From Pirellulales bacterium (GTDB lineage Bacteria; Planctomycetota; Planctomycetia; Pirellulales; JACPPG01): 64,000 nt of DNA. How positions within the stretch are numbered: position 1 is the first letter of the stretch; every line of letters starts with the position of its first letter. The notes beneath the pieces are model-generated. The model had not been told where the DNA came from and ran no database searches. It was given only the letters and a program-made list of their open reading frames with translations. The stretch spans positions 3,964-67,963 of the forward strand of contig DASZWQ010000098.1 of assembly GCA_035546535.1 (NCBI GenBank). Reading direction: 5' to 3'. Position numbers and translations under genes: made by a program. Below, piece by piece: positions 1 to 64,000 of the stretch.

Positions 1-264
1 GGATGCGATCACGGAACTGGCGCCGAGCAGACGGCTCGCGACCTGCTCCCCTGGGCCGATCCGTTCATCGCGCAACTGGTTGATCGGTACCGTTTACGTG
101 CGGCGCTCGACGATTCCCTGCGATTCCTCGAAAGTGAATCGAGCCACCAGATATCGAGCGAGAATCCGTTGCCCGCCAATCGCTCGGCAAGGTTCAGGAC
201 ATCTCACGGCGAGCGGTTCGGGCTGCTGTTCGACGGTCCGCATCCATGGCCCCATGAAGGCTAG
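1..264 (+). CDS. 3' end of an unidentified CDS entering from upstream (partial)
   Basis: Frame 1 is open from base 1 to TAG 262..264 (87 codons, ..DLLPWADPFIAQLVDRYRLRAALDDSLRFLE..). It is absent from the ORF track only because it has no start in the window. No family recognised. Confidence 0.3.
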   Translation, partial: GCDHGTGAEQTARDLLPWADPFIAQLVDRYRLRAALDDSLRFLESESSHQISSENPLPANRSARFRTSHGERFGLLFDGPHPWPHEG

Positions 265-486
265 CAGCCTGTTGAAGAACTCAACGGGCTGCGACATCGC
301 GGGGATGCGATGGCAAAATATCGACGTAAGTCGTTATTTTTCGAGCCGTGCGAAGCTTTGCTTCGCACTTGGCGAGGTTGAAAAAAGCCACGAGGGCTTT
401 TTTCAACAGGCTGCTAGGCGACGCGGACTCTCGGCCGAGGATTCTTGCGCGCTGTCTTCCCGATGACGGGCGCCATCAAAGGTTCT

Positions 487-1926
487 CTAGGCGGTACGGC
501 TGCCCACGGCCGGCAAAGCAAACGGTCGCCGCCTGACTTCCGTTCCAATCTCGGCCGCGATGAAGAACGAGCCCGTGACGCACAGCAGGTGATCCTGGCC
601 GACGATTCCGCGGGCGACCTCCCACGCCGCGGCTGGGTCGGTACAGGGGCGGCAGCGGGCCGCTTCCCCGAATTCCGCGGCAATTTCCAAGAGCGCCTCG
701 ACCGGCACTCCGCGCGGATTGTTCTGATAGCGGGTGAGCAGCACCTGGTCGAACCGCGGCAAGAGCAAGGCCATCATCTCGCGGACGCTTTTGTCTTGGG
801 TCGTAGCGAAGATCAGGACACGCCGGCGTGGCGAAAAGCTCTCGTCGAGCGTCTCGAGCAGGGCCGCGATCGAGGCCTCGTTGTGCGCGGCATCCAGAAT
901 CACGGTTGGTTGTCGGGAGACGACCTCCACGCGCGCTGGCGAGTGCGCCGTGGCGAGCCCTGTGCGAATGGCTTGCTCGTCGATGTTCCAGCCGCGCTGC
1001 CGCAGTTGGCTGATCGTGGCCAGAGCCACCGCAGCATTCGCTGCTTGATGTCGGCCGAGCATGCCCAGTTGCAAGTTTTGGTACGAACCGCCGGGTTCGA
1101 CGTGATCGACAAAGTCGAGGCGGCTAAATCCCCGGTGATGATCGACCAGGTGCGGCGGGTGGTATTGGAATGCGAACTCACGCCCCAGGCGTACGAGCGG
1201 GCTTCCGCGCTCAGCACAGACGCGCTCGATCACCGCAAGCGGCTCCGCTTGCGATACGCCGGTGATAACCGGCACGCGCGGCTTGACGATGCCCGCCTTC
1301 TCGTAGGCGATCTCGGCCAGCGTATTGCCGAGCTGTCGCATGTGGTCGAAGCTGATGCTCGTGATGACCGACACCTCGGGCAGGCAGACATTGGTCGAAT
1401 CGAGCCGGCCCCCCAGGCCCACTTCCAGCACCGCCGCCTGGGTGCGCCTTTGGGCGAAGTACAAAAGGGCCATCACGGTGGTGAGCTCGAAATAGGTCGG
1501 CCCGCATTCTTCTTGATGCTGTGCAGCTTCGCGGTCCATGCTGTCGACGACGGGGCGCAGCTGTTCCACGAGTGCCACGAGCTCATCGGGTGAGCAGCTT
1601 TGCCCGTCGACGGCGATTCGCTCTTCTAAATTCACCAGGTGCGGTGAGGTAAAGAGCCCCGTTCGCTGACCAGCGGCGGTGAGGATGGCCGCGATCATGG
1701 TCGACGTCGAACCCTTTCCCTTGGTGCCGGCCACGTGGACGATGGGGAGGCTGTGGTGTGGGTTTCCCATGGCGGCCAACAGCTGGTGCATGCGCTCGAG
1801 CTTGAACTGTCGCGCCCCGTAGGTAACGGCGGGGGCGCGCTCGTAGTCGATCCGGCCGAACAGATAGGCCGTGGCTCGTTGGTACGCAGTGGCGGTCACA
1901 AGGTGTTCCCGGCAAGAAAACTTCAA
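487..1926 (-). CDS. folC: Folylpolyglutamate synthase / dihydrofolate synthase (Mur ligase family)
   Basis: 479 aa with the Mur-ligase P-loop VHVAGTKGKGSTSTMIAAIL and a FolC-like N-terminus (GARQFKLERMHQLLAAMGNP). The antisense ORF 445..1593 is judged a shadow ORF. Confidence 0.85.
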   Translation of the reverse strand: MKFSCREHLVTATAYQRATAYLFGRIDYERAPAVTYGARQFKLERMHQLLAAMGNPHHSLPIVHVAGTKGKGSTSTMIAAILTAAGQRTGLFTSPHLVNLEERIAVDGQSCSPDELVALVEQLRPVVDSMDREAAQHQEECGPTYFELTTVMALLYFAQRRTQAAVLEVGLGGRLDSTNVCLPEVSVITSISFDHMRQLGNTLAEIAYEKAGIVKPRVPVITGVSQAEPLAVIERVCAERGSPLVRLGREFAFQYHPPHLVDHHRGFSRLDFVDHVEPGGSYQNLQLGMLGRHQAANAAVALATISQLRQRGWNIDEQAIRTGLATAHSPARVEVVSRQPTVILDAAHNEASIAALLETLDESFSPRRRVLIFATTQDKSVREMMALLLPRFDQVLLTRYQNNPRGVPVEALLEIAAEFGEAARCRPCTDPAAAWEVARGIVGQDHLLCVTGSFFIAAEIGTEVRRRPFALPAVGSRTA

Positions 1927-2264
1927 TGGCTGCTCGCAACCCCTGGCGGCCGCGGCGGCGGCATGGTGGGGGCCGTGATATCAGTGATCTTGAAGTTTAG
2001 CGGCAACGAGTGCGCCTGCGTACTACGGCGCGGCAAGCGACATCTTTCGACGCCAATTGCGGCCGTTTCAGGCGATGGCGCACGCAGGAGGGCCGCAAGG
2101 ATGCGGGATCCTTGCGGCCCTGGAAAGCGGTGAGGATCGCGGCGGGAGTTTGGAGGGAACCAATGAGGGGACGCGTCGCGGCGCCCTGCGAACCGCCAGG
2201 TCTGGCGGCTTCCTGGAGGGGATTGCTCCTCCGGCGCGTTCGGGCGCTAAGGGCGACGGCAGTA

Positions 2265-2450
2265 TCAGGGGGCCGAGCCGACGAGCGCCTCCTGGCGCAC
2301 CGACCGGCATAGGCGACGGAACTCGCTGAGATCTCGCTCAATGGCCCGCCCGAGGTAAGACCTCGTGGCGCCCACCGCGTTTTGCCATTGGTCGTTCGAT
2401 TGTTCGAGACGGCCGAGCAATTCCCTCATCCACTGAAATTTTTGATCCAT
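2265..2450 (-). CDS. Small hypothetical protein (61 aa)
   Basis: Internal ATG (MDQKFQWMRELLGRLEQSNDQW..) of track ORF 2265..2756. Helical-looking sequence with no recognised family. The upstream part of the ORF is Arg/Ser-rich and unlikely to be coding. Confidence 0.25.
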   Translation of the reverse strand: MDQKFQWMRELLGRLEQSNDQWQNAVGATRSYLGRAIERDLSEFRRLCRSVRQEALVGSAP

Positions 2451-2767
2451 GTTCCGGCCTCTATCCCTGTTGGACCAGGTACGTGTCCCGTCGGAGAGCC
2501 TGTAAAGCATCCGGCGTGCCAGATGGAGGGCGAACCTAGGCCGCTGTCCATTAGAAATGGCGTAAAGCTCAAGAAAATAGAGAGTTATACGCCGCCGATC
2601 CGATGACTTGCGACCCACGTGGCCTGCCACGCGGGCGTGTAAATTCGACAAACCGCGGGACGGGTGCCGGCAAGAGATGCTGGCGTGGATATCTGGGGCG
2701 CGGGCCGACGTGAGCCGCGCAAGGGGTAGCAAACGCCCTGCCGCCGCGCTCTGCATCGTGCAATAAG

Positions 2768-3814
2768 CTACTGCGTCAGCGTGTTCGGCTCGGCGCCCGA
2801 ACGCGTCGAAACCGCCTGCCAGACGGCCCGATCGACGTTGTTAGTAACCGCACGTACGGAGCCGTCCATCAAGGCCACGTTGACCAGGCCTGGATGGTAG
2901 CTGCGTGCGGTCACGGCGGCGTAAGTTGGCGCCGTCGTCGAACTGGCTTCGGTCACACCGATGAAATCGATGTCGTAGTTGGCGCCGTTGTACGAGTACA
3001 TGACGGGCGTGTTGGGCGTGAAAAGGGTCGTCACGCCGGTCTGGTTGACCTTGCCGTCACCCCACTCGGTATGCCCCTTGTTATCGGTCGTGTTCGGTCC
3101 GAGCTTGGCCGTGCCCCCCAAGGCGATGACGTCGGCCGGCAGATTGGGCGGTGTGGCCGTGGCGTTCGTCGAGCCGCTAAGGCTAGCGGTCCACGCCTTT
3201 ACTTCCATGGCGTAGAAGGTGTTGCTCAATCCGTCGGTGAAGTCGGCCACGCGCAAGCGGCTGTTGGTGTAGAACGACCCCTGCGGAACCGTTCGCCGGG
3301 TCGGATCGAACACCAACCAGGGGCCAAGGTTCACGCCGTACGTGCCAGGGTACGAATTCAGCGAGCCGTCAGCATTCAGCTTGGCCATGTCGTTGATTTC
3401 AGACGGACAGACGTACGCCGGAATGCGTAGTCCCATGATCGGCGTGCCGTCGGGCAAAGCCTGGTCCTCGGTGCTCGCCGCCGTATAGGCCGATCCCAGC
3501 GCCGACTGTTCGAGGTACGGCAGCAGACGCGACCATACCGAGATGTCGTTGGTTTTGTCGTTGGCGACGCCATTCCAAAAGGACATGGGCGGATATACGC
3601 CCGAGCTTGACTCGTAATTGTGTAGCGCCAGCCCCAATTGCTTAAGATTATTGATGCACTGGCTACGGCGCGCGGCCTCGCGGGCGGCTTGCACGGCCGG
3701 CAGCAACAGGCCGATGAGGATCCCGATTATCGCGATCACGACCAGCAGTTCGACCAGCGTGAAACCATGGAGGGACTTTGGATTGCGGGTCCGCGGGGCA
3801 AGGTAACGAGCCAT
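2768..3814 (-). CDS. DUF1559 protein with prepilin-type N-terminal cleavage/methylation domain
   Basis: [52 protein letters not shown] is the classic planctomycete DUF1559 N-terminus. Start moved to ATG 3814 (MARYLAPR..). Confidence 0.85.
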
Positions 3815-4080
3815 TAGAAGAGTCCCGAGCTTTTGGAGGGAGGGAGCGGGCAAGGATTCGATATTGAGACTCAGTATCAACACGAGAGATTTTACTGGCG
3901 ATCCGAGTCTTGTCAATCGCCGGGAAGAAAAGAGTTAGCCAGCCACTCTGCCTTCCCGCGAGGGCAGCCAGGGCGCCGGTTCCGAGCCGGAAATCGAACC
4001 CGGGGGAAATGCGAGCAACGTCAGAAACGGACGTCGGAGGTCTGACGCAACTTCGCGTCACGCCATGAAGGCCCCGTCGC

Positions 4081-4116
4081 CAAACAAAAAACCCCGCGGA
4101 CGTCGGGTCCGCGGGG
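4081..4116 (-). terminator. Rho-independent terminator downstream of 4198..4938
   Basis: 9-bp GC stem 4092..4100 / 4108..4116 (CCCCGCGGA / TCCGCGGGG). On the minus strand it is followed by TTTTTTGTTTG (plus-strand A-run 4081..4091). Confidence 0.6.
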
Positions 4117-4197
4117 CTCAATCGATTGCTTGTAGGTCTTGGCCGGGCTGACCGGGCTGCTTCCCCGGAAGGCAGTTGCCGATCGACCCTGCCGTAT

Positions 4198-4938
4198 CTA
4201 GGCCTTGCGTTGACGCCAGTATCGAAGCGTCAGGCCGACAATACCAATCCCCATGAGCACCACGGTCGACGGTTCGGGGATGTGGCCCCCAGTTTCGTGG
4301 AACGTTTGCGTGATGAAGGACAGCATCGGCACGCTATTGGTGCCGTTGAAGGTCAATACATCCTTTTGCACAAACACGGTCGATTGGCCGGTGGCGAAAT
4401 TGCCGGTGTCGGTCAATTTCGTCGGACCCGGCACACCGTTGTTGAGGCTGGCGAAGATTGTCAGTTGGGGGGTTGGATTCGTCGGCAGGAACGTTTCCGT
4501 CACGCTGGCCACGCCGCTGGCTCCCGGTCCCATCGGAATCACCGACGGATTGCCAGCCAAAGCAGCGCTGGTGACTAACTTGTCCGGATCGTTTTCCGTC
4601 ACCTTGAAATCGATCAGCGCGTCCGAACCGCTGCTGCCGGGGAAATCCAGGAACGAGCCCTGAAATTTCAGGCCGATGTCGTTGGTGATCGGGTCGACGT
4701 AGGCGTCGACATTGACGCCCCCGGCACTGGGCATATCACCGGTGCCAAGATATGAGAAGTCACTGAACGTCAGTGATCCAATCGTGATCGACGGGTTAGC
4801 GCCGCCCGAATGGTCGATCAGGACCGAGAGGGTCGTGGGAGGAATGATAATGGGCGTCGCAAGTGCCTTGCCCGGCATGAATGCCCCAACCGCAAGCGCT
4901 AGAAAAGCGCTGCCACACAACACGGTTTTAATGTTCAT
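4198..4938 (-). CDS. PEP-CTERM sorting-domain secreted protein
   Basis: Signal peptide MNIKTVLCGSAFLALAVGAFMPGKALA. C-terminal IPEPSTVVLMGIGIVGLTLRYWRQRKA gives PEP motif + TM + basic tail. Start moved to ATG 4938. Confidence 0.8.
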   Translation of the reverse strand: MNIKTVLCGSAFLALAVGAFMPGKALATPIIIPPTTLSVLIDHSGGANPSITIGSLTFSDFSYLGTGDMPSAGGVNVDAYVDPITNDIGLKFQGSFLDFPGSSGSDALIDFKVTENDPDKLVTSAALAGNPSVIPMGPGASGVASVTETFLPTNPTPQLTIFASLNNGVPGPTKLTDTGNFATGQSTVFVQKDVLTFNGTNSVPMLSFITQTFHETGGHIPEPSTVVLMGIGIVGLTLRYWRQRKA

Positions 4939-5051
4939 TTGCGCCTCAGGTGTCTTCCGGGGTGTCAAGTCGTTAGCTTTTTCCAGTTATGCGAATCATT
5001 GCATTTGCGCACGCAGAGCTGTCGCGGGAGGTTCTTGGGCCTGCGACAACA

Positions 5052-5226
5052 TCTCGGCGATCAGGCCTTCGTCCGGTTGCGCGAATGACATGGGCGCGCA
5101 ACAACTCACGAACGACTGATCACAGGGACGTTGCAGATGAGAACCCAGGAGGAACCGGATCGGCTCAACTCGCTGAAAATGAATTGTCGGGTTCTCGGTT
5201 CAGATCATTAGCGTTGCCAGCTCAGA
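5052..5226. repeat. Copy 1 of a diverged ~165-nt direct repeat in a non-coding gap (candidate structured RNA)
   Basis: Aligns with 5325..5487 through shared blocks TCTCGG-GATCAGG-CTTCG, CTGATCAC-GGGACG, CCAGGAGGAACC, GCTCAACTC. Internal 8-bp stem 5139..5146 / 5189..5196. Confidence 0.6.
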
Positions 5227-5324
5227 CCGGGGAATGTTCGCGTTGGCTTTACCTTGTGTGTAAGAGCTCGCCCTGACGAGACACTCGTCCCGCAACAGCC
5301 ATCTTCGAAGGCATGTTGGCGACG

Positions 5325-5487
5325 TCTCGGAGATCAGGTCTTCGCCTTTCTGGGCCCGCCAAAGCGCGAACCAACGGAAAAAAGCTGATCACGGGGACGA
5401 TGCCAAGCGAAATCCAAGAGGAGCCTGTGCTCAACTCAATTGATTGTAGATTTCGCGGTCCAAATCACTGGCGTCGCCGTCTCAGGA
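5325..5487. repeat. Copy 2 of the diverged direct repeat (candidate structured RNA)
   Basis: Same block order as copy 1. An 8-bp stem at the equivalent position has a different sequence (5407..5414 GCGAAATC / 5449..5456 GATTTCGC). Confidence 0.6.
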
Positions 5488-5900
5488 GCTTCAGAAGGTG
5501 AGGGCACCGAGGCCCATTGCACCACCGCATGATGACCGATCGAGGCGGCTAATGCAACTAGATTCTCAAAATAATTTGGAAGTTCTTCCAGCAGCCACGG
5601 AATTCCCGGAAGTCATCGTCCCCACTGGCCCCCTAGGTCGAGGCGATTGTCGATCGGCCGGGCTACCATCCTGCGGGCCGGCTTGAGGGATCGACGGCTT
5701 ATCCCCTCCCATTAGTTTGGTTGACCCTCGTTTTGCCTGCATGCTATAAGTAAAGGTGAGCGGACAGTTTACGTTTTTTATCGCCAAGGCCGGCGAATCC
5801 GCATAACTGGCAGAGTTTCTTGCCGGTCGCGGGTGGGGTGGGGCCCCGACCAGGCATAGCTCCCCGTTTTCCGGCCTAGCAGACAGCCCATAATCCCGGC

Positions 5901-6587
5901 GTGCCCATGGCCCTCGTGACGATTCGGATCCTGGACGGTGCCGACCGGGGGCGTCTGTACGACCAAATCGCCACGCCGATCACGATTGGTCGTGAGGAGG
6001 GCAACGACATCCAACTCGCCGACGAGCGCGTCAGCCGCTTCCATCTGAAGATCCAAGAGGACCAGGACAAGGTCGTCCTGACGGATCTCGACAGCACCAA
6101 CGGCACCAAAGTCAATGGCGACGACACGCATCTGCGCATCCTTCGCTATGGCGATATGATCACCGTTGGGCGTTCTGTGCTCTTGTACGGATCGCAGGAA
6201 CAAATCGCGCGACGCCTGGCCAATCTGCGTGAAGCCGAGCCCACGAATCTGGGCACGGTCGGCGGCAATATCGACGACGAGGAAGGCGCGGATGCCAGCC
6301 TCGACTTCGAGCTCGGCTGGAGCGGCGCAACCGGCTCGCAAGCGATCCTGCACCGATTATCTCCGCCCGAGCTGCCTGAGCGTTTGGGGCCTTGCCAGGC
6401 GGCGCAGCTCTCGGAATTGCTCGAATACCTGCACGTGCGCATTCGCTCGCTGCTCGAGTCGGTGAAGGTCGACGAGAAAAAAGAGCGTATCACGCTCGAC
6501 GAGCGGCAGTGGCAGAATCTGCTCGACTTGCAGTCGCGCTTGGCCACGTATCTACGGTCGATCGGCCGGCCCCAAGAGGAAGAGTAG
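5901..6587 (+). CDS. FHA domain-containing protein
   Basis: N-terminal FHA pattern: ITIGREEGNDIQLADERVSRFHLKIQEDQDKVVLTDLDSTNGTKVNGD. Confidence 0.8.
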   Translation: MPMALVTIRILDGADRGRLYDQIATPITIGREEGNDIQLADERVSRFHLKIQEDQDKVVLTDLDSTNGTKVNGDDTHLRILRYGDMITVGRSVLLYGSQEQIARRLANLREAEPTNLGTVGGNIDDEEGADASLDFELGWSGATGSQAILHRLSPPELPERLGPCQAAQLSELLEYLHVRIRSLLESVKVDEKKERITLDERQWQNLLDLQSRLATYLRSIGRPQEEE

Positions 6588-6764
6588 CCGCCGGCTGTCG
6601 ACCCTCGGCCCGTCTTTGCTAGAATTGCTAGCGCCACGAAGTTTCGCGCGCAGCCGGTTCATCTGCAGGGCTGCCGGCATTTGTCTGGGGCCAAAAAATC
6701 GCAAGTGCTCGCCTGCTTGCGGTCACATGCCCGAACGGATTCTTTTCTGCCCGAGGGACCGAGT

Positions 6765-9700
6765 ATGACGAGCGGCCGCTTCGTTCATCTGCACTGCCAT
6801 AGTCATTACAGCCTGCTGGACGGCGCCAGCCCCATCGACGGCCTGATCGCCAAGGCCAAGAACCAGGGAATGAACGCCCTGGCGCTGACGGACCATGGCA
6901 ATCTGTACGGCGCACTGGAATTCTATGAAGCGGCCAAGGCCGAAGGCATCAATCCGATCATCGGCTACGAGGCGTACATAGCGCCGGGCAGCCGCTTTCA
7001 AAAGGACGTGGATGCCAATCAAGAAGCCAGCTATCACCTCACGCTGTTGGCCCAGAACCGCACGGGCTTTCAGAACCTGGTGAAGCTCGCCTCGAGCGCC
7101 TTTCTCGAAGGGTTCTACCGCAAGCCGCGCATCGACAAGGAACTGCTCGCGGCCCACAGCGAGGGGCTGATCTGCCTCAGCGGCTGCGTGTCGGGCGAGT
7201 TGAGCCGGTCGCTTTTGCGCGGTTCGGCGGCCGAGCCCGATTGGAACGAGATCGAAAAAATCATTACCTGGTTCAGCCAGACGTTCGGCGATCGCTACTT
7301 CCTCGAGATTCAGAACAACGGCCTCGAGATCCAGCGGATGGCGCTCGAAGGCACGGTGCGCGTGGCCCAGCGAATGGGCCTGCCGCTGGTGGCCACCAGC
7401 GACGCCCACTACGTGAACCGCGAGGACGCCGAAGCGCAGGACGTCCTCCTGTGCATTAACACGGGCCGCTTCCGCACCGACGTCAATCGCATGCGGATGG
7501 AAGGAAACGAGTTCTTCTTGCGTGGGCCGGAGGAAATGTATCAGGCATTTCCGGGTCTCGAAGATGCGGTGGCGCGCAGCCAGGAAATCGCCGACTCGGT
7601 GTCGATCGACCTGGAATTGGGCAAGCGGCATTTCCCCACGTTCGATGTTCCCACGGAAAAGACGTCGACCGAGTACCTGCGCGAGCTGTGCTTGACGGGG
7701 TTGCGCGAGCGATACGCCAACCAGCCCGATTTTCTGGCCGATGGCGTGCTGGCGCCGGTGGTGCTCGATCGTTTGGAACGCGAGCTGGACGTGATCGACA
7801 AGCTCGGCTTTCCGAACTATTTCCTCATCGTGTGGGATTTCGTGCGATTCGCCCGCGAACGCGGTATTCCGGCCACGGCCCGTGGGTCGGGCGTGGGGTC
7901 GCTCGTGGCGTTTGCGCTGCACCTGAGCCACGTTTGCCCTCTGAAATACGACTTGCTGTTCGAGCGGTTCCTCGACATCAGCCGCCGTGAGGCGCCCGAT
8001 ATCGATATCGATTTCTGCAAGGATCGCCGCAGCGAAGTCATCGGCTACGTCAAGGAGCGCTACGGCGCCGAAAACGTCGCGCAGATCGGCACGTTCGGCA
8101 CGCTGGCGGCTCGGGCCGCCATCCGCGACGTGGGGCGTGCGCTGGGGCTCACGGTCGCGCGGGTCGATTCGATCGTGGCCCTCGTGCCCGAGACGTTGGG
8201 TATCAGCATCGAAGAGGCCCTCGAGGCCAGCGAAGACCTGCGCCGTGCCTACGACAACGATGGCGAAGTGCGCGAGCTCTTGGACCTGGCGATGAAGATC
8301 GAGGGCCTGGCCCGCAACGTCGGCACGCACGCCGCCGCGGTCGTCATCGCCGATCGACCATTGAACGAATACGTGCCGCTGCAGCGCGTGCAGGGCAAGG
8401 AAGAAGTCATCACCCAATGGGCCATGGGGGACGTGGAGCGCGCCGGCCTCTTGAAGATGGACTTCCTCGGCCTGCGCAACTTGACGATTCTCAGTAAGGC
8501 GGTCGACCTGATTCGCGCCACCACGGGGCGCGAGGTCGATCCCTACAAGTTCCCACTCGACGATCCCGAGACGTTCAAGCTCCTTTGCCGCGGCGAGACC
8601 AAAGGTATTTTCCAGCTCGAAAGCGGTGGCATTCGCGACCTGCTGCAGCGTATGAAGCCCGACCATTTCCGCGACATCATCGCCACCAACGCGCTGTACC
8701 GTCCCGGCCCGCTCGAAGGAGGCATGGTCGACGACTACATCCAGGTCAAGCATCGGCGCAAGCAGGCCGAGTACAAGCACCCGGTGATGAAAGACATCCT
8801 GGAAGAGACCCACGGCGTGATGGTCTACCAGGAACAAGTGATGCGGATTTTGAATCGGCTGGGCGGCATCGAGCTGTCGAACGCCTACAGCTGCATCAAG
8901 GCGATCAGCAAGAAGAAGCTGCCGATGATCGCCAAGTTCCGCGAACAATTCGTCAACGGCGCCGTCGAGCAGGGGCTCAAGGAGCGTGAGGCCGAGGAAT
9001 TGTTCGGCATGATCGAGAAGTTCGCCGGCTACGGCTTCAACAAGAGCCACTCGACGGCCTACGCCTTGATCGCCTACATGACGGCCTACCTCAAAGCCCA
9101 CTTCTCGGTCGAGTTCATGGCCGCGCTCCTCTCGGGCGATATCCAGGGACGCAATTTCAAGAAGAAAGATTCGCTCGTCGAGCATCTGGAAGACTGCCGG
9201 CGCATGAACATCACCGTTGTCTCGCCGGACGTGAACCGCTGCGGCGGCGACTTCGGCGTCGAGAACGGACAGATCCTGTTCGGGCTGGCCGCGATCAAAG
9301 GATGCGGCATGCAAGCGGCCGATGCGATTTATGCCGAGCGGCGCGCGCGCGGTCCGTTCCGTGATTTGTTTGATTTCTGCGAACGGCTCGACCCAGCCCA
9401 CGTCAATCGCGGCGCGATCGAATCGCTGGTCAAGGCGGGCGCCTTCGACTTCACCGGCGCGCGGCGGTCGCAAAACATGGCGGCCATCGAGCGGGCTCTG
9501 CAATCGGGCGCGTCGGCGCTGGCCGACCGGCGCTCGGGCCAGAAGGGGCTATTCGGCGACGAGGACGAGCCATCCGCGCCGGCCGCGGCCAGCCTGCCCG
9601 ATCTGCCGGAATGGCCAGAGCGCGAGCGACTATCCGCCGAGAAGGAAGTACTCGGTTTTTATCTTTCCAGCCATCCGCTCGACGAACACGCGGAGACGCT

Positions 9701-10355
9701 GCGCAACTACTGCACGCACAACACGGTCGAAGCCGCGGCGCTCTCGCATCGCTCCGAGGCCGTATTGGGTGGCATTCTTTCCTCGATCAAGTTCTCGCAG
9801 ACCAAGAACCCGCGGCCCGGGTCCACGGCCACCAAGTACGCCATGTTCGACCTGGAAGATACGGCCGGCGTGATGCGCACCATCATCTGGCCCGAGGAAT
9901 TCGCCAACTACGGCGAATTCATCAAAGCCGACGCGATCCTGGCGCTGCGCGGCGTGATCGACAAACGGCCCGGAAGTGAAGAAGCGAACTTCATTGTCAA
10001 CGAGGTCATGCACCTGCCGGACCTGGCCAGTCGTTACACGCGCGGCGTGCTGATTCGCGTCGACGAAGAGCCGCACGGTGTGCGTGGGCTCGAGCAACTC
10101 TACGAAATCCTGCGCGGTTACCCCGGTAGTTGCGAATTGCAATTGGCCCTACGACTGGCTGACGGCAGCCAGGTGACCTGTGCCTGCGACGGGATGCGCG
10201 TCGAGCTGAACACCGAGATGCGCGGCCGGGTCGAGGAACTGCTGGGCCAGGGAAGTCTCCGCCCGGTGGCCTCGCGCCCCAAGCCCACGGGCAACGGGCA
10301 GAATGGCAACGGTCACAACGGCTACTCACGGCAGCCCGCCGGCGCGCGCCGCTAG
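6765..10355 (+). CDS. dnaE: DNA polymerase III alpha subunit
   Basis: 1196 aa. PHP domain start FVHLHCHSHYSLLDGAS, then the conserved ..YGFNKSHSTAYALIAYMTAYLKAHF.. and OB-fold tail. Start moved to ATG 6765. The 926-aa antisense ORF is a shadow. Confidence 0.95.
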   Translation: MTSGRFVHLHCHSHYSLLDGASPIDGLIAKAKNQGMNALALTDHGNLYGALEFYEAAKAEGINPIIGYEAYIAPGSRFQKDVDANQEASYHLTLLAQNRTGFQNLVKLASSAFLEGFYRKPRIDKELLAAHSEGLICLSGCVSGELSRSLLRGSAAEPDWNEIEKIITWFSQTFGDRYFLEIQNNGLEIQRMALEGTVRVAQRMGLPLVATSDAHYVNREDAEAQDVLLCINTGRFRTDVNRMRMEGNEFFLRGPEEMYQAFPGLEDAVARSQEIADSVSIDLELGKRHFPTFDVPTEKTSTEYLRELCLTGLRERYANQPDFLADGVLAPVVLDRLERELDVIDKLGFPNYFLIVWDFVRFARERGIPATARGSGVGSLVAFALHLSHVCPLKYDLLFERFLDISRREAPDIDIDFCKDRRSEVIGYVKERYGAENVAQIGTFGTLAARAAIRDVGRALGLTVARVDSIVALVPETLGISIEEALEASEDLRRAYDNDGEVRELLDLAMKIEGLARNVGTHAAAVVIADRPLNEYVPLQRVQGKEEVITQWAMGDVERAGLLKMDFLGLRNLTILSKAVDLIRATTGREVDPYKFPLDDPETFKLLCRGETKGIFQLESGGIRDLLQRMKPDHFRDIIATNALYRPGPLEGGMVDDYIQVKHRRKQAEYKHPVMKDILEETHGVMVYQEQVMRILNRLGGIELSNAYSCIKAISKKKLPMIAKFREQFVNGAVEQGLKEREAEELFGMIEKFAGYGFNKSHSTAYALIAYMTAYLKAHFSVEFMAALLSGDIQGRNFKKKDSLVEHLEDCRRMNITVVSPDVNRCGGDFGVENGQILFGLAAIKGCGMQAADAIYAERRARGPFRDLFDFCERLDPAHVNRGAIESLVKAGAFDFTGARRSQNMAAIERALQSGASALADRRSGQKGLFGDEDEPSAPAAASLPDLPEWPERERLSAEKEVLGFYLSSHPLDEHAETLRNYCTHNTVEAAALSHRSEAVLGGILSSIKFSQTKNPRPGSTATKYAMFDLEDTAGVMRTIIWPEEFANYGEFIKADAILALRGVIDKRPGSEEANFIVNEVMHLPDLASRYTRGVLIRVDEEPHGVRGLEQLYEILRGYPGSCELQLALRLADGSQVTCACDGMRVELNTEMRGRVEELLGQGSLRPVASRPKPTGNGQNGNGHNGYSRQPAGARR

Positions 10356-10641
10356 CAACAAGGCCGGCACACGCACGTTCGGTGCGATCGCGACATGCTT
10401 TTTCGCCGCAGGCGCATAAGCACGCGAAATGATCGGTCGAGCCGCTCAAGCCCTATCGCGATCGTGGTATAGCCAGCGCGCCATCGCGTGTGTCTCGCGC
10501 TGACTGACCTTGACACAACACGGCTTTCGCCGTTTGATGCTCCGCCGCAGTCAGCCTGGCCAAGGGCGGGGCCATGCTAGCTTTGCGTCGCAGTTTTCGG
10601 ATTGCGCATTTGCCCGCCACGAGTCTAGGCCTCGAGAAACT

Positions 10642-11916
10642 ATGGCTGCCAAGCAGAAGGCTCCATTGAGCCGGATGTTCGATCTGCCGCTGCTCATGGC
10701 GGCGTGCCTCACGATCGCTTTCTACGCCTTCGTGCATCAACCGGCGATGCACGACACCCTGCTACATAGATACACGACGCATCACGTCGTCGAGTACATC
10801 ATCGTCGGCTTCTTCATCTGGGGCTTGTGCGACGTTTTCTTCAAGGTTCTGTCGTTCCCGCGGCAGTCACTGGCCTTGCGTCATGACTGGTTGCCGCCGC
10901 GCAAAGGGCGCGAGCCGGTGTCTCACGCCGTCGGCCTGTATGGGATTCTGGAAAAGAAGCCCGCCTGGCTGCTGCAATCGCGCGTCGGGCAGCGGTTACT
11001 CGAAGCGCTCGGCTACGTGAAGGACCGGGGGTCGACCGACGGACTGGCCGACCATTTGCGATACCTGGCGGAACTCGATGATGAGCGGGCCCATAACAAC
11101 TACGGCCTGGTGCGGTTTATTTGCTGGGTGACGCCGGTGCTGGGTTTCTTTGGCACGGTGCTGCACTTCGGTTCGGCGCTCGGCGGATTGTCCGTTGATG
11201 AGATCGGCGAGCGCCTGCCGACCGTGGTGGGCGAAATGGGAACGGCGTTCAATACCACGACCGTCGCTCTGGCCGCTGCAACGTCGATGATGTTCAGCTT
11301 GTTCCTCTGCGAGAAAACCGAGCGCGAGCTGGTTCGCGGCACCGATCGGCTCGCCGAGCGGGAATTGCTGAACCGCTTCGAGACCTCCGACGCCAGCCTG
11401 GCACCGTTCTTAAATGCCATCGAAACCGCCAGCCAGAGCATGCTGCGGACGATGGACGAGACGGTCGAGCGCCAATTGGGCATCTGGTCGAGCGCGTTTC
11501 ACGACCTGCAACGACAGGCCGACGAGCGACATACGTTTCTCACGGATCTCTGGCAGCAGACCATGGAATCGCTGCACCAACGCTTCGAGGCCAGCGATAA
11601 CGAGCGCGAGCGCAAACTCGTCAAGGTGCTGGAAGCGATGGAATTGCAGCGCGAACAGCACCGCGCCGATGTGCTGACCACTGTCGAGCACGTGACCCGG
11701 CTGCAAACCGACCTGACCGAGCTGGCCGCGGCGATCGCCGACGTGGTGCATGGCAAGGGAGAGCTGGTCAAGCTCCAAGCGAGCCTGGCCGACAACGTGC
11801 GGCTGTTGCGCGAGACCGGCCAGATCGATCAGGCTCTACACGGCCTGACGGCGGCCATCCATCTGATCACGGCCCGCTACCAGCCGAGCGCGCTCGGCCT
11901 CGATCGCGCGGCATAG
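10642..11916 (+). CDS. MotA/TolQ/ExbB proton-channel family protein with C-terminal coiled-coil extension
   Basis: TM helices plus the family signature VTPVLGFFGTVLHFG ... GEMGTAFNTTTVALAAATSMMFSLFL. The last ~170 aa are charged and heptad-like. Start moved to ATG 10642 (MAAKQK..). Confidence 0.7.
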   Translation: MAAKQKAPLSRMFDLPLLMAACLTIAFYAFVHQPAMHDTLLHRYTTHHVVEYIIVGFFIWGLCDVFFKVLSFPRQSLALRHDWLPPRKGREPVSHAVGLYGILEKKPAWLLQSRVGQRLLEALGYVKDRGSTDGLADHLRYLAELDDERAHNNYGLVRFICWVTPVLGFFGTVLHFGSALGGLSVDEIGERLPTVVGEMGTAFNTTTVALAAATSMMFSLFLCEKTERELVRGTDRLAERELLNRFETSDASLAPFLNAIETASQSMLRTMDETVERQLGIWSSAFHDLQRQADERHTFLTDLWQQTMESLHQRFEASDNERERKLVKVLEAMELQREQHRADVLTTVEHVTRLQTDLTELAAAIADVVHGKGELVKLQASLADNVRLLRETGQIDQALHGLTAAIHLITARYQPSALGLDRAA

Positions 11917-11998
11917 CATTCGGGCCGACACGTGCCATGCTGGTTCGGCGCAGCCGAAGAAGCATGCGCGTGCAGCCTCCGCCCGACAAAAGACCCGC

Positions 11999-13858
11999 TT
12001 ACGATTTCCCCAGCGGCAGTACGACCTTGCTCAACAGGATCGGGACCTTCGTCGGCTTGAGCGGGTTATCTCCCACGGCCACGGTCTTTGGATGGGCGAT
12101 TCCCAATACCAGCACGCGGTCCCCTTCGGCCAGGCCCGCGATTGGCTCGTCGAGCGGCAGGAAGTATTCTTCCTCCGAGCCGACCAGAGTGATCAATAGG
12201 GCCGCGTCCTGGTCATCGCCGTGAAAGAACTTCTTCACGCGACCGAACACGAAGGCGCCGCCGTAAGGCGTTCGATCCTTGCCAGCGTGCGCGTTGATGG
12301 GGCGCATCTGATCGTCGTCTTGCCAGTGAATCTTGCGTAATTCGGCCACGACCTTGTCGGCCTCGCGAATCACGGCCTGCTGCTCTTCCATCGGCATCGG
12401 GATTTGCACCCCGGGATGCGCCTGTACGTACTTCACCGCCGTGATTGCCTTGGCCAATTCATCCAGCGCTACCCAATCTTCGGCCTCGCGCGGACGCCAG
12501 TTCTTGGTCGCCAGCTCGGACGACAGCGTCTTGATGCGTTCCGAGGCCATCGACAACGCTGCGAATTGCGGCTGCGATGGCTCGGGCATGCTCCGCCGCC
12601 GCAGCTTCAGCGGCACCACGGCCGTCTCTTGATGACGCGCAAGCTCGTGCAGATGCCGGCTATGGATGGCATAGCCCAGCCCCAGCTTCTGATTAACCCA
12701 CGAATTGACGCCGATCACCTCGCCGCGGGCGTTGATCAATGGTCCACCGCTATTGCCGGGCGCGATCTTGGCATCGTGTTGAATCCACAGGTCGTCATCG
12801 CTGCCTTCGAGCGTCGACTCGAGCCATTGTCGCGTGTCGGCGGGCAGTTGCGTGGTGCGCAGCACGCGCCCGACGATACCTCCTGTGGTCGTGAACTCGT
12901 TATCCTGCGGGTGGCCGATGGCATACACCTGGGCCGCGTCGCGCGGTCCGTCCCCGTAATTCAGCTCGAGCGCCTTTACATTCGCGGGCACGCCATTGAT
13001 CTTGATGATCGCCAGGTCACTGCTGTGGTCGACGGCCATGTATCCTTCGACGCCAAATCGCGTGCCGTCGTTGAAAACGACATCGGCTTTGGCCGCGTCG
13101 GAAACGACGTGATAATTCGTCGCCACCAGGCCGCTGGCGTCGATGACGAAGCCCGAGCCCAGCCCGCGGCGATTGTTGAAGTTATCGGAAGTTTCGATTT
13201 TCACGATGCCATGCTTGACGTACTCGACCACGTCTTCCAAGGTGGCGCCGGCATCAGGCTTAGCGGTTTCGACAACCTCTTGCTGCGGGTGGGGATTGAA
13301 CGGGGCTGGATTAAAATCCGCCGCGACACCGGCAGGCTGCTCATGAGGAGCAGGCTGCGAGCTCGCGGTTGGCACGTTCGCCGGCCGCAACATCAGGAAC
13401 AGTCCAGCGGCCACGAGCGCGGTGGTTGCGCCGCCCAAGGTGATCCACACCCAGGCAGGCGGCGCCGCGCGGCGCGTGCGCCGAACGCGAGGAACCGGCG
13501 CGGTGATATCGACGGCGACGACCGGTGCCGCGGTCGATTCCGGCACCGAGACGTGAAATAGTTCGTGTGCGGATGTTGGATCGGCGGTAGTTGGCGCCGC
13601 GGACGGGATCGACCCGCACGAGTGACGATCGGGTATCGGAGGCGGCACAGGCACGGGGCGCCGAGTTGGCGCGCTGGGAGACGAGCCCGCCGACGGAATC
13701 GTTGCCGCGTTGCGAGTCCCCGCATTCTCGGCGCGTCCCGCTAGCGGAGGCACGCGCAGCGTCGTGCCGCACTTCGGACACTTTCCCTGTCGCCCGGCGA
13801 GCTCGTCGCGGACTTCTAAAGTCGCCTGGCAGGACTGACAAGTGAGGCGAATCGCCAT
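11999..13858 (-). CDS. Trypsin-like (S1C/HtrA-type) serine protease with N-terminal zinc ribbon and TM segment
   Basis: N-terminal CQSC..(17 aa)..CPKC zinc ribbon and TM segment WVWITLGGATTALVAAGLFLM. Catalytic region ..ATNYHVV.., ..DLAIIKI.., ..GNSGGPLINARGEVIGVNSW. Start moved to ATG 13858. Confidence 0.8.
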   Translation of the reverse strand: MAIRLTCQSCQATLEVRDELAGRQGKCPKCGTTLRVPPLAGRAENAGTRNAATIPSAGSSPSAPTRRPVPVPPPIPDRHSCGSIPSAAPTTADPTSAHELFHVSVPESTAAPVVAVDITAPVPRVRRTRRAAPPAWVWITLGGATTALVAAGLFLMLRPANVPTASSQPAPHEQPAGVAADFNPAPFNPHPQQEVVETAKPDAGATLEDVVEYVKHGIVKIETSDNFNNRRGLGSGFVIDASGLVATNYHVVSDAAKADVVFNDGTRFGVEGYMAVDHSSDLAIIKINGVPANVKALELNYGDGPRDAAQVYAIGHPQDNEFTTTGGIVGRVLRTTQLPADTRQWLESTLEGSDDDLWIQHDAKIAPGNSGGPLINARGEVIGVNSWVNQKLGLGYAIHSRHLHELARHQETAVVPLKLRRRSMPEPSQPQFAALSMASERIKTLSSELATKNWRPREAEDWVALDELAKAITAVKYVQAHPGVQIPMPMEEQQAVIREADKVVAELRKIHWQDDDQMRPINAHAGKDRTPYGGAFVFGRVKKFFHGDDQDAALLITLVGSEEEYFLPLDEPIAGLAEGDRVLVLGIAHPKTVAVGDNPLKPTKVPILLSKVVLPLGKS

Positions 13859-14184
13859 CAGAAACCCTTCTGCTCTTCCAGCTCTCCAGCCTAACAAGTC
13901 CTACGCTCGCCAGCCATTCGCGGGCCGCAAATTACGAAATCATGAGAATTGGCACCCGAAATCGACAAGCTTTATCGTTTGCTGGCGAAAAGCATGGGCC
14001 AGGGACGCTGGCGTCGCCCCCCTCAAAAACGCCCGGCATGGTGGTACAATGCAGCGGTTTGTATCGGAAAGCTCGTACCGAGCCTGTGCCCCCGCGAATC
14101 TTTGGGGGCGATCGGACGGTACAGCAGAGATGAGGAGGGCCCGTGCCCTCGGTGTCAGGCAATTGACCCGGCTCTCGGCCCGCA

Positions 14185-15153
14185 ATGCATCTCGTTGATA
14201 TTCATAACGTCAGCCGCAGTTACGGGCACGTGCGGGCGCTCCGGGACGTGAGTTTCACGCTCGAGCCGGGTATCGTCGGCCTGGTCGGCAACAACGGGGC
14301 CGGAAAATCGACACTGCTCAAGGTCTTGCTCGGCCTGCTCACGCCCGATGCCGGCCACGGGACCATTCTCGGCTTCGATATTTGCCACGCCACCAGTGCT
14401 CTGCGCGGACAAGTCGGCTACATGCCCGAGGCCGCCGCGACGGTGCCGGTGCTGAAGGGGGTGGAATTCGTCACGCTGGCCGGCGACCTGTACGGGATGC
14501 CGCATCGCGACGCCCGGCGCCGCGCCCACGAAGTCTTGAATTACGTCGGCCTGGGTGAGCTGCGTTACCGCCGGCTGGAGGAGTATTCGACCGGCAACGT
14601 GCAGCGGTTGAAGCTGGCCGCGGCATTGGTACACGATCCGCGGCTGTTGTTGTTGGACGAACCGACCAATGGCCTCGACCCTGAGGGGCGCGAGGCAATG
14701 CTGGAATTGATCGAGGATTTGATCCGCGAGACGGGCAAGAGCGTCATTCTTTGCACGCACCTGCTGCCCGACGTCGAGCGGCTGTGCGAACAGATCGTGG
14801 TTCTGCATCGCGGCACCGTGATCCGCGCCGGCACTATGGCGGCGCTGCGACTTGGCGAATCGAATCGCTTCGATATTCGGTGGCGGGGCGAAGGAGCCGG
14901 ATTTCTTGTCGCGCTGCGCGACGCCGGTGTTCAGGTCATGGCCGGAGCCCATGCCGATCATGCCGTGGTACACGCTCCGGCCAACTGGCACAACTCGCAA
15001 TTCTTTGTGCTGGCGCGCCGGCACGACGTCGTGCTCACGGAATTGCGCGCCGACGAAGAGGATCTCGAGCGGCTATTCTTCCGCGTCACCGACGACACCA
15101 TGCCCGCGACGCCGGTCGCGGTACCGCCGCAGGAGCCGAGCAGTGGGCATTGA
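14185..15153 (+). CDS. ABC transporter ATP-binding protein
   Basis: Walker A GLVGNNGAGKSTLL, signature YSTGNVQRLKLA, Walker B LLLLDEPTNGLD. Confidence 0.9.
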   Translation: MHLVDIHNVSRSYGHVRALRDVSFTLEPGIVGLVGNNGAGKSTLLKVLLGLLTPDAGHGTILGFDICHATSALRGQVGYMPEAAATVPVLKGVEFVTLAGDLYGMPHRDARRRAHEVLNYVGLGELRYRRLEEYSTGNVQRLKLAAALVHDPRLLLLDEPTNGLDPEGREAMLELIEDLIRETGKSVILCTHLLPDVERLCEQIVVLHRGTVIRAGTMAALRLGESNRFDIRWRGEGAGFLVALRDAGVQVMAGAHADHAVVHAPANWHNSQFFVLARRHDVVLTELRADEEDLERLFFRVTDDTMPATPVAVPPQEPSSGH

Positions 15154-16033
15154 CAACGCGCATTACTACGGGTGGGAGGGAAAGCTGCACTCGCCTTGGT
15201 GGGCGACGTTGGCGATCGTGCGCGTGGCGCTGTTGCAGGTCTTTCGCCGCAAGTCGTACTGGCTGGTGATCGCGCTGGGGATTTTCCAGTTCCTGATGTA
15301 TTGGATCATCATCTACGTGCTGACCCAGGCCCGGCTGCCGGCCGATGCGCAGCACGATTTGTTTCAGTGGTTCGGTTTCAGCCCGCGCGCCGAGCAAGGC
15401 GAGGAAATCGGCTACATCCGCTTCATGCAGCAGCAGAGCGTGGTGGTGATGATCTTGCTGGCCTTCTCGGGCAGCTTGTTGGTGGGGGCGGATTTTCGTA
15501 TGAAGTCGCTCCCGTTCTATCTGTCGCGGCGCGTCGACCGCCGGCATTACATCGTCGGCAAGCTGATGGCGATCAGCGTCATCATTTCCTTGCTGACGAC
15601 ATTGCCGGCGCTCTTGCTGTTTCTCGAGTTCGGCATGTTTACACCCTCGACCGGCTATTGGGCCGAGCATTGGGACGTCGTGCCGTCCGTACTGGCGTAC
15701 GGACTGGCGTTTTGTGTCGTGCTCAGCATCCCGCTGGTGACGATCTCGGCCTATTTGCAGCGCATGGCCCCGATCGCGATCACGTGGTCGACGATTTTCG
15801 TCATGCTGGGACGGCTCGGTTCGTACATGCGCGAAGCGACCGAGAACGACAATTGGAAGTTGATCGACCCGTGGCTCGATATCCGCCTGGTGGGCAAGTT
15901 GTGTTTCGGAGCATTCAACGAGCCCGGCGAATACGAGCGTGCCCTCAAGGCGGCTCTGATCTTGGGATCGATCTGCCTGGTGTGCCTGGTGGCGCTGGCG
16001 CGCCGGGTGCGCGCCGTGGACATCGTGGAATAG
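15143..16033 (+). CDS. ABC-2-type transporter permease (multi-pass membrane protein)
   Basis: GTG at 15143 overlaps the upstream stop by 11 nt (GTGGGCATTGA). About six hydrophobic helices. The upstream 97 codons of track ORF 14852.. overlap the ATPase gene and are Arg/Ser-rich. Confidence 0.65.
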   Translation: MGIDNAHYYGWEGKLHSPWWATLAIVRVALLQVFRRKSYWLVIALGIFQFLMYWIIIYVLTQARLPADAQHDLFQWFGFSPRAEQGEEIGYIRFMQQQSVVVMILLAFSGSLLVGADFRMKSLPFYLSRRVDRRHYIVGKLMAISVIISLLTTLPALLLFLEFGMFTPSTGYWAEHWDVVPSVLAYGLAFCVVLSIPLVTISAYLQRMAPIAITWSTIFVMLGRLGSYMREATENDNWKLIDPWLDIRLVGKLCFGAFNEPGEYERALKAALILGSICLVCLVALARRVRAVDIVE

Positions 16034-16087
16034 GAACACTCCAGCGGCCCCTGGCTAAAAAAAAGTCGAGCAATCTACCGGCACCCT

Positions 16088-17005
16088 ATGTTTCTCACCT
16101 TCGACCACGTCACGAAGTTCTACGGGCCGGTAATCGGCGTCAACAACATCAGTTGCCGGATCGGGCCGGGCATCACTGGTTTGTTCGGCGCCAATGGCGC
16201 CGGCAAATCGACCTTGATGAAGCTGGCCAGCGGCCAGTTGCGCCCCAGCCAGGGTGAGGTTCGCATCGGCGATCATCGCGCCTGGTCGACAACCGCCAAA
16301 CATTATTTCGGCTACGTGCCCGACTTGAACAGCTTCTATGAAGAAATGACCTGCCGTGATTTCGTCTATGTGCTGGCCCGGCTGTATGGGCTGTCACGCG
16401 CCGACGCGCGGGCGCGCACGAGCGAAGTCATCGAAGAAGTGGGCATGGCTGATCGCGCCGGTCGGCGGTTGGCCGGTTGCAGCCACGGCATGCGGCAGCG
16501 GATCAAGCTGGCCCAGGCCTTGATCAATGATCCGCCGATCCTGCTTTTGGACGAGCCCATGAGCGGCATCGATCCTGGTGGCCGTCGCGAGATTTCGCGA
16601 TTGCTCTTGGCGCAAGGCGAAAAGGGCAAAACGATCCTCATCTCGAGCCACATCCTGGCCGAGACCGAAACGCTGACCGATTCGGTGTTGATCATCGCCC
16701 GTGGGCGCATCGTGGCGTCGGGCACGTTGACCGAAATTCGCTCGCTGTTGGAAGACCGGCCGCTGACGGTCGAAATCGGCTCGTCGCAGGCACGGCAATT
16801 AGCGGCCCTGCTGGTTGCCGAGCATGAGGTACGTGGCGTGGAGCTGCGGTCCGACGGCCTGGTTCTCCAAACGCGCAATCCGCTGCGGTTTTTCACGCTC
16901 TTGAATGATCTCGTCGCGGGGCACGGCATCGACGTCCACAAGCTCCACACGCTCGACGCCGGCGCGGATGCCGTTTTCAACTATTTGCAACAAGGGGCCC
17001 GATGA
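16088..17005 (+). CDS. ABC transporter ATP-binding protein
   Basis: Walker A GLFGANGAGKSTLM, signature CSHGMRQRIKLA, Walker B ILLLDEPMSGID. Confidence 0.9.
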   Translation: MFLTFDHVTKFYGPVIGVNNISCRIGPGITGLFGANGAGKSTLMKLASGQLRPSQGEVRIGDHRAWSTTAKHYFGYVPDLNSFYEEMTCRDFVYVLARLYGLSRADARARTSEVIEEVGMADRAGRRLAGCSHGMRQRIKLAQALINDPPILLLDEPMSGIDPGGRREISRLLLAQGEKGKTILISSHILAETETLTDSVLIIARGRIVASGTLTEIRSLLEDRPLTVEIGSSQARQLAALLVAEHEVRGVELRSDGLVLQTRNPLRFFTLLNDLVAGHGIDVHKLHTLDAGADAVFNYLQQGAR

Positions 17006-17766
17006 GTCTGTTTCGCGCGTGGACCACACTGGTCTGGCTATCGTTTCGTCGTTTGCTCTGGTCGGGCAGCACGCTGATGGTGCTGTTGCCGCTATCGGCG
17101 TGCGTGCTGTTCCTGATGCGGCGCAGGTTCTGGCGTGAAGAGAGCTCGTTCGAGGCCTTTAACGGCTTCAGCCAGTTCTTGATGTTCGTGTTCGCCTCGT
17201 TCGTTGTGCCAATGTGCGCCGTGGCCTACGCAACAAGCAGCATCGGCGGTGATCGCGAGGACCGCACGCTGCTATTCTTGCTGGTGCGCCCGGTGCCGCG
17301 ACCGCTGATCTTTCTAGCCAAGTTCCTGGCGACGCTGCCGCTCGTGCTGGGGCTCTTGATGGGATCGTTCTTCGTCTACTGCCAACTGGGGGGCGCCAAT
17401 GGCCGTGATGCGTACGTGCTCTACCTGCCGTCGATCTTCTACATGGCGATCGCTTATGTCAGCCTGTTTCATTTCTTCGCCGTGTCGTTTCGCCATTCCA
17501 CGATCATCGCCCTGATCTATTCGCTTTTCATGGAACTTCTCCTGGGCAATATGCCAGGCATCGTGAAGCGGGTGGCGATCAACTATTACGGCCGCTCGAT
17601 GATGTATGCCGCCGGGGTACCCAAAGGGCTGGAACGCCCCGATGCGCAGTGGTTCGAGCCGATTTCGGCCACCACCAGCGCCGCGGCACTTGCGGGGATC
17701 ACGGTTGTCGGGCTGCTTGTGGCGCTAGTCGTGTTTCAGCGACGCGAGTACACTGACTTGACTTGA
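17002..17766 (+). CDS. ABC transporter permease
   Basis: ATGA start/stop overlap with the ATPase gene. Multi-pass hydrophobic protein. Confidence 0.7.
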   Translation: MSLFRAWTTLVWLSFRRLLWSGSTLMVLLPLSACVLFLMRRRFWREESSFEAFNGFSQFLMFVFASFVVPMCAVAYATSSIGGDREDRTLLFLLVRPVPRPLIFLAKFLATLPLVLGLLMGSFFVYCQLGGANGRDAYVLYLPSIFYMAIAYVSLFHFFAVSFRHSTIIALIYSLFMELLLGNMPGIVKRVAINYYGRSMMYAAGVPKGLERPDAQWFEPISATTSAAALAGITVVGLLVALVVFQRREYTDLT

Positions 17767-17926
17767 AATTGACGACAACTCGCTCCCTTGCCGGGAGGGG
17801 CGGGGAGGGCTGATGCGGTCCACTCCGTTCGGCTTTCACCCCTCACCTAACCTCTCCCCTGAGCGGAGAGGGATTATTAGCCACGTTGGAAATCGTTCGC
17901 GCGCGTCAACGCACACTTCTCACGCG

Positions 17927-19132
17927 ATGTCCGATATCTGGAGCTTTCATTCCGCCGGCCAGCTCGTATTCGGACGTGGTGCGATTGCGCGCGCTGGCCA
18001 GCTCGTCACGCGACTGGGCGTGCGGCGCGTCATGGTTGTCACCGATCAGCGGCTGGCCGATGCGGGCATTGTCGACTCGGTGACGGTGCCGCTCGCGGCG
18101 GCCGGCATCGATGCTCCTTGCTTCACCGGCGGCGAGCCTGAGCCGACCCTGGAAGCTGCCGAGCGCGCCATCGCGCATGCCCGCGACGTGCGGCCCGACG
18201 CCGTGCTGGGGCTGGGCGGCGGTAGCAACATGGACCTGGCCAAGATTACGGCCGCGGTCCTGGCCCACGGCGGCCGGCCGCGCGATTTTTTCGGCGACGA
18301 TTGCCTGGCCGGCCCGGTGCTTCCTTTGATTTGCGTGCCCACGACGGCTGGCACCGGCAGCGAGGTGAGTGCGTCGTGTGTGCTCACCGATCGGCAGAAT
18401 GAGGTCAAGGTCGGCGTGCTGAGCAATTATTTGCGGCCGCGGCTGGCGATCGTGGACCCGCTCTTGACGGTGTCCTGCCCGGCAAAAGTCACGGCCGACA
18501 GCGGCATCGACGCGCTGACGCACGCCATCGAAGCGTTCACGGCCGTCGACAATGCGCGGTTTCCGCTGGCCCCCGGCGAAAAGACCGTTTATCAAGGGCG
18601 CCATCCGCTGGCCGACGCGCTGGCGGAAAAGGCAATTCGCCTGATCGGGCAAAACCTCGAGCGGGCGGTCTCGCAACCGACGGACGAGGCAGCGCGCGAG
18701 GCGATGTCGCTGGGGGCGACGCTTGCCGGCATGGCCTTTTCGAACGTTGGCGTCGCGCTCGTGCATGCGCTCGAATATCCGCTCGGCGGCCTGACACATT
18801 GTTCGCACGGAGCCGGGAACGGGTTGTTTCTGCCGTACGTGATGCGCTTCAATCTTCCGCGGCGCGAGCGCGAGCTGGCGCAGATTGCGACGTTCCTGGG
18901 TATCGAAACGCAGGGAAAGTCCGAGCGGCAGGCGGCCGAGGCCGCGATCGAGCGCGTCGAGCAGATCAGACTCGCGATCGGCATTCCCGCGCGGCTGCGC
19001 GAGCTGGGGGTCACGCGCGAGCGATTACCGATGCTGGCCGAGAAGACCTTGGCGATCAAACGCATCTTGCGCGTGAACCCACGTGCCGTGACGCTCGTGG
19101 ACCTGACATCGATTTTGGAGTCGGCCCTTTGA
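17927..19132 (+). CDS. Iron-containing (group III) alcohol dehydrogenase
   Basis: ..LGLGGGSNMDLAKI.., ..CVPTTAGTGSEVS.., and ..DALTHAIEAF.. are typical Fe-ADH blocks. Start moved to ATG 17927 (MSDIWSFH..). Confidence 0.85.
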   Translation: MSDIWSFHSAGQLVFGRGAIARAGQLVTRLGVRRVMVVTDQRLADAGIVDSVTVPLAAAGIDAPCFTGGEPEPTLEAAERAIAHARDVRPDAVLGLGGGSNMDLAKITAAVLAHGGRPRDFFGDDCLAGPVLPLICVPTTAGTGSEVSASCVLTDRQNEVKVGVLSNYLRPRLAIVDPLLTVSCPAKVTADSGIDALTHAIEAFTAVDNARFPLAPGEKTVYQGRHPLADALAEKAIRLIGQNLERAVSQPTDEAAREAMSLGATLAGMAFSNVGVALVHALEYPLGGLTHCSHGAGNGLFLPYVMRFNLPRRERELAQIATFLGIETQGKSERQAAEAAIERVEQIRLAIGIPARLRELGVTRERLPMLAEKTLAIKRILRVNPRAVTLVDLTSILESAL

Positions 19133-19623
19133 TGGCGGAAACAGATAAGGCCTCGTCCGGTGCGGCCGCGATCGAGGTGCGCTCGATGAGCGTGGACGAT
19201 TTTCCCGCCGTGTGCCGGCTGCTCACCGAGTTGGGGCGCCCCGCGCCGACGGACGAGACGCTCCCTCAAGTGCGCCGGGTTTTCGAACGACACCTGGCCA
19301 GTGCCGATACGTCCAGCCTGATTGCGCTGCGCGACGGTGCGGCCGTTGGCCTATTGACGCTGCACTTTCGCGAACGGCTGAGCCAGCCGGTGCCCGAGGC
19401 GTGGATTCCGGATTTCGTCGTCACGGCGGACGAGCAAGGCCGCGGCGCGGCCCATCTTTTGATGCATCGGGCGATGGAATTGGCCCGGGCGCGCGGCTGT
19501 CACCGCGTGGCGCTCGAATCGCACTATCACCGGCACCGCGCGTACCGCTTCTACGCTCGCGAGGGCTTCACCGACGTGGGCAAGTGCTTTTCCCTTCCGC
19601 TTGATCCGCCGCCGCCAAGTTGA
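19132..19623 (+). CDS. GNAT family N-acetyltransferase
   Basis: TGATG overlap with the ADH stop. Acetyl-CoA motif ..VVTADEQGRGAAHLLMHRAMELARARGCHRVALES...RFYAREGF. Confidence 0.8.
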   Translation: MAETDKASSGAAAIEVRSMSVDDFPAVCRLLTELGRPAPTDETLPQVRRVFERHLASADTSSLIALRDGAAVGLLTLHFRERLSQPVPEAWIPDFVVTADEQGRGAAHLLMHRAMELARARGCHRVALESHYHRHRAYRFYAREGFTDVGKCFSLPLDPPPPS

Positions 19624-19811
19624 AAAGCGACGGCTGAAAACGAAACGACGTGCGGCCCCTGTCGATTTTGGGGGCAGTCGTTAGAATGGCGGCTTTCTTC
19701 GGGCCGGCGAAGCGCGCGGTTGCCGGCCGAAAGACCGCCGGGCGATCCCCGGCGGCTAAATCGGTAAACGCAACTGCTCCTTCACTGGCCGCTGACTACT
19801 GACTACTTCCC

Positions 19812-20741
19812 ATGCCCACCAATGCCACGCAAGTCGACGAGCTGCGCTGGAAGAAGTTTCCGGTGCTGAATGACGGATTCGTCTGCCTGGTGGACGTCAT
19901 GGGAGACGACCAGTCCGTCGTGCAGGCGGCGCGGGTCAGCTACGGCGAAGGGACGCGCAAGGTGTCGGACGATCGGGGGCTGATTCGCTACCTGATGCGG
20001 CATCGGCATTCGACTCCCTTCGAAATGGCCGAGATCAAGCTGCTGGTGCGCGTGCCCATGGACACGTGGCGACAATGGATTCGCCATCGCACGGCCAACG
20101 TCAACGAATATTCGACGCGTTACTCGCTGGCCATCGATGCCACGCAGGAAACACCGGCCGACGCCTGGCGCTCGCAGGCGGCGACGAATCGCCAGGGAAG
20201 CGGTGCGCCCTTGGATCCGGCCCTCGGCGCCGAGTTGTCGGCCGAGGAGTTGGCGCTGCAGCGCGAATCGCGGCGCGTGTACGAAAGCCGCATCGCCCGC
20301 GGCGTGGCGCGCGAACAGGCGCGCAAGGACCTGCCGCTGTCGACGTATACCGAAGCCTATTGGAAGGTGGACCTGCACAACCTGCTGCATTTCCTGGCCT
20401 TGCGGATGGACGCGCATGCCCAGTGGGAGATTCGCACCTACGCGGCGACGATCGGCGAGCAAATCGTGCGGCCGCTGTTTCCGCTGGTGTGGGAGGCGTT
20501 CGACGATTACCGGCTGCGCGGCCAGTTCCTCACGCGGCTCGATCAAGAAGTGATTCGCCGGCTGCTCGCCCGGCTGGCTGCCGCCGGACGCAGTGCGGCC
20601 ACGGACGAAGACTTCATGGCCGTGCAAGACGCCAGTTGGGCCGGCCTGGCGCGCTGCCGCGAGCGCGACGAATGCCGCGCGAAATTGGCTTCGCTGGGCT
20701 TCTTACCCGAAATCGCGGAAGGAAATCGTGACGATGACTGA
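19812..20741 (+). CDS. thyX: FAD-dependent thymidylate synthase
   Basis: ThyX motif RHRHSTPFEMAEIKLLVRVPMDTWRQWIRHRTANVNEYSTRYS. Confidence 0.9.
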   Translation: MPTNATQVDELRWKKFPVLNDGFVCLVDVMGDDQSVVQAARVSYGEGTRKVSDDRGLIRYLMRHRHSTPFEMAEIKLLVRVPMDTWRQWIRHRTANVNEYSTRYSLAIDATQETPADAWRSQAATNRQGSGAPLDPALGAELSAEELALQRESRRVYESRIARGVAREQARKDLPLSTYTEAYWKVDLHNLLHFLALRMDAHAQWEIRTYAATIGEQIVRPLFPLVWEAFDDYRLRGQFLTRLDQEVIRRLLARLAAAGRSAATDEDFMAVQDASWAGLARCRERDECRAKLASLGFLPEIAEGNRDDD

Positions 20742-21159
20742 GCGCAAATCCCGTACCACGGCCCCGAGCGAATCTTCGGTGACCGAAGAGCTGCTCGCGC
20801 TCAATCAGCGCCTGCTCGACAGCATCGTCGCGGCCGATTGGAAGACCTACGAGAAGCTGTGCGATCCGTCGCTCTCGGCCTTCGAGCCCGAGGCCCGCGG
20901 ACGGCTGATCGAGGGGATGCCGTTTCATCATTTCTATTTCCAGCTCGGCAAGCCGAAGACCGTGCCGCAGGCGACGATGTGCTCGCCGCACGTGCGGTTG
21001 CTGGGGGATGATGCGGCGGTGGTCAGCTACGTGCGCCTGGTGCAGAAGCTGGATGAGTCGGGTTCGCCGGTGACGAGCGTGTGCGAAGAGACGCGCGTCT
21101 GGCAGCGGCAATCGGGCACCTGGCGACACGTTCACTTTCATCGCTCGAACAATCCGTAG
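20734..21159 (+). CDS. SnoaL-like / CaMKII-association-domain (DUF4440) protein
   Basis: Start overlaps the thyX stop by 8 nt. The pattern ..DWKTYEKLCDPSLSAFEPEARGRLIEGMPFHHFYF...AAVVSYVRLVQ...ETRVWQRQSGTWRHVHFHRS matches that fold family. Confidence 0.65.
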   Translation: MTERKSRTTAPSESSVTEELLALNQRLLDSIVAADWKTYEKLCDPSLSAFEPEARGRLIEGMPFHHFYFQLGKPKTVPQATMCSPHVRLLGDDAAVVSYVRLVQKLDESGSPVTSVCEETRVWQRQSGTWRHVHFHRSNNP

Positions 21160-21214
21160 TCTGCGGTGCGCGACGCAATTTCTGCGCTTCTCGGCTACGG
21201 CGATTCGCGCTCGC

Positions 21215-22444
21215 TCAGAACTGCATCGAGGCACGGGCTACCAGGCCGTCGAACGAGAGAATGTTCGAGGTGTCGCTCAAGGCCACGAGTCCACCGGTGC
21301 TGGCCAGGTTCGTCCACACCTGGAACATGTAGCCGGCCGATAGCGCCCAGCGCTCGGTGGCCCGCCACGACGCGCCGAACTCGATGTCGGCCACGGTCAC
21401 CATGCGGGCGAGGTTTTCGTTGACCGTGATCGTGTTCACATTCACCAGATCATTGGCCACGTAACTCCCGGAGTGGCCGCCAAGCAGGATTCCGTATCCG
21501 CCGCGCACGTAGAGCGCTGACCATGCGCCGACGTTGCGTCTGGCCTCGAGCGCCAATCGCGGGCCGGCGCCGGTAAACGAGTTGGTCTGATACTGGTTGA
21601 ACGACGAGGCACCATTGTCGTAGCACAGCGTGGTCGTCGATTGGCTGAAATCCATGATGCGCGCGCCGAGTGAGCCCGTTAGCAGCCAGCGACCGCCGCT
21701 GAAGGCGACCGGCTTATACAGGTCGATATCGAACACGTTGAACCGCAGGTGCATCTGGGCGTTAACCTGGTTGCCGAAATCCGGGCCGTTGTTATTGTTG
21801 TTCTGGCCGATCAAGAACCAGATGAAGTTGACGTCCGGGATGAATCCGGAGTTCTGCGTCGTGGCGTTGAAATTACTGTTGGCGTTTTCCTGGAAGTGCC
21901 AGTACGTGAATTGAATACCGCTGCCGGTCGTCGGCGAGCGATACCCCAAAAAGACGCGCGGCGAGGATTGATAGTTGAAGTCGAAAGTATTCAGCATCGC
22001 GTTTGCGCTACCGTTGTCGCCGTGGCCGAACAAGAACGCCGCGGGCTCGCTCATCTGGGGCCGAATGAACAGGTAATCCGCGCCGGCATAATAGGTTTGC
22101 GACAAGGTCGTCTGCGCGGCTTCCATCGCTGAGTACGCCACGGATTGCGTGCCGCTTGGTGGCGCTTCGTCCGTCACTTCGTCCATTTTTTTGCCGAACG
22201 AATCGCCGAAGATCAGCGGGCTTGTGCCGCGGCCGCGGCCCGGGCTCGGGGCGCTTAGGTCAGTCGGTTTCGCGGGCAGGACGAAGGGCGCGGTCGGCGA
22301 CACCGGTGGCAACCGCTGGACGATCGCTGCTGAGGACGCGTTCTCGCTGGCGATCGCGGTCGCGGTCGCGAAGATCAGCGGCATGCCCAGCGCAAGAATC
22401 GCTGATGTCAAACTCATGCGGTGTTGGGACCACCCGGCGAACAT
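21215..22444 (-). CDS. Putative outer-membrane beta-barrel protein
   Basis: Signal-like N-terminus and a Gly/aromatic-rich alternating pattern, ending in ..ARASMQF (terminal Phe). GGAGG lies upstream of ATG 22444. Confidence 0.55.
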   Translation of the reverse strand: MFAGWSQHRMSLTSAILALGMPLIFATATAIASENASSAAIVQRLPPVSPTAPFVLPAKPTDLSAPSPGRGRGTSPLIFGDSFGKKMDEVTDEAPPSGTQSVAYSAMEAAQTTLSQTYYAGADYLFIRPQMSEPAAFLFGHGDNGSANAMLNTFDFNYQSSPRVFLGYRSPTTGSGIQFTYWHFQENANSNFNATTQNSGFIPDVNFIWFLIGQNNNNNGPDFGNQVNAQMHLRFNVFDIDLYKPVAFSGGRWLLTGSLGARIMDFSQSTTTLCYDNGASSFNQYQTNSFTGAGPRLALEARRNVGAWSALYVRGGYGILLGGHSGSYVANDLVNVNTITVNENLARMVTVADIEFGASWRATERWALSAGYMFQVWTNLASTGGLVALSDTSNILSFDGLVARASMQF

Positions 22445-22767
22445 GGCTGTAGCCTCCTCTGGTCCTGCCGCGGGCCAAAGCGCGCAGGATGACAAAATGA
22501 AATCCGTGGAAAAAAAGACGCGCAGACGGGGGGCGGTGGGCGCGACGCGAGAACCGCGGCGACTCAGCAGAGCGAAGAGACCGCCCCAACTAGTGGAGGG
22601 GTATCGGCCACATCTCGCATGGGAAATGACCACCCGGGGCTCAACTCCGGCTTATAGCGGTCGCGTAAAGTCGGCGGACCCGCTAGCACCGCATGTTGGT
22701 AGGATGCGGGAGACGAAGGCAGCTATCGCGCGCCTGCGGAGGAACGACTTCTCCCCTGGCACGACGA

Positions 22768-23217
22768 TCAAGAGATGCGAGCGCTAGCGTTCGACGGAAG
22801 CAATGCCGGAAAATGCGCTCGATCGTCGACGGCGCGAAAATCATCCGCCGTGTACGGGCGCGCGAGCGTCATGTTGCGGCGGCGCAGTTGATAGTGGATC
22901 ACCCGGTACCGGGCGTTCCAGCGCATCTCGCTGATCGTGGCCACGAACGGACGGTTCTTGCCCAGCTTCGAGCAGACTTCGACTTGATCGCCCAGATCGA
23001 ATCCGTCACCGCGAATCGCCTGCCGCATCGTGGGCCGCACGCGCAGGCGGTGTTTGCCGTAGCTGAGCAGGAGATAAGGCCCCTCGCGGCCGTCGTAGCG
23101 AAACACGCGCGTGCTGGGGATCAAGCGCCGCGCCAGACGAATGTCGGCGGGGTGAATCCACCCGTCGCCATTTTCCGGCCAGCGAGAATAGACGCGATAG
23201 GCAAGCTCGGTACGCAT
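22768..23217 (-). CDS. Hypothetical protein (149 aa)
   Basis: Internal ATG (MRTELAYRVYSRWPENGDGW..) of track ORF 22768..23430. The sequence looks protein-like, but no family is recognised. Confidence 0.4.
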   Translation of the reverse strand: MRTELAYRVYSRWPENGDGWIHPADIRLARRLIPSTRVFRYDGREGPYLLLSYGKHRLRVRPTMRQAIRGDGFDLGDQVEVCSKLGKNRPFVATISEMRWNARYRVIHYQLRRRNMTLARPYTADDFRAVDDRAHFPALLPSNASARIS

Positions 23218-23527
23218 GGCCCATGCACCTCCCGGGCAATGTCGCATGCCCCTTGAGCGCCGTTCACGGTACTGCACTCTGCAGGTTGCGGCAAGCGTTG
23301 GTAGATCGTCGAACCGCCGCCCCCCGTGTGTGGATTGCGGCGCTGACTGAAAAGGCTTTCTATTGATCGGTTTGTATCGCGCTTCGCGTCCGGGGCGTAC
23401 AGGACTCGTTACGTGGCAATGATAATTCAATAGCTTCCAGGACCGGATCGGCTACAATCGCAACCGGTTTCGACGACCAAGTCCAGCGTCCTTACGGGGG
23501 CGCGTAACAAGATGGAGCTGGACGCAC

Positions 23528-24715
23528 ATGAATTCATCGTCGCAATGTTGCCGTGTTTTGGGCGCGATCGTTGGAACGTCGTGTCTTCTTGTCTATGGGT
23601 CGGTTGCACTGGCCGTCGGACCTAATTACCAAACAGTTAACGACACCACCGCTCCCAATTTTACGGGAGCACCGGCAGGCACGCTCAATGACGTGGTCTC
23701 GTTGTCGAGCAAGGATGGGGTTGAGGGAACCGGCACCGTGATTGGCGTTTCTCAGCCGGTCGGCACGGTCTATACGATTTCGATTTTGACGGCCAATCAC
23801 GTGGCGAACGAAGGCATCACGACGGCAAACTTCGGTTTGGCAGGCGATGTATTGCAGATGAAATTGACGGGCAAGTCGGTAACGTACAGCCTGAATGACC
23901 CGAACAATACCCAAAAGCTTCCCGAGGATCTGACGATCGTACAGGCCACGGTTGACACGACGGCGCTCGTGGGAAACGCGAACAAGGCCGCGGAGTTCGC
24001 CCTGGTGAGGGCCAACGTGCCCAGCGTGGCGGCGTTTGCCGTGGCGCCCCCCGCATCGAACCCCCATGGCACGGATGTTCCGGACCTGACGATCAAAGCA
24101 GCTACTCAATCATTCACCGAATATGGATACGGCAACCAGGGGACGTATGATCCGACCGCGCCTGCGCATTTCACCAACGGCGCCGCAGGGACGCGGATGT
24201 TCGAGAACAACGTGACTAGTGCCCTGATCGGCGCCAACGATTCGATCGACACCGGCTACTTCCAGCCCTATGGGATCTTCACGGCCAAAAGTCCATCGCT
24301 CGTGGCCGGCGTGGCGCCGGCGAATCCCACGAGCAACGGCCAAGGCACCAGCACGACCGGCGATTCGGGTGGTCCGCTGATGTTTGGCACCGCCGGACCT
24401 ACCGTCACGGTCACGCCCAATTGGGGCACGGCGCAGCAGAAGGTGCCGACCGACATCCAGCTCAGCTTCACGAATAGCCTGGCGGCTGTCGTGCAAAGCG
24501 TGAATCTGACCAGCATGAATCCGGGCGTCGTCAATGTGGGCAACCAGAACCTGGTCGTGCCGTTGGTCGGCGGGGCGGGCGGGTCGCTGGCCTGGGCTCA
24601 GACCTATGCCAATAATCCCAATCTCGTGCCCGAACCAGGCTCGTTCATCTTGGCCGGGCTTGGCCTCGCCGGCCTGGGCCTCTTCGCGCGGCGGAAAAAG
24701 TATCGCAAGGTCTGA
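23528..24715 (+). CDS. Trypsin-like serine protease domain protein with PEP-CTERM anchor
   Basis: Signal peptide, ..LTANHVA.. (His), and ..GTSTTGDSGGPLMFG.. (Ser). C-terminal VPEPGSFILAGLGLAGLGLFARRKKYRKV. Confidence 0.75.
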   Translation: MNSSSQCCRVLGAIVGTSCLLVYGSVALAVGPNYQTVNDTTAPNFTGAPAGTLNDVVSLSSKDGVEGTGTVIGVSQPVGTVYTISILTANHVANEGITTANFGLAGDVLQMKLTGKSVTYSLNDPNNTQKLPEDLTIVQATVDTTALVGNANKAAEFALVRANVPSVAAFAVAPPASNPHGTDVPDLTIKAATQSFTEYGYGNQGTYDPTAPAHFTNGAAGTRMFENNVTSALIGANDSIDTGYFQPYGIFTAKSPSLVAGVAPANPTSNGQGTSTTGDSGGPLMFGTAGPTVTVTPNWGTAQQKVPTDIQLSFTNSLAAVVQSVNLTSMNPGVVNVGNQNLVVPLVGGAGGSLAWAQTYANNPNLVPEPGSFILAGLGLAGLGLFARRKKYRKV

Positions 24716-24751
24716 TCCGTGCGCCGCGATCCGATCATTCAAAATCCCACA

Positions 24752-24794
24752 AGCCCCGTCGGGTCCAAGCTGGTCAGACGGGGCTTTTTGTTTT
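24752..24794 (+). terminator. Rho-independent terminator after 23528..24715
   Basis: Stem AGCCCCGTC (24752..24760) / GACGGGGCT (24777..24785), followed by TTTTGTTTT. Confidence 0.7.
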
Positions 24795-25038
24795 CGCCGC
24801 CCCTTGGCTGGCACCACGGTGTGACTAACTCGAACTTTTCACGCAACTCGAACGTCGTACCCCATTTCAAAACGACGCGCCCGGTTCGCTGCGCGCTGAT
24901 CGCGGTCGCCCGAGGTCCTTCCTTTGGTAGAATGTGAGCCCCGGATGCCGGCGGGAGCAGCGTGGTGCGAACGGGCACACGGCCGCCGGTGTCCCACGAA
25001 TTGCGTTGCCGTCGGCGCAAAAGGCAACTCGGTTTCAA

Positions 25039-25080
25039 GCGCCTGTAGCTCAGGGGATAGAGCAACGGTTTCCTAAACCG
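25039..25080 (+). repeat. attL: truncated copy of the 5' 42 nt of tRNA-Arg(CCT)
   Basis: GCGCCTGTAGCTCAGGGGATAGAGCAACGGTTTCCTAAACCG is identical to 39986..40027. The sequence diverges immediately after, so there is no T-arm or 3' acceptor strand. Confidence 0.85.
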
Positions 25081-25172
25081 CCTGGGCCAGTGTTGTAACC
25101 CCTTATTTCTCGGCTTTTCCGCCATTTCTATCCGCTACAGCAACACGGGAAACGGTCCCCGTTGCTGCATTT

Positions 25173-25192
25173 CCCGGACAAATCCGGACAAG
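25173..25192 (+). repeat. Paired CCGGACA half-sites (candidate integrase arm-type site, left arm)
   Basis: CCCGGACAAATCCGGACAAG resembles TCCGGACAGGAATCCGGACAAG at 39942..39963. Confidence 0.45.
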
Positions 25193-25213
25193 AGCGGAAA
25201 GGGGTTTCACACC

Positions 25214-25366
25214 ATGTACGTCGATGCCATCCCGTGCGGTCGCCGCTTTCGATTCGCTGTCTACATTCGCGGCCGTGAAAAGCCCTACGTGAGTCTGCGG
25301 ACGTTTGCCACGCCGCGCATCGCCAAGCGTGCCGGGTGGCGTGAATTCGGCATGGTCAAGGTCTAA
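25214..25366 (+). CDS. Small hypothetical protein (50 aa)
   Basis: ATG..TAA read by hand (MYVDAIPCGRRFRFAVYIRGREKPYVSL..). It is below the ORF-track cutoff and is the first ORF inside attL. Confidence 0.3.
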   Translation: MYVDAIPCGRRFRFAVYIRGREKPYVSLRTFATPRIAKRAGWREFGMVKV

Positions 25367-25383
25367 CCAACAGGGGAAATATC

Positions 25384-25476
25384 ATGCGAGTCACGGCCTT
25401 GTGTGCGTTCGCGCTTACCGTTGTGTTGTTTTTGGCTGGGCCTGATCTTACCTTCCTGATTCTAGGTGGCCGATGA
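25384..25476 (+). CDS. Small hydrophobic peptide (30 aa)
   Basis: MRVTALCAFALTVVLFLAGPDLTFLILGGR. Its stop overlaps the next ATG (ATGA). Confidence 0.25.
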   Translation: MRVTALCAFALTVVLFLAGPDLTFLILGGR

Positions 25477-25601
25477 TAACGACACAAAACCTGATCGAAG
25501 CGTTGGAATGGCTGTTAGAGCGCGCGAAGGGAAGCCACGTACAAATTGACATTTGGACCGTCCGCAAGGTGCTGGACGCTCTCAGGGGGACACAACAGTG
25601 A
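25473..25601 (+). CDS. Small hypothetical protein (42 aa)
   Basis: MITTQNLIEALEWLLERAKGSHVQIDIWTVRKVLDALRGTQQ. ATGA overlap upstream and GTGA overlap downstream. Confidence 0.3.
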   Translation: MITTQNLIEALEWLLERAKGSHVQIDIWTVRKVLDALRGTQQ

Positions 25602-25969
25602 CAACTAAGCCCGATACAACCAGCCAGGTCTTTGGGGTGTTGTTCGTAGCCGTCTTTCTGGCCGGATACCTGTGGGTCAACACCGGCAGTCCCGCCCCGT
25701 CGCAACGTTTCGTCGGACGTGGCGAGCGTGTCACGGTGCGTAACGCGCTTGTGGCGGTGGACTACGAAACGTGGAAGGAAATGGACAAGCTTCAGTCGAT
25801 CGGCGACACGGCTGGTCTGAACCAACTGACCGATGCGAAGCTGATTACGCGCGCCGGTGGAACGGTGCTAGTGATTGATCCGGGCTTCTGCTGCGCCCGC
25901 GTACGCTTCCTGGACGGTCCGATGCAGGGCGCGGCGGGATATCTGAGCGTGGCGTATCTGAGTCGGTAG
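25598..25969 (+). CDS. Hypothetical single-pass membrane protein (123 aa)
   Basis: GTG start coupled to the upstream stop. TM segment VFGVLFVAVFLAGYLWV followed by a soluble domain. Confidence 0.5.
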   Translation: MTTKPDTTSQVFGVLFVAVFLAGYLWVNTGSPAPSQRFVGRGERVTVRNALVAVDYETWKEMDKLQSIGDTAGLNQLTDAKLITRAGGTVLVIDPGFCCARVRFLDGPMQGAAGYLSVAYLSR

Positions 25970-25973
25970 CCGT

Positions 25974-26324
25974 TCAGATAACTTGGCCGGACTTCAACAG
26001 AGTGAGTTGGTCCGACGACAATCGTGTCTTGTCGCGGTCCGACAACACAATGACGCGACCACTCGCAAGCAATTCCAATTGCCCAGCCGACAAGCGATCC
26101 TTGTCGTGCTGCGTCAATTCGATGATTTGCCCGGAAGCCAGTAATTCTAGCTGTTCGGGAAGCAACCGATCTTTGTCGTGCTGCGTTAGTTCGATAATCC
26201 GTCCGGAAGCCAGTAGCTCCAACTGGCTGCGCGACAGACGATCCTTGTCCGCCTCAGTTAGCTCAATCTGGCGACCGGATGCCATTAGAACTAGCTGCTC
26301 CGGGCTGAGTTGCTTTCGATCCAT
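25974..26324 (-). CDS. Tandem-repeat protein (116 aa, 4.6 x 24-aa units)
   Basis: Units LSxxQLELLASGxIIELTQHDKDR. Start moved to ATG 26324 (MDRKQ..). Confidence 0.65.
   Translation of the reverse strand: MDRKQLSPEQLVLMASGRQIELTEADKDRLSRSQLELLASGRIIELTQHDKDRLLPEQLELLASGQIIELTQHDKDRLSAGQLELLASGRVIVLSDRDKTRLSSDQLTLLKSGQVI
25977..26309 (-). repeat. 72-nt tandem repeat (coding) within 25974..26324
   Basis: Successive 72-nt units are visible at the DNA level, e.g. CGATCCTTGTCGTGCTGCGTCAATTCGATGATTTGCCCGGAAGCCAG.. and CGATCTTTGTCGTGCTGCGTTAGTTCGATAATCCGTCCGGAAGCCAG.. Confidence 0.8.
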
Positions 26325-26398
26325 GATAATTCCGCCGTAATGGTTTCGGGATGGCCAAAAGATGCGCTTACGGAATCCTAGCGCTGGTCGTCGCCGAG

Positions 26399-26968
26399 TC
26401 AACCGCGGTCAGTGCGTACGGTGCCCTGTAGTGCGCCGATCAATTTTTCGTCAAGTTGATCGGCGCGTATTTCTGCGCGCATCGAACCCGCAAGCTGCCG
26501 TAGATGCGGGTCTATCATCGCGCGATACCCTTGCACCGATATTTCCCGCCGCTCAAGCGCCACCGGGTTAAGGGTCGAAAGGGTAGCCATCACGGCCATC
26601 AAATCATCACACGCCTTAGCTGAAAGCAGCAGCGTCGATCTTGGAATTAGATCATGCAAATCCTTGGCTGCGGCCATGAACTCAGACCAAAGCTTATCAG
26701 TCTCTGTGGCCGCTTTGCCTGCCGACGCGAAAAGCAACCAGTTGCTTCCGCAGTTTTGAGCTTTGGAAACTTTGACCACAAGTTCCGTGCAAAGGTCAGC
26801 ACGACGAATCCATAATTCCTTCGCGTACGGTTCCCACCCGGCGAGACGGCGCAGACGGTCCGACTTACCAATTGCATAGAAACTGCCAAAGATCGACAGC
26901 AATGACGACAGCACAGCAATGGATACGGATCGGATAACGTCCACCCACCACGTATCAGGATTCGCCAT
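26399..26968 (-). CDS. Hypothetical N-terminally anchored membrane protein (189 aa), cargo operon gene 3
   Basis: TM segment VIRSVSIAVLSSLLSIFGSFYAI followed by a helical domain. Overlaps the upstream gene by 14 nt. AT-richer than the host. Confidence 0.6.
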   Translation of the reverse strand: MANPDTWWVDVIRSVSIAVLSSLLSIFGSFYAIGKSDRLRRLAGWEPYAKELWIRRADLCTELVVKVSKAQNCGSNWLLFASAGKAATETDKLWSEFMAAAKDLHDLIPRSTLLLSAKACDDLMAVMATLSTLNPVALERREISVQGYRAMIDPHLRQLAGSMRAEIRADQLDEKLIGALQGTVRTDRG

Positions 26969-27362
26969 CTTTGTTGCTCGGCTGGTCTTTGAGGCTGACG
27001 AGATACGGTTTTACCTCACCAAATGCAACCACAATCGTCACGATTTTATCGGGTACGACTATCTCGCGAATCATCTTGCCAGTTGCCATTTTCGCTAGTG
27101 CTTTGTCGGCTTGCTCAACCGACATAGGGTGCAGAACGGTAGGAACGTAGCCGGGTTGCATCCCGCCGTCTCGGTCGTCTTTGGCCCTTTGATGTTCCTT
27201 AGGCGAGATAAACGTCTCGGCAAACGCCTTGCCATTTTTGTCCGTCCAGTCCACCACAAAGACAACTGGCAACTCAAGACCTAAGTCGATCCAGCGTTGA
27301 GCCATTGCCCGGACATCGTTGATTGCCTCTTTAAGAAGCAATGCCTGCGGCTCGCGATGCAT
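26955..27362 (-). CDS. Hypothetical soluble protein (135 aa), cargo operon gene 2
   Basis: ATG lies 4 nt after the upstream stop. No family recognised. Confidence 0.6.
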   Translation of the reverse strand: MHREPQALLLKEAINDVRAMAQRWIDLGLELPVVFVVDWTDKNGKAFAETFISPKEHQRAKDDRDGGMQPGYVPTVLHPMSVEQADKALAKMATGKMIREIVVPDKIVTIVVAFGEVKPYLVSLKDQPSNKDGES

Positions 27363-27366
27363 GTAC

Positions 27367-28041
27367 CTATTCCAGATGCCCTAGGATGTTTGTGACGAAT
27401 TCGATTCGATTTTGGCAGGCAGCAATCATCGGCGCAATTTGTTGCTTTGAATAGTGATCTTGCTTTGTGAGAGAGTTCGCCATTGGCGGATTCACGCCAT
27501 AGCCTGGAAACGCCTTGAAATGCTCCTTTACGTAGTTGTAGACCTCACGATCCAAGCTATTGAATGCCAAAACGGCTGCCGTGTCGGAGGCTTCAAGCAA
27601 TGCCTTCGACTGTTCGAGACGCTGTAGAAACCCTCGCATTTTCGCTCGCTTCATGCTTAGCTCTGGATTGGCGTTCTTTGCCTTTTCCAGTTCCGAAGTG
27701 AGCGTTGCGACTTGGCTACCAAGCGACTGGATCGTTTCTTCCTTTGAGGCGAGTTGACCCGACACCTGATCGTACAAGGTCAGATGGGTCTTGAAGACCG
27801 CGTAGAACGCGAAAACGACAGCCAAAACGACCCAGCCGACCACTACTGTAAGGAAGGCCCAAACTGTTTTCTCCCAAGCCTTGCCTGGGTCGCTGGTGAA
27901 ATAACCAAATGCCCAAGCAGCTATTGAGGTGCTGACTAACCCGGCGGCGATTACGCTTACGCTCTTTACGCCGAATAGCTGCGCCGCGTCGTGAGCGGAT
28001 TGCTTTATTAGTTTTCTGAGATAGTCGCGGCGGTTGTTCAT
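27367..28041 (-). CDS. Hypothetical two-TM + coiled-coil protein (224 aa), cargo operon gene 1
   Basis: Start moved to ATG 28041 (MNNRRDYLRKL..). TM helices VSVIAAGLVSTSIAAWAFGYF and VWAFLTVVVGWVVLAVVFAFYAVF, then a heptad-like segment ..QSLGSQVATLTSELEKAKN.. Confidence 0.6.
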   Translation of the reverse strand: MNNRRDYLRKLIKQSAHDAAQLFGVKSVSVIAAGLVSTSIAAWAFGYFTSDPGKAWEKTVWAFLTVVVGWVVLAVVFAFYAVFKTHLTLYDQVSGQLASKEETIQSLGSQVATLTSELEKAKNANPELSMKRAKMRGFLQRLEQSKALLEASDTAAVLAFNSLDREVYNYVKEHFKAFPGYGVNPPMANSLTKQDHYSKQQIAPMIAACQNRIEFVTNILGHLE

Positions 28042-28051
28042 TTCTTCTTTG

Positions 28052-28100
28052 CCAACAAAACACTGCCGGAGCCGCGCAGGGCAGTTCGCACGGCTCCGGC
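28052..28100 (-). terminator. Terminator/attenuator-like hairpin in the leader of the cargo operon
   Basis: 10-bp GC stem GCCGGAGCCG (28065..28074) / CGGCTCCGGC (28091..28100). On the minus strand it is followed by AGTGTTTTGTTGG, just upstream of ATG 28041. Confidence 0.4.
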
Positions 28101-28159
28101 GAATGTGGGGAAGGGTGTGGGTTACACCCAACGGCAATAGTGTAACGGCAACTGATGGC

Positions 28160-28200
28160 CAATAAAATAACCGCCTGAGGGTCGCACCCCTCAGACGGTT
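28160..28200 (-). terminator. Rho-independent terminator separating the structural module from the cargo operon
   Basis: Stem AACCG-C-CTGAGGG (28169..28181) / CCCTCAG-A-CGGTT (28188..28200). On the minus strand it is followed by ATTTTATT. Confidence 0.6.
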
Positions 28201-28365
28201 TGACTCACGGCCCCTAGCCGCAAGCTACGCAGCGAGTCGTGGGTAGGATTCGGCCACCTCTGAGACATACACCTCGGAGCATGCTTTCGCGACGATCAGC
28301 CAACAGGCGTCACGGCGGGTTAGGGGAGGGGCGGGATACGCCCCGCGTCCGCTAATGTAACTGCG

Positions 28366-28605
28366 TTAGCTGGCATCGGCCAGCGGAAGCATCGGCAATA
28401 TGTCGGGATTCTCGGCGGTCGAATCCTCGCGCGTGACGCGAACAATCAGGCACACGTCTTCCGCGTCGATAAACTGAAGTGACTCGCCGTTGGACAAGGC
28501 AACTTGTACATCGGCATCGTCGGGGATTTCTACGTCGTGCCGGTCAAGCAATGCTACCAAGTCGTTTCCGTCGAAAATCAGGCTGTCGTTTCGGACTCGC
28601 ATCAT
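28366..28605 (-). CDS. Small, strongly acidic hypothetical protein (79 aa)
   Basis: GGAGG lies 7 nt upstream of ATG 28605 (MMRVRNDSLIFDGNDL..). By hand count, 13 Asp + 5 Glu versus 5 Arg and 0 Lys. Confidence 0.55.
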   Translation of the reverse strand: MMRVRNDSLIFDGNDLVALLDRHDVEIPDDADVQVALSNGESLQFIDAEDVCLIVRVTREDSTAENPDILPMLPLADAS

Positions 28606-28750
28606 GGGTGCAACCTCCAAAGTTGGGCAAAAATGTGGGCCACGCGGCCCCTCTGCTCAACGATGCGCTGTCCGTGGACAATGTGAAGTGCAGCCGGTTC
28701 TGCTAGTTTTGCTCGCGGCAACGAACGTGCCGGGAATGATGGCAAACGTA

Positions 28751-28784
28751 CGTCAAAGCTGGTGATAAAGCGTCAAAGCTGGTG
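28751..28784. promoter_or_regulatory. Two direct copies of CGTCAAAGCTGGTG spaced 20 nt apart (operator-like)
   Basis: 28751..28764 and 28771..28784 are identical, in the intergenic region ~150 nt upstream of the acidic-protein gene. On the minus strand each copy contains TTGACG. Confidence 0.4.
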
Positions 28785-28916
28785 TAAAACGCTCCATCGA
28801 TACGTATAGGCGGAAAATCGCATTCTTTAGCCGGCCGCGCGGCGCGCAACAAAATCGGCACAACCGATTAGCCGGTCGTGCCGAAAAGATTTTTATGCCG
28901 ATTCCGCGAGCCGTAC

Positions 28917-29261
28917 CTAAAGCAACGCTTGCGCGGCCATACTCGCGAATCGTCGCGCGGCGTCACGGTCCTGCGCTGCCATCTGCCGTCGCTGCTGCCA
29001 GTACGGGACGCCGCGCGGCCGGTGACAATCCACGATGACGAGTCCGGCCGGGATGCGTTTTTCGCGGCATGCGGCATTTAGGACGCCAAGCACGGATTCT
29101 GGCTTGGCGTCTTGGCCCGTCACGATGTAATCAATTGATTGCTCGCCCCGATGGCCGCTGGCTTGCGAAAACCGCCAGCGCTTGCCCAGCAGTTCCGTTG
29201 CCCAAGCCTCTAAGTCTTCGACGCGGACTCGCGTCACGCTCTCACGCACGAAATCAATCAC
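28917..29261 (-). CDS. Hypothetical protein (114 aa)
   Basis: GTG 29261 is preceded by GGGGAG. The upstream part of track ORF 28917..29363 overlaps the terminator and the preceding gene. Confidence 0.55.
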   Translation of the reverse strand: MIDFVRESVTRVRVEDLEAWATELLGKRWRFSQASGHRGEQSIDYIVTGQDAKPESVLGVLNAACREKRIPAGLVIVDCHRPRGVPYWQQRRQMAAQDRDAARRFASMAAQALL

Positions 29262-29275
29262 TGTTAAGACTCCCC

Positions 29276-29316
29276 AAAAAAGAACACCGTAGCCCGATTC
29301 GGTCAACGGGCTACGG
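29276..29316 (-). terminator. Rho-independent terminator overlapping the stop codon of 29303..29833
   Basis: 10-bp stem CCGTAGCCCG (29287..29296) / CGGGCTACGG (29307..29316). On the minus strand it is followed by TGTTCTTTTTT. Confidence 0.65.
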
Positions 29317-29833
29317 CATTCCAATCGATGTACATCTCGTAGCGGGCGTCCACTACGGAGCACTTGATCTTTTCAACTTTGTCGGCCTGGCCGAAGTTGA
29401 AGACGCGGACCGCGCTATTGTCCTTGCCCGACTTGGGCAAGAGACAACCAAGGAAGATTTGCGAATCGGGATCGTCGGGGTTGTAGTCGGTCAGTTCCTG
29501 GCCGTAGTTCCACACCGGGATCGGCGAATCCATCGCCTCGTTGAACAGGCCCTCGTAGGTGAGGATGTCGAGTCCGTTCTTGTTCGGTGTGTCGTAGCGG
29601 CTTAAGATCAACACGTTGGCGTCGATCAGGATTTGGTAGTAGTTCGCGCTACATTCCTTGGTAAACGGTCCCGTGATGCGAATCTCGACCCGATCGGTCG
29701 CTTGCTGGAAAGCTGTGGTGCGATCGTCGAGATGATCGACCAGGACGGCTAATCCGGCTTGCGTGGCGACGGTCTTCAGATGATGGGCGACCGATGAGAA
29801 GGTCCATCGTGCCCAGTTGGGATTGGCGGGCAT
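29303..29833 (-). CDS. Hypothetical structural-module protein (176 aa)
   Basis: TAATG 1-nt overlap with the upstream gene, and followed by its own terminator. No family recognised. Confidence 0.65.
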   Translation of the reverse strand: MPANPNWARWTFSSVAHHLKTVATQAGLAVLVDHLDDRTTAFQQATDRVEIRITGPFTKECSANYYQILIDANVLILSRYDTPNKNGLDILTYEGLFNEAMDSPIPVWNYGQELTDYNPDDPDSQIFLGCLLPKSGKDNSAVRVFNFGQADKVEKIKCSVVDARYEMYIDWNAVAR

Positions 29834-30102
29834 TAGTAGGCCGAGACTCGATAGAGTCCCTTTTCGAGCACCCCATCTTGGACCATCAGGCGCAAGAGTA
29901 GCTCAATGTTACCGGTAATCTGCCCCTCTCGAATTCGATCGACTTGCTGCGATAGCGCGGGATGAATCCAGTCCCCGGCCCAAAGCTCGATTGTGGGGCC
30001 GGCCAACGGTCGCACAGAGTACAGCACGTCGTAGCGCGTATACCCGAAATGCTGTGAGATACGCTGACTGAGTTCCCGGGACGTGATATCAAAAACGTTC
30101 AT
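29833..30102 (-). CDS. Hypothetical protein (89 aa)
   Basis: Starts 7 nt after the tape-measure stop, within a tightly packed operon. Confidence 0.6.
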   Translation of the reverse strand: MNVFDITSRELSQRISQHFGYTRYDVLYSVRPLAGPTIELWAGDWIHPALSQQVDRIREGQITGNIELLLRLMVQDGVLEKGLYRVSAY

Positions 30103-30109
30103 TATGTTC

Positions 30110-33100
30110 CTAGATCAGCGACGTGCCGCGCCGCGCTTCGCGGCGCAAGAGTTGTTGAATCTCGCGGGCCGTGGCCTGCGGATTTGCGGATTCAGTGATA
30201 TTGATTCCGCCGTTGAAGGTGACACTGCTCACCGGCCCACCTTCCGCCCGGTAAACGGGGCGATCAGCATTCATGGCGACCAGTTGCGAATAGAACTTTT
30301 GCGTACTCGCGGCGTTCATCACGAATTCGCCCGGTGAGAGCATGGCCGGAATGGTGTCCGTGCCACGCGCTTGACCGCCGGCAGAGAAGTAGCGGCCAAT
30401 GACGCCACCATAGGCTTCGTTTTCCGTCTCGGCCGCAACCTTGGCCGCCACACTGACGGTATACTGCTGCGAGTCCAAATAGCCCTGAATCTGGCTGCTC
30501 ATCCCGGACAGCGCTTGGCCTGACGCTTCCAGGTCGTTGATCCGCGTTCCTGTAACGGCTTGTTGCAAGCGCTGCTGAAGCTTGTCGAAGCTGAGCACCG
30601 TCGAAATATCAAAGTGACTACTAGGCGAAAATAAAACGCTGTTGAGGTGTGCCAAGTCTTCCTGGGCCGCAGCGCGATTCTTGGCGATTTGCGCTTCAGG
30701 CAGGCGGTTTCCCTGGCTATCAAATTCTCTCAAGTTATCCAGAAAATGCTTGCTCGTCTTGGCGATATCATCGACTCTCGCTTGTTCGGCCGCGGCAGCC
30801 GCGTTTGCCTGCAATGCGATTTGTGCTTTGAGGGCCGCTTGTGCGCGCGTAGCGTCCGTCTGACGACGCAAGACGCTTTCAATCTCGCGCTCTCCCTGTA
30901 GTTGCGCTGTGCGGTTGCCGGATGACTGGGCAGCCGTAGCCGCTTGCTGCGCGAACGCTTGGGCGCGCTGGAATTCCCGGCTAGCTAGCTCAATCTGCTG
31001 CGGCGTTTGAGCACGCGACAGCAGCCGCGATGCCTCCGAGGATAGACTGTCGGCGCGGTTGCGGTCACGCTGCGACTGTTGCAACTGGCTGAATCGCTTG
31101 TTGGCGTAATTGAAGCGCTGATCGCTTAACTGTTGGGCAAGATCGTTGGCGTGCTGTTGATCCTTGATTGAGTCTTGCGCCGAAGTCTGGGAGAGCCGTT
31201 TCAGGTCCTGGGCGTATCTCTGGCGCGCTTGAAGGATGCGCTCCAAGGTATCGTGATCGTCGCGGACTAAATCCGCGTTGGCTTGCTTTGCCTTTTCGGC
31301 AGCGCTCACGGATGTTTGCAGTGCTTCGGTACCAATGCCGGCCGGGTCGAATTTGACCGTAGCGGCTGTCTCGCGAATATCCTTAAGCTTCTTCAAGCCT
31401 TCGTCGTACTGGTTTAATTCCGGCTGAAAGGTCGCGCGCGTGACGAAATTTGATGCTTGAGTGTCATTGACTAACTTGGCATGCTCCGCGACCAAATCGT
31501 TAAAGTCTTTCTCAGTGATTTTCGCTTGATGCGATACGGCCGCATAGTGAGCAACAAACGCATCAAAGTCGGATCGCAATTGGTCAGCGAACGGCGCGCC
31601 GGATCGCGCGCCGCGGTTCGCATCGCTCTGGGTAACAATTTGCTCGGCTTCTGCACGGAGATTCGCCAGCCGTTGCGTCTGCACTTCAATCTCATTCGCG
31701 CCGCTCTCGTTCAATTTGTCGAGATTCTGTTTGTTCAAGGCTTCCAAGGCCTTTGATTGCGCGGATTGGTCGAGAAGATTGGCATTGATGAATTGGCCAA
31801 TCGAAACGCCAAGTCCTTTGGCGACCGGAACGGCCGCTAGTCCCGCCAGTGCAGTAGAAAAGCCGACACCGGCAAGCCGCGCTGCGCCTAACTGCGTCGT
31901 TATGAGTACAAGACTGGCACCAAGCCCTAAGAGAGCCGGGCCGGCAGCGTCGATGACAGACGTGGCATTCTCCACACCGCCAGCCCAACGGCTGAATTCG
32001 GCTGCGGCTTTGACGGCCGCACCGCCCACACCGTCCGTGAGTGCATTGCTCAGCTTGTTAAGATCGCTCTCGACGCGCTCTGCGTCCGTGGAAATGCGCC
32101 GTAAGTAGACGTTGGCGTGATCGGACGGGGTGAAATTGGAAATCTTTTGCAGATGCTCTTGGTACGTGTCAAAGCCTTGTTGTGCCTCGCCGAGTACGCC
32201 TTTGATGGCGCGTACATTCGTGAACAGTCTCGCGATGCTTTCGGCCGAGCCATCCGTTGTACCGATCAAGGCACGCAAACCGCCGACAAAGCCGAGTGCT
32301 TTGACGAGCGCTTGGGCGTTTTCAAAGCCCAACAAGTGCATTGCGTCGGCGGTCGCCTTTGTCGGCTTCAATAGGGCAGTAATTGCCGCGTTCTGTTGAG
32401 TCGCGGCCTCTTCCGGGCTGACACCACGTTGCGTCAACGTGCTGAAGCCAGCTAACACCTCTTCAGGCTTGATTCCGAGCAGATTCGCGCCGGGAGCAAC
32501 CTTAGGCAAATTCGCTGCCAGTTCAGAGCCGACGATCTTGCCTAGCTCGACGGTCTTGAAGAACTCCGCAGCGCGCTTCTCCGCATTGGGCGCGGATTCA
32601 CCAAACGCATTTAGCGCAGTGCTGAGCAAGTTGACCGTATCGACACCTCCGGCAACGGTCGTCTTCGCGAGCTTGAACGATGCTTCCAGGATTTGCAGTT
32701 GGTCGCTGGCGTTCGTAAAACCGTTTGACAGTACGTCGTATTTCGCCTTGGCCACGTCGAGTAGCGGTATGTTGTAGGCGTCACTGAGAGAGCGAACATC
32801 TTTGGCTAATGACTCGATGGACCGGTCGCCTGCGATCGTCTGGATATTCGAGACAGCTTTTTGAAAATCGAGCGATGAATGGAGAGTCTCGCTAATCTCA
32901 TTGCGGACCGTGGACATACCACGCACGATGGCTTGTGTGAATACCACACGGCTAAGCAGCCCGAGGCTTACCGTCAACTTATCGACATTCACGGTTGACG
33001 CGGCTGCACCCTGTCCCAAGTCCGTGCGCAGTGCATTGCCAACTTGCTTGGCTGCGGCGCTTGCATTCGAGCCAGCACTGTTGAAGAGGTTTATTGATCC

Positions 33101-33211
33101 TGCAACGGACGTGAATCGGGTTTGGAGATTCGTCAGCGACGAATCTAGCTGCTTACACGCTTCAAGCGCCTGCGAAACGTCAAAGCCAAGCTGTTGGTTT
33201 AGGTCGGCCAT
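30110..33211 (-). CDS. Phage tail tape-measure-like protein
   Basis: 1033 aa. The N-terminal third resembles the TP901-type TMP core (..AKYDVLSNGF..LEASFKLAKTTVAGGVDTVNLLSTALNAFG..GVSPEEAATQQNAAITALLKP..). There is a Gly/Ala-rich hydrophobic segment and a long Ala/Gln coiled coil, with C-terminal ..TDTIPAMLSPGEFVMNA.. Confidence 0.8.
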   Translation of the reverse strand: MADLNQQLGFDVSQALEACKQLDSSLTNLQTRFTSVAGSINLFNSAGSNASAAAKQVGNALRTDLGQGAAASTVNVDKLTVSLGLLSRVVFTQAIVRGMSTVRNEISETLHSSLDFQKAVSNIQTIAGDRSIESLAKDVRSLSDAYNIPLLDVAKAKYDVLSNGFTNASDQLQILEASFKLAKTTVAGGVDTVNLLSTALNAFGESAPNAEKRAAEFFKTVELGKIVGSELAANLPKVAPGANLLGIKPEEVLAGFSTLTQRGVSPEEAATQQNAAITALLKPTKATADAMHLLGFENAQALVKALGFVGGLRALIGTTDGSAESIARLFTNVRAIKGVLGEAQQGFDTYQEHLQKISNFTPSDHANVYLRRISTDAERVESDLNKLSNALTDGVGGAAVKAAAEFSRWAGGVENATSVIDAAGPALLGLGASLVLITTQLGAARLAGVGFSTALAGLAAVPVAKGLGVSIGQFINANLLDQSAQSKALEALNKQNLDKLNESGANEIEVQTQRLANLRAEAEQIVTQSDANRGARSGAPFADQLRSDFDAFVAHYAAVSHQAKITEKDFNDLVAEHAKLVNDTQASNFVTRATFQPELNQYDEGLKKLKDIRETAATVKFDPAGIGTEALQTSVSAAEKAKQANADLVRDDHDTLERILQARQRYAQDLKRLSQTSAQDSIKDQQHANDLAQQLSDQRFNYANKRFSQLQQSQRDRNRADSLSSEASRLLSRAQTPQQIELASREFQRAQAFAQQAATAAQSSGNRTAQLQGEREIESVLRRQTDATRAQAALKAQIALQANAAAAAEQARVDDIAKTSKHFLDNLREFDSQGNRLPEAQIAKNRAAAQEDLAHLNSVLFSPSSHFDISTVLSFDKLQQRLQQAVTGTRINDLEASGQALSGMSSQIQGYLDSQQYTVSVAAKVAAETENEAYGGVIGRYFSAGGQARGTDTIPAMLSPGEFVMNAASTQKFYSQLVAMNADRPVYRAEGGPVSSVTFNGGINITESANPQATAREIQQLLRREARRGTSLI

Positions 33212-33271
33212 TGGTCGGACTCTGTAAGTGCCGCCGGCACCGGGTCGCCCCGATGCCAGCGGTTCGGGAAG

Positions 33272-33934
33272 TTATTGGATGGCGGCGCGCTGCTGCTCGA
33301 TGGCCTGGGCCTTAGCGTCGATCGCTGCCGATTCGGCGAAGTATTCGGCTAGGCTAGCGTCCAGCGACTCGCGAGCCTGCTGGACCAGTACGTCCATTGC
33401 GGCGTAGTAGCGGTCCACGTCGTAGGTCGTGGTCAGGGCGGCTTGGTTGTTTCTGGCCTGCTGTTTGAATTCGTCGGGAAGCGCTTCGATCCAGGCGGCC
33501 GATTGCTTCAGGGCGGCTTGGTAGGCAGGCGATGCCTCCAGGGCTGCGATTCGCTCGCGTTCTACTTTCTCGGCCGCATTTTGTTCATCGCGAGATGCGG
33601 CTAAATCTTTGAAGCGTTTTCGTGCGCCCTTGCTCAAGGTGACGGACTCGCTGTCCAGGATTTGGCGGAAAGGATTTTCCGCCGCAAGCTTGGCTTGTTC
33701 CACTCGTCTGGCTTCGGCCGCATCGCGGTCTAACGCGCGCTTCGCGTCGATGCCGGCGATCCGGGCCTCAACTTGTTCGCGCGTGACCTGCGTCTGTGCT
33801 TCACGGCGTTGCTTGCCGCTCAATGCCGCTTCGTTTTGTTTTCGCAGGATATATGCCTGGGTGTCTTCGCCAGGCATGCGGCCTACCTTTTCCTGTAGGT
33901 TCGCTTCAATTTGTTCTCTGGTCAGTTGGGGCAT
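33272..33934 (-). CDS. Hypothetical coiled-coil protein (220 aa)
   Basis: Charged Ala/Glu/Gln/Arg-rich helical sequence directly upstream of the TMP gene. Confidence 0.6.
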   Translation of the reverse strand: MPQLTREQIEANLQEKVGRMPGEDTQAYILRKQNEAALSGKQRREAQTQVTREQVEARIAGIDAKRALDRDAAEARRVEQAKLAAENPFRQILDSESVTLSKGARKRFKDLAASRDEQNAAEKVERERIAALEASPAYQAALKQSAAWIEALPDEFKQQARNNQAALTTTYDVDRYYAAMDVLVQQARESLDASLAEYFAESAAIDAKAQAIEQQRAAIQ

Positions 33935-34051
33935 TGTTATCTTTCTCCGACTGGGGCTGTGTTTTGGGCGCGGCGGCGGCGGCCAATCTCTGGCCCTCCG
34001 CGTGCTTCTTTGAGAGTCTCGCTTGCTCTCGTAAAAATTGTCGGCGTGTGG

Positions 34052-34531
34052 TCATCGTCCACCCCGCAACCAATTGATCGCACGCTGGACGAACCGGAAT
34101 AGTCGGCGAACGACACCGGCACGGATTACGATAAGTGTCGTGGTGTGCTGCTCCCATCGGCCCAGCCACCGATCCGGGCGCTTCAGCAGCGGTGTACAAT
34201 ATCGAGTCTCATTGTGCGCGGGGTTAAATCGCTTAGACCTTGCGTCCGGCTGTACCGAATCGCCGCAAACAAGGAAATGCGTCGGCAACGGTTCGCGATT
34301 CTGGTGCGGATCGAACGGGCAAAGTTCTAGGCCCGGCACATAGGACTCCAGGAACCAAGCGCGATGAACTACGCCATCTACGACACCGACAGCGAGCAAC
34401 GTGCAGCCAGGTATCGAGTGTCGCGCGTGCTCAAAGAAGGATGGGCCGTACTCATAACCGCTGAAGTGCTCTGTCTCTCGAACGTAATTGAATTCGTTCG
34501 GATGAAGTCTCGCAAAAATGGTTTCCATCAA
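34052..34531 (-). CDS. Hypothetical protein (159 aa)
   Basis: ATGA overlap with the upstream gene. Confidence 0.5.
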   Translation of the reverse strand: MMETIFARLHPNEFNYVRETEHFSGYEYGPSFFEHARHSIPGCTLLAVGVVDGVVHRAWFLESYVPGLELCPFDPHQNREPLPTHFLVCGDSVQPDARSKRFNPAHNETRYCTPLLKRPDRWLGRWEQHTTTLIVIRAGVVRRLFRFVQRAINWLRGGR

Positions 34532-34842
34532 ACACCTATCCAGGCAACTTGCTGCCCATCATCTTCCGCCGCTACCCACACGAATGACGGATCGTCGATC
34601 GGCAAACTAATGGAAAAACCCGGCCGCAATGGCATGCCGTCGCTGATCGACACCGTAGAAAGTCCAACGTAGACATTCGTCGTGTTGTTGGGATTCGCGA
34701 CGATATCGACGCCCCGGAACAACTTGTTTGTGTTGTCGAGTGTTCGGCGGCCCGTCAATGGCACCGGCACTAGTCCGACAGTCGTACGGCCATAGACCAT
34801 GCCTCGCGTGTCAGAAACTTCGCGATCTAATTCGATACCCAC
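34528..34842 (-). CDS. Hypothetical protein (104 aa), beta-rich
   Basis: 1-nt overlap with the upstream gene. Sequence ..NTTNVYVGLSTVSISDGMPLRPGFSISLPIDDPSFVWVAAEDDG.. Confidence 0.6.
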   Translation of the reverse strand: MGIELDREVSDTRGMVYGRTTVGLVPVPLTGRRTLDNTNKLFRGVDIVANPNNTTNVYVGLSTVSISDGMPLRPGFSISLPIDDPSFVWVAAEDDGQQVAWIGV

Positions 34843-35084
34843 TAGAAACCTCGCTCGTCATACTGATCTGCGCGGTCCCACAAGTAAGCCACACTCGCCT
34901 TAGCCGCCGGAACAACACGACCGCCATAGAAGAATGCTGGCGAGAGATTCCGTAGGACCGTGCGATACGGATTCGATTCGCCGTATGCATCATCTGTCGG
35001 CAGCTTGAGCGCTTGCGCACACCGGCAGTACAGTTGAAGTTCGGGCAAGTCCGTGTCACGCTCGACGATTTGGTAAACGTTCAT
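34842..35084 (-). CDS. Hypothetical protein (80 aa)
   Basis: ATGA overlap with the upstream gene. Confidence 0.55.
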   Translation of the reverse strand: MNVYQIVERDTDLPELQLYCRCAQALKLPTDDAYGESNPYRTVLRNLSPAFFYGGRVVPAAKASVAYLWDRADQYDERGF

Positions 35085-35338
35085 CGCTGGCCCGCCGCGT
35101 ATCGAGCGCTGCGCGATTCGAGCAGTTGCAGGATTTCTCGCCGGAGCGGCGAGTCCACGATGACAGATTTGATTTTTTGCGCGGCATCCTCGTACGGATT
35201 CGATGCAACGAGCGCAGCGCTCGAATCGTAATGCTGTAGTAGCTGTAGGATGACGTGCAGGACCCCAGGACCGTCGAGCGCGGGAACGTGCGTCGGATCG
35301 AAAAGGTTGCTCGTGACGAGCGAATAGCTTGTGGACAT
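35081..35338 (-). CDS. Hypothetical protein (85 aa)
   Basis: First gene after the 400-nt structured gap, coupled to the downstream genes. Confidence 0.55.
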   Translation of the reverse strand: MSTSYSLVTSNLFDPTHVPALDGPGVLHVILQLLQHYDSSAALVASNPYEDAAQKIKSVIVDSPLRREILQLLESRSARYAAGQR

Positions 35339-35739
35339 TTGGTGCCTTTCGTGGGAAATGCGCGGCTAGGGTGAGAGCCTAGCCGCGCCCGATTTCGCGC
35401 GACCCCATGACCCAGACAAATCGCGCGAAGTAGAAGCGGCCGTGAGGGCGACAAGGAAAAACACCTCTCACGGCGCGAGCAGCGTAGCACCTTGATCGCG
35501 ACTACGCGCTCAGTTTTTGGGAAGCGCAAAGAAGAGCCAATATGAGATACACCTAGGACTTATCCGACGCACACTGGGGATGATTTCGCGACGATCGTGG
35601 CTCCGATCGTCGCAGGGGGACGGTAGCGAGCCGACCACGCCCAGGTGTACGGATTGTGGACCCCATAGATGGTCCGTGCGAATGGGGCATTCGCCCCTCT
35701 ATTATCTATGTCACGGGGAGGGCCACAAATTGCACAGAA

Positions 35740-36183
35740 TCAGGAAAAATATCGCTTTTTTATCGCATTCAGCCGCCGCGTCACGGTTGCCGGATCGATT
35801 CCTAGTTCAGCCGCGGCCTCCTTGCGGCTGTATCCCGCGGCCCGCAGTCGCACGATTTCGGCGTCTAGTGGGTCACACGATGCGAGTATGTCGTCTTCCA
35901 GTTCCGCCGCGGCGTCAGGATCGTAGATGGCTCGCTCGACTGCCCCTTGATCCGATTGCGGTTCGCGGGACTCGGCGCGGATATGCCTCTGCATAGCAGT
36001 ACAGATGATGCCGTACAGGGTTTTCTCATCGATGGGGCCAGCTTCGATGTAGGCAAGCTGGCCGACGCCCCTCAGTTCGTTGTACCAGCGGTCCGGTTGT
36101 AAACGCTTACGCTTTATTGTCGCTTTCGCGGCGCGCTCGACTACAGCCGGGAAATGTGTCTCCCATTCGTCCTTAAATTTCAT
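35740..36183 (-). CDS. Sigma-70 region-4-like HTH protein (possible element-encoded sigma/late regulator or small terminase-like DNA binder)
   Basis: C-terminal ..LDAEIVRLRAAGYSRKEAAAELGIDPATVTRRLNAIKKRYF looks like an ECF sigma region 4 / LuxR-type HTH. Confidence 0.5.
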   Translation of the reverse strand: MKFKDEWETHFPAVVERAAKATIKRKRLQPDRWYNELRGVGQLAYIEAGPIDEKTLYGIICTAMQRHIRAESREPQSDQGAVERAIYDPDAAAELEDDILASCDPLDAEIVRLRAAGYSRKEAAAELGIDPATVTRRLNAIKKRYFS

Positions 36184-36304
36184 GTTTTGCCGCGGCGGTC
36201 CATGTTAAAACGCCTACGAGCCCCATAGAAAAAAGCATGGTGCAATCACACCGGGGGTGTTGCCGGACGCTGCTATACGCAATCCTAGGGCGTTTGGGAC
36301 GGGA

Positions 36305-36679
36305 TTAGGCAGTGACCGGCCTTAGAAGACCGTCCATGACTGTCCACGCGGGCCGCGTCGGGGTGACCCGGTGCCAGGACAGATTACCGATGTACCGGCG
36401 GTTGCCGGTGTGCCGGCCGTACGGGAAGCGTGCTGGAATAGCTTTCGCGACCCGCGTGCGGGTCCACTCGCGGCGCTCGCTTTTGACTAGCGACCGCAGA
36501 AAGCGCGCATAGAAGTCCGTGAAAAGGATTTTTGCGCCGGCTACTTCGTAGCATTCGGCAGCGATGAACTGCTCAACGATGGGACTAGTCTTGGCATCTG
36601 CCAGTTTTTGGATCGCCCGTGCGATTTCGTCGCCGGTCAGCGTGACTGGGCCCGCCACAGTAACAACATGTAAATTCAC
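36305..36679 (-). CDS. Hypothetical protein (124 aa)
   Basis: GTG 36679 is preceded by AGGAG. This is the first gene downstream of promoter-like motif copy A. Confidence 0.55.
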   Translation of the reverse strand: MNLHVVTVAGPVTLTGDEIARAIQKLADAKTSPIVEQFIAAECYEVAGAKILFTDFYARFLRSLVKSERREWTRTRVAKAIPARFPYGRHTGNRRYIGNLSWHRVTPTRPAWTVMDGLLRPVTA

Positions 36680-36710
36680 CCTGATGCTCCTGTCTCAAGT
36701 TGTAATTCGC

Positions 36711-36723
36711 CACACACACACAC
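36711..36723. repeat. (CA)6 dinucleotide repeat
   Basis: CACACACACACAC lies between motif copy A and the GTG start at 36679. Confidence 0.9.
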
Positions 36724-36724
36724 T

Positions 36725-36756
36725 TGTTAGGTGCAGCCCAGACCGATTTGGCACAC
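36725..36756 (-). promoter_or_regulatory. Bipartite promoter-like motif, copy A
   Basis: The minus strand reads GTGTGCCAAATCGGTCTGGGCTGCACCTAACA. It is upstream of 36305..36679 and forms an inverted repeat with copy B. Confidence 0.4.
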
Positions 36757-36785
36757 TCGATTCTGGAATTTTTTTTTGCGTGCAG

Positions 36786-36817
36786 GTGTGCCAGATTGCT
36801 CCGGGCTGCACCTAACA
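36786..36817 (+). promoter_or_regulatory. Bipartite promoter-like motif, copy B
   Basis: GTGTGCCAGATTGCTCCGGGCTGCACCTAACA. A T9 run (36769..36777) lies 8 nt upstream. It faces the repeat-dense non-coding region. Confidence 0.4.
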
Positions 36818-37148
36818 GGCATGGACTTAGACAGACTGAGACAGGACTACGTTGTAGTAGGGTCGGCGGTAAAATGTGCGTACGGGCTGCTCCGTGTGCA
36901 TGGCGACACACTGTACGCAATCGCTGAGGGGCACCCCCGCGTGCGGAATCAGCTTCGCGCGCTGCCGCGCGCGGTCCAGGGGCCGGGGGAATGCGTCATA
37001 CTCCCCGCCGAGCAGTTTCAGGCCGCGGCCGGGATCATGCGTCCTGTCTGCCAGGACCGACGCAGGAAGGGGCGACACGCCCCGCGACCGCCCCCGTCAC
37101 GGGATGCCAGCGGGCGGTTTCGCTCGCCGCGGCGATGAGTTAGTTTTC

Positions 37149-37168
37149 GAGTTACTTTCGGGGTAACT
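37149..37168. repeat. Palindromic site AGTTAC-N7-GTAACT
   Basis: GAGTTACTTTCGGGGTAACT at the left edge of the AT-rich core. Confidence 0.7.
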
Positions 37169-37343
37169 TCTTTTTCCCTTACAGACATCAATATATTTTT
37201 CTCTATAGGGTAGGGTAGAAGTTAATAAAAAAAAGCAACTATCGGTGGAAATCGAGCTATTGCGTTCGCGTAAATCCTTGATATATAAGGACTTAGCATC
37301 GTTTTTTCCGCCGAGTTACTTTTAGAGCCGCCGGAGCCCGGTC

Positions 37344-37364
37344 GAGTTACTCGAAAAGTAACTC
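37344..37364. repeat. Palindromic site GAGTTAC-N7-GTAACTC
   Basis: GAGTTACTCGAAAAGTAACTC at the right edge of the AT-rich core. An extra half-site GAGTTACT lies at 37313..37320. Confidence 0.75.
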
Positions 37365-37445
37365 TACCCCTCTGACGGGTTATGCGATAGACCCCTGATT
37401 TATGGGTCATCTTGAGGCCCAGGCACGTCCGCCGCGGCGAAACGC

Positions 37446-37462
37446 CTAGTTTCTGGGCACGC
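37446..37462 (+). repeat. 17-nt direct repeat, copy 1
   Basis: CTAGTTTCTGGGCACGC compared with CTAGTTTCTAGGCACGC at 37545..37561 (1 mismatch, 99 nt apart). Confidence 0.75.
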
Positions 37463-37467
37463 ACCTC

Positions 37468-37508
37468 GGCCCTCCGCCGGCCCTCCGCCGACCCTCCGCC
37501 GGCCCTGG
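37468..37508 (+). repeat. 11-nt tandem repeat (about 3.6 copies)
   Basis: GGCCCTCCGCC GGCCCTCCGCC GACCCTCCGCC GGCCCTGG. Confidence 0.85.
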
Positions 37509-37544
37509 ATTTCCCGGATGAAACACGTCCCCGGGGGCCGATCG

Positions 37545-37561
37545 CTAGTTTCTAGGCACGC
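37545..37561 (+). repeat. 17-nt direct repeat, copy 2
   Basis: CTAGTTTCTAGGCACGC. Confidence 0.75.
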
Positions 37562-37778
37562 CCCAGACGAAAGAGCAACGGCCGCGCAACCCGCAAAATC
37601 GCCGCCACCCCACCGAAGATTTGACCCTGCCCCGTCCCCAGGTCCGGCAACCCGCCAGACTCCGGCTACGCACACCGTTGCTCTATGCTCGTTTGGTGCC
37701 TGGATTCCTGGGGTCTGCGGGTCACTTTGTCCGGGACCTGTCCGCGTCGGCCGTGCATAGTGTACATGCGATCAGTAC

Positions 37779-37834
37779 CGGTTGTAACGATTATGACGGT
37801 TGTAGCGGTTGTGCCGGTTGTAGCGAGTTTGTGG
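37779..37834 (+). repeat. 9-nt iteron-like repeats CGGTTGTRN
   Basis: CGGTTGTAA (37779), then tandem CGGTTGTAG CGGTTGTGC CGGTTGTAG (37797..37823), then a degenerate CGAGTTTGTGG. Confidence 0.8.
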
Positions 37835-37980
37835 GGCCGATAAGCACAACCGCGCATACACGCTCCCATAACCGCGCGTTGGGGGCACTCCTACCACCCC
37901 CAGGCACCAGCGATCCGGGCATCTATATCGCGGTGGCCGGATCACGGCGCAGTCTCGGCTTTTTTTTTTTTTGAAATTTG

Positions 37981-38012
37981 GTGTGCCAGTTTGCGAGTTG
38001 CTGCACCTAACA
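37981..38012 (+). promoter_or_regulatory. Bipartite promoter-like motif, copy C
   Basis: GTGTGCCAGTTTGCGAGTTGCTGCACCTAACA. A T13 run (37960..37972) lies 8 nt upstream. An 8-bp hairpin 38021..38041 follows. Upstream of 38072..38488. Confidence 0.4.
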
Positions 38013-38071
38013 AGCATGGGCCGCAGGCACGTCGCCTGCGGACAGATGGAACCAAAGATGAGGTGCAATCA

Positions 38072-38488
38072 ATGGCCGCTACCAACATCAGCAAGCTACT
38101 GCGAATTGAGAATCGTGCAATCTTCGATGCCGTGAATGAGATTGTTTGCGACGTGCAATGCGACGGCATGTTTACAAACAAGCGTTATGACAGGATGTAC
38201 ATCCGGGAAGTCCTAGAGTACGGCCGATTGGTGAGCGAACAACTTTGCGAAGGCTTCCAAGGATTTGAGGCCGACCCGTGGCCAGGCGACAAGATGATGC
38301 TGCGGCAACCTAATAATCTCATCTACTTCTTTTGTGACGACGGCCAGTGGTACTCGGCTTTCAATGGGAAGTTTGACCGACTTCTTGAACCGATGCCCGC
38401 GCTGCCAATTGGCGATGCTGAATCGGCCATACTAGACAGTATCTATTACGGTGCCGATGACAGCAGCCGAAACGCATTGCTCGTTTAA
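38072..38488 (+). CDS. Hypothetical protein (138 aa)
   Basis: GAGGTG lies upstream of ATG 38072 (MAATNISKLLRIENRAIFD..). No family recognised. Confidence 0.55.
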   Translation: MAATNISKLLRIENRAIFDAVNEIVCDVQCDGMFTNKRYDRMYIREVLEYGRLVSEQLCEGFQGFEADPWPGDKMMLRQPNNLIYFFCDDGQWYSAFNGKFDRLLEPMPALPIGDAESAILDSIYYGADDSSRNALLV

Positions 38489-38635
38489 CAAAATAGCGGA
38501 CCCCAGTTGATCCAGAGTCCAAAGCCAACAACCCAGAGCCAACAACGCCTAGGCCGATTAGGTTCGGCAACGGCCCAAGCGCCAGCGGTACAAGTGCTAA
38601 GCGATCAGCGATCAACTGGGGTCTTTTCAATTCAT

Positions 38636-38881
38636 ATGACAGCAGCAACAAGAATCGCAATCGCCCTGGAGCGCATCGCCGATCATCTCGATAGGGCGAA
38701 GCCGCCGGCACCTTTGACCGCTGAACAAGTCGCCGAACGGCTAGGCGTCAGCGTCGATAAGGTCTACCAGATGGCCCGCAAAAAAGAATTGCGGTCCACG
38801 AAACACGGACGCGCGGTCCGGTTCGCGGTTGCCGATATCGAGCGCTATCTAGCGGATCAACGGCCACGCCTCATTGCGTAG
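38636..38881 (+). CDS. xis: Excisionase-family HTH DNA-binding protein
   Basis: LTAEQVAERLGVSVDKVYQMARKKELRSTKHGRAVRFAVADIERYL matches the excisionase/MerR-like HTH pattern. Start moved to ATG 38636. Confidence 0.75.
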   Translation: MTAATRIAIALERIADHLDRAKPPAPLTAEQVAERLGVSVDKVYQMARKKELRSTKHGRAVRFAVADIERYLADQRPRLIA

Positions 38882-39908
38882 CCTTGTCGAGTTCGTCACG
38901 CAAGAATTGGTGCTGTCTCTCTAGATGGCCGTACACTCTGCGGACCATTGTCCCATCGACGTGGCCCATTAGTACGCCAGTGGTGTCGGCAGTAAGACCT
39001 CTCCGTAGCGCACGCTGCGCAAAACGATGGCGAACAGCGTAGGCGCACAGCCCGTTGATTTTCAGTTTGTTGCGTAGCTTTGAGAATCGCTGCGCAATTG
39101 CTCCGGCCGTGTACTCTTGACCCTTGCGACCACGGAACAGCGGTCCGGTCGGATGCTTCTTCGACAGTCGGTCGATAATCTCGGCAGCAGCGGAATTCAG
39201 CCGAATCACTCGGCGAACCTTTTGACCCTTGCTGTTCTCGCGCTCCAGGATCAAATCTTGATCCTCTCTGTGTGCAGCGCTGACACACCGCACCTCTTGC
39301 GGCCGGCAGCCGGTCGCATCCAAGAACTTCAGCACGTCCACAAAGTCAGCTTGCGCAGCGTCCAGGACGCGCTGCCAGTCAGCATCGGAAATATCAACTT
39401 CGCGTGGTATGACTTGCGGGCGCTCAATGCTGACCACGGGATTGATTGCCAGACCCTCGACCAGTTGTTGCTTGATTGCCCAGTTGAACACGCGGGCTGC
39501 GGCAGCAGCACAGCCATTCTTGTACGTTGATCCGCCCGGAAGGTTGTCTATCCAGCTTTGGATATGATGGCCCCGCGCTTCGTGGACCTTTACACTTCCG
39601 CAGTGAGCGACGAACGGGGTCAGTCGCTCCAAGTAGGTCTGGTGAGTTCTAGGCTTCTTCTTCTTCTTTGCCCAGTCGAGGAATTGTTGGCAGAGTTCCT
39701 GTATTGTGGTGGCGGAATTGACTGGCTGCGCACCTGCCATCCGTTTGTGATACTCACGCTCGGCGGCTTCCTTGCTACTTTTGCCATCGTTGTCGAGGTA
39801 TTTTCCGTTGGCATCCTTCTGGGTCTTGGCCAGCCGGACGGGTTTGCCACCCGGACCAACGTCCGCATACCATGCGTGGTGAGACTTCTTGTAGTACGGC
39901 AGTTTCAT
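38871..39908 (-). CDS. int: Tyrosine-type site-specific integrase
   Basis: 345 aa. N-terminal SAM-like region and C-terminal catalytic residues in ..YAVRHRFAQRAL.. and ..LMGHVDGTMVRRVYGHL. Adjacent to the tRNA. Confidence 0.9.
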   Translation of the reverse strand: MKLPYYKKSHHAWYADVGPGGKPVRLAKTQKDANGKYLDNDGKSSKEAAEREYHKRMAGAQPVNSATTIQELCQQFLDWAKKKKKPRTHQTYLERLTPFVAHCGSVKVHEARGHHIQSWIDNLPGGSTYKNGCAAAAARVFNWAIKQQLVEGLAINPVVSIERPQVIPREVDISDADWQRVLDAAQADFVDVLKFLDATGCRPQEVRCVSAAHREDQDLILERENSKGQKVRRVIRLNSAAAEIIDRLSKKHPTGPLFRGRKGQEYTAGAIAQRFSKLRNKLKINGLCAYAVRHRFAQRALRRGLTADTTGVLMGHVDGTMVRRVYGHLERQHQFLRDELDKATQ

Positions 39909-39941
39909 GCTTGCTTGCCCTCCTATCTGTACTATACTTCA

Positions 39942-39963
39942 TCCGGACAGGAATCCGGACAAG
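39942..39963 (+). repeat. Paired CCGGACA half-sites (candidate integrase arm-type site, right arm)
   Basis: TCCGGACAGGAATCCGGACAAG, located 23 nt upstream of the tRNA. Confidence 0.45.
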
Positions 39964-39985
39964 TTCACAGAAAAAAGAGGGTTTT

Positions 39986-40058
<73 letters not shown>

Positions 40059-40074
40059 CTCTTCGGTTGACGAC

Positions 40075-40419
40075 TTAAGTGCTGCGCCGCGCTTTGGCGG
40101 TGGCCCGCGGTCGGGTCGGCGTGGGCTCTTTCACCGGAATCGCGGTCGTTGCGCGCTTGGCGCGAACTTTCGCACGCGGCGCGTCCATGAAGCCCGGTGG
40201 GCGGCGGCGCCCCTTGCTCTCCAGCTTCCACTCGAGCAGGTCGGCCAGCTTGTCGACGGCCTTGAGCGTCAGACCACGCTGACCTGACATGAACCGCGAT
40301 AGCGTGGCCTCGCTGATGCCGGTGCGCTTCGACAGTTGGTAGCGCGTCAAGCCGCAGCCGCCAATGGCGCGGCGCAGTTGCTCGCTAAAGTTTCTCTTTC
40401 GGTGCGTTCTTCGGCTCAT
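40075..40419 (-). CDS. XRE-family HTH transcriptional regulator
   Basis: ..FSEQLRRAIGGCGLTRYQLSKRTGISEATLSRFMSGQRGLTLKAVDKLADLL.. Start moved to ATG 40419. Lies outside the att repeats. Confidence 0.7.
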   Translation of the reverse strand: MSRRTHRKRNFSEQLRRAIGGCGLTRYQLSKRTGISEATLSRFMSGQRGLTLKAVDKLADLLEWKLESKGRRRPPGFMDAPRAKVRAKRATTAIPVKEPTPTRPRATAKARRST

Positions 40420-40615
40420 ACGTAAAGCCTGCTTTATACTTTCCGTTCTGTCAAGTACGGGCCCAACGTCCCCAGGGTGTGGGGTGAAAGCTCTGAGGGG
40501 CCCATTGCCGGCATCGACTGCGGCAGACAGAATTGGGGCGGATCGCCGCGATCGCCCAGGGACGAGGTCAGGCATAAAGGCGGCTTTGCGTCGTGGCACG
40601 GATTGGATCGTTCAG

Positions 40616-42133
40616 ATGAACTTTCGAACGCGCAGGTGGTTAACCGACGTGACGCAGCAGCAAGATTCAGCCCACGTTCGACTTCCCCGCTGTTCGGCCT
40701 GTTCAGTTGTGGCGGGGACGCTAATGGCCGCGCTGGCATTATTGAATACGCGCAGCCTCGCGACAGAACTCGACGAACTGGACCCTGCCTATCATCACAC
40801 GGGCGAGCTGGCGGGATCGCTTCGCTCGACTGATCCGCCGCCGCTTTTCGATGCCGATCCGCACCATCTTTGGAATCGGCTCTTTGCCGCCGCCACGATC
40901 CGCAAAAGCCACCTTCCTTCGCGGCGCAGTGGTGCGCCGGTCGAGCGGATCGAAGGAGGAGACCGGATCGAATTCTTCGGCTGGGGCGGCACCACGTATT
41001 GGGACGACCCGGAGCCGATGGCGCAGCTGACGACCCTGCTCGATCAATTCCTCGACGGAGGCGACAAGCTGAAAAGCGAGCCCATGGCGCGGGTGCTGCT
41101 ACAACACGATCTGTGGACGTTGTTCGATTTTCTGATGGGCCGCCACATCGCCCGTCAAGGCGACGCCGAGACGCGCAAGCATCGTGACGAAGTCTGCCGA
41201 AGACTGGCGCACGCCATCCAAAGGCTCGCGTTGCCCGCCGAAACGCTATCAAAACTTCCGAATAACTATGCCTTGGCGGTTGAATCCGGTCGGTTTGCCG
41301 CGACGCATGACTTCGATCCACAGCGCCACTATTTGCCACCGACACTCCTCTCAGGGAACGAGGATTGGCAAGAGATCGACTTCTATCAAGCGCATCGCTC
41401 CGAGGATGTCGAGCGGCGGTACGTCTTCTTGCACATGCGGGCGTTTCAGGGACGCTCTTACTTTCGCGTCTTCTGCCGCTTCCCGGGCGGCCGTGCCCAG
41501 CTCGAAGAATATCTGAAGCAGCTAGACGATCACGGGATCGACTGGCGCGCGTCGGCGCAACATGGCAGCATCGCGCTCACGCCCGAAGCGCCGCATCTGC
41601 CTGCCGGAACAGAAGTGGCGCTCGTGCAATTCCTGATCGCGCTCGATCCGGAATTGCATATGGTTCCGACGTCGCTCGTCGAATCGGTGCGCCTGCTGGT
41701 GTTCAAGAACGCCGACGGCACGCCGGACCCTGGCACCAATATGGGAAATGGCGTGAATGCCGCCAAATACACTCTCAAGCGACGCCTGGCGCTGGCCGAG
41801 GGGGGGATGCAACACGGCGGTTTACATCGCGAGCCCGACGATCTGCCGGTCTATCGTGTGCTCTTCGAAAATGAAAAGGCGCCTGACTGGGGAACGCGCG
41901 GTCGCTATTTCAAACTGGTTGCCGATTGTCGCGCCTGCCACTCGGGCGCCGCGCAAACGGGCGTTCAGTCGATCGGCTCGCTCGTCAATACGGCGAGCAT
42001 CGATTCCGGGGCGGCGCTCGGTGTCTCGCGTCCGCTGGCTGTTGGCGAACCCAGCCCCCATCCCGCGCGCACCGTCAAGTGGAAGAGCGCCGAAGAAACC
42101 TACCGGCGGCTGCTGGAATACGTGGAAAGGTGA
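40616..42133 (+). CDS. Hypothetical secreted protein (505 aa) with a C-terminal CxxCH motif
   Basis: Start moved to ATG 40616 (MNFRTRRWL.., hydrophobic segment VVAGTLMAALALL). ..ADCRACHSG.. lies near the C-terminus. No family recognised. Confidence 0.6.
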   Translation: MNFRTRRWLTDVTQQQDSAHVRLPRCSACSVVAGTLMAALALLNTRSLATELDELDPAYHHTGELAGSLRSTDPPPLFDADPHHLWNRLFAAATIRKSHLPSRRSGAPVERIEGGDRIEFFGWGGTTYWDDPEPMAQLTTLLDQFLDGGDKLKSEPMARVLLQHDLWTLFDFLMGRHIARQGDAETRKHRDEVCRRLAHAIQRLALPAETLSKLPNNYALAVESGRFAATHDFDPQRHYLPPTLLSGNEDWQEIDFYQAHRSEDVERRYVFLHMRAFQGRSYFRVFCRFPGGRAQLEEYLKQLDDHGIDWRASAQHGSIALTPEAPHLPAGTEVALVQFLIALDPELHMVPTSLVESVRLLVFKNADGTPDPGTNMGNGVNAAKYTLKRRLALAEGGMQHGGLHREPDDLPVYRVLFENEKAPDWGTRGRYFKLVADCRACHSGAAQTGVQSIGSLVNTASIDSGAALGVSRPLAVGEPSPHPARTVKWKSAEETYRRLLEYVER

Positions 42134-42386
42134 CGTTGCACCAGTGCCCGGCAGCGGCACGAGCACGCCGGTGGTGCGCGCACAAGTCTCTGTGGTGGCC
42201 GAGGGCAAGCCGCGCGCGGTGGTGGTCACCGCGGTCCGTCCATCTCCGGTCGCTGCCTACGCGGCCGAGGAACGGATCGCGCGAAGCGCGATCCTTCGCC
42301 CGAGTTCGCCGAACGTGTGCGATTCTTGCAGTCCGGCCTGCGGCATTCTCTCTTGTCTTTACGCTTGCAGGCTGCGCAGGGCAGCC

Positions 42387-43703
42387 TCAGACCGCTGCCG
42401 CCGACCGTTGGCGCCGACCGCGCGAGCCTCGCCCGCCCTTGGCCGGGCGGGCTTGCTTGTCGAATCGTTGATGGCGCCCGCCATGCCCACGCGGCGGCCG
42501 CGATTGGCCCGAGCGCTGGTTCGATTTGTTGCCCGCTTGCTTGGGCCGCGCTCCGCCGAGCAGCGGCGCGAGGGCCGCGTGTTCCTTGTCGACCGTGAGA
42601 GGGCGGCGAATCAGCCGTTCGATATCTCGCAGGTACGACCGTTCGTCGTGGTCGCAAAACGACACGGCGATTCCCGTCGCTCCCGCGCGACCTGTCCGAC
42701 CGATGCGATGGACGTACGTTTCGGCCTCGTTCGGCAGATCGTAGTTGAAGACGTGCGACACGCCGTCGACGTCGATGCCGCGGGCCGCCAGGTCGGTCGC
42801 CACGAGTACCGGCGGCCGGTTCGACTTGAAATTCGCCAGGCTGCGTTGGCGGGCCGCCTGGCTCTTGTTTCCATGAATCGCCTCGGCCTTGATCCCCGCC
42901 TTGTTCAACTGCCACACGACCCGGTCGGCGCCGTGTTTGGTGCGCGTGAAGACGATGGCCCGCGTCACTTCTTCCTTGCTCAACATCGTCGTGAGCAGAT
43001 CCGTCTTTTTCGGCTTCGGCACGAAGCACACCGTTTGTTCGATCAATTCCGTCGTGGCCTTTACTGCCGCGACGCGAATGCGAACCGGGTCGCGCAGGAT
43101 GGCATCGGCCAATTGCTCGATCGGCGCGGGCATGGTGGCCGAGAAGAAGACCGTTTGCCGGGCCGCCGGCAACTTGGCGATCACGCGGCGCAAGTCCGGT
43201 AGAAAGCCCATGTCCAGCATGCGATCGGCTTCGTCGAGAACAAAAATCTCGACGGATCTCAGATCGACGTGCCCCTGGTTCATCAGGTCCAACAGCCGGC
43301 CCGGCGTGGCCACGACGACATCGACGCCGTGACGCAGCGCCTTTACCTGCGGATGTTGCCCGACGCCGCCGTAAATGACCGAGCAGCGCAGCGACGTGTG
43401 AGCCCCATAAGTCTGAAAGCTGTCGCGGATCTGCGATGCCAATTCACGCGTCGGCGAAAGCACCAGGGCGCGGATGCGGCGCCCGGAGCCGCGCGCGGGA
43501 TTGCCATTGTGCGTCAAGTGATGAAGGATCGGCAGCGCAAAGGCGGCGGTTTTGCCCGTGCCCGTTTGCGCGCAACCGAGAACGTCACGACGCGCCAGCA
43601 CATGAGGAATGGCCTCGGCTTGGATCGGCGTGGGGGTGGTGTAGCCGGCGGTGGAAATGGCGCGCAAAAGGGGCTGCGCGAGCCCAAACGAATCAAACGA
43701 CAT
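42387..43703 (-). CDS. DEAD-box ATP-dependent RNA helicase (RhlE-like)
   Basis: Q motif ..GYTTPTPIQ.., motif I AQTGTGKTAAF, motif II VLDEADRMLDMGF, SAT, and a basic C-terminal tail. Confidence 0.9.
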   Translation of the reverse strand: MSFDSFGLAQPLLRAISTAGYTTPTPIQAEAIPHVLARRDVLGCAQTGTGKTAAFALPILHHLTHNGNPARGSGRRIRALVLSPTRELASQIRDSFQTYGAHTSLRCSVIYGGVGQHPQVKALRHGVDVVVATPGRLLDLMNQGHVDLRSVEIFVLDEADRMLDMGFLPDLRRVIAKLPAARQTVFFSATMPAPIEQLADAILRDPVRIRVAAVKATTELIEQTVCFVPKPKKTDLLTTMLSKEEVTRAIVFTRTKHGADRVVWQLNKAGIKAEAIHGNKSQAARQRSLANFKSNRPPVLVATDLAARGIDVDGVSHVFNYDLPNEAETYVHRIGRTGRAGATGIAVSFCDHDERSYLRDIERLIRRPLTVDKEHAALAPLLGGARPKQAGNKSNQRSGQSRPPRGHGGRHQRFDKQARPAKGGRGSRGRRQRSAAAV

Positions 43704-43900
43704 TCGAGGTCCCTAAAGAGTCTTTCAGGACCGAATGCTCGAACGCGAAAAGCGCTCTGGGAAAGCCATTGGACCTGCAATAATCCAATGGCGAAAAAGA
43801 CGGCCGAGAGGATCAAGATGCTATTAATGTAGCACGCTTTCGCGGAAAGGGCCAGGGCGACGCGGCCCGGGTAGTGTCTTGAGGTTGTGGTGCCAGACCG

Positions 43901-44506
43901 CTAGCGGGTTATGCTCGAAACCACTTCCTTCCATTCGGGCTTAACCTTCGCCCCCTTGCTCACGAGGAATGCGACAACCTCACGCTGCCTGCCGTGATCG
44001 GCGGGATTGTTTGTAGGGGGCTCGCCTATGCTGTGCACGGCCCAGCCAAGCGGCGTGGAATGATACTCGGAATCTTCAAGTTCCAAGTCTGCGCCTTCCG
44101 TCAGGCGCTGGACCAATGGAAGCTCGCCAAACAGTGCAGCCCAATGCAGTGCGGTCTCGCCACCATTGCCAAGCAGGTGCGGATGAGCGCCCGCATCGAG
44201 CAATCGCAGCCCGACATCGACTGCCCCCAGACTGGCCGCGCCGATCAGGGGCGTTTCGTCTCGACCTTCCTTGTGGTAGTTCACGTCGGCCCCGGATTCG
44301 ATCAGTGCGTCCACGAGCGGCAATTCTTTGCCCTTCGGCAATATGCCATTAAATAGCGCGTCAGAGACGTAGTGCAGGGGGTGCGTGAGGCATGGGCACG
44401 ACGGTCTGCCCCATTTGATGAGCGCGTTCGCTTGGCTGGGATCGGCCGAAAGAACGTTGCGAAGCGCCGCGGCATTTCCGCTATCGATGGCAGATTTCGT
44501 ATCCAT
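43901..44506 (-). CDS. Ankyrin repeat protein
   Basis: Repeats such as ..TPLIGAASLGAVDVGLRLLDAGAHP.. and ..GETALHWAALFGELPLVQRLTEGADLE.. Confidence 0.8.
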   Translation of the reverse strand: MDTKSAIDSGNAAALRNVLSADPSQANALIKWGRPSCPCLTHPLHYVSDALFNGILPKGKELPLVDALIESGADVNYHKEGRDETPLIGAASLGAVDVGLRLLDAGAHPHLLGNGGETALHWAALFGELPLVQRLTEGADLELEDSEYHSTPLGWAVHSIGEPPTNNPADHGRQREVVAFLVSKGAKVKPEWKEVVSSITR

Positions 44507-44667
44507 CCGAGGCTTCTCCCGGAACTAGTGGGTCGGCATAGATGCGTGTTCGCTCATGCCGCATTTTAGTACGATGCCGTCATCCCTGGCAGCGCGGTTG
44601 ATCCCCGCCTTCGGCCTACCTTAAGACGTTACCGCGGCCCCGCGTTTCCTACACGATCGCCGCGCGG

Positions 44668-46194
44668 TCAATCCAGCTCCGGCGGCAGGGCGCCGTACGT
44701 CCAAGGCTTGCCGGTAAAGGCCGGCAGCGGCGCCGGCTGCGGCACGGCCCCCGGAGTCAGTCGGCCCACGAGATCGATCGCGGTCGTAGCGATCTTGCGT
44801 CCGGCGGTCGGCTCAAGATTGCTGTAGCTCGTGAGCCGCGTCTCGTATCCGCCACCGTGCGGACCGAGCGCCTCTTCCGTGGGCACATAGCCGACGCAAT
44901 CATTGGCCAGCGATACGGGAAAGGTGAACGGGAACCGGCTGCCGGCTTTGATATCGAGGCCATACTGACAAAAGTATTCCGCCGGGCAGGAGACAAACAC
45001 CGCTGGACCGAGTTGGATGGCCTGCACTTCGACCGGTGCGACCGGTTCGCGCTTTAGCCGTGCATCGAGCAGCACGATCTCCTTGGCGAACGTCCATTCC
45101 GTGGCGTCGACCTTCTGCGGATCCTGCGACGCAATCTCGAGCGCGCGCTTCAAACGCTCGGGCCGCGGACGTCGGCGCGGGATCTCGAGCGTGCGCGTTT
45201 CGAAAGCGACGGGCACGAGCGACCCTGCTCCTTGCTCCATCGCCAGCAGCACCTTCAGTGCCTCGGCTCCCACGCGTCCGCCGACAAAACGTGCCGCGAC
45301 CTCGCCGAATTGCTTGATCGCGAATGGGCTGCGGTTGTCGACCTGCGTCACGTCCCCGGCCATGCCCGGCACGAAGACCACGATCGCTTCGTCTCCCATC
45401 AGCCCGCGAATCGTCTTCTCGATGTAGTAGATGTAGTCGGCCGAGATGCCGCCGGGCCCGGTCGTGGCGTGGCAGCAGAAATTGACGATGCAGCCCAGGA
45501 GTTTGCCTTCATTGTTCCACGCGCCGATCACGCCGACTTGCGGATCGGTGGGGCCGGCTGGTTCGAGGATATCGGGATTGCCCTGTCCGGGATGGGTCAT
45601 GGTCAGGCCGCCGGCCATGCGAAAGCGGCGGTTGAAGGCGACCTTGTCTTCCAGGCCCGCGCCTGCGCCGTAGCGTGCAGCGACCTTGTGACTGTCGGCC
45701 TCGACCACCGCGGCGATGATCGCCTGCTCGACTTGGGCCAGGTATTTCGCGTCGGCGATCGACGATTTGTCATACGCCAATGATTTCACCAGGTCCGAAT
45801 CCTGGTCGAACTCGCCGGGCAGGATCATGCCGGTCGGCCCGGCCGAGTGCGAATGCGACGCCGCGATCATGATGGCCTCGGGCGCGATGCCGCACTGCGC
45901 GTGAATTTCTCTGCGCGCGGCGGTGACCGTGGGACGGCGAATCAGCAGCGCATCGATGCCGACGATTGCCACGCGCTTCGTGCCATCGTCAAACACACTC
46001 GCGCGCACTTTGCAGGCGTCGTGCTTCGTGCGGTGATACGCCTTGCCGTAGCCGCCGGGCTGTTCCATTCCCAATTCGGGCGTGATATCGCGTTCGGCGA
46101 AGCCAGCCTTGAAAGTCGGCGCTTCGGCAGAAATGGCCGCTTCGACGGGCGAGAGCAGGATCGTCAGCAGCAGACCGAGCGTGATTCGCGGCAT
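44668..46194 (-). CDS. Neutral/alkaline ceramidase-like N-terminal domain protein (secreted hydrolase)
   Basis: Signal peptide. ..AGFAERDITPELGM..ACKVRASVFDDGTKRVAIVGIDALLI..IMIAASHSHSAG.. resembles the ceramidase_alk family. The second ATG (46194) has GGGAG upstream. Confidence 0.55.
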   Translation of the reverse strand: MPRITLGLLLTILLSPVEAAISAEAPTFKAGFAERDITPELGMEQPGGYGKAYHRTKHDACKVRASVFDDGTKRVAIVGIDALLIRRPTVTAARREIHAQCGIAPEAIMIAASHSHSAGPTGMILPGEFDQDSDLVKSLAYDKSSIADAKYLAQVEQAIIAAVVEADSHKVAARYGAGAGLEDKVAFNRRFRMAGGLTMTHPGQGNPDILEPAGPTDPQVGVIGAWNNEGKLLGCIVNFCCHATTGPGGISADYIYYIEKTIRGLMGDEAIVVFVPGMAGDVTQVDNRSPFAIKQFGEVAARFVGGRVGAEALKVLLAMEQGAGSLVPVAFETRTLEIPRRRPRPERLKRALEIASQDPQKVDATEWTFAKEIVLLDARLKREPVAPVEVQAIQLGPAVFVSCPAEYFCQYGLDIKAGSRFPFTFPVSLANDCVGYVPTEEALGPHGGGYETRLTSYSNLEPTAGRKIATTAIDLVGRLTPGAVPQPAPLPAFTGKPWTYGALPPELD

Positions 46195-46215
46195 CGAAAT
46201 GACTCCCATGGATGA

Positions 46216-49200
46216 TTACGGATTTTGCGCTGCGGCCGGTTGCTGTCGATCGGCGATCGACGATTCTCCCTTAAGATACGCGAGCAGGTCGGCCAACTCC
46301 TGCCGCGTCATCGCTTTTTCGAATTCCTGCGGCATGAGCGACAGTTTGCTCGATAGCAAACGTTCGACGTCGCTGCGCAGTATGGTCTCTTCCTTCCCGA
46401 GAGGTTGGCGCAGCGTGATGCTGGTCGGCGTTTCGCTCGCCAGGAGACCAGTGAGCGTGCGACCGTCGGTCGTCTCGACGATGTAAGCGCCGAAGCCGGA
46501 CGTAATCTCGTGCTCGGGAATTAACAAGTGCAGCAGGATCGTCTCTTTCGATTGATTGCGCACGCCGAACAGATCAGGCCCCACGGCAAAGCCCTCCCGG
46601 TCCAGGCGATGGCACGTCGCGCAATGCTTTCGGAACATCGCCTGCCCGTTGTCGGGCCGAGGCGTCAGGCCAACCACCGACTTGTACTCTTCATAGACCC
46701 GGCCGCGGTCCGAGGACGCGCCGACACCGAAGATCCGCTCCGCCCGAGCGCGAATTGCCGCATCGCGATGTTCGGTCAATTGCTTGCGCCGCAAGGAATT
46801 GATCGCGCCGACGGGAAAGGCACCTCCTTCCATCGCTTCCAACAGGCCGGGTATGTGTCGATCGCTGGCCAGCATCGCTGCGAGAACCTCCTCGCGCACG
46901 GCGGGCGAGTATTCCGCGAAACGGTCGGGGGCGAGCAGTTCACGGCTGATCGATGCGTCTTGCATTCCGGCCAAGGCACGGATGGCTGCCGTCTGGATCT
47001 CGTCCGGTTGCTGTGGGTGAACAAGTGCAAGCAGCGGCGGCCCGGCCGTATCAAAACCGGCGTGCGCGAGCAAATTGATCGCGATCGTGCGCTGGCTGGC
47101 GTCGACCGTCGTATCGCCCGCACGCGCTAGCGACGCGGTGAACAAGTCGGAAAGCCGTTTTCTTCCGCGCACCATCTCCGGCGAGTCGCCCGTCAATAAC
47201 TGGCCGAACAAACGCCGCTGATCCGCGCCGCGGCGCGAGAGTGCCTCGGCGATACCTGAAAGGAGGGCAGCGCGGCGCGTCACACTCTCGTCCGAATCGA
47301 GGACCTGGATGAGTAGCGCAGGCGCCGCAGCAGGCTCGAGACCCGCGCCGAGCAACCGGCCCAACGAAGCATGCAATGCGCTCAGGCCCGTGTCCGCGCG
47401 CTCGGGCAGACGCAACAGTTCGCCGAGAAACAGAGGCTCGCGGCCGGAAATCGAGCTGAGCACTGCGGCGCGCAGCCATCGGTCGAGAGCATCGTGGACG
47501 GCCAATCGTGCGAGAGCCGGAATCGGTTCTGGGCCAGGAAAAAACCCCAGAGACAGTGCCGCTTGAAAACGCACGCGCGGATCGGCGTCATCGGCTAGCC
47601 GCAGCGCTGCGTCGGCCAACATGCCCGATCGCCCGAGGCGCGGCTCGGCCAGCACGAGGGCTCGTTCGCGCACCGCTGCGTTCTCATCGGCCAGGCAACG
47701 CGCGAGGATCGCATCAGTCACTTCTCCGCACGCATCAAGGAGCGCGAGCAAGTGCGTTTTCGCGGTTGCCGGCATCGCCGCATCGGCCAGGAGCGGTGCC
47801 AGTGGCGATTGTTTCTCCACGGGCCGCTCGAGTAGCAGCCGGTGCCCCAGATCGCGCGCCCAGGCGCCGTCGGATTTCAATAGCTCCACGGCGGTGCTCG
47901 GATCGCGAGCCCATTGGGCTACTTGTTTCCGGCGCGCCGCCAGATCGTCGGGCGCGCGATCAGCGCGGACCACGCGCCAGATGCGCCCCATGCCGCGGCC
48001 GCTGTCGAAATCGGTGCGCTTGCGGATTTCGGCCGGCAGATAATCGGGATGCTCGATCGTCTTGCGATACATATCGCAGATGTACAGCGCCTCGTCGGGC
48101 CCCGAGCCCAGGAAGACCGGACGGAACCAGTTATCGCGGCTGGCCAGGAATTCGCGCCCCGGCAGGATCGGTTCGGCCGTGAACGTGGCGCCGTGCGGTT
48201 TCAGTTGATCGAAGTGAACGAGGTTGCCGGTCGGGTCGCACGAAAACGCGCCGCCGGTGTACTGCTCGGGCAGATTGCCGCCGCGCCACACGAACACGCC
48301 GCAGGCGGCGGTGAAGGTGCCCGCATGCGAATCGGCCGTGGTGATGTTGGCGCTAATCGGAAAGAGTCGCGCGCCCTGGCCATGTCCGGCCAGCGGCTCG
48401 GGCGCCAGATCGGTCGGACAGTTCTCGACGGTTTCGGAAAACGCCAGGTGTGGATTGCGCTGCAAGTATCGCGAGCTGAGTACGACGTGCTGCACCTGCA
48501 CGCGGTTGTAACAAATGAAGCGATGGCCGGCATCGTCGAAGCACAGGCCATACTGCCCGCCACCGTCGCATGTTTCGTACGCGCTTAAGTCGGGCCGAAA
48601 GCGAAAATCGGTGCGGCCGAATTTCAGCGCCGGCCGTTCGGGATGTGCCGGGCAGGTGACGCTGCCGCCGGTCAGCCCGCTGGTGACATAGACCCAGTTG
48701 TCGAGCCCGAGTGTCGGATGGCTGACGCGCAATTGCGTGCTGCCGGTGGTGGCGAATCCGGTGAACCACACGGTGCGCTCATCGGCCTGCCCGTCACCGT
48801 CGGTGTCCTTGAGATACAGAATGTCGGGCGCACAGGTCACGATCAGCCCGCCGCGCCATGGCAGGACACCATTGGGAAACGTGAGATCCGTGGCGAAATC
48901 GGTGCGGCGGTCGTAGCGGCCGTCACCATCGGTGTCGGCGAGCCGTGCAATGCGGCCCATTGGCGGCTCACCGGGTGCCGGACCAGACGGATACCCGCGA
49001 TTCTCGGCGACGTATAGATAGCCTTGTTGATCGAACGCGATCGCCACCGGGCTATCGACGAGCGGCTCGGCCGCCACGAGCTCGACGCGCAAACCTGGAG
49101 CGAGCGCGAAGCTATCGAGCGCTTGCCGCGGCGAAAGAGCGTCGGGCGGAACAGCTTCAGGCGCGGCGCGCGCAAGCGAAGCGGCGATCGAAAAACTCGC

Positions 49201-49251
49201 GAGTGCCGTTACGAAAATGAGACGGTGTTTCGAAACCTCAATGCCGTACAT
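46216..49251 (-). CDS. PVC-type heme-binding CxxCH protein (dehydrogenase-like beta-propeller + HEAT repeats + cytochrome c domain)
   Basis: 1011 aa. ..PGLRVELVAAEPLVDSPVAIAFDQQGYLYVAE.. at the N-terminus, HEAT-like repeats, and ..FRKHCATCHRLDREG.. at the C-terminus. Confidence 0.75.
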   Translation of the reverse strand: MYGIEVSKHRLIFVTALASFSIAASLARAAPEAVPPDALSPRQALDSFALAPGLRVELVAAEPLVDSPVAIAFDQQGYLYVAENRGYPSGPAPGEPPMGRIARLADTDGDGRYDRRTDFATDLTFPNGVLPWRGGLIVTCAPDILYLKDTDGDGQADERTVWFTGFATTGSTQLRVSHPTLGLDNWVYVTSGLTGGSVTCPAHPERPALKFGRTDFRFRPDLSAYETCDGGGQYGLCFDDAGHRFICYNRVQVQHVVLSSRYLQRNPHLAFSETVENCPTDLAPEPLAGHGQGARLFPISANITTADSHAGTFTAACGVFVWRGGNLPEQYTGGAFSCDPTGNLVHFDQLKPHGATFTAEPILPGREFLASRDNWFRPVFLGSGPDEALYICDMYRKTIEHPDYLPAEIRKRTDFDSGRGMGRIWRVVRADRAPDDLAARRKQVAQWARDPSTAVELLKSDGAWARDLGHRLLLERPVEKQSPLAPLLADAAMPATAKTHLLALLDACGEVTDAILARCLADENAAVRERALVLAEPRLGRSGMLADAALRLADDADPRVRFQAALSLGFFPGPEPIPALARLAVHDALDRWLRAAVLSSISGREPLFLGELLRLPERADTGLSALHASLGRLLGAGLEPAAAPALLIQVLDSDESVTRRAALLSGIAEALSRRGADQRRLFGQLLTGDSPEMVRGRKRLSDLFTASLARAGDTTVDASQRTIAINLLAHAGFDTAGPPLLALVHPQQPDEIQTAAIRALAGMQDASISRELLAPDRFAEYSPAVREEVLAAMLASDRHIPGLLEAMEGGAFPVGAINSLRRKQLTEHRDAAIRARAERIFGVGASSDRGRVYEEYKSVVGLTPRPDNGQAMFRKHCATCHRLDREGFAVGPDLFGVRNQSKETILLHLLIPEHEITSGFGAYIVETTDGRTLTGLLASETPTSITLRQPLGKEETILRSDVERLLSSKLSLMPQEFEKAMTRQELADLLAYLKGESSIADRQQPAAAQNP

Positions 49252-49388
49252 AGAAGTGTGCGACCGGTAGCTTTTCTATCAGTGCTTTATGCCGGGTTCT
49301 GCACTGGTGGGCGAGCCACCAGTGGCACCCAGCCAAGGGTTTCGAAACAGCGTACAACGAAACGCATGGTGGCAATTTGCCCGCGCGC

Positions 49389-50780
49389 CTACAACGTCCA
49401 GCCCGGTCGATAGTCGGTGTGTACGAACGCATCGAGTTCGGGAGCGTTTTTGACCTTCAAGTTCGCGCTATCCCACTCGAGTCGCTTGCCCGGCGCCCGC
49501 AGCGAGAGCACGCCGACCAGGACAATCTCGGTGAGCGGCCCCGCGTAATCGAAATTCGAAATCGGCCGTGGTCCCCCTTTGCAGGCCAGCAGCCATTCTT
49601 CGTAGTGGCCCGGCGAGCGCGCCATGGTCTTCGGTACTTGCTTGGCGGCTTCGGCCAGAGATACCGGGAGTACCTCGGGCATGCCACCGTGCGAAGAATG
49701 AAACATCTTCCCCTTGCTGCCAACGTACAGGACGCCGTTGCCGGGCAGTTGCTTGCCGGCGGGCATCTCGGCCGGCGTGGGAGGCATCAACCCTCCCTCG
49801 TACCACGTCATGCGCACCGGCGGCAGCGCTCCGCGCGCGGGAAATTCGTAGGTGATGGTCGCCGCGATCGGGTAGGTCTCGAAATTCGGTTTATCGTCGG
49901 CCAGCACCGAGCCGTCGAGCGTAGCACTCGCCTCGACCGTGGTCGGCGCGCCAAGGTTCAATGCCCACATCGGGTGATCGATGATGTGGCAGCCCATGTC
50001 CCCCAGGGCACCTGTGCCGAAATCGCGCCAGCCGCGCCAGTTGGCCGGCACATACGCTGGATGATAGGGGCGCTCGTGAATGGGGCCGAGCCACAGGTTC
50101 CAATCCAAGGTCGAGGGCACGGGGGGCGTTTCGGTCGGGCGGCCGATGCCTTGCTTCCAAAGCCGGCCCGCGCGATCGGACCAGACGTGGACTTCGCGCA
50201 CTTCGCCAATCAAGCCCGATTGAATCCACTCGTTGGTCAGTCGCGATCCCTCGCTGGCGTGCCCTTGGTTCCCCATCTGCGTGGCGACGCCGGCTTCGTG
50301 GGCGGCCTTGGTCAGTTCGCGGCATTCGCGCAGTGTGTGCGTGAGCGGCTTCTGGCAGTAGACGTGCTTGCCAGCGCGGATCGCGGCCATGGCGGCCACG
50401 GCGTGAATATGATCGGGCGTGCCAACGGTCACGGCGTCGATGTTCTTGGCTTCCTTGTCGATCAACTGGCGAAAGTCTTTGTAGCGCCGCGCCTGGGGAA
50501 AGGCTTGAAAGCTTCCGGCGGCGCGCTGGTCGTCGACGTCGCACAAGGCAACGATGTTCGCGCCGTTTTTCGCGTGCGTGGCGATGTCGCCGCCCCCCAT
50601 GCCCCCTGCACCGATGCCGGCCACGTTCACGCGCTCGCTGGGCGCCGTGAAACCGGCGCCCCCCAGTACATGCCGCGGCACGATCGTAAACCCCAGGGCG
50701 ATGCCGCCCGTGGCGGCCAGGAAATCGCGTCGCGAGCGGCTTGTCGGCAAAGTTTCTTGATTGCGTTTTTTATCAGGCAT
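49389..50780 (-). CDS. Gfo/Idh/MocA family oxidoreductase with Tat signal
   Basis: SRRDFLAATGGIALGF twin-arginine signal and Rossmann VNVAGIGAGGMGGGD. The antisense 493-aa ORF is a shadow. Confidence 0.85.
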   Translation of the reverse strand: MPDKKRNQETLPTSRSRRDFLAATGGIALGFTIVPRHVLGGAGFTAPSERVNVAGIGAGGMGGGDIATHAKNGANIVALCDVDDQRAAGSFQAFPQARRYKDFRQLIDKEAKNIDAVTVGTPDHIHAVAAMAAIRAGKHVYCQKPLTHTLRECRELTKAAHEAGVATQMGNQGHASEGSRLTNEWIQSGLIGEVREVHVWSDRAGRLWKQGIGRPTETPPVPSTLDWNLWLGPIHERPYHPAYVPANWRGWRDFGTGALGDMGCHIIDHPMWALNLGAPTTVEASATLDGSVLADDKPNFETYPIAATITYEFPARGALPPVRMTWYEGGLMPPTPAEMPAGKQLPGNGVLYVGSKGKMFHSSHGGMPEVLPVSLAEAAKQVPKTMARSPGHYEEWLLACKGGPRPISNFDYAGPLTEIVLVGVLSLRAPGKRLEWDSANLKVKNAPELDAFVHTDYRPGWTL

Positions 50781-50993
50781 GGAGTGGTCCTCAGGGAGGG
50801 CAACGGCGGGAGGAACGACGCGCTACTGTCGCCATCGGCGGGCGGGTCTGCTTTGTGACGAGCTTACCACGCCCGCTGGCGTCGAACAGCGCACCCGCGA
50901 GGGGTTTTTCGCGATTCGATGGCGCAGTCTCCGAAGCTTCGCTCGCGCGACGCGACTGAGCAAGTAACCGCCCGTCCCAGGTATCATGTTGGT

Positions 50994-51272
50994 ATGAGGC
51001 GAATTCAGTTCGATTTGGGACGATTGCTGCTTGCATTCGCATGCCTTGCCATGTCGTTTGCGGCATTCGGCTTGCTAATATCTGATTTCCGGAGTGGCTT
51101 CATTCAATCACTGACCATCGCCCTGGCCGCATGCGCTTTCTTTGGCGCAGCTATTGGCGGAATAGCTGGTCGCCCTTGGTGGGGAGCCCTCATCGGGGCC
51201 ATCCTCATTCCGGTCGCATACGCTGCCGTGGCCTTTTATCTTATAAATGCCGGCATCGTACGTTTCCCGTAG
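50994..51272 (+). CDS. Small membrane protein (92 aa)
   Basis: Three hydrophobic helices (..LLLAFACLAMSFAAFGLLI.., ..LTIALAACAFFGAAIGGIAG.., ..ALIGAILIPVAYAAVAFYLI..). Confidence 0.45.
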   Translation: MRRIQFDLGRLLLAFACLAMSFAAFGLLISDFRSGFIQSLTIALAACAFFGAAIGGIAGRPWWGALIGAILIPVAYAAVAFYLINAGIVRFP

Positions 51273-51381
51273 AAGCTGAAATTGGCCCACTTCTTCATAG
51301 GGCAACGAACTTCGACGCAGCACGGGCGACGCGATACAATCGGAGCCGGCCTATTTCCGACGGATGTGCTGGGTCAGCAAT

Positions 51382-52812
51382 ATGCGATTTTCCCGCCGCC
51401 AACATTATCCGCTCGATCGCCGCAGCTTTTTGCTGGCAGGCGGCCTGAGCTTTTTTGGCAGCAACCTCGCACACTTCTCAGCGGCCGCGGAGAGCACCGC
51501 TGCCAGCCGTGGCGCGCGGCGGCCGGCCCGCTCGACGATTCTCATCTGGCTTAGCGGCGGCGCTTCGCATATCGACACCTGGGACATGAAGCCGGACGCG
51601 CCCGAGGGCTATCGGGGACTCTTCCGACCGGTCGAGACCAGCGCGCCGGGCATTCGGTTGTGCGAGCATTTGCCTTACTTGAGCAAGCAAGCGCATCATC
51701 TGGCGATCGTGCGCTCGGTGGGGGATTATGGCCGCGGCACGGGCGACCATCACGCGGGCTATTACTACAACCTGACGGGGCACGCGCCCGATAATTCGTT
51801 CCACCGCTTGTTGAACGCGCGCACGCCGTATCCGACGGACTGGCCAACACTGGGATCGGTCGTGGCGCTGAGGCGGCCGCCGCATCCGAGTTTGCCTTCG
51901 ACCATTACGTTGCCGCAGAAAGAGGGAGCACCCGAGTTCACGAGGCCCGGACAGTTTGCCGCGCGCTTGGGGCTGGAATACGATCCGCTGTTCGTGGACG
52001 GATCGCGCGAAAAGCCGATGGATTTCGCGGTCCCCGCGCTGCAGTTGCAAGGGGACGTTACGGTCGAGCAATTGCTCGCCAAGGGCGAGCTTCTGTCGGT
52101 GATCGACAACGCGCAACGGCAATTCGAGATCGCGCCCGCGGCCGAGAACTATCGCAAGCATCAGCGCAAGGCGCTGTCGCTGTTGACCTCGCGTGAAGCC
52201 AAGGACGCGTTCAATCTGGCGGCCGAACCGCAGGCCGTGCGCGAAAAATACGGCCCGGGCATCAATGCCATGTCGATGCTGCTCGCCCGGCGCCTCGTCG
52301 AGGCGGCGGTGCCGTTTGTCACCGTATTCTGGAAGGGTGACAAGGAACTCGACACGCTTTGCAAGAGCGGTGGCGGCTGGGATACGCACGGCAATAACTT
52401 CAATTGCCTGAAGGATCGCCTGTTACCGGAGTTCGACCGGCCCTTCGCGGCGCTGCTCGATGATCTGCACGAGCGCGGCTTGCTCGACGAGACCATGGTG
52501 CTCGTCACGAGCGAAATGGGACGCAAGCCCAAGATCGGCGACCCGCGCTCGGGCGGGGCGGGGGGCGCCGGGCGCGATCACTGGACCAGTTGCATGTCGG
52601 TCCTCTTGGCCGGTGGCGGCATTCGAGGGGGCCAGGCTTACGGCAGCAGCGATCGCCGGGCGGAATTTCCGGCCGCGAAGCCGGTCGCCCCCGAAGATAT
52701 CGCCAAGACGATCTTCTGGGGCATGGGCATCGACGACCTGACGACGACCGACAAGCAAGGCCGGCCCTATAACTTGTTGGAAGAAGGCGAGCCGCTCGTC
52801 GAACTGTTTTGA
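51382..52812 (+). CDS. DUF1501 domain-containing protein (sulfatase-like, Tat signal)
   Basis: RRSFLLAGGLSFFG, ..WLSGGASHIDTWDMKPDAPEGYRG.., ..GRDHW.. are typical DUF1501 blocks. Confidence 0.85.
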   Translation: MRFSRRQHYPLDRRSFLLAGGLSFFGSNLAHFSAAAESTAASRGARRPARSTILIWLSGGASHIDTWDMKPDAPEGYRGLFRPVETSAPGIRLCEHLPYLSKQAHHLAIVRSVGDYGRGTGDHHAGYYYNLTGHAPDNSFHRLLNARTPYPTDWPTLGSVVALRRPPHPSLPSTITLPQKEGAPEFTRPGQFAARLGLEYDPLFVDGSREKPMDFAVPALQLQGDVTVEQLLAKGELLSVIDNAQRQFEIAPAAENYRKHQRKALSLLTSREAKDAFNLAAEPQAVREKYGPGINAMSMLLARRLVEAAVPFVTVFWKGDKELDTLCKSGGGWDTHGNNFNCLKDRLLPEFDRPFAALLDDLHERGLLDETMVLVTSEMGRKPKIGDPRSGGAGGAGRDHWTSCMSVLLAGGGIRGGQAYGSSDRRAEFPAAKPVAPEDIAKTIFWGMGIDDLTTTDKQGRPYNLLEEGEPLVELF

Positions 52813-52844
52813 TGGCAATTTTGAGGGCGCGCGAACGACAGCCG

Positions 52845-53600
52845 TCAATTCGCGCCCGGCCGCCCGGTCGCCCGCAGATTCTCGACAAAATGCCGGGCTT
52901 GCTGATAGTCATTGGGCGCGTAGTCGGCGATGTTCGCCTTCAGCGTTTGCAGCAAGGCCTCGCACGACTTGTTATAGGCCAGGTAACTCTCGGCGTCGCT
53001 CTGATTGCCTGAGACGCGCGTGCGATAGAGATTCTCGACCTCTTCGCGCCCCTCGATATAACGAACGTCTTGCAGAATCACGGGCCAACGGATCTTGCCG
53101 GTCTTGGGGTCGGCCTGCGTGGCATCCAACTCGTGTGGCGCGGCGTCGTGGGCGAGCTTCGTGACGTCGGCGGCCGACAATCGATCGCTCCTGGCATCGC
53201 TCGCGCGATGTGCCTGGCGCATTTGATAATAGTCGCCCGTCCAAGTGGCACGATTGTTGATGTCCGTGGAGCGGGCTTGGAGGTCATTCCTGAGCGCCTG
53301 CGAATTCTCGAGATTTCGGTAGCCCGAGGCGCGCATCATCTGGGCGGCGCCGAATTCGGCGGACGAAAGGGGCGTGCCCGCCATCCCAAAACCGCGTCCG
53401 CTGTACGATCGCCGGCCATAGCCATATCCGTAGTACGGATTCCCCCATCCATATCCGCCCCAGGCGTTGAAGCCGTAGGGATAAATCGCGCGGCGAGGAA
53501 AGAAGAATTGTGCGGATGCCGACGTGGCGCCGGCCGCAACAAACACCGTGGCCAGCACGGCCAAAAGCAGCCGACGATACGGCCAGGATGAGTCGGTCAT
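52845..53600 (-). CDS. Hypothetical secreted protein (251 aa)
   Basis: Start moved to ATG 53600. Signal peptide ..LLLAVLATVFVAAGATSASAQ and a Gly/Tyr-rich segment. Confidence 0.5.
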   Translation of the reverse strand: MTDSSWPYRRLLLAVLATVFVAAGATSASAQFFFPRRAIYPYGFNAWGGYGWGNPYYGYGYGRRSYSGRGFGMAGTPLSSAEFGAAQMMRASGYRNLENSQALRNDLQARSTDINNRATWTGDYYQMRQAHRASDARSDRLSAADVTKLAHDAAPHELDATQADPKTGKIRWPVILQDVRYIEGREEVENLYRTRVSGNQSDAESYLAYNKSCEALLQTLKANIADYAPNDYQQARHFVENLRATGRPGAN

Positions 53601-53927
53601 GGAACCGAACTCACGTAGTGGCCATGGGTCCGCTCCGGTTGGCTTTCGCCACATTGGTTTTTCTCCGCATGAAGGCGCGCGAAGCCCGTGCCCCTCACCG
53701 AAATAACCCAAAGCAGGAAACCACATTCGAGGCTGCCTCTCGGCGAACGCTCGTGCATAATGGCGTCCGGCAGAATCCGGGCGGTTGGCGCACCCGCAGT
53801 TTGCCGTTCGTTCATACTAACCGTCAGTACGCACTGCGACGAAGAGATCTCCCCTACCTGACAAAATCGACAGCAACGAGTCGTCGTTTTGGCAGCAAAT
53901 ATTGTCCGTTCGCGCACATTTGTTCCT

Positions 53928-55466
53928 ATGGCCGCCTCGAAGAAGAGAGCGCGTGCAGTTTCTTCCTCTGCCGCACCGGCGTCTCGTCCGGCGGCCCTCG
54001 CTTCGTCCGCGCGGTTGTTGGGCTTGTCGTGGCCGGTCTTTGTTGCAATCGCGATCGTCGTGTGGCTGGCGGCCTTGCTGCGAATTTGGGCGTCGCTCGA
54101 TGAATTCTGGATGGACGAGATCTGGTCGCTTTTTCAGTTTGCCGGCATAGCGCGCTCGCCTTGGGACATTTTTACTTTTCATCATGACAACAATCATTAC
54201 CTGGTCACGCTGTGGATGTATCTCTTGGGAGTAAACCAATCGGACTGGACGCTGTACCGCATACCGGCGATTGTCGCGGGCGTCGGCACCGTGATCCTTT
54301 CCGCTATCGTGGCGCGGCGCTGGGGGTCGGCGGCTACCGTCGCGGCGACGGTGCTTACCGGCAGCTCGTACATGCTTATCTGCATGGCCTCCGAAGCTCG
54401 CGGCTACGCGCTGGCCGGCTTTTTCGCGCTGGCCGCGATCCTGGCGCTCGACCGATTCTTGACGACCCGCTCGTTGCGGGCGGCTGCTCTGTTCGCGCTG
54501 GCCACGATTTTGGGGACGTTGTCGCACCTGACGTTTGTCGATGTTTATTTTGCGCTATTCGTCTGGTCGTGTGTTGTTCTCGGCAGGCGCCCTGCGACCT
54601 TGATGGAAGCGATGCGCAATTTGGCGCGGCTGCATGCCGCGCCGCTGGTGGTTTTCGGGCTTCTGTATGTCATCGACGTGCGGCGAATGAGGATTGGCGG
54701 CGGGGATGCTCGCACGTTGGAAGACGTCATCATGAGCAGCCTGGCGCTGGTCGTCGGCGGTTCGAACGCGACTCCTGCGCTGGGATGGATCTTAGGGGCC
54801 GTGGTGGTTGCCGGCGCGATCGCGGCGATCGTGCTCTTGGCGCGGAGCGGATCGGACCTGTGGATTCTGTTTGCTGCCGGCATCTTCGTGGCGCCTGCGC
54901 TACTTTTGCTTTTTCATCGTCCCGAAGTCATTTACGAGCGATACTTCTACCTCAACATTCTTTTGCTGCTGTTACTGTTGAGCTATCTGGTCGGGCGCGT
55001 GTGGCAGATTCGCATGTTTGGCCCGCTGCTCGCGAGTGCGGCTCTCGTAACCATCGTGATCGCCAACGGCTGGCAGACGAGCCAGCTTCTGCGGGTTGGG
55101 CGTGGCCACTTTCGCGACGCGCTTGCGTACATTATCGAGGCCAATCCGGATCAGCACGAAATCCATCTGGCCGGCGACGGCAAGCGCAGTCGCATGGTGC
55201 TGTACATGGAATTCTATGGACGTTATGCGCGGGATTGCCGATTCGTCATCGATGAAATCAAGCCCGGCATGCCCGAGGTCCCCGAGTGGCTGCTGATTCC
55301 CGGCGCCAAGGATACCCCTTCTCCACGCCTCTCCCCTTTTCGCGAACGCGGCGAGTACGAATTGCAGCGCATTTACTCCTGCGCGGGCTTGTCGGGCATG
55401 AATGTCGCGGTCTATCGGTGGAGGCCCGCGGACGCGCGGCGGGAGACGATTCGCCCCGCTTCCTGA
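53928..55466 (+). CDS. GT-C-type (ArnT/PMT-like) membrane glycosyltransferase candidate
   Basis: More than 10 predicted TM helices, with an early loop ..SLDEFWMDEIWSL..HHDNNHYL.. resembling GT39/GT83 acidic-loop motifs. Confidence 0.55.
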   Translation: MAASKKRARAVSSSAAPASRPAALASSARLLGLSWPVFVAIAIVVWLAALLRIWASLDEFWMDEIWSLFQFAGIARSPWDIFTFHHDNNHYLVTLWMYLLGVNQSDWTLYRIPAIVAGVGTVILSAIVARRWGSAATVAATVLTGSSYMLICMASEARGYALAGFFALAAILALDRFLTTRSLRAAALFALATILGTLSHLTFVDVYFALFVWSCVVLGRRPATLMEAMRNLARLHAAPLVVFGLLYVIDVRRMRIGGGDARTLEDVIMSSLALVVGGSNATPALGWILGAVVVAGAIAAIVLLARSGSDLWILFAAGIFVAPALLLLFHRPEVIYERYFYLNILLLLLLLSYLVGRVWQIRMFGPLLASAALVTIVIANGWQTSQLLRVGRGHFRDALAYIIEANPDQHEIHLAGDGKRSRMVLYMEFYGRYARDCRFVIDEIKPGMPEVPEWLLIPGAKDTPSPRLSPFRERGEYELQRIYSCAGLSGMNVAVYRWRPADARRETIRPAS

Positions 55467-55520
55467 TCATCTGCCGCGGCGGCGTGTGCGCCGGTTGTGT
55501 AGAACCGGGTGCAACGTCTG

Positions 55521-56579
55521 CTACCTGGCGCTGGGTTCCCGGCCGGCCTTCTCTGCCGATTCGGCAAAACCAGGCGCCACGAACTCCGTAAGGTCGATGC
55601 CCGTCAGATCTGGCCGTTTGCGACTGGCGGGAAACAGATCCAACGCAGCTTGAAAGCCGTCGGCGCTGACGCGCGGTGTGCGGGGTATCGCGGGTTCGTA
55701 AATCTCGACGACCTTCACGACGTGGCGTTCGTCCATGTCGGGGAACTCGTGCAGGATGGCCTGCACCGCGGCCCGTTGATCGCGATGGATGAGTTGCTGG
55801 GCCTTGGAGATTCCCTGCACGAGCGATTGCACGGTGTCCTTGTGCTCAGTAATTAGCCGCCTGGATACCGCCAGGGCATGAATTTGCCGCACCGCCAGCT
55901 TCGCGGCTTCTCCCTTCGATTGATCGACAAGCATGATCGCGTCCTGATCGACGAGCGCTTTTTCCAGATAAGGTGTGTGCGCGTAGAGGGCATCAACGCG
56001 GCCGTCGCCAAACGCCTCGTTCTGTTCGTTCCCACGGAAGATAACCATTTTGACGTCGCGATCGGCGTCGAGTCCGACGCTGGCGAACAGGGCGCGCAAG
56101 CGCGTCGGCGGATTGGGCGCGATGCCAATGCGCACGCCGGCCAGGCCGATCAGTCGTTCCTTGAGGGGCGCCGTGGGATCGAGATGCCGTTCCACGGCGA
56201 GAGAACGGCGGACGACCAGGTTAATGGCATCGTTTTCCAGCAGGTTGGCCACGAGCGCCCAGGGGAAGCGCTCGGCGATCAGCTCCAGGTACATCGGTGG
56301 TGGTAACACCGCACAGTCGGCCTCGGCGGCCAAAACCATGCGCTGCGCACCACGCGGCTCATCGGGGACTAAGAGTTCGAGTTCGATTCCCTGATCGGCG
56401 AAATACCCGGCTCCCTTGGCCACCCAGAAACTCATGAACTGTAAGTTGTCGGGGTCGGGCACGATCATGCGCAATTTCTCGCCGGCCATCGCTATCAGCG
56501 GAGAAACCGCCACGCAAACGACGGCGAGGATCGATCGGAAGCGTAGCGAGCAGGAATGGGCTCGAGCCGGAGCGCGCAT
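55521..56579 (-). CDS. ABC-type substrate-binding protein, NMT1/THI5-like (nitrate/sulfonate/bicarbonate family)
   Basis: Signal peptide and ..FMSFWVAKGAGYFADQGIELELLV.. pattern. Confidence 0.6.
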   Translation of the reverse strand: MRAPARAHSCSLRFRSILAVVCVAVSPLIAMAGEKLRMIVPDPDNLQFMSFWVAKGAGYFADQGIELELLVPDEPRGAQRMVLAAEADCAVLPPPMYLELIAERFPWALVANLLENDAINLVVRRSLAVERHLDPTAPLKERLIGLAGVRIGIAPNPPTRLRALFASVGLDADRDVKMVIFRGNEQNEAFGDGRVDALYAHTPYLEKALVDQDAIMLVDQSKGEAAKLAVRQIHALAVSRRLITEHKDTVQSLVQGISKAQQLIHRDQRAAVQAILHEFPDMDERHVVKVVEIYEPAIPRTPRVSADGFQAALDLFPASRKRPDLTGIDLTEFVAPGFAESAEKAGREPSAR

Positions 56580-56617
56580 TTTTTTGGACCCTTATGTGTT
56601 TCCGGGTAACAGTATTC

Positions 56618-57094
56618 CTAGCGATGCGCCGCGGGCACCTCAAGCTCCACGCTGGCGCCGCCGGCGGTCACTTTGGCGGTGAGCGGCGTCGTGGCGGCGG
56701 CTGAATAACCCGGCGGCACTCGCGGTGCCGGCGGCCGCTCGCCTGCCGAGGGAGGCCTGTCGGTGCGCTGGACGGTGTACGGATCCATGTCTTCGACGGT
56801 CACGCGGTGCGTGCCCACGATGGCTCCCTGCCGACCATCGTCGGTGCGGAGCAGGAAATGCCCGTCGGCATCGGTAACGCCGGCAGAACGCGGTAGGGCG
56901 CGACCGTCGCCGGACTCTGGCGTGAAGATGACAAGGATGTTGGCTGCCGGAGCGCCAGCGACATGCAAAGTTCCCTGAACGCTGGCGAATTCGTCGACCG
57001 GGCCGCAGCCGCTGGCGGCAAATGCGAGCAGGTAGCAGGCAGATGCCGCGCTCAGCTTCGTACCGGTCATCGCCGCCCTCCGATAGGCGTTCAC
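56618..57094 (-). CDS. Carboxypeptidase-regulatory-like domain lipoprotein
   Basis: Lipobox ..FAASGC, then ..VQGTLHVAGAPAANILVIFTPESGDG...VTDADGHFLLRT.. Typical partner of DUF1559 genes. Confidence 0.6.
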   Translation of the reverse strand: MNAYRRAAMTGTKLSAASACYLLAFAASGCGPVDEFASVQGTLHVAGAPAANILVIFTPESGDGRALPRSAGVTDADGHFLLRTDDGRQGAIVGTHRVTVEDMDPYTVQRTDRPPSAGERPPAPRVPPGYSAAATTPLTAKVTAGGASVELEVPAAHR

Positions 57095-57109
57095 TCAGGC
57101 GCACTCCCG

Positions 57110-58135
57110 CTAATTCCCGACCGCGACTTCGCCGCCGGCGCGTGTCGAGAGCGTTTGCAGCGTCACCAGCGGAATCTGTTCCGAGACGAAGCGTACCGAG
57201 CCGTCGCCGAACGCCAGGTTCGCGCCGCCCGGATGGTTGCTCCCCCAGGCGCAGATGCGCAAATCGAAATAGTACTGAAAAACGTTCGGGTCCGTGGCCG
57301 GAGGAACGGCGGTGGCGCGTTGGTCGAAATGGAAGGGGAGCCGGTAGTTGAGCGGGCTGTAGGCGCTCATCGTCACATGGCCCGCCGCCTTGCGGCCCGC
57401 CGACACGGCCCACCATCCCCATTGCGACAATCGATCGACCCAGCCCGCTTCGCCGAAGGATTCGAAATTGGGGTCCGTGTGGCTGCGCTCTCCGAGCAGG
57501 ATCGTGGAGTTCAGCCCGTCCGTGACCTCGGCAATGCGGACCTGTCGCTGACGCAGCGCCGGCTCGGACGCGGGGCCGGTCGTGAAAAAGATTCCATCGA
57601 CGGTCGCGTAGGGCAAAAAGTAGGAGCGCGTGCCGCCGTTTCCCCCGTAGCTCGTCAGCGCTTGATACCAGCCTTGGCTACTGAGGATGGGATTGTCGGG
57701 CAGCACGTCGGTCGGGCAAACGAAGGTGCCGATCACCGCCGCGGTCTGCGCGCTGGCGCCGCCCACGGTGTTTTGCAACGGATCCGCCAATTGCCACTGC
57801 AATGCCCGCGACGTCTCTTCCAAATACGGCAGCAGATAGGTGAAGAGCGAGAAACAGCGATAAACGGGTGGAAGATAGAAGAGAGATTGATCAACTCCCG
57901 AGGGAAACACCCCTTGAAAGTCGTGATAAACGTGGGTTGCCAGCGCTAACTGGCGGATCTGATGCTGACATTGCGACCGCCGCGCGCTTTCGCGCGCGGC
58001 CTGCACGGCCGGCAACAGAATGGCGACCAGCATGCCGATAATCGCCACGACCACCAGCAGTTCGATGATCGTGAAACCTGCGCTAGCCGCCAGCTTGACC
58101 AAGGGGTTGACGACGGGCTTGCTGCGCGGGTGCAT
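57110..58135 (-). CDS. DUF1559 protein with prepilin-type N-terminal cleavage/methylation domain
   Basis: [54 protein letters not shown]. Start moved to ATG 58135. Confidence 0.85.
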   Translation of the reverse strand: MHPRSKPVVNPLVKLAASAGFTIIELLVVVAIIGMLVAILLPAVQAARESARRSQCQHQIRQLALATHVYHDFQGVFPSGVDQSLFYLPPVYRCFSLFTYLLPYLEETSRALQWQLADPLQNTVGGASAQTAAVIGTFVCPTDVLPDNPILSSQGWYQALTSYGGNGGTRSYFLPYATVDGIFFTTGPASEPALRQRQVRIAEVTDGLNSTILLGERSHTDPNFESFGEAGWVDRLSQWGWWAVSAGRKAAGHVTMSAYSPLNYRLPFHFDQRATAVPPATDPNVFQYYFDLRICAWGSNHPGGANLAFGDGSVRFVSEQIPLVTLQTLSTRAGGEVAVGN

Positions 58136-58222
58136 CGCCACCCGCACAGCGTATCCGTCGCCAGCGTCGCACAGGTCGTGCATCCAAGTGCATCCTTTGC
58201 TGTACTGGCGGGGACCGTGGCG

Positions 58223-59023
58223 TTACGCGGCGCGCCGTCGCGCCGCGAGTAGCAATCCAACCGCGCCCGCGAACGCGAGAGCGATGCTGGCCGGTTCGGG
58301 CACGCGATAAGTGATGATCAACTGCGGCGGATTAGCCGACTCGCTGCTGTTCAGACGCTTGGCCGTCTGCCCGACCGATTCGTTACCCAGAATTCCCCAA
58401 CCAAAGTTGCCCGAGGGGTCGTTCAGCCAGCTTTGCACGTCGGCGACCATTTGGCTGCTCGACCAGGAGATAACGTTACCTGTCTGGCCGCCCGGATCAA
58501 CGGTCGATGCCGATATGGTGCCACTGAAATCTCCGCCGGGCGTGTTCCAGGTCGTGCTCGCCGACGGCGTGGTCGCATTATAGAACGTGTACAACCAGGT
58601 GGCGTCATTTTGCGTGGCGGGCGCTCCGACTCCGCCAGGAAAGTTCGAAGTGCCTTGTCCCCAGTCCTGCGTTACGGGTTCCAGCGACAACGTTTGATCG
58701 CCGTTTTGCGACATAACGTTGGTCATCTGCAGTGTCACGCCGGTAATTACGGCGTTCGACGGAATGCCGCTGCCGGCAACGTTGAAATGCACCAGGCCGC
58801 GCCGAATGCTGGTGACCGCCACCGTAGCGCCCGAGCCGTCTTGGGCGGTACGGCCCACGAAGATATCCCCTTCACCATTGCTCAATTGCCCTGTCGGTGA
58901 GGTGACCTGGACAATCGTGTTGTCTTTATCCGGAGTGAGCGTGACCGAAGCGGCCCAGGCCGCGCTTCCTTGCGCCAACAGAATCGAGCCAACGAGAAGC
59001 GGGACAAAGTAGCGTGTGTTCAT
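58223..59023 (-). CDS. PEP-CTERM secreted protein (DNRLRE-like N-terminal domain)
   Basis: Signal peptide, ..LTPDKDNTIVQ...GLVHFNVAGSGIPSNAVITGVTLQM.., and C-terminal VPEPASIALAFAGAVGLLLAARRRAA. Confidence 0.8.
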   Translation of the reverse strand: MNTRYFVPLLVGSILLAQGSAAWAASVTLTPDKDNTIVQVTSPTGQLSNGEGDIFVGRTAQDGSGATVAVTSIRRGLVHFNVAGSGIPSNAVITGVTLQMTNVMSQNGDQTLSLEPVTQDWGQGTSNFPGGVGAPATQNDATWLYTFYNATTPSASTTWNTPGGDFSGTISASTVDPGGQTGNVISWSSSQMVADVQSWLNDPSGNFGWGILGNESVGQTAKRLNSSESANPPQLIITYRVPEPASIALAFAGAVGLLLAARRRAA

Positions 59024-59249
59024 CGGATATCATCTCTCAAGTGGCACCAGAGGAGACGCACAGAACAAAAGAAGAAAATCAGGATAGGACAGCCGGTAAA
59101 ACGAAGCATTCGCCCGGTAAAACGCACGATTCCTAGAAATCGTGCCAGCGGCTGTCACAATAGATCACGGGCGTTTTCTCGCGGGACGGTCGTACAATTC
59201 GCCAGCCGGCTCAGCCCGGGGATTGGGGGATTGCCGCGCCGGCGGTGGG

Positions 59250-60347
59250 ATGATAGTGTCGAAAACGGATATGATGATGTCAAGCGGCGGCAACCTGAAA
59301 AATCGCGTCAAGGCGGCACGTGTGGCGCGCGGCTGGTCGCAGGACGTTTTGGCGCAGCGCGCCGGCCTTTCGCGCAGCGGCGTTAGCGCCATCGAGATCG
59401 AGCGTTTGGTTCCCTCGGCAGCCGCCGCTTTGGCGCTCGCCAAGGCGCTCGACTGCCGCGTCGAGGATCTCTTCAGCCTCGAAACCTTCGATACCTCGGA
59501 AACGGTGTGGGCGTCCCCCCCGGCGGGCGATCGCTGCCGTTATTGGCAAGCCGAGTGCGGGGGCCGGCAGGTGCTTTATCCGGCGGCCACGCTGGCCGAC
59601 GTGACCATCGCCCACGACGGGATTTTCGACGGCGGGAATCTGCGTACGGCGCCCCGCCATGACGCGGAGCGGACGCTTGTCATGGCGTGCTGCGATCCGG
59701 CCGTGGGGCTCTTGGCGCAAGAGTTGGCCGAACGCGCGCAGGTGCGGCTGCTCGTCATTCCACGCTCGAGCGGCCAGGCTCTCGAAATGCTGCGCGACGG
59801 TTTGGTACACGTGGCCGGGTTGCATCTCTCGCATGCCGAGCGCGAGGGAAATGCGGATGCCGTGACCGAGCGGCTTGGCCCAGGCGGTAGCTACGCGCTT
59901 CTGCGCGCCGCTCGTTGGGAAGAAGGATTGGCGGTTGCGCCCGCGAGGCACCTGAGATCGGTGCGCTCGGCGCTTGCCGCACGGCTGCGGTGGATCGGTC
60001 GCGAACCCGGCAGCGGAGCGCATCAATGCCTGGCGGAAATCCGTGATGGACATCAAGCGCCGCGTCATTTCGCGCGCAGTCATCGCGGTGTCGCGGAAAC
60101 GATTAGCACCGGACTGGCCGATGCAGGGGTCTGCTTGCGCTTGGTCAGCGATCAGGCAGGGCTCGATTTTCTGAGCGTGCGTGAAGAGGCTTACGATCTA
60201 TGTTTCGCCGCCGGAAATGCTCACGATCCGCGCCTGCGGGCGCTGATCGAGGTGATTCGCTCACCCCGTTATCAGAAACTGATTAGCGAGCTCCCCGGCT
60301 ATTCGGCCATCGACATGGGTGACCTGCGCACGGTGGGATCGGGCTAG
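59250..60347 (+). CDS. XRE-family HTH regulator fused to a periplasmic-binding-protein-like sensor domain
   Basis: ..LKNRVKAARVARGWSQDVLAQRAGLSRSGVSAIEIERLVPSAAAALALAKAL.. followed by a ~270-aa PBP-like domain. The start is ambiguous (59250 or the ATGATGATG at 59271). Confidence 0.7.
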   Translation: MIVSKTDMMMSSGGNLKNRVKAARVARGWSQDVLAQRAGLSRSGVSAIEIERLVPSAAAALALAKALDCRVEDLFSLETFDTSETVWASPPAGDRCRYWQAECGGRQVLYPAATLADVTIAHDGIFDGGNLRTAPRHDAERTLVMACCDPAVGLLAQELAERAQVRLLVIPRSSGQALEMLRDGLVHVAGLHLSHAEREGNADAVTERLGPGGSYALLRAARWEEGLAVAPARHLRSVRSALAARLRWIGREPGSGAHQCLAEIRDGHQAPRHFARSHRGVAETISTGLADAGVCLRLVSDQAGLDFLSVREEAYDLCFAAGNAHDPRLRALIEVIRSPRYQKLISELPGYSAIDMGDLRTVGSG

Positions 60348-60581
60348 TCGTTCAGGCACCGGTGCCCTACCGTCCGTGCGATCGGTATCATCCGAACCGA
60401 TCAGACTTGCAGCCGGGAAGTCCGCGCATCCATTCGCCGGGACTTCGATTATCATGGGCCTACGGCGGCCTTCGGTCGACCGGCGCTTGAGGGGCATTCT
60501 CACGTCCCGAAAGGCTGATCGGGACGCGCAGGCAATGCGGAGCGTGTCGCTCGGGCATACGTCATTCCACTGCGAGCTTCG

Positions 60582-61652
60582 ATGCACATCTTCATGACCG
60601 GCGTCTGCGGTTTCGTTGGCAGTTCTCTCGCCTTGGCGCTGCGCGAACGCTTGCCTGATGTGACCGTGTCGGGGATCGATAACTTCATTCGACCCGGTAG
60701 CGAGACGAACTTGGCACGGCTGCGGGCGGCCGGAGTGCGCGTCGACCATCGCGATATTCGCAACGACAGCGATTTCGAGACCCTGCCCCGTTGCGATTGG
60801 ATCATCGACGCCGCGGCGAATCCGACGGTGCTCGCCGGCGTCGACGGCCGCACCAGCAGCCGGCAACTGGTCGAGCACAACTTGGTCGGCACGGTCAACG
60901 TGCTGGAATATGCGCGGCGCTCGAACGCGGGGCTGGTGCTGCTTTCCACCAGCCGGGTTTACAGTATCGGCGCACTCGTCAAAGTCCCCTTGCGCGTGGC
61001 TGACGGCGGGTTTCTTTTCGATGCGAATCAATCGGCGCCGCCTGGATGCTCGGCGGCGGGGATCGCGGAAGACTTCTCCACCACCGCGCCGATCTCGCTT
61101 TATGGCGCCACCAAGCTGGCCTCCGAGGCGCTCGCGCTCGAATACGGTCAGACGTTCAAATTTCCGGTCGTCGTCAATCGTTGCGGCGTGCTGGCAGGCG
61201 AAGGCCAGTTTGGCGTCGCCGAGCAGGGCATCTTTTCCTTTTGGGTCCGCGCTTACGCCCTCAAGCGGCCGCTCAAGTACATCGGCTTCGAGGGTACGGG
61301 GCACCAGGTGCGCGACGCATTGCACCCAGCCGATTTGACGGACCTCGTCTTGCGGCAGATTCAAGCTCCCGATCGCAGCGCCGGAAACATCTGGAATGTG
61401 GGCGGGGGCGCGACCAATGCGATGTCTTTGGCGCAATTGAGCCGCTGGTGCGCCGCCGAATTCGGCGAGCACCCGATCGAGGCCATGCGCGAGCCGCGTC
61501 CCTTCGACGTCCCCTGGGTCGTCATGGACAGCCGACGCGTGGCGGCCCAGTTCCAATGGTCGCCACGGATTGCACTGCCCCAGATTCTCGAACAGATCGC
61601 CGCACATCACCGACAACACCCTGAGTGGTTCCTGCTGTCGCAGCCACGATGA
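60582..61652 (+). CDS. NAD-dependent epimerase/dehydratase (extended SDR)
   Basis: MHIFMTGVCGFVGSSLA Rossmann motif and ..YGATKLASE.. (YxxxK). The 529-aa antisense ORF is a shadow. Confidence 0.85.
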   Translation: MHIFMTGVCGFVGSSLALALRERLPDVTVSGIDNFIRPGSETNLARLRAAGVRVDHRDIRNDSDFETLPRCDWIIDAAANPTVLAGVDGRTSSRQLVEHNLVGTVNVLEYARRSNAGLVLLSTSRVYSIGALVKVPLRVADGGFLFDANQSAPPGCSAAGIAEDFSTTAPISLYGATKLASEALALEYGQTFKFPVVVNRCGVLAGEGQFGVAEQGIFSFWVRAYALKRPLKYIGFEGTGHQVRDALHPADLTDLVLRQIQAPDRSAGNIWNVGGGATNAMSLAQLSRWCAAEFGEHPIEAMREPRPFDVPWVVMDSRRVAAQFQWSPRIALPQILEQIAAHHRQHPEWFLLSQPR

Positions 61653-62449
61653 GTCGCTTTCCGCCCCCCAATCCGCAGGCGCCTCGACTGACGCTCTTGT
61701 CGATCGTGATTCCTGCGCGCGATGAGGAGGGGTCCGTGATGTCGACCGTCGAGCACTTGCACCTGGAATTGCGCTTGCAGCAAATCCCGCACGAAATCGT
61801 GGTCGTCGATGACGGCAGTCAGGATCGGACCTGGGAGTTTCTGGAAGCATTGCGGCCGTCGATTCCCGAATTGTCGCCGATCAAGAACCGCGGGCAACAC
61901 GGCTTCGGCCGAGCGGTCGTGGCGGGGATCGACGCCGCCCGCGGCGATGCCGTGGCGATCATGATGGCCGACGCCTCGGACGACGCCCGCGATATCGCGC
62001 GCTACTGGCATGTGCTCGGCGAGGGATACGACGCCGTGTTCGGCAGCCGTTTTATCAAAGGCGGAGGCGTCGTCGACTATCCCCGCATCAAGTACGTCAT
62101 GAACCGCCTGGCAAACCTGTTCATCAAGATACTTTTTCGCATTCCGCTCAATGACACGACGAACGCCTGCAAGGGCTACCGAATGTCGGCACTCGAGGGA
62201 TTGCGGCCCTTCTTGTCACCGCATTTCAATCTCACGGTCGAATTGCCGCTGAAGACGATCGTGCGCGGCTATAGCTGGACCGTGATTCCGATCACATGGC
62301 GCAATCGTCGCAGCGGCGTGGCGAAGCTCAAGATCCGCGAAATGGGTAGCCGTTACTTGTTCATCATCTTGTACTGTTGGCTGGAGAAATATTTCAGCCG
62401 CGGCGATTACCGCAAGGTCGACGTGCAAGTTGCGCAAAGAGTCCCCTGA
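61649..62449 (+). CDS. Family 2 glycosyltransferase (polyprenyl-phosphate sugar synthase, DPM1/ArnC-like)
   Basis: ATGA overlap with the epimerase gene. ..LSIVIPARDEEGSV..VVVDDGSQDRT..MADASDD.. Confidence 0.85.
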   Translation: MSRFPPPNPQAPRLTLLSIVIPARDEEGSVMSTVEHLHLELRLQQIPHEIVVVDDGSQDRTWEFLEALRPSIPELSPIKNRGQHGFGRAVVAGIDAARGDAVAIMMADASDDARDIARYWHVLGEGYDAVFGSRFIKGGGVVDYPRIKYVMNRLANLFIKILFRIPLNDTTNACKGYRMSALEGLRPFLSPHFNLTVELPLKTIVRGYSWTVIPITWRNRRSGVAKLKIREMGSRYLFIILYCWLEKYFSRGDYRKVDVQVAQRVP

Positions 62450-62460
62450 ATTCCGCCGCC

Positions 62461-63996
62461 ATGGACCAGTTTCAGCACCCAGAATCGATCGTGGCTCACC
62501 GGCGCGTGGTGTTCCGCAGCCTGGGAATTGCCGTCGCGGCAGGACTGCTGGTCTTGTTTATGTTCGCGCCCCGCTTTTCCTTGTGGCGGGCCGTGCTCCT
62601 CGATCATCGACTGCCGTTTCCGGAAACGCATCGTGCACGCGATGCGCTTGCGCAGTTGCAAGATCCGTGGGTGCAATCCGACTCCCCCTCGAACGCCGTG
62701 CTTTCCTGGCGATTGCTGTTTCCGCTGGTTTGGCATTATGGAAAGCTGCCGCCGCTGGCCTACCTGGCCATGCCTTTCCTGGGCTGCGTGCTCACACTGT
62801 GGCTTGCGGCCTGGCTTTCTCTTCGGCGGTTAGGCGATTGGCGTCGAACGTGGATGGCCACGGCACTGTTTGCGGCGCTACCGTGGTTTTTTGTTTCGAC
62901 CGGCTGGCTGGCATATTTCGATTCGTGGTTGATGTTGGGAATGTTGGTGGCGGCGTTCATTCCGTCACGTGTGGCGCTCGCGCTTGTTTGCTTGTCGATG
63001 CCATGGATCGACGAGCGATTCCTCCTCGCACTTCCCGTCGTAGTGCCGGTACGCATGATTGCGCTAGGGCGAATCGAACAGGGCGCGTGGCGCGGTCTGC
63101 TTGCCGATCTGGCGGTCATTGTTGCCGCGAGTTGCCCGTACCTGGGAATTCGCGCTGCAATATGGCTGCGTGGCGATCCCGGCTCCTCGGGCTATGTACG
63201 GCAGTACTGGGCCGAAATGTTGACGGTGCCGCTGCCGCGGTTCCTCGTAGGGCTGTGGTCGGGATATCGGGCCGCCTGGCTCATGATCGGCGCCGCGATC
63301 TGTTTCGTGGCGCAGCGCCTTGGCTGGAGATGGGCAGGGCCGCTGGCGGTCCTCGTGATCGTTAGTGCGGTGGGCTCGCTGCTGGTGGCCGCCGACATGT
63401 CGCGGAGTTTGTCGATCGAGGCGCCTGTCATGCTGCTGGGCGCGTGGCTTTGGTGCGAGGACAAGAAGCCCGGCGCTCGCTATGCTTTGCCGGTGGTTCT
63501 GGCGGCAAATTTGCTTTTGCCTGCCAGCCACGTTATCTGGCATTTCAGCGTCGACCTTCGCTATCTCTACACCGAGATCGATAACCTTCAAAAACCTCCG
63601 CGCGAGCTGCAGCCCGACACCTACTTCGGCATGGCCAAGGAGCTGCGCGAAGGGGGAGATCTGGCGGGGGCGGAATGGGCTTACGACGTGGCGATTCGCC
63701 TCGACGACAAGTTTGCACAGGCGTACGCCGGGCGCGCCTCGCTCCGGCTGCAAAAAGGCAATGTCGATGCAGGGCTCGCCGACCTGGAAACGGCTCTGCA
63801 GCTGAAACCCGATTTAGCCGACGCACTGCTCATGCGTGCTGCGGTGTACCGGTCGCGGGGCCAGACATCCGCCGCTATCGAAGACCTGCGCAAAGCCCTG
63901 GCCGGCGCGCCGACGGACTGGCCGCTGCGCGAGGAAACGCAAGAATTCCTGGACCTCCTGCTGCGTACGGCGGCACCGCCAAAGCCAGTGCCTTGA
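62461..63996 (+). CDS. Multi-pass membrane protein with C-terminal TPR repeats
   Basis: About 10 hydrophobic helices followed by ..AEWAYDVAIRLDDKFAQAYAGRASLRLQKGNVDAGLADLETALQLKPDLADALLMRAAVY.. Start moved to ATG 62461. Confidence 0.6.
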   Translation: MDQFQHPESIVAHRRVVFRSLGIAVAAGLLVLFMFAPRFSLWRAVLLDHRLPFPETHRARDALAQLQDPWVQSDSPSNAVLSWRLLFPLVWHYGKLPPLAYLAMPFLGCVLTLWLAAWLSLRRLGDWRRTWMATALFAALPWFFVSTGWLAYFDSWLMLGMLVAAFIPSRVALALVCLSMPWIDERFLLALPVVVPVRMIALGRIEQGAWRGLLADLAVIVAASCPYLGIRAAIWLRGDPGSSGYVRQYWAEMLTVPLPRFLVGLWSGYRAAWLMIGAAICFVAQRLGWRWAGPLAVLVIVSAVGSLLVAADMSRSLSIEAPVMLLGAWLWCEDKKPGARYALPVVLAANLLLPASHVIWHFSVDLRYLYTEIDNLQKPPRELQPDTYFGMAKELREGGDLAGAEWAYDVAIRLDDKFAQAYAGRASLRLQKGNVDAGLADLETALQLKPDLADALLMRAAVYRSRGQTSAAIEDLRKALAGAPTDWPLREETQEFLDLLLRTAAPPKPVP

Positions 63997-64000
63997 TTCC

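Follow-up and report, generated by a model that had tools for sequence, protein, structure and literature searches.

Whether a compact block of four small genes, located at one extremity of a phage-derived island inserted in the genome of a probable planctomycete from soil, encodes an undescribed defence or exclusion system is the question raised by this locus. An earlier note on this DNA had named the block as the best candidate for such a system. The window analyzed is a stretch of 64,000 nucleotides, and the four genes (P1 to P4) are all read from its minus strand. Our analysis assigns a probability of roughly one half to the reading that the block is a real, island-specific accessory membrane module and not a conserved system. 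It looks like lineage-restricted accessory cargo with a moron-like layout and a patchwork appearance.

Reading of the open reading frames bore out the positions first given for the four genes: P1 (27367..28041, 224 aa), P2 (26955..27362, 135 aa), P3 (26399..26968, 189 aa) and P4 (25974..26324, 116 aa). P2 starts 4 nt after the P1 stop, P3 overlaps the P2 stop by 14 nt, and P4 follows P3 after 74 nt, spacings that were confirmed directly from the sequence. The four are real coding genes. P1, P2 and the start of P3 are identical in independent gene calls on public Logan contigs (P2 on three of them, with the same call each time), and the block genes display the same GC1>GC2<GC3 pattern as the integrase and tape-measure genes. 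The packing of P1, P2 and P3 fits a single translationally coupled unit. The four genes had been described as one operon; this description fits the tightly packed P1-P2-P3 part, while P4 may be a separate unit, as a sigma-70-like promoter match (TTGACT-16-TAGGAT, 26375..26402, minus strand), which is a consensus match only, is located in the P3-P4 gap. This was the single match in the scanned region, where 2.5 were expected.

The G+C content of the block is 0.528, compared with 0.572 in the rest of the island and 0.623-0.630 in the host. Block-sized windows in the rest of the island have a standard deviation of 0.007 and a minimum of 0.555, and the block is therefore a composition outlier even inside the island. 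The difference from the host noted at first inspection was upheld (52.8% versus 62.6% GC), and the hand counts given with it (27/60, 29/60 and 44/60 G+C) were exact on recount.

The island carrying the block is 14.9 kb long and bears an integrase gene. Its distal att copy (25039..25080, plus strand), a 42-nt sequence that perfectly repeats the 5' part of a tRNA-Arg(CCT), lies 0.9 kb beyond the block, while the first 42 nt of the intact tRNA-Arg(CCT) (39986..40059, plus strand) form the proximal copy, which adjoins the integrase gene (38871-39908, minus strand). Both the integrase and the att repeats are intact. A tape-measure gene is present (1033 aa versus 1268 aa in the related locus L002) and a conserved tail or neck gene is retained in a non-canonical gene order, while capsid, portal and terminase genes were not found on the island; the "prophage" setting assumed earlier was accordingly corrected to a reduced island. 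Relative to 28 relatives, the island is both reduced and rearranged, and it could be a remnant or a satellite. No sequence variants in the island were observed across four samples, its read depth was lower than that of the flanks, and no joint skipping the island, which excision would leave, was present in the contigs of four soil metagenomes. A scan of genome contigs with the tape-measure protein gave no matches, and no paralogues of any island protein were found within the window.

Upstream of P1, a terminator had been placed at 28160..28200, and the terminator-like hairpin T1 (28169..28200, minus strand; 13 pairs, then ATTTTATT) was found there, ending the upstream transcription unit. A second, GC-rich hairpin with a T-run before the P1 start was likewise confirmed: T2 (28065..28100, minus strand) consists of 14 pairs, 11 of them G-C, is followed by AGTGTTTTGT and ends 24 nt before the P1 ATG. 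Between the two lies a perfect 7-bp inverted repeat, GTTACAC-N12-GTGTAAC (28121..28146; arms 28121-28127 and 28140-28146), at the coordinates originally claimed. A hairpin scan revealed a third structure of 13 pairs (28884-28855, minus strand). All three hairpins of at least 13 pairs thus cluster at 28065-28884, while the other 10 kb of the island contain none with more than 10 pairs, and folding of the 186-nt leader gave z = -5.75 against shuffled sequences. T2 is either a second terminator or a leader attenuator. The inverted repeat may be an operator or promoter region; by itself it is not significant, since chance alone should produce, roughly estimated, about 0.2 such repeats in a leader of that size. 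No sigma-70-like promoter was detected in the leader by a scan whose scope does not extend to planctomycete promoters. Of the proposed insulation by terminators, the upstream side is borne out by the hairpins, but no terminator was found downstream of P4, where a plus-strand ORF (25553-25969) converges on P4, its end lying 4 nt from the P4 stop. Nothing above threshold was found in Rfam for the region from 24.8 to 29.2 kb; a ctRNA match on the T1 hairpin was rejected as sub-threshold (26.3 bits versus a gathering score of 45). No RNA-seq runs containing the sequence were found.

P1 is an orphan, called identically as a gene on a Logan contig. It has a basic N-terminus and two hydrophobic segments, at residues 22-48 (borderline, KD 1.71) and 57-90 (strong), followed by a coiled-coil-like stretch of about 60 residues (~90-160) and a helical C-terminal part. 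From the description of P1 as a protein with two transmembrane segments and a coiled coil, the second segment is well supported; the first is borderline, and the coiled-coil family matches of residues ~90-160 are weak. P2, also an orphan, is soluble and acidic (pI 5.9) and has no hydrophobic segment. A single-sequence AF2 model of P2 reached a pLDDT of 47 and is not usable, so that Foldseek matches of this model to KCTD H1 domains (E>=0.014) are not meaningful. Neither P1 nor P2 matched any PDB sequence, and in a word-seeded search of 5.8 billion proteins P1, P2 and P3 each retrieved only themselves.

P3 is the only component of the block with detectable remote relatives, the exhaustive HMMER search having been run with P3 as its sole query; P1, P2 and P4 may likewise have distant relatives. 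This phmmer search returned 12 relatives with E-values from 2.3e-10 to 1e-3, which belong to an unnamed Planctomycetia family. P3 shares with this family an N-terminal anchor (hydrophobic residues 8-34 in P3), a juxtamembrane motif with the consensus YRRLARWEPY, a helical bundle of about 150 residues, and a C-terminal segment resembling AR..LGID.LD.K...AI. The identity is only 18-29%. The invariant residues R40, R41, W45, E46 and W53 (RR..WE......W) are all kept. No member of the family has a Pfam or NCBIfam assignment. The relatives are solitary chromosomal genes; of all members, P3 alone was seen in a packed block and on an island of phage origin. Three of the relatives (at loci L003, L005 and L013) are found in a dnaK-DUF559-X-clpB context, and further ones lie beside helicase, HD or RluA genes. 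At 11 loci with P3 relatives, tblastn detected no P1-, P2- or P4-like sequence (E<0.1). An hhalign comparison showed no relation of P1 to the P3 family.

The AF2 model of P3 built with the family alignment reached a pLDDT of 85.9 and a pTM of 0.67. A Foldseek search of the PDB and BFVD with this model returned generic four-helix bundles, none at E<=0.001, and the family profile had no match among PDB sequences. The best structural neighbours are the ligand-binding four-helix bundles of chemoreceptors and sensor kinases (Tsr, Tar, PcaY and MCP2201, and the NIT domain of NasR), with target-normalised TM-scores of 0.47-0.66 for the chemoreceptor and sensor-kinase domains and 0.24-0.66 for the neighbours as a whole. 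In P3, as in these neighbours, an antiparallel helical bundle comes after an anchor helix. However, P3 has only one membrane segment and lacks a signalling output domain, its bundle is predicted to lie in the cytoplasm while theirs is periplasmic, and the fold class is generic.

P4 was described as a protein of 24-aa tandem repeats, and 4.6 such units with the consensus LSxxQLELLASGRIIELTQHDKDR were confirmed; it has no hydrophobic segment. Its start is uncertain and may be ATG 26324 or TTG 26402, which overlaps the P3 stop, and neither the 116-aa nor the resulting 142-aa version is on record as a called gene product. The units are 58-83% identical as amino acids and 49-72% identical as DNA, and the differences between them number 51, 35 and 92 at the first, second and third codon positions. 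Conservation of the repeats is thus stronger at the protein than at the DNA level, with third-position differences dominating, which shows that P4 is translated and under purifying selection. A search for relatives of P4 in phage genomes, in IMG/VR, in the loci of P3 relatives and in related viral loci found none. A match to the Pfam family DUF7210 (25.2 bits, E 1.1e-5) stays below the gathering threshold of 27 bits, no single stretch passing it, and no paper mentioning this family was found.

With leucine-rich repeat (LRR) proteins such as LRRTM, lamprey VLR and repebodies, P4 shares the 24-residue period, and it aligns without gaps over four units to the LRR structures 5a5c (E 2.7e-6) and 3m19 (E 1.3e-4). 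The common pattern, QL.L..G.f..LT, covers half of the motif. In place of the defining LxxLxLxxN/C, however, P4 has the charged sequence TQHDKDRLSxx, in which the conserved Leu and Asn are missing, and no Pfam LRR model matched at E<=1. As the LRR core motif is missing, membership was rejected, and P4 is LRR-like in period only. A designed helical repeat (9zem) also matches P4 (E 0.011), and therefore the similarity may reflect periodic leucines alone.

Extra genes near att are well known from prophages as morons or lysogenic-conversion genes, examples being rexAB, sieB, bor and lom of lambda and the integrase-adjacent variable defence loci of cluster N mycobacteriophages. The block resembles these in occupying the att-proximal end of a phage-derived integrated element, in a composition unlike that of its neighbours, in its separation from the structural genes by terminators, in encoding small membrane proteins and in being missing from related phages. 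With respect to the last point, no relatives of P1-P4 were found in 42 loci of related phages having in common with the island the tape-measure gene, the 176-aa gene e176 or both; owing to the rearranged gene order of the island, this absence applies to the loci as a whole, the exact insertion point not being comparable. The low GC, the place next to the distal att copy and the absence from the 42 loci support the term "cargo", and together with the upstream hairpins they uphold the moron-like layout that had been proposed. The block has no homology to any of the lambda or mycobacteriophage N morons, however, and its carrier is a reduced island instead of a complete prophage. No leader promoter was detected by the sigma-70 scan, and, with no terminator after P4, the block is not a textbook promoter-gene-terminator moron. 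A literature search for planctomycete prophage morons yielded nothing relevant. The tight packing of P1, P2 and P3 has the look of a functional unit, and "patchwork" may understate their cooperation. Orphan accessory genes are very common at prophage ends, and the block would not surprise a specialist.

Best placed among the other explanations, though unlikely, is the reading that the integrated island expresses all four genes as a single undescribed system for anti-phage defence or superinfection exclusion, with P1 and P3 as membrane sensors or effectors and P2 and P4 as soluble partners. Membrane anchors with helical cytoplasmic domains, as predicted for P1 and P3, are common in exclusion and abortive-infection proteins, and the tight coupling of the genes, their position at the att end, their distinct composition, the terminators and the absence from related phages are all consistent with it. 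Nevertheless, no family of PADLOC-DB 2.0 matched P1-P4 or the convergent ORF at E<=1, P1-P4 had no above-threshold match in Pfam, PHROGs, PADLOC or NCBIfam, and no nuclease, NADase, protease or recognisable pore-former domain was present, nor any recognisable catalytic, muralytic or nucleic-acid-binding domain. Co-occurrence of the four genes in other genomes had been set in advance as the test of this idea and, as far as testable, was not found: P1, P2 and P3 gave self matches only, and the P3 relatives are solitary genes in housekeeping chromosomal contexts. Likewise, tblastn of P1-P4 against 50,697 phage genomes and scans of IMG/VR with P1, P2, P4 and the P3 family profile gave no match. 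P1 and P2 are singletons among 5.8 billion proteins and thus show nothing of the wide distribution that defence systems typically have.

Slightly less probable is that the block is a divergent lysis-related module of the ancestral phage, in which P1 would be holin-like or i-spanin-like and P3 a second membrane component (antiholin or regulator). The structural gene strand ends with the block, next to att, which is the usual place of lysis cassettes after the tail genes, and P1 resembles Rz i-spanins in having a membrane segment followed by a coiled coil. Over the second hydrophobic segment and the coiled coil, P1 weakly matched four Rz-like spanin PHROGs (E 4.9e-3 to 0.33) and phrog_25150 (E 9.7e-5); it also matched Phage_holin_3_6 faintly (E 0.13). 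Should the first P1 segment fail to cross the membrane, the coiled coil would come to lie in the periplasm, and a spanin-like reading would be favoured. Clear lysis-cassette homology was nevertheless not found, all of these scores being far below the family thresholds. No endolysin and no lysozyme, amidase or peptidase domain was present in P1-P4 or in the other island ORFs scanned, the strand of the block contains no lipobox ORF that could encode an o-spanin lipoprotein, the helical domains of P1 and P3 are predicted to be cytoplasmic, and P1, with 224 aa, is much longer than class II holins. In addition, the island lacks capsid and packaging genes and therefore has no particles of its own to release.

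A little more doubtful still, in our view, is that a degraded prophage remnant carries the genes as passengers, ORFs that are decaying or functionless and under no selection for a function at present. The reduction and rearrangement of the island relative to its 28 relatives and the lack of relatives of P1 and P2 would fit such decay, but none of the four tightly packed ORFs is disrupted, purifying selection is seen in the P4 repeats, P3 keeps every family-invariant residue and a confident fold, and the island is free of variants in four samples and has retained its integrase and att repeats. Least probable is that the island is a phage satellite whose block serves satellite-helper interplay (helper interference or assembly redirection at the membrane), since, despite its size of 14.9 kb, its integrase and perfect att repeats, the missing capsid, portal and terminase genes, the shorter tape-measure gene and non-canonically ordered tail or neck gene, the uniform sequence across samples and the depth below that of the flanks, no gene that is a hallmark of satellites was recognised, except that a relative of one small ORF weakly matches the C-terminal part of a primase, no second copy of the architecture was found, and nothing links P1-P4 to any helper function.

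Under the preferred reading, an island-specific accessory membrane module, basic residues flanking the membrane segments would put the helical domains of both P1 and P3 on the cytoplasmic side of the inner membrane, a topology predicted from hydropathy and the positive-inside rule only. P2, and perhaps also the repeat protein P4, would act as soluble partners. Transcription would have to come either from the tail-gene unit by read-through of the two tandem hairpin terminators or from a start within the 68-nt spacer containing the inverted repeat. In the latter case T2 would act as a leader attenuator, and expression would therefore probably be conditional. By analogy with other att-proximal prophage genes, we tentatively suggest as the role of the module, against the odds but ahead of the alternatives above, a non-enzymatic membrane change in the carrier cell of the superinfection-exclusion or abortive-infection kind. 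A more specific proposal, about as improbable as the lysis-related module, is that P1-P2-P3, and perhaps P4 as well, make up a new anti-phage or helper-interference module, anchored in the membrane and found so far on this island only, whose core would be a recruited copy of a Planctomycetia membrane protein (anchor plus four-helix bundle), switched on via the hairpin leader.

The outcome is mostly negative, as the best candidate in the window for a new defence system fails the single comparative test that was run, and the block makes none of the open questions directly testable. The phage biology of Planctomycetes is poorly known, and therefore any experimentally tractable cargo would be informative. 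Two by-products emerged from this analysis. One is the 14.9-kb integrase-bearing island, which retains a tape-measure gene and a conserved tail or neck gene and lacks those for head and packaging. The other is the unnamed Planctomycetia family of membrane-anchored four-helix-bundle proteins, which recurs between dnaK/DUF559 and clpB.

The block consists of four minus-strand open reading frames, P1 (27367-28041, 224 aa), P2 (26955-27362, 135 aa), P3 (26399-26968, 189 aa) and P4 (25974-26324, 116 aa). Re-reading the sequence reproduced exactly the coordinates claimed for all four in the earlier note as well as their spacing, with a 4-nt gap between P1 and P2, a 14-nt overlap of P2 with P3 and a 74-nt gap between P3 and P4. 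Independent gene calls on public metagenome (Logan) contigs of the same sequence gave identical P1 and P2 and an identical start of P3. Hydropathy analysis revealed a borderline (residues 22-48) and a strong (residues 57-90) hydrophobic segment in P1 and a single one in P3 (residues 8-34), in agreement with the N-terminal transmembrane segment proposed for P3, and none in P2, which had been described as soluble, or in P4. The coiled coil that had been assigned to P1 together with two membrane segments corresponds to weak matches only of residues ~90-160 to many coiled-coil families, while the 24-residue tandem repeats of P4 were counted as 4.6 units. The twelve remote relatives of P3 with their invariant residues and its confident structural model establish it as a real gene, and P4 is one as well, judging from the conservation of its repeat units at the protein versus the DNA level. 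The reality of P1 and P2 rests on ORF length, coupling geometry, the independent gene calls and codon-position GC, the pattern of which is similar to the one in the integrase and tape-measure genes.

The composition of the block is unlike that of the host chromosome, as had been concluded from hand counts (27/60, 29/60 and 44/60 G+C) that proved exact. The GC content is 0.528 in the block, 0.572 in the remainder of the phage-derived island that houses it and 0.623-0.630 in the host, and the block also lies below the minimum of 0.555 found among block-sized windows of the island (standard deviation 0.007). GC3 values show the same order, with 0.57-0.62 in the block, 0.60-0.76 in other island genes and 0.73-0.79 in host genes. 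Both hairpins claimed upstream of P1 are real, one at 28200-28169 (minus strand, 13 pairs followed by a T-run) and the other, T2, at 28100-28065 (minus strand, 14 pairs, of which 11 are G-C, followed by a T-run), and the GTTACAC/GTGTAAC inverted repeat is exact. The 186-nt leader upstream of P1 folds far better than its shuffled versions (z = -5.75). Since no hairpin of more than 10 pairs was found in the rest of the element (10 kb), the insulation is a local feature and not background. An 84-aa acidic ORF (28366-28620) is bracketed by the strong hairpin at 28200-28169 and a third one at 28884-28855 (minus strand, 13 pairs), with two tandem 19-nt direct repeats upstream of it (28751-28769 and 28771-28789); this ORF possibly forms a small regulated unit of its own.

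The carrier of the block had been taken for a prophage, but it is not a complete one: the block sits in a 14.9-kb island bounded by a perfect direct repeat of 42 nt (25039-25080 and 39986-40027), which is the 5' part of tRNA-Arg(CCT) (39986-40059). The island encodes a tyrosine integrase (38871-39908), a small protein that combines an HTH with an ECF-sigma region-4-like domain (35740-36183) and a tape-measure protein of 1033 aa (30110-33211; PhageMin_Tail, E 2e-21). Another ten or so small genes have no family match, and genes for capsid, portal, terminase, tail tube or baseplate were not recognised. Its e176 gene (29303-29833) encodes a 176-aa protein with no Pfam or PHROG match, relatives of which are found at 44-74% identity in 42 IMG/VR loci (L002, L016-L056); e176 represents an unannotated yet widespread tail or neck protein family. 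In 28/28 loci holding both genes the e176 relative is found upstream of the tape-measure gene, at a distance of roughly 3-5 kb; in the window, e176 lies downstream of it. L002, the closest relative, comprises a full phage region that includes distal tail genes and, upstream, long ORFs that fit head and packaging genes. Because of the reversed e176 order and the full phage region in L002, we regard the island as a derivative that has been reduced and rearranged. It would be a remnant, or possibly a satellite.

To the extent that composition and comparison are informative, the block is cargo of this island. Its composition is an outlier, terminators lie upstream of it, the distal att copy is only 0.9 kb away and P1-P4-like sequence was found in none of the 42 related phage loci (tblastn, E<0.01), all of which agrees with a moron-like layout such as had been proposed. 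The block is nevertheless not a textbook moron, since its terminators are upstream rather than downstream, a scan of the leader found no sigma-70-like promoter, and no terminator is present between the stop of P4 and that of a convergent ORF only 4 nt away. This plus-strand ORF (25553-25969, 138 aa) has one hydrophobic segment, a GC content of 0.61, closer to that of the host, and no family match; its exact product is not on record.

The statement that none of the four families is recognisable held against Pfam, PHROGs, PADLOC (a defence-system model library) and NCBIfam, where P1-P4 had no match at threshold. Searches of P1, P2 and P3 against 5.8 billion clustered proteins returned self-matches only, none of the four matched any of 50,697 phage genomes, and P1, P2, P4 and a P3 family profile found nothing in IMG/VR. 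An exhaustive HMMER search with P3 identified twelve remote relatives, which form a sparse unnamed family with the invariant residues R40, R41, W45, E46 and W53 and no Pfam or NCBIfam model. In the P3 model (pLDDT 85.9, pTM 0.67) an anchor helix leads into a helical bundle. The structural neighbours of the model are four-helix bundles of a generic kind, namely NasR and the ligand-binding domains of Tsr, Tar and PcaY, and none of these matches is significant; the model of P2 (pLDDT 47) was unusable. From the basic juxtamembrane motif (consensus YRRLARWEPY) and the positive-inside rule we infer that the P3 bundle is cytoplasmic.

The P3 relatives were traced to eleven loci for a comparison of neighbourhoods. 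Three of them, at L003 (7902-8599, split by a frameshift), L005 (805-999, where the locus ends within the relative) and L013 (7947-8639), follow dnaK and a DUF559 gene, with clpB next in L003 and L013; one of these three loci is a Planctomycetia MAG, and their P3-like genes have a lower GC3 than the chaperone genes. At the remaining loci the relative is found beside a DEAD-box helicase, an HD-domain protein and pseudouridine synthase, or unrelated small ORFs. None of the eleven loci is phage-like and none contains P1-, P2- or P4-like sequence, so the four genes do not co-occur elsewhere in this comparison, which rests on P3 as the only component with relatives, P1 and P2 having none. The undescribed defence system that had been proposed thus fails the only comparative test available, and PADLOC offers no match at threshold. 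Taken together, the observation itself is confirmed and its interpretation as cargo supported, while that as a defence system is unsupported; the block represents orphan accessory genes on a phage-derived island, a kind already known.

Our preferred reading of the block is an accessory module that is specific to the island and acts at the inner membrane. P1, with a hairpin of two membrane segments and a cytoplasmic coiled coil, and P3, with its anchor and cytoplasmic bundle, would both be membrane-tethered scaffolds, and P2, encoded between them with translational-coupling geometry, is a likely soluble partner; the repeat protein P4 may have its own promoter-like site. As the block contains no enzymatic domain, any effect is probably exerted by binding or membrane perturbation. 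Expression would depend on read-through of the two tandem terminators or on initiation in the 68-nt spacer between them, in which case T2 would serve as a leader attenuator. Other att-proximal prophage genes suggest, by analogy, a role in exclusion or abortive infection as our best functional guess, with a probability of about 0.25. This figure includes a dedicated four-gene defence system, which on its own is rather unlikely.

A lysis-related role is distinctly unlikely: P1 does have Rz-like and holin matches, but these are weak (E 5e-3 to 0.13) and reflect the layout of membrane segment and coiled coil, and no muralytic domain was found among the scanned ORFs of the island and no lipobox ORF on the strand of the block. 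Clear homology to an ordinary lysis cassette, named in the earlier note as evidence against its proposal, was accordingly not found. That P1-P4 are functionless passengers is quite improbable in view of the repeats of P4. Its four full units share 58-83% amino-acid identity versus only 49-72% DNA identity, with 51/35/92 differences at codon positions 1/2/3 and synonymous changes in 62/108 differing codons, a pattern that is the signature of old repeats kept through protein-level selection. The alignment of P4 to typical LRR proteins with 24-residue repeats is gapless (5a5c, E 2.7e-6). However, only the half QL.L..G.f..LT is shared, a charged TQHDKDRLSxx stands in place of the LxxLxLxxN core, and no Pfam LRR model matched, so P4 was rejected as an LRR protein; it is predicted to be some solenoid-type repeat. 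An interplay of satellite and helper would suit a reduced island that has kept its integrase and tape-measure gene and in which head and packaging genes are not recognised, yet we regard it as highly improbable.

Across 24000-41000, four soil metagenomes showed no sequence variants within the island, whereas its two flanks vary among samples. In the two samples with the best coverage, contig depth of the island amounts to ~60-75% of the flank value (~8.8 versus 11-12 in X1 and 5-6 versus 9-11 in X2), which suggests that the insertion is recent or polymorphic in the population. Contigs from two samples diverge from the reference at one att/tRNA position in the anticodon loop (25073 / 40020), beyond which they all read into the same unrelated sequence (CAAGTCTTAGAAGTAGTGAACAGCC...); co-existing strains may have a different occupant at this tRNA site, or the contigs may represent another tRNA gene. 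In the divergent control region that separates the structural strand from a plus-strand ORF (37991-38488), two copies of a 56-nt element (36769-36824 and 37964-38019, 77% identical), each starting with a T9 run, may be paired regulatory sites, and a short tandem array (37467-37506) holds ~3.6 copies of the 11-nt unit CGGCCCTCCGC. The host is probably a planctomycete, to judge indirectly from a match to PF07638, the planctomycete-derived 'ECF sigma factor' model of Pfam, from one ORF that, by eye, ends in a PEP-CTERM-like tail, and from the Planctomycetia MAG that holds the only P3 relative with a named source organism.

Follow-up and report, generated by a model that had tools for sequence, protein, structure and literature searches.

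In the satellite phage P4, the alpha primase-helicase binds the octamer repeats of ori and crr through its C-terminal winged helix, the origin-binding domain, and a small protein, Cnr, regulates copy number. In staphylococcal pathogenicity islands (SaPIs), the C-terminal winged helix of Rep recognizes penta- or hexanucleotide iterons that flank an AT-rich center; each side carries two or more of them, oriented in opposite directions (PMC9371898). The origin of the Vibrio cholerae satellite PLE is a non-coding region with four repeat types; PLE encodes the initiator (RepA) only, and its replication machinery comes from the helper phage (PMC7145576). In iteron-type theta origins and in the lambda ori/O system, iterons are located beside an AT-rich unwinding element, and the initiators are winged-helix DNA-binding proteins that have no helicase activity and recruit host functions (PMC4980987, PMC4081077). 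For planctomycetes, almost nothing is known about the replication of mobile elements and phages.

We analyzed a gene-poor stretch of about 1.15 kb (positions 36818-37980) in a 64-kb window, the whole piece of planctomycete DNA under study. Our tentative reading, to which we give a probability of roughly 45%, is that the region is a SaPI/P4-like replication-origin and control module, active or relic, that would be recognized by p124, the 124-aa product of a neighboring gene.

Anatomy of the region within a phage-derived island

The region belongs to a 15-kb phage-derived integrative island that is bounded by att sites, with a 42-nt exact repeat at 25039 and 39986 marking its ends. The island contains a tRNA-Arg and integrase, excisionase-like, sigma-like and tape-measure genes, and is devoid of genes for capsid, portal, terminase and helicase. 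Repeated 8- to 12-mers occur in the region above the level of Markov shuffles, and its repeat density ranks first or joint first when compared to 122 other windows of 1163 nt. We recovered all repeat families named in the preliminary description at the positions given below, and the stretch singled out there as the most AT-rich indeed corresponds to the lowest-GC 140-nt window of the 64 kb.

The left border is formed by a divergent pair of a 32-nt promoter-like motif (36725-36817), with copy A on the minus strand (36725-36756), copy B on the plus strand (36786-36817) and a T9 run between them (36769-36777). The pair folds as a hairpin (z = -8.7). At the right border (37960-38012), a T13 run (37960-37972) is followed by the plus-strand motif copy C (37980-38012), which heads the operon of p138 and the excisionase-like gene. 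The motif copies were not found in three public collections (genome, viral and metagenome), in which the pattern GTGTGCCA-N12-CTGCACCTAAC gave chance matches only (Roseburia; one within a coding region). No DNA homolog of the whole region was found in 60 relatives, where all matches to 36700-38020 were 39 nt or shorter. Two mobile-element interpretations were rejected: a multi-copy MITE, since there is neither a second genomic copy nor a target-site duplication, and an integron attC for the A/B inverted repeat, since the core/inverse-core order is reversed and the third, lone copy heads an operon.

The AT-rich core (37168-37307), a candidate DNA-unwinding element, has a GC content of 33.6%, compared to 45% for the next-lowest 140-nt window in the 64 kb, and contains one IHF-like site (37271, minus strand). 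It is enclosed by palindrome 1, GAGTTACTTTCGGGGTAACT (37149-37168), and palindrome 2, GAGTTACTCGAAAAGTAACTC (37344-37364), with a half-site GAGTTACT at 37313. Both palindromes are inner parts of a longer imperfect inverted pair made up of a left arm, GAGTTAGTTTTCGAGTTACTTTCG (37137-37160, plus strand), and a right arm (37343-37365). The arms are about 85% complementary, and CGAGTTACT is present in three exact copies. In or just beside the left arm are AGTTAG at 37138, AGTTAC at 37150 and the inverted GTAACT at 37163-37168, while the right-hand set (37313-37365) comprises AGTTAC at 37314 and 37345 and the inverted GTAACT at 37358. Altogether, five AGTTAC/GTAACT hexamers and one AGTTAG fall within 241 nt, where 0.025 are expected (P about 1e-10), and six hexamers were not reached in any of 20000 shuffles. 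This anatomy and its statistical significance are direct observations.

Several unrelated repeats are found to the right of the core. Two plus-strand 17-mers, CTAGTTTCTRGGCACGC, i.e. CTAGTTTCT(G/A)GGCACGC, start at 37446 and 37545 (span 37446-37561) and bracket 3.6 tandem copies of the 11-mer CGGCCCTCCGC (37467-37508 by TRF, 93% matches). Further on, the inverted pair AGAGCAACGG (37572) and CCGTTGCTCT (37676) encloses a C-rich stretch, its members being about 95 nt apart (span 37572-37685); the right copy is part of a 13-mer that matches the att core exactly. A tRNA/att remnant at 37600-37686 was considered and rejected, since the similarity ends with the 13-mer and the local alignment score is within the shuffle range. 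The 9-mers form two arrays, five to six CGGTTGTRN copies on the plus strand (37779-37834) and three CGRTTRYRN-type copies on the minus strand (37584-37610), the latter missed by the preliminary description. The plus-strand array is the only part of the region with recognizable relatives in other planctomycete genomes. It is trailed by the minus-strand inverted half-copies ACAACCGCGC (37846-37855) and ATAACCGCGC (37868-37877), as read from the sequence, and inverted copies similarly trail the 9-mer arrays of loci G260, G022 and G087. A further loose 9-mer copy is located at 28849-28866.

A stand-alone winged-helix protein and its relatives

The gene to the left of the region (36305-36679, minus strand) encodes p124, a stand-alone winged-helix protein and the candidate binder of the repeats. 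p124 aligns with the last ~90 residues of 907/908-aa DUF5906 (TIGR01613 P4-family) primase-helicases with E-values of 1e-14 to 1e-17, and its full-length planctomycetal relatives match the P4-family primase C-terminal model TIGR01613. The AF2 model of p124 has a pLDDT of 88, and its best Foldseek matches, which are weak (E >= 0.003), are winged-helix domains together with C-terminal parts of viral primases and helicases. Judged from its sequence, p124 is a stand-alone homolog of the winged-helix domain with which planctomycetal P4-type (DUF5906, SF3) primase-helicases end. The top structural matches did not include the solved origin-binding domains of P4 or SaPI, and neither sequence nor fold searches recovered the solved P4 domain. 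Close relatives of p124 were absent from 5.8 billion proteins, and phage records gave no match.

The preliminary description had recognized no Rep, primase or helicase gene in the element. As to helicase and primase this holds: in tblastn searches with two full-length primase-helicases, nothing in the island matched besides the winged-helix part, and a Pfam scan of ten of the approximately twenty island ORFs revealed no helicase among those ten. The origin-recognition-type homolog p124, however, had been missed. A pseudogene of a lost primase-helicase or other gene was rejected as a source of the region, since tblastn with the two primase-helicases and with every ORF of 60 aa or more in seven related loci detected nothing in 36680-38075. 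The only other DUF5906 helicase of the genome is encoded on contig C94, in a second phage-like island with a tape-measure-like gene; this island was rejected as a helper, as it has no motifs in common with the region.

The layout of the region recurs beside relatives of p124 in other planctomycetes. In 12 of 15 loci, the lowest-GC 140-nt window is found within 1 kb of the p124-type gene (3.6 expected, P about 5e-6). These AT cores are usually flanked by element-specific inverted repeat sets, with short-repeat sets at five loci and single long inverted arms at three. For instance, the AT core is surrounded by AGTTAGTC arrays in G260, by GGGACTTTA and CCGGATTAAAGG inverted repeats in G040 and G087, respectively, and by GATAC / GTATC in G182. 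In G105, inverted arms of 27 to 52 nt are located just upstream of three primase-helicase copies. The element in G040 is related to the island, with which it has sigma, p124 and tape-measure homologs in common. Its non-coding module of about 1 kb contains the same ingredients and adjoins the p124 homolog, which is followed by a DUF5906 helicase; a GC-rich tandem in this module includes the 10-mer CGCCGGCCCT, also present in the 17-mer/11-mer segment of our region. In addition, CGGTTGTAG-type 9-mer arrays are about nine-fold enriched near p124-type loci (~28 per Mb, compared to ~3 per Mb in the island's own genome). Matches were found in six of 14 such loci (up to six clusters, four of them unambiguous), and the strict pattern gave seven non-self matches in 300 genomes versus one for the control. 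The homology and fold of p124 and the recurrence of the layout were, like the repeat anatomy, directly observed.

Candidate origin and rival readings

If the region is an origin, the module core (37137-37365) would present its six AGTTAC/AGTTAG hexamers as two inverted arms around an easily melting 140-bp core, and p124 dimers or oligomers would sit on either side of this core, bound to the hexamers, the 9-mer arrays or both. Since the island encodes neither helicase nor primase, unwinding and priming would be supplied by the host or by a co-infecting phage; alternatively, the module may be a relic, or serve for copy control or exclusion. What we infer in the origin reading is DNA binding, melting and replication. 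The origin proposed in the preliminary description gains from the p124 homology and from the AT-core/inverted-repeat layout recurring beside p124 relatives, and loses from the lack of a helicase, primase or other replication gene and of DnaA boxes. No DnaA box (TTATCCACA-like) with at most one mismatch is present in 36680-38075, and the single one with two mismatches compares to 1.8 expected. GATC clusters and CtrA sites are absent or not enriched.

The main rival is a transcriptional control region, i.e. a switch between the leftward operon (p124, sigma-like and structural genes) and the rightward operon (p138, excisionase-like gene) with no role in replication. Promoters would be located in the AT core, the AGTTAC arms would be operators for p124, acting as a repressor or regulator, or for another HTH protein, and the 9-mers would be host-factor sites. 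We consider such a switch possible but rather doubtful. The units on either side of the region do diverge, headed by copies of the same promoter-like motif, and promoters with operators would likewise show as AT-rich DNA that has inverted repeats and precedes a first gene. The missing helicase and DnaA boxes are compatible with a switch, as are the many stand-alone p124 homologs in islands that have no recognizable replicative helicase. Furthermore, other genomes have CGGTTGTAG 9-mer arrays located 60-330 nt upstream of genes for secreted proteins, with no p124 homolog within 8 kb, and these arrays fit a host transcription-factor site equally well. However, a distance of 65-230 bp separates the inverted arms on the two sides of the AT core, far more than in usual operators, and the same layout is found directly upstream of full-length SF3 primase-helicases. 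The p124 family itself is a replication-protein domain, and a consensus scan of 36000-38600 revealed no sigma-70-type promoter.

Three other explanations appear less probable than the switch. If the region were decayed or mosaic DNA left by a defective prophage, it would have no present function, its repeats being leftovers of an origin, recombination joints or lost genes. The island's lack of capsid, portal, terminase and helicase genes, its lack of close relatives in the collections searched, and the 13-mer identical to the att core would agree with decay, but we judge it improbable: no pseudogene remnant of related-element genes was detected in 36680-38075, the tRNA similarity stops at the 13-mer, the repeats show good preservation (the three exact CGAGTTACT copies, the closely matching 11-mers and the largely complementary arms), and the same modular layout recurs in related elements. 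Comparably improbable is a small orphan gene in 36827-37138. The non-coding character claimed in the preliminary description is firm for 37100-37980, whereas the left 200-300 nt (36830-37030) are weakly coding-like. Two ORFs, antisense to each other, have weak coding-like codon statistics, ORF83 (36827-37078, minus strand) and ORF106 (36821-37138, plus strand). Either ORF83 or a leaderless ORF106 could be the gene, with palindrome 1 and the T-rich tract as terminator. ORF83 has a codon log-likelihood of 0.27 per codon and GC1/2/3 values of 0.73/0.48/0.76, like the neighboring genes, but this score reaches only about the 95th percentile of non-coding alternative-frame ORFs. The start of ORF106 is 4 nt past motif copy B, and 10 nt separate its stop from the hairpin at 37149-37168. 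TTCTTTTTCC comes after this hairpin, which is nevertheless weak (-6.8 kcal/mol, z about 0). Neither a conserved open frame with homologs nor a public gene call was found: homologs of the orphan ORFs are absent from 300 genomes of the order and, for ORF83, from 5.8 billion proteins, and a HMMER search with ORF83 against 1.84 billion representatives gave two matches only, both to unrelated tandem-repeat proteins. The public protein collection includes gene calls for both flanking genes but for none of the nine candidate ORFs, and an orphan gene would account for at most about 25% of the region. We regard as very unlikely the long structured RNA, raised in the preliminary description as an alternative, or a long regulated leader running rightward from motif copy B. 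This copy is oriented into the region, two segments have significant predicted folding, 37140-37460 (z -4.2 to -4.6) and 37560-37700 (z -3.35), and an untranslated transcript would offer Rho a suitable loading segment at 37420-37660, which is C-rich and G-poor (C/G up to 2.1). Against this, every significant fold segment lies at a DNA-level inverted repeat, the remainder of the region folds no better than shuffles, and the signal is about equal on both strands where both were folded (37560-37700 was folded on the plus strand only). In the Rfam scan suggested in the preliminary description, the tRNA was the sole match in the window at the gathering threshold, and at E up to 5 Rfam 15, which includes large prophage-associated RNAs, gave only spurious miRNA-hairpin matches on the A/B inverted repeat. 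A covariation test had no homologs to align. Canonical terminators were rejected as well: the hairpin at 37149-37168 is too weak, and the T13 run does not qualify because it is 16 nt from the nearest hairpin rather than adjacent to a stem.

Should the region be only a transcriptional switch or a relic, it would represent an ordinary prophage control region. The origin reading, if true, would provide a testable pairing of a cis-module (AGTTAC arms, AT core and 9-mer arrays) with a protein (p124), and could help to develop replicating vectors for a phylum in which genetic tools are scarce. An origin-recognition domain would then also function separately from its helicase, which one would expect of a satellite relying on borrowed replication machinery. 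More generally, planctomycetes might harbor small integrative phage-derived elements in which the SF3 origin-recognition winged helix has been split off as a stand-alone protein acting on a composite non-coding module made of conserved CGGTTGTAG-type 9-mer arrays, element-specific inverted iterons and an AT core, with the helicase-less members, such as this island, being helper- or host-dependent satellite replicons or using the module against the replication of related phages. We offer this generalization as a speculation that is unlikely to hold in full; if true, it would add a PLE/P4-like lifestyle so far undescribed in the phylum.

Comparison with described origins

When compared to the iteron-type theta and lambda origins, the region has no DnaA boxes, its repeat sets are inverted around the AT core instead of forming one direct array beside it, and p124 is a single small winged-helix domain as opposed to a two-domain Rep. 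Like the PLE origin, for which the role is established, the region combines several unrelated repeat families in non-coding DNA, its own origin role being predicted. Unlike PLE, the island has no known helper, and p124 has no Pfam or NCBIfam match, hence none to the RepA_N family.

The resemblance to SaPI/PICI origins lies in the arrangement. Hexanucleotide repeats in opposite orientations are found on both sides of a central AT-rich region, three per side where at least two iterons of 5-6 nt are typical, and the module adjoins a gene for a winged-helix domain inside a small integrative phage-related island. In SaPI/PICI, however, this domain is the C-terminus of an SF3-type helicase, whereas that of the island is a separate 124-aa protein with no helicase or primase encoded. 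Instead of a SaPI-type rep gene with an SF3 helicase or a P4-family primase-helicase (TIGR01613/DUF5906), the island has the C-terminal domain homolog only. The core is located about 460 nt upstream of p124, in divergent arrangement, whereas in SaPIs the core directly follows rep. The island's host is a planctomycete, and neither its proteins nor its repeats resemble SaPI proteins or iterons in sequence.

Relative to P4, the island has no alpha-like primase-helicase, and its repeats are unrelated in sequence. Its two separate clusters of short repeats in both orientations recall ori and crr; the 9-mers at 37584-37610 and 37779-37834, with the inverted half-copies and the loose copy at 28849-28866, fit this two-site arrangement loosely. 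Cnr likewise offers a precedent for a small stand-alone protein that acts on or with an origin-binding domain.

The integrated element and its repeats

The window (C98:3964-67963 of a 6.36-Mb planctomycete assembly) includes a 15-kb integrated element in which the repeat-dense region (36818-37980) is located. A 42-nt repeat with identical copies at 25039-25080 and 39986-40027 bounds the element and corresponds to the 5' part of tRNA-Arg(CCT); across the element, GC content drops to ~0.55-0.59. The region divides a leftward unit, with the 124-aa gene p124 (36305-36679, minus), a sigma-70 region-4/ECF-like gene (35740-36183, minus) and structural genes including a 1033-aa tape-measure protein (30110-33211, minus), from a rightward unit comprising the orphan 138-aa gene p138 (38072-38488, plus) and an HTH_17 excisionase-like gene (38507-38881, plus). 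A tyrosine integrase follows at 38871-39908 (minus). Copies of a promoter-like 32-nt motif border the region at 36725-36756 (A, minus), 36786-36817 (B) and 37980-38012 (C). No helicase or primase was found in the island.

All repeats named in the preliminary description were recovered in place, and its AT-rich core (37168-37307) has a lower GC content (33.6%) than any other 140-nt window in the 64 kb (next lowest, 45%). For repeated 8- to 12-mers, which also exceed Markov shuffles, the region comes top, or joint top, against 122 further windows of the same length. Five AGTTAC/GTAACT hexamers and one AGTTAG are packed into 241 nt, against an expectation of 0.025. The two palindromes noted earlier belong to a longer inverted pair with imperfect arms (37137-37160 and 37343-37365), which encloses the core as a closed domain. 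A plus-strand array of a 9-mer (CGGTTGTRN) is followed by inverted half-copies, and a second array lies at 37584-37610 (minus). DnaA boxes are absent from the region and GATC is not enriched there. An inverted pair of AGAGCAACGG occupies 37572-37581 (plus) and 37673-37686 (minus, copy from 37676); the right copy lengthens to a 13-mer that matches the att core (D-arm to anticodon stem of tRNA-Arg) exactly, with no tRNA similarity at this site past the 13-mer. Four of the genome's 14 copies of this 10-mer fall in the island, and they could be extra integrase core-type sites. A loose two-unit copy of the 9-mer (CGGTTGTGCCGATTTTGT) is present at 28849-28866 (minus), in the gap between island genes 28366-28620 and 28917-29363.

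Coding potential and folding

Scored with a codon log-likelihood model that was trained on long ORFs of the genome, 37100-37980 shows no coding signal, and the earlier designation as non-coding holds there; at 36830-37030 it is weakened by a modest signal in ORF83 (minus, 0.27 per codon) or the antisense ORF106 (plus, 0.08). The ORF83 score reaches only the ~95th percentile of non-coding alternative-frame ORFs. Its homologues were found neither in 300 genomes of the order nor among 5.8 billion clustered proteins, and 1.84 billion HMMER-searched representatives gave two matches only, both unrelated tandem-repeat proteins. None of the region's nine candidate ORFs occurs in the public protein collection that holds both flanking genes. 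Given these absences and the weak codon signal, the region can in effect be regarded as non-coding; that a small orphan gene lies at the left edge, which would be compatible with the other readings, is improbable.

The proposed long structured RNA lost ground. Rfam matches to the region were absent even at E up to 5, and folding was better than in shuffles only at DNA-level inverted repeats (the A/B pair, 37140-37460 and 37560-37700). Where folding was computed for both strands, its strength was about equal on each, which points to DNA symmetry and not to RNA, and a long RNA starting from motif copy B appears very unlikely. The stretch 37420-37660 (plus) is C-rich and G-poor (C/G up to 2.1 in 80-nt windows) and, if an untranslated transcript from motif B ran through it, would look like a site for Rho loading.

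The p124 protein and recurrence of the layout

The p124 protein aligns with the final ~90 residues of 907/908-aa DUF5906 proteins from other planctomycetes, which match the P4-family primase C-terminal model TIGR01613. Its AlphaFold model, built with 12 homologues, is confident (pLDDT 88, pTM 0.72). The top PDB matches are winged-helix domains (Cdt1 C-terminal domain, RFX DNA-binding domain, Fur and ASFV PrimPol), and the great majority of those in a viral library are primases and helicases, among them a 'primase P4 C-terminal domain' protein, with every structural E-value at 0.003 or weaker.

We compared 15 loci of 9-20 kb with a p124-type domain, which is a separate protein in some and terminates a full-length primase-helicase in others. 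In 12 of them the lowest-GC 140-nt window lies less than 1 kb from the p124-type gene (3.6 expected, P ~5e-6). Inverted repeats surround the core in genomes G260 (AGTTAGTC arrays), G040 (GGGACTTTA), G087 (CCGGATTAAAGG) and G182 (GATAC/GTATC); in G105, inverted arms of 27 to 52 nt stand directly upstream of three primase-helicase copies. The 9-mer array is the sole part of the region with recognisable relatives elsewhere. Matches occur in 6 of 14 p124-type loci (up to six clusters, four unambiguous), clearly in G022, G260, G040 and G197 and more weakly in G087 and G105; clusters number ~28 per Mb at p124-type loci versus ~3 per Mb in the own genome. A strict 22-nt pattern of the 9-mer gave seven non-self matches in 300 genomes and one for the reversed control.

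The G040 element shares sigma-like, p124-like and tape-measure homologues with the island. Its ~1-kb non-coding module has the ingredients of the region: an array of 9-mers, a tandem that is GC-rich and has CGCCGGCCCT in common with the region, and inverted iterons, including an AGTTACC...GGTAAC pair, on both sides of a core with 34% GC. A DUF5906 helicase comes directly after the p124 homologue. This element (L031, G040:C39, 5822-13960) and L046 (G063:C69, 1-8516) are distant island relatives with these three genes in common. The former retains the DUF5906 helicase and has a large serine recombinase in place of the tyrosine integrase; in the latter, the sigma-like and p124-like genes diverge over only ~190 nt. 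In G260 (L029, contig C5), a small HNH-endonuclease-like ORF (CWPWKG...GYGEF...AHR...NPAHL; 7158-7565) separates the 9-mer array from the AGTTAGTC iterons; a tandem pair of p124-like paralogues lies downstream, as does a UvrD-like helicase. Another locus (L030, G212:C18, 1238-3569) clusters 13 tRNA genes ~5 kb from a stand-alone p124 homologue, which suggests a large phage or prophage.

Origin, switch or decay

The origin interpretation of the preliminary description is partly supported and becomes more specific: p124 homology and the recurrent layout favor an origin of iterons plus an AT core whose winged-helix recognition protein has been split off, and the absence of DnaA boxes counts against it. 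We tentatively favor a SaPI/P4-like origin and control module, at a probability of roughly 45%. The p124 protein would recognize the AGTTAC arms, the 9-mer arrays or both, and the 34% GC core would serve as the unwinding element; binding, melting and replication are all inferred. Alternatively, the module may serve copy control or interference, or may be a relic.

The main rival, in which the region is a transcriptional switch and the arms are operators for p124 or a different HTH protein, is possible but less likely. It would suit the placement between divergent units, the helicase-free island and the lack of DnaA boxes. Moreover, CGGTTGTAG arrays lie 60-330 nt upstream of secreted-protein genes with no p124 homologue within 8 kb, which suggests that a host factor may read them. 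However, the inverted arms are widely spaced, p124 descends from a replication protein, and the same layout precedes full-length helicases. Functionless decay would fit a region that has no DNA relative as a whole in 60 related genomes and whose motif pattern gave chance matches only in three public collections. Although the sequence itself is not conserved, the layout recurs at related loci, so that hypervariable junk does not describe the architecture, and decay is improbable. No trace of a decayed primase-helicase or of a related-element ORF was detectable.

In several planctomycete genomes, arrays of CGRTTRTAG-type 9-mers (core CGGTTGTAGCG) stand between genes: L047 8109-8135 (G040:C18), L048 7914-7933 (G018:C5), L061 ~1280-1330 (G262), L062 ~9840-9870 (G296), L060 ~9215-9245 (G242) and L059 ~8960-8980 (G258). 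Frequently the arrays are 60-330 nt upstream of a gene for a signal-peptide product. Neither a p124 homologue nor an integrase occurs within 8 kb of them, and they may represent an undescribed host cis-regulatory element.

A second phage-like island of the same genome (C94:1-17500, outside the window) has two integrase-like ORFs, a tape-measure-like ORF (7857-9314, minus) and an 822-aa DUF5906 helicase (12227-14695, minus). It shares no motifs with the region, and thus no helper was identified.

To our knowledge, no such split-off winged-helix origin module has been described in Planctomycetes. Two known systems resemble the proposed origin. SaPI Rep recognizes its origin through the C-terminal winged helix, which reads penta- or hexanucleotide iterons that flank a central AT-rich region on both sides in opposite orientations (PMC9371898); 37137-37365 has this layout, with short repeats in opposite orientations on both sides of the AT-rich core. 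The PLE satellite encodes only an initiator, and its origin lies in non-coding DNA that holds four types of repeat (PMC7145576). Since the island likewise lacks a helicase and primase, its replication would need host or helper functions, as in PLE.
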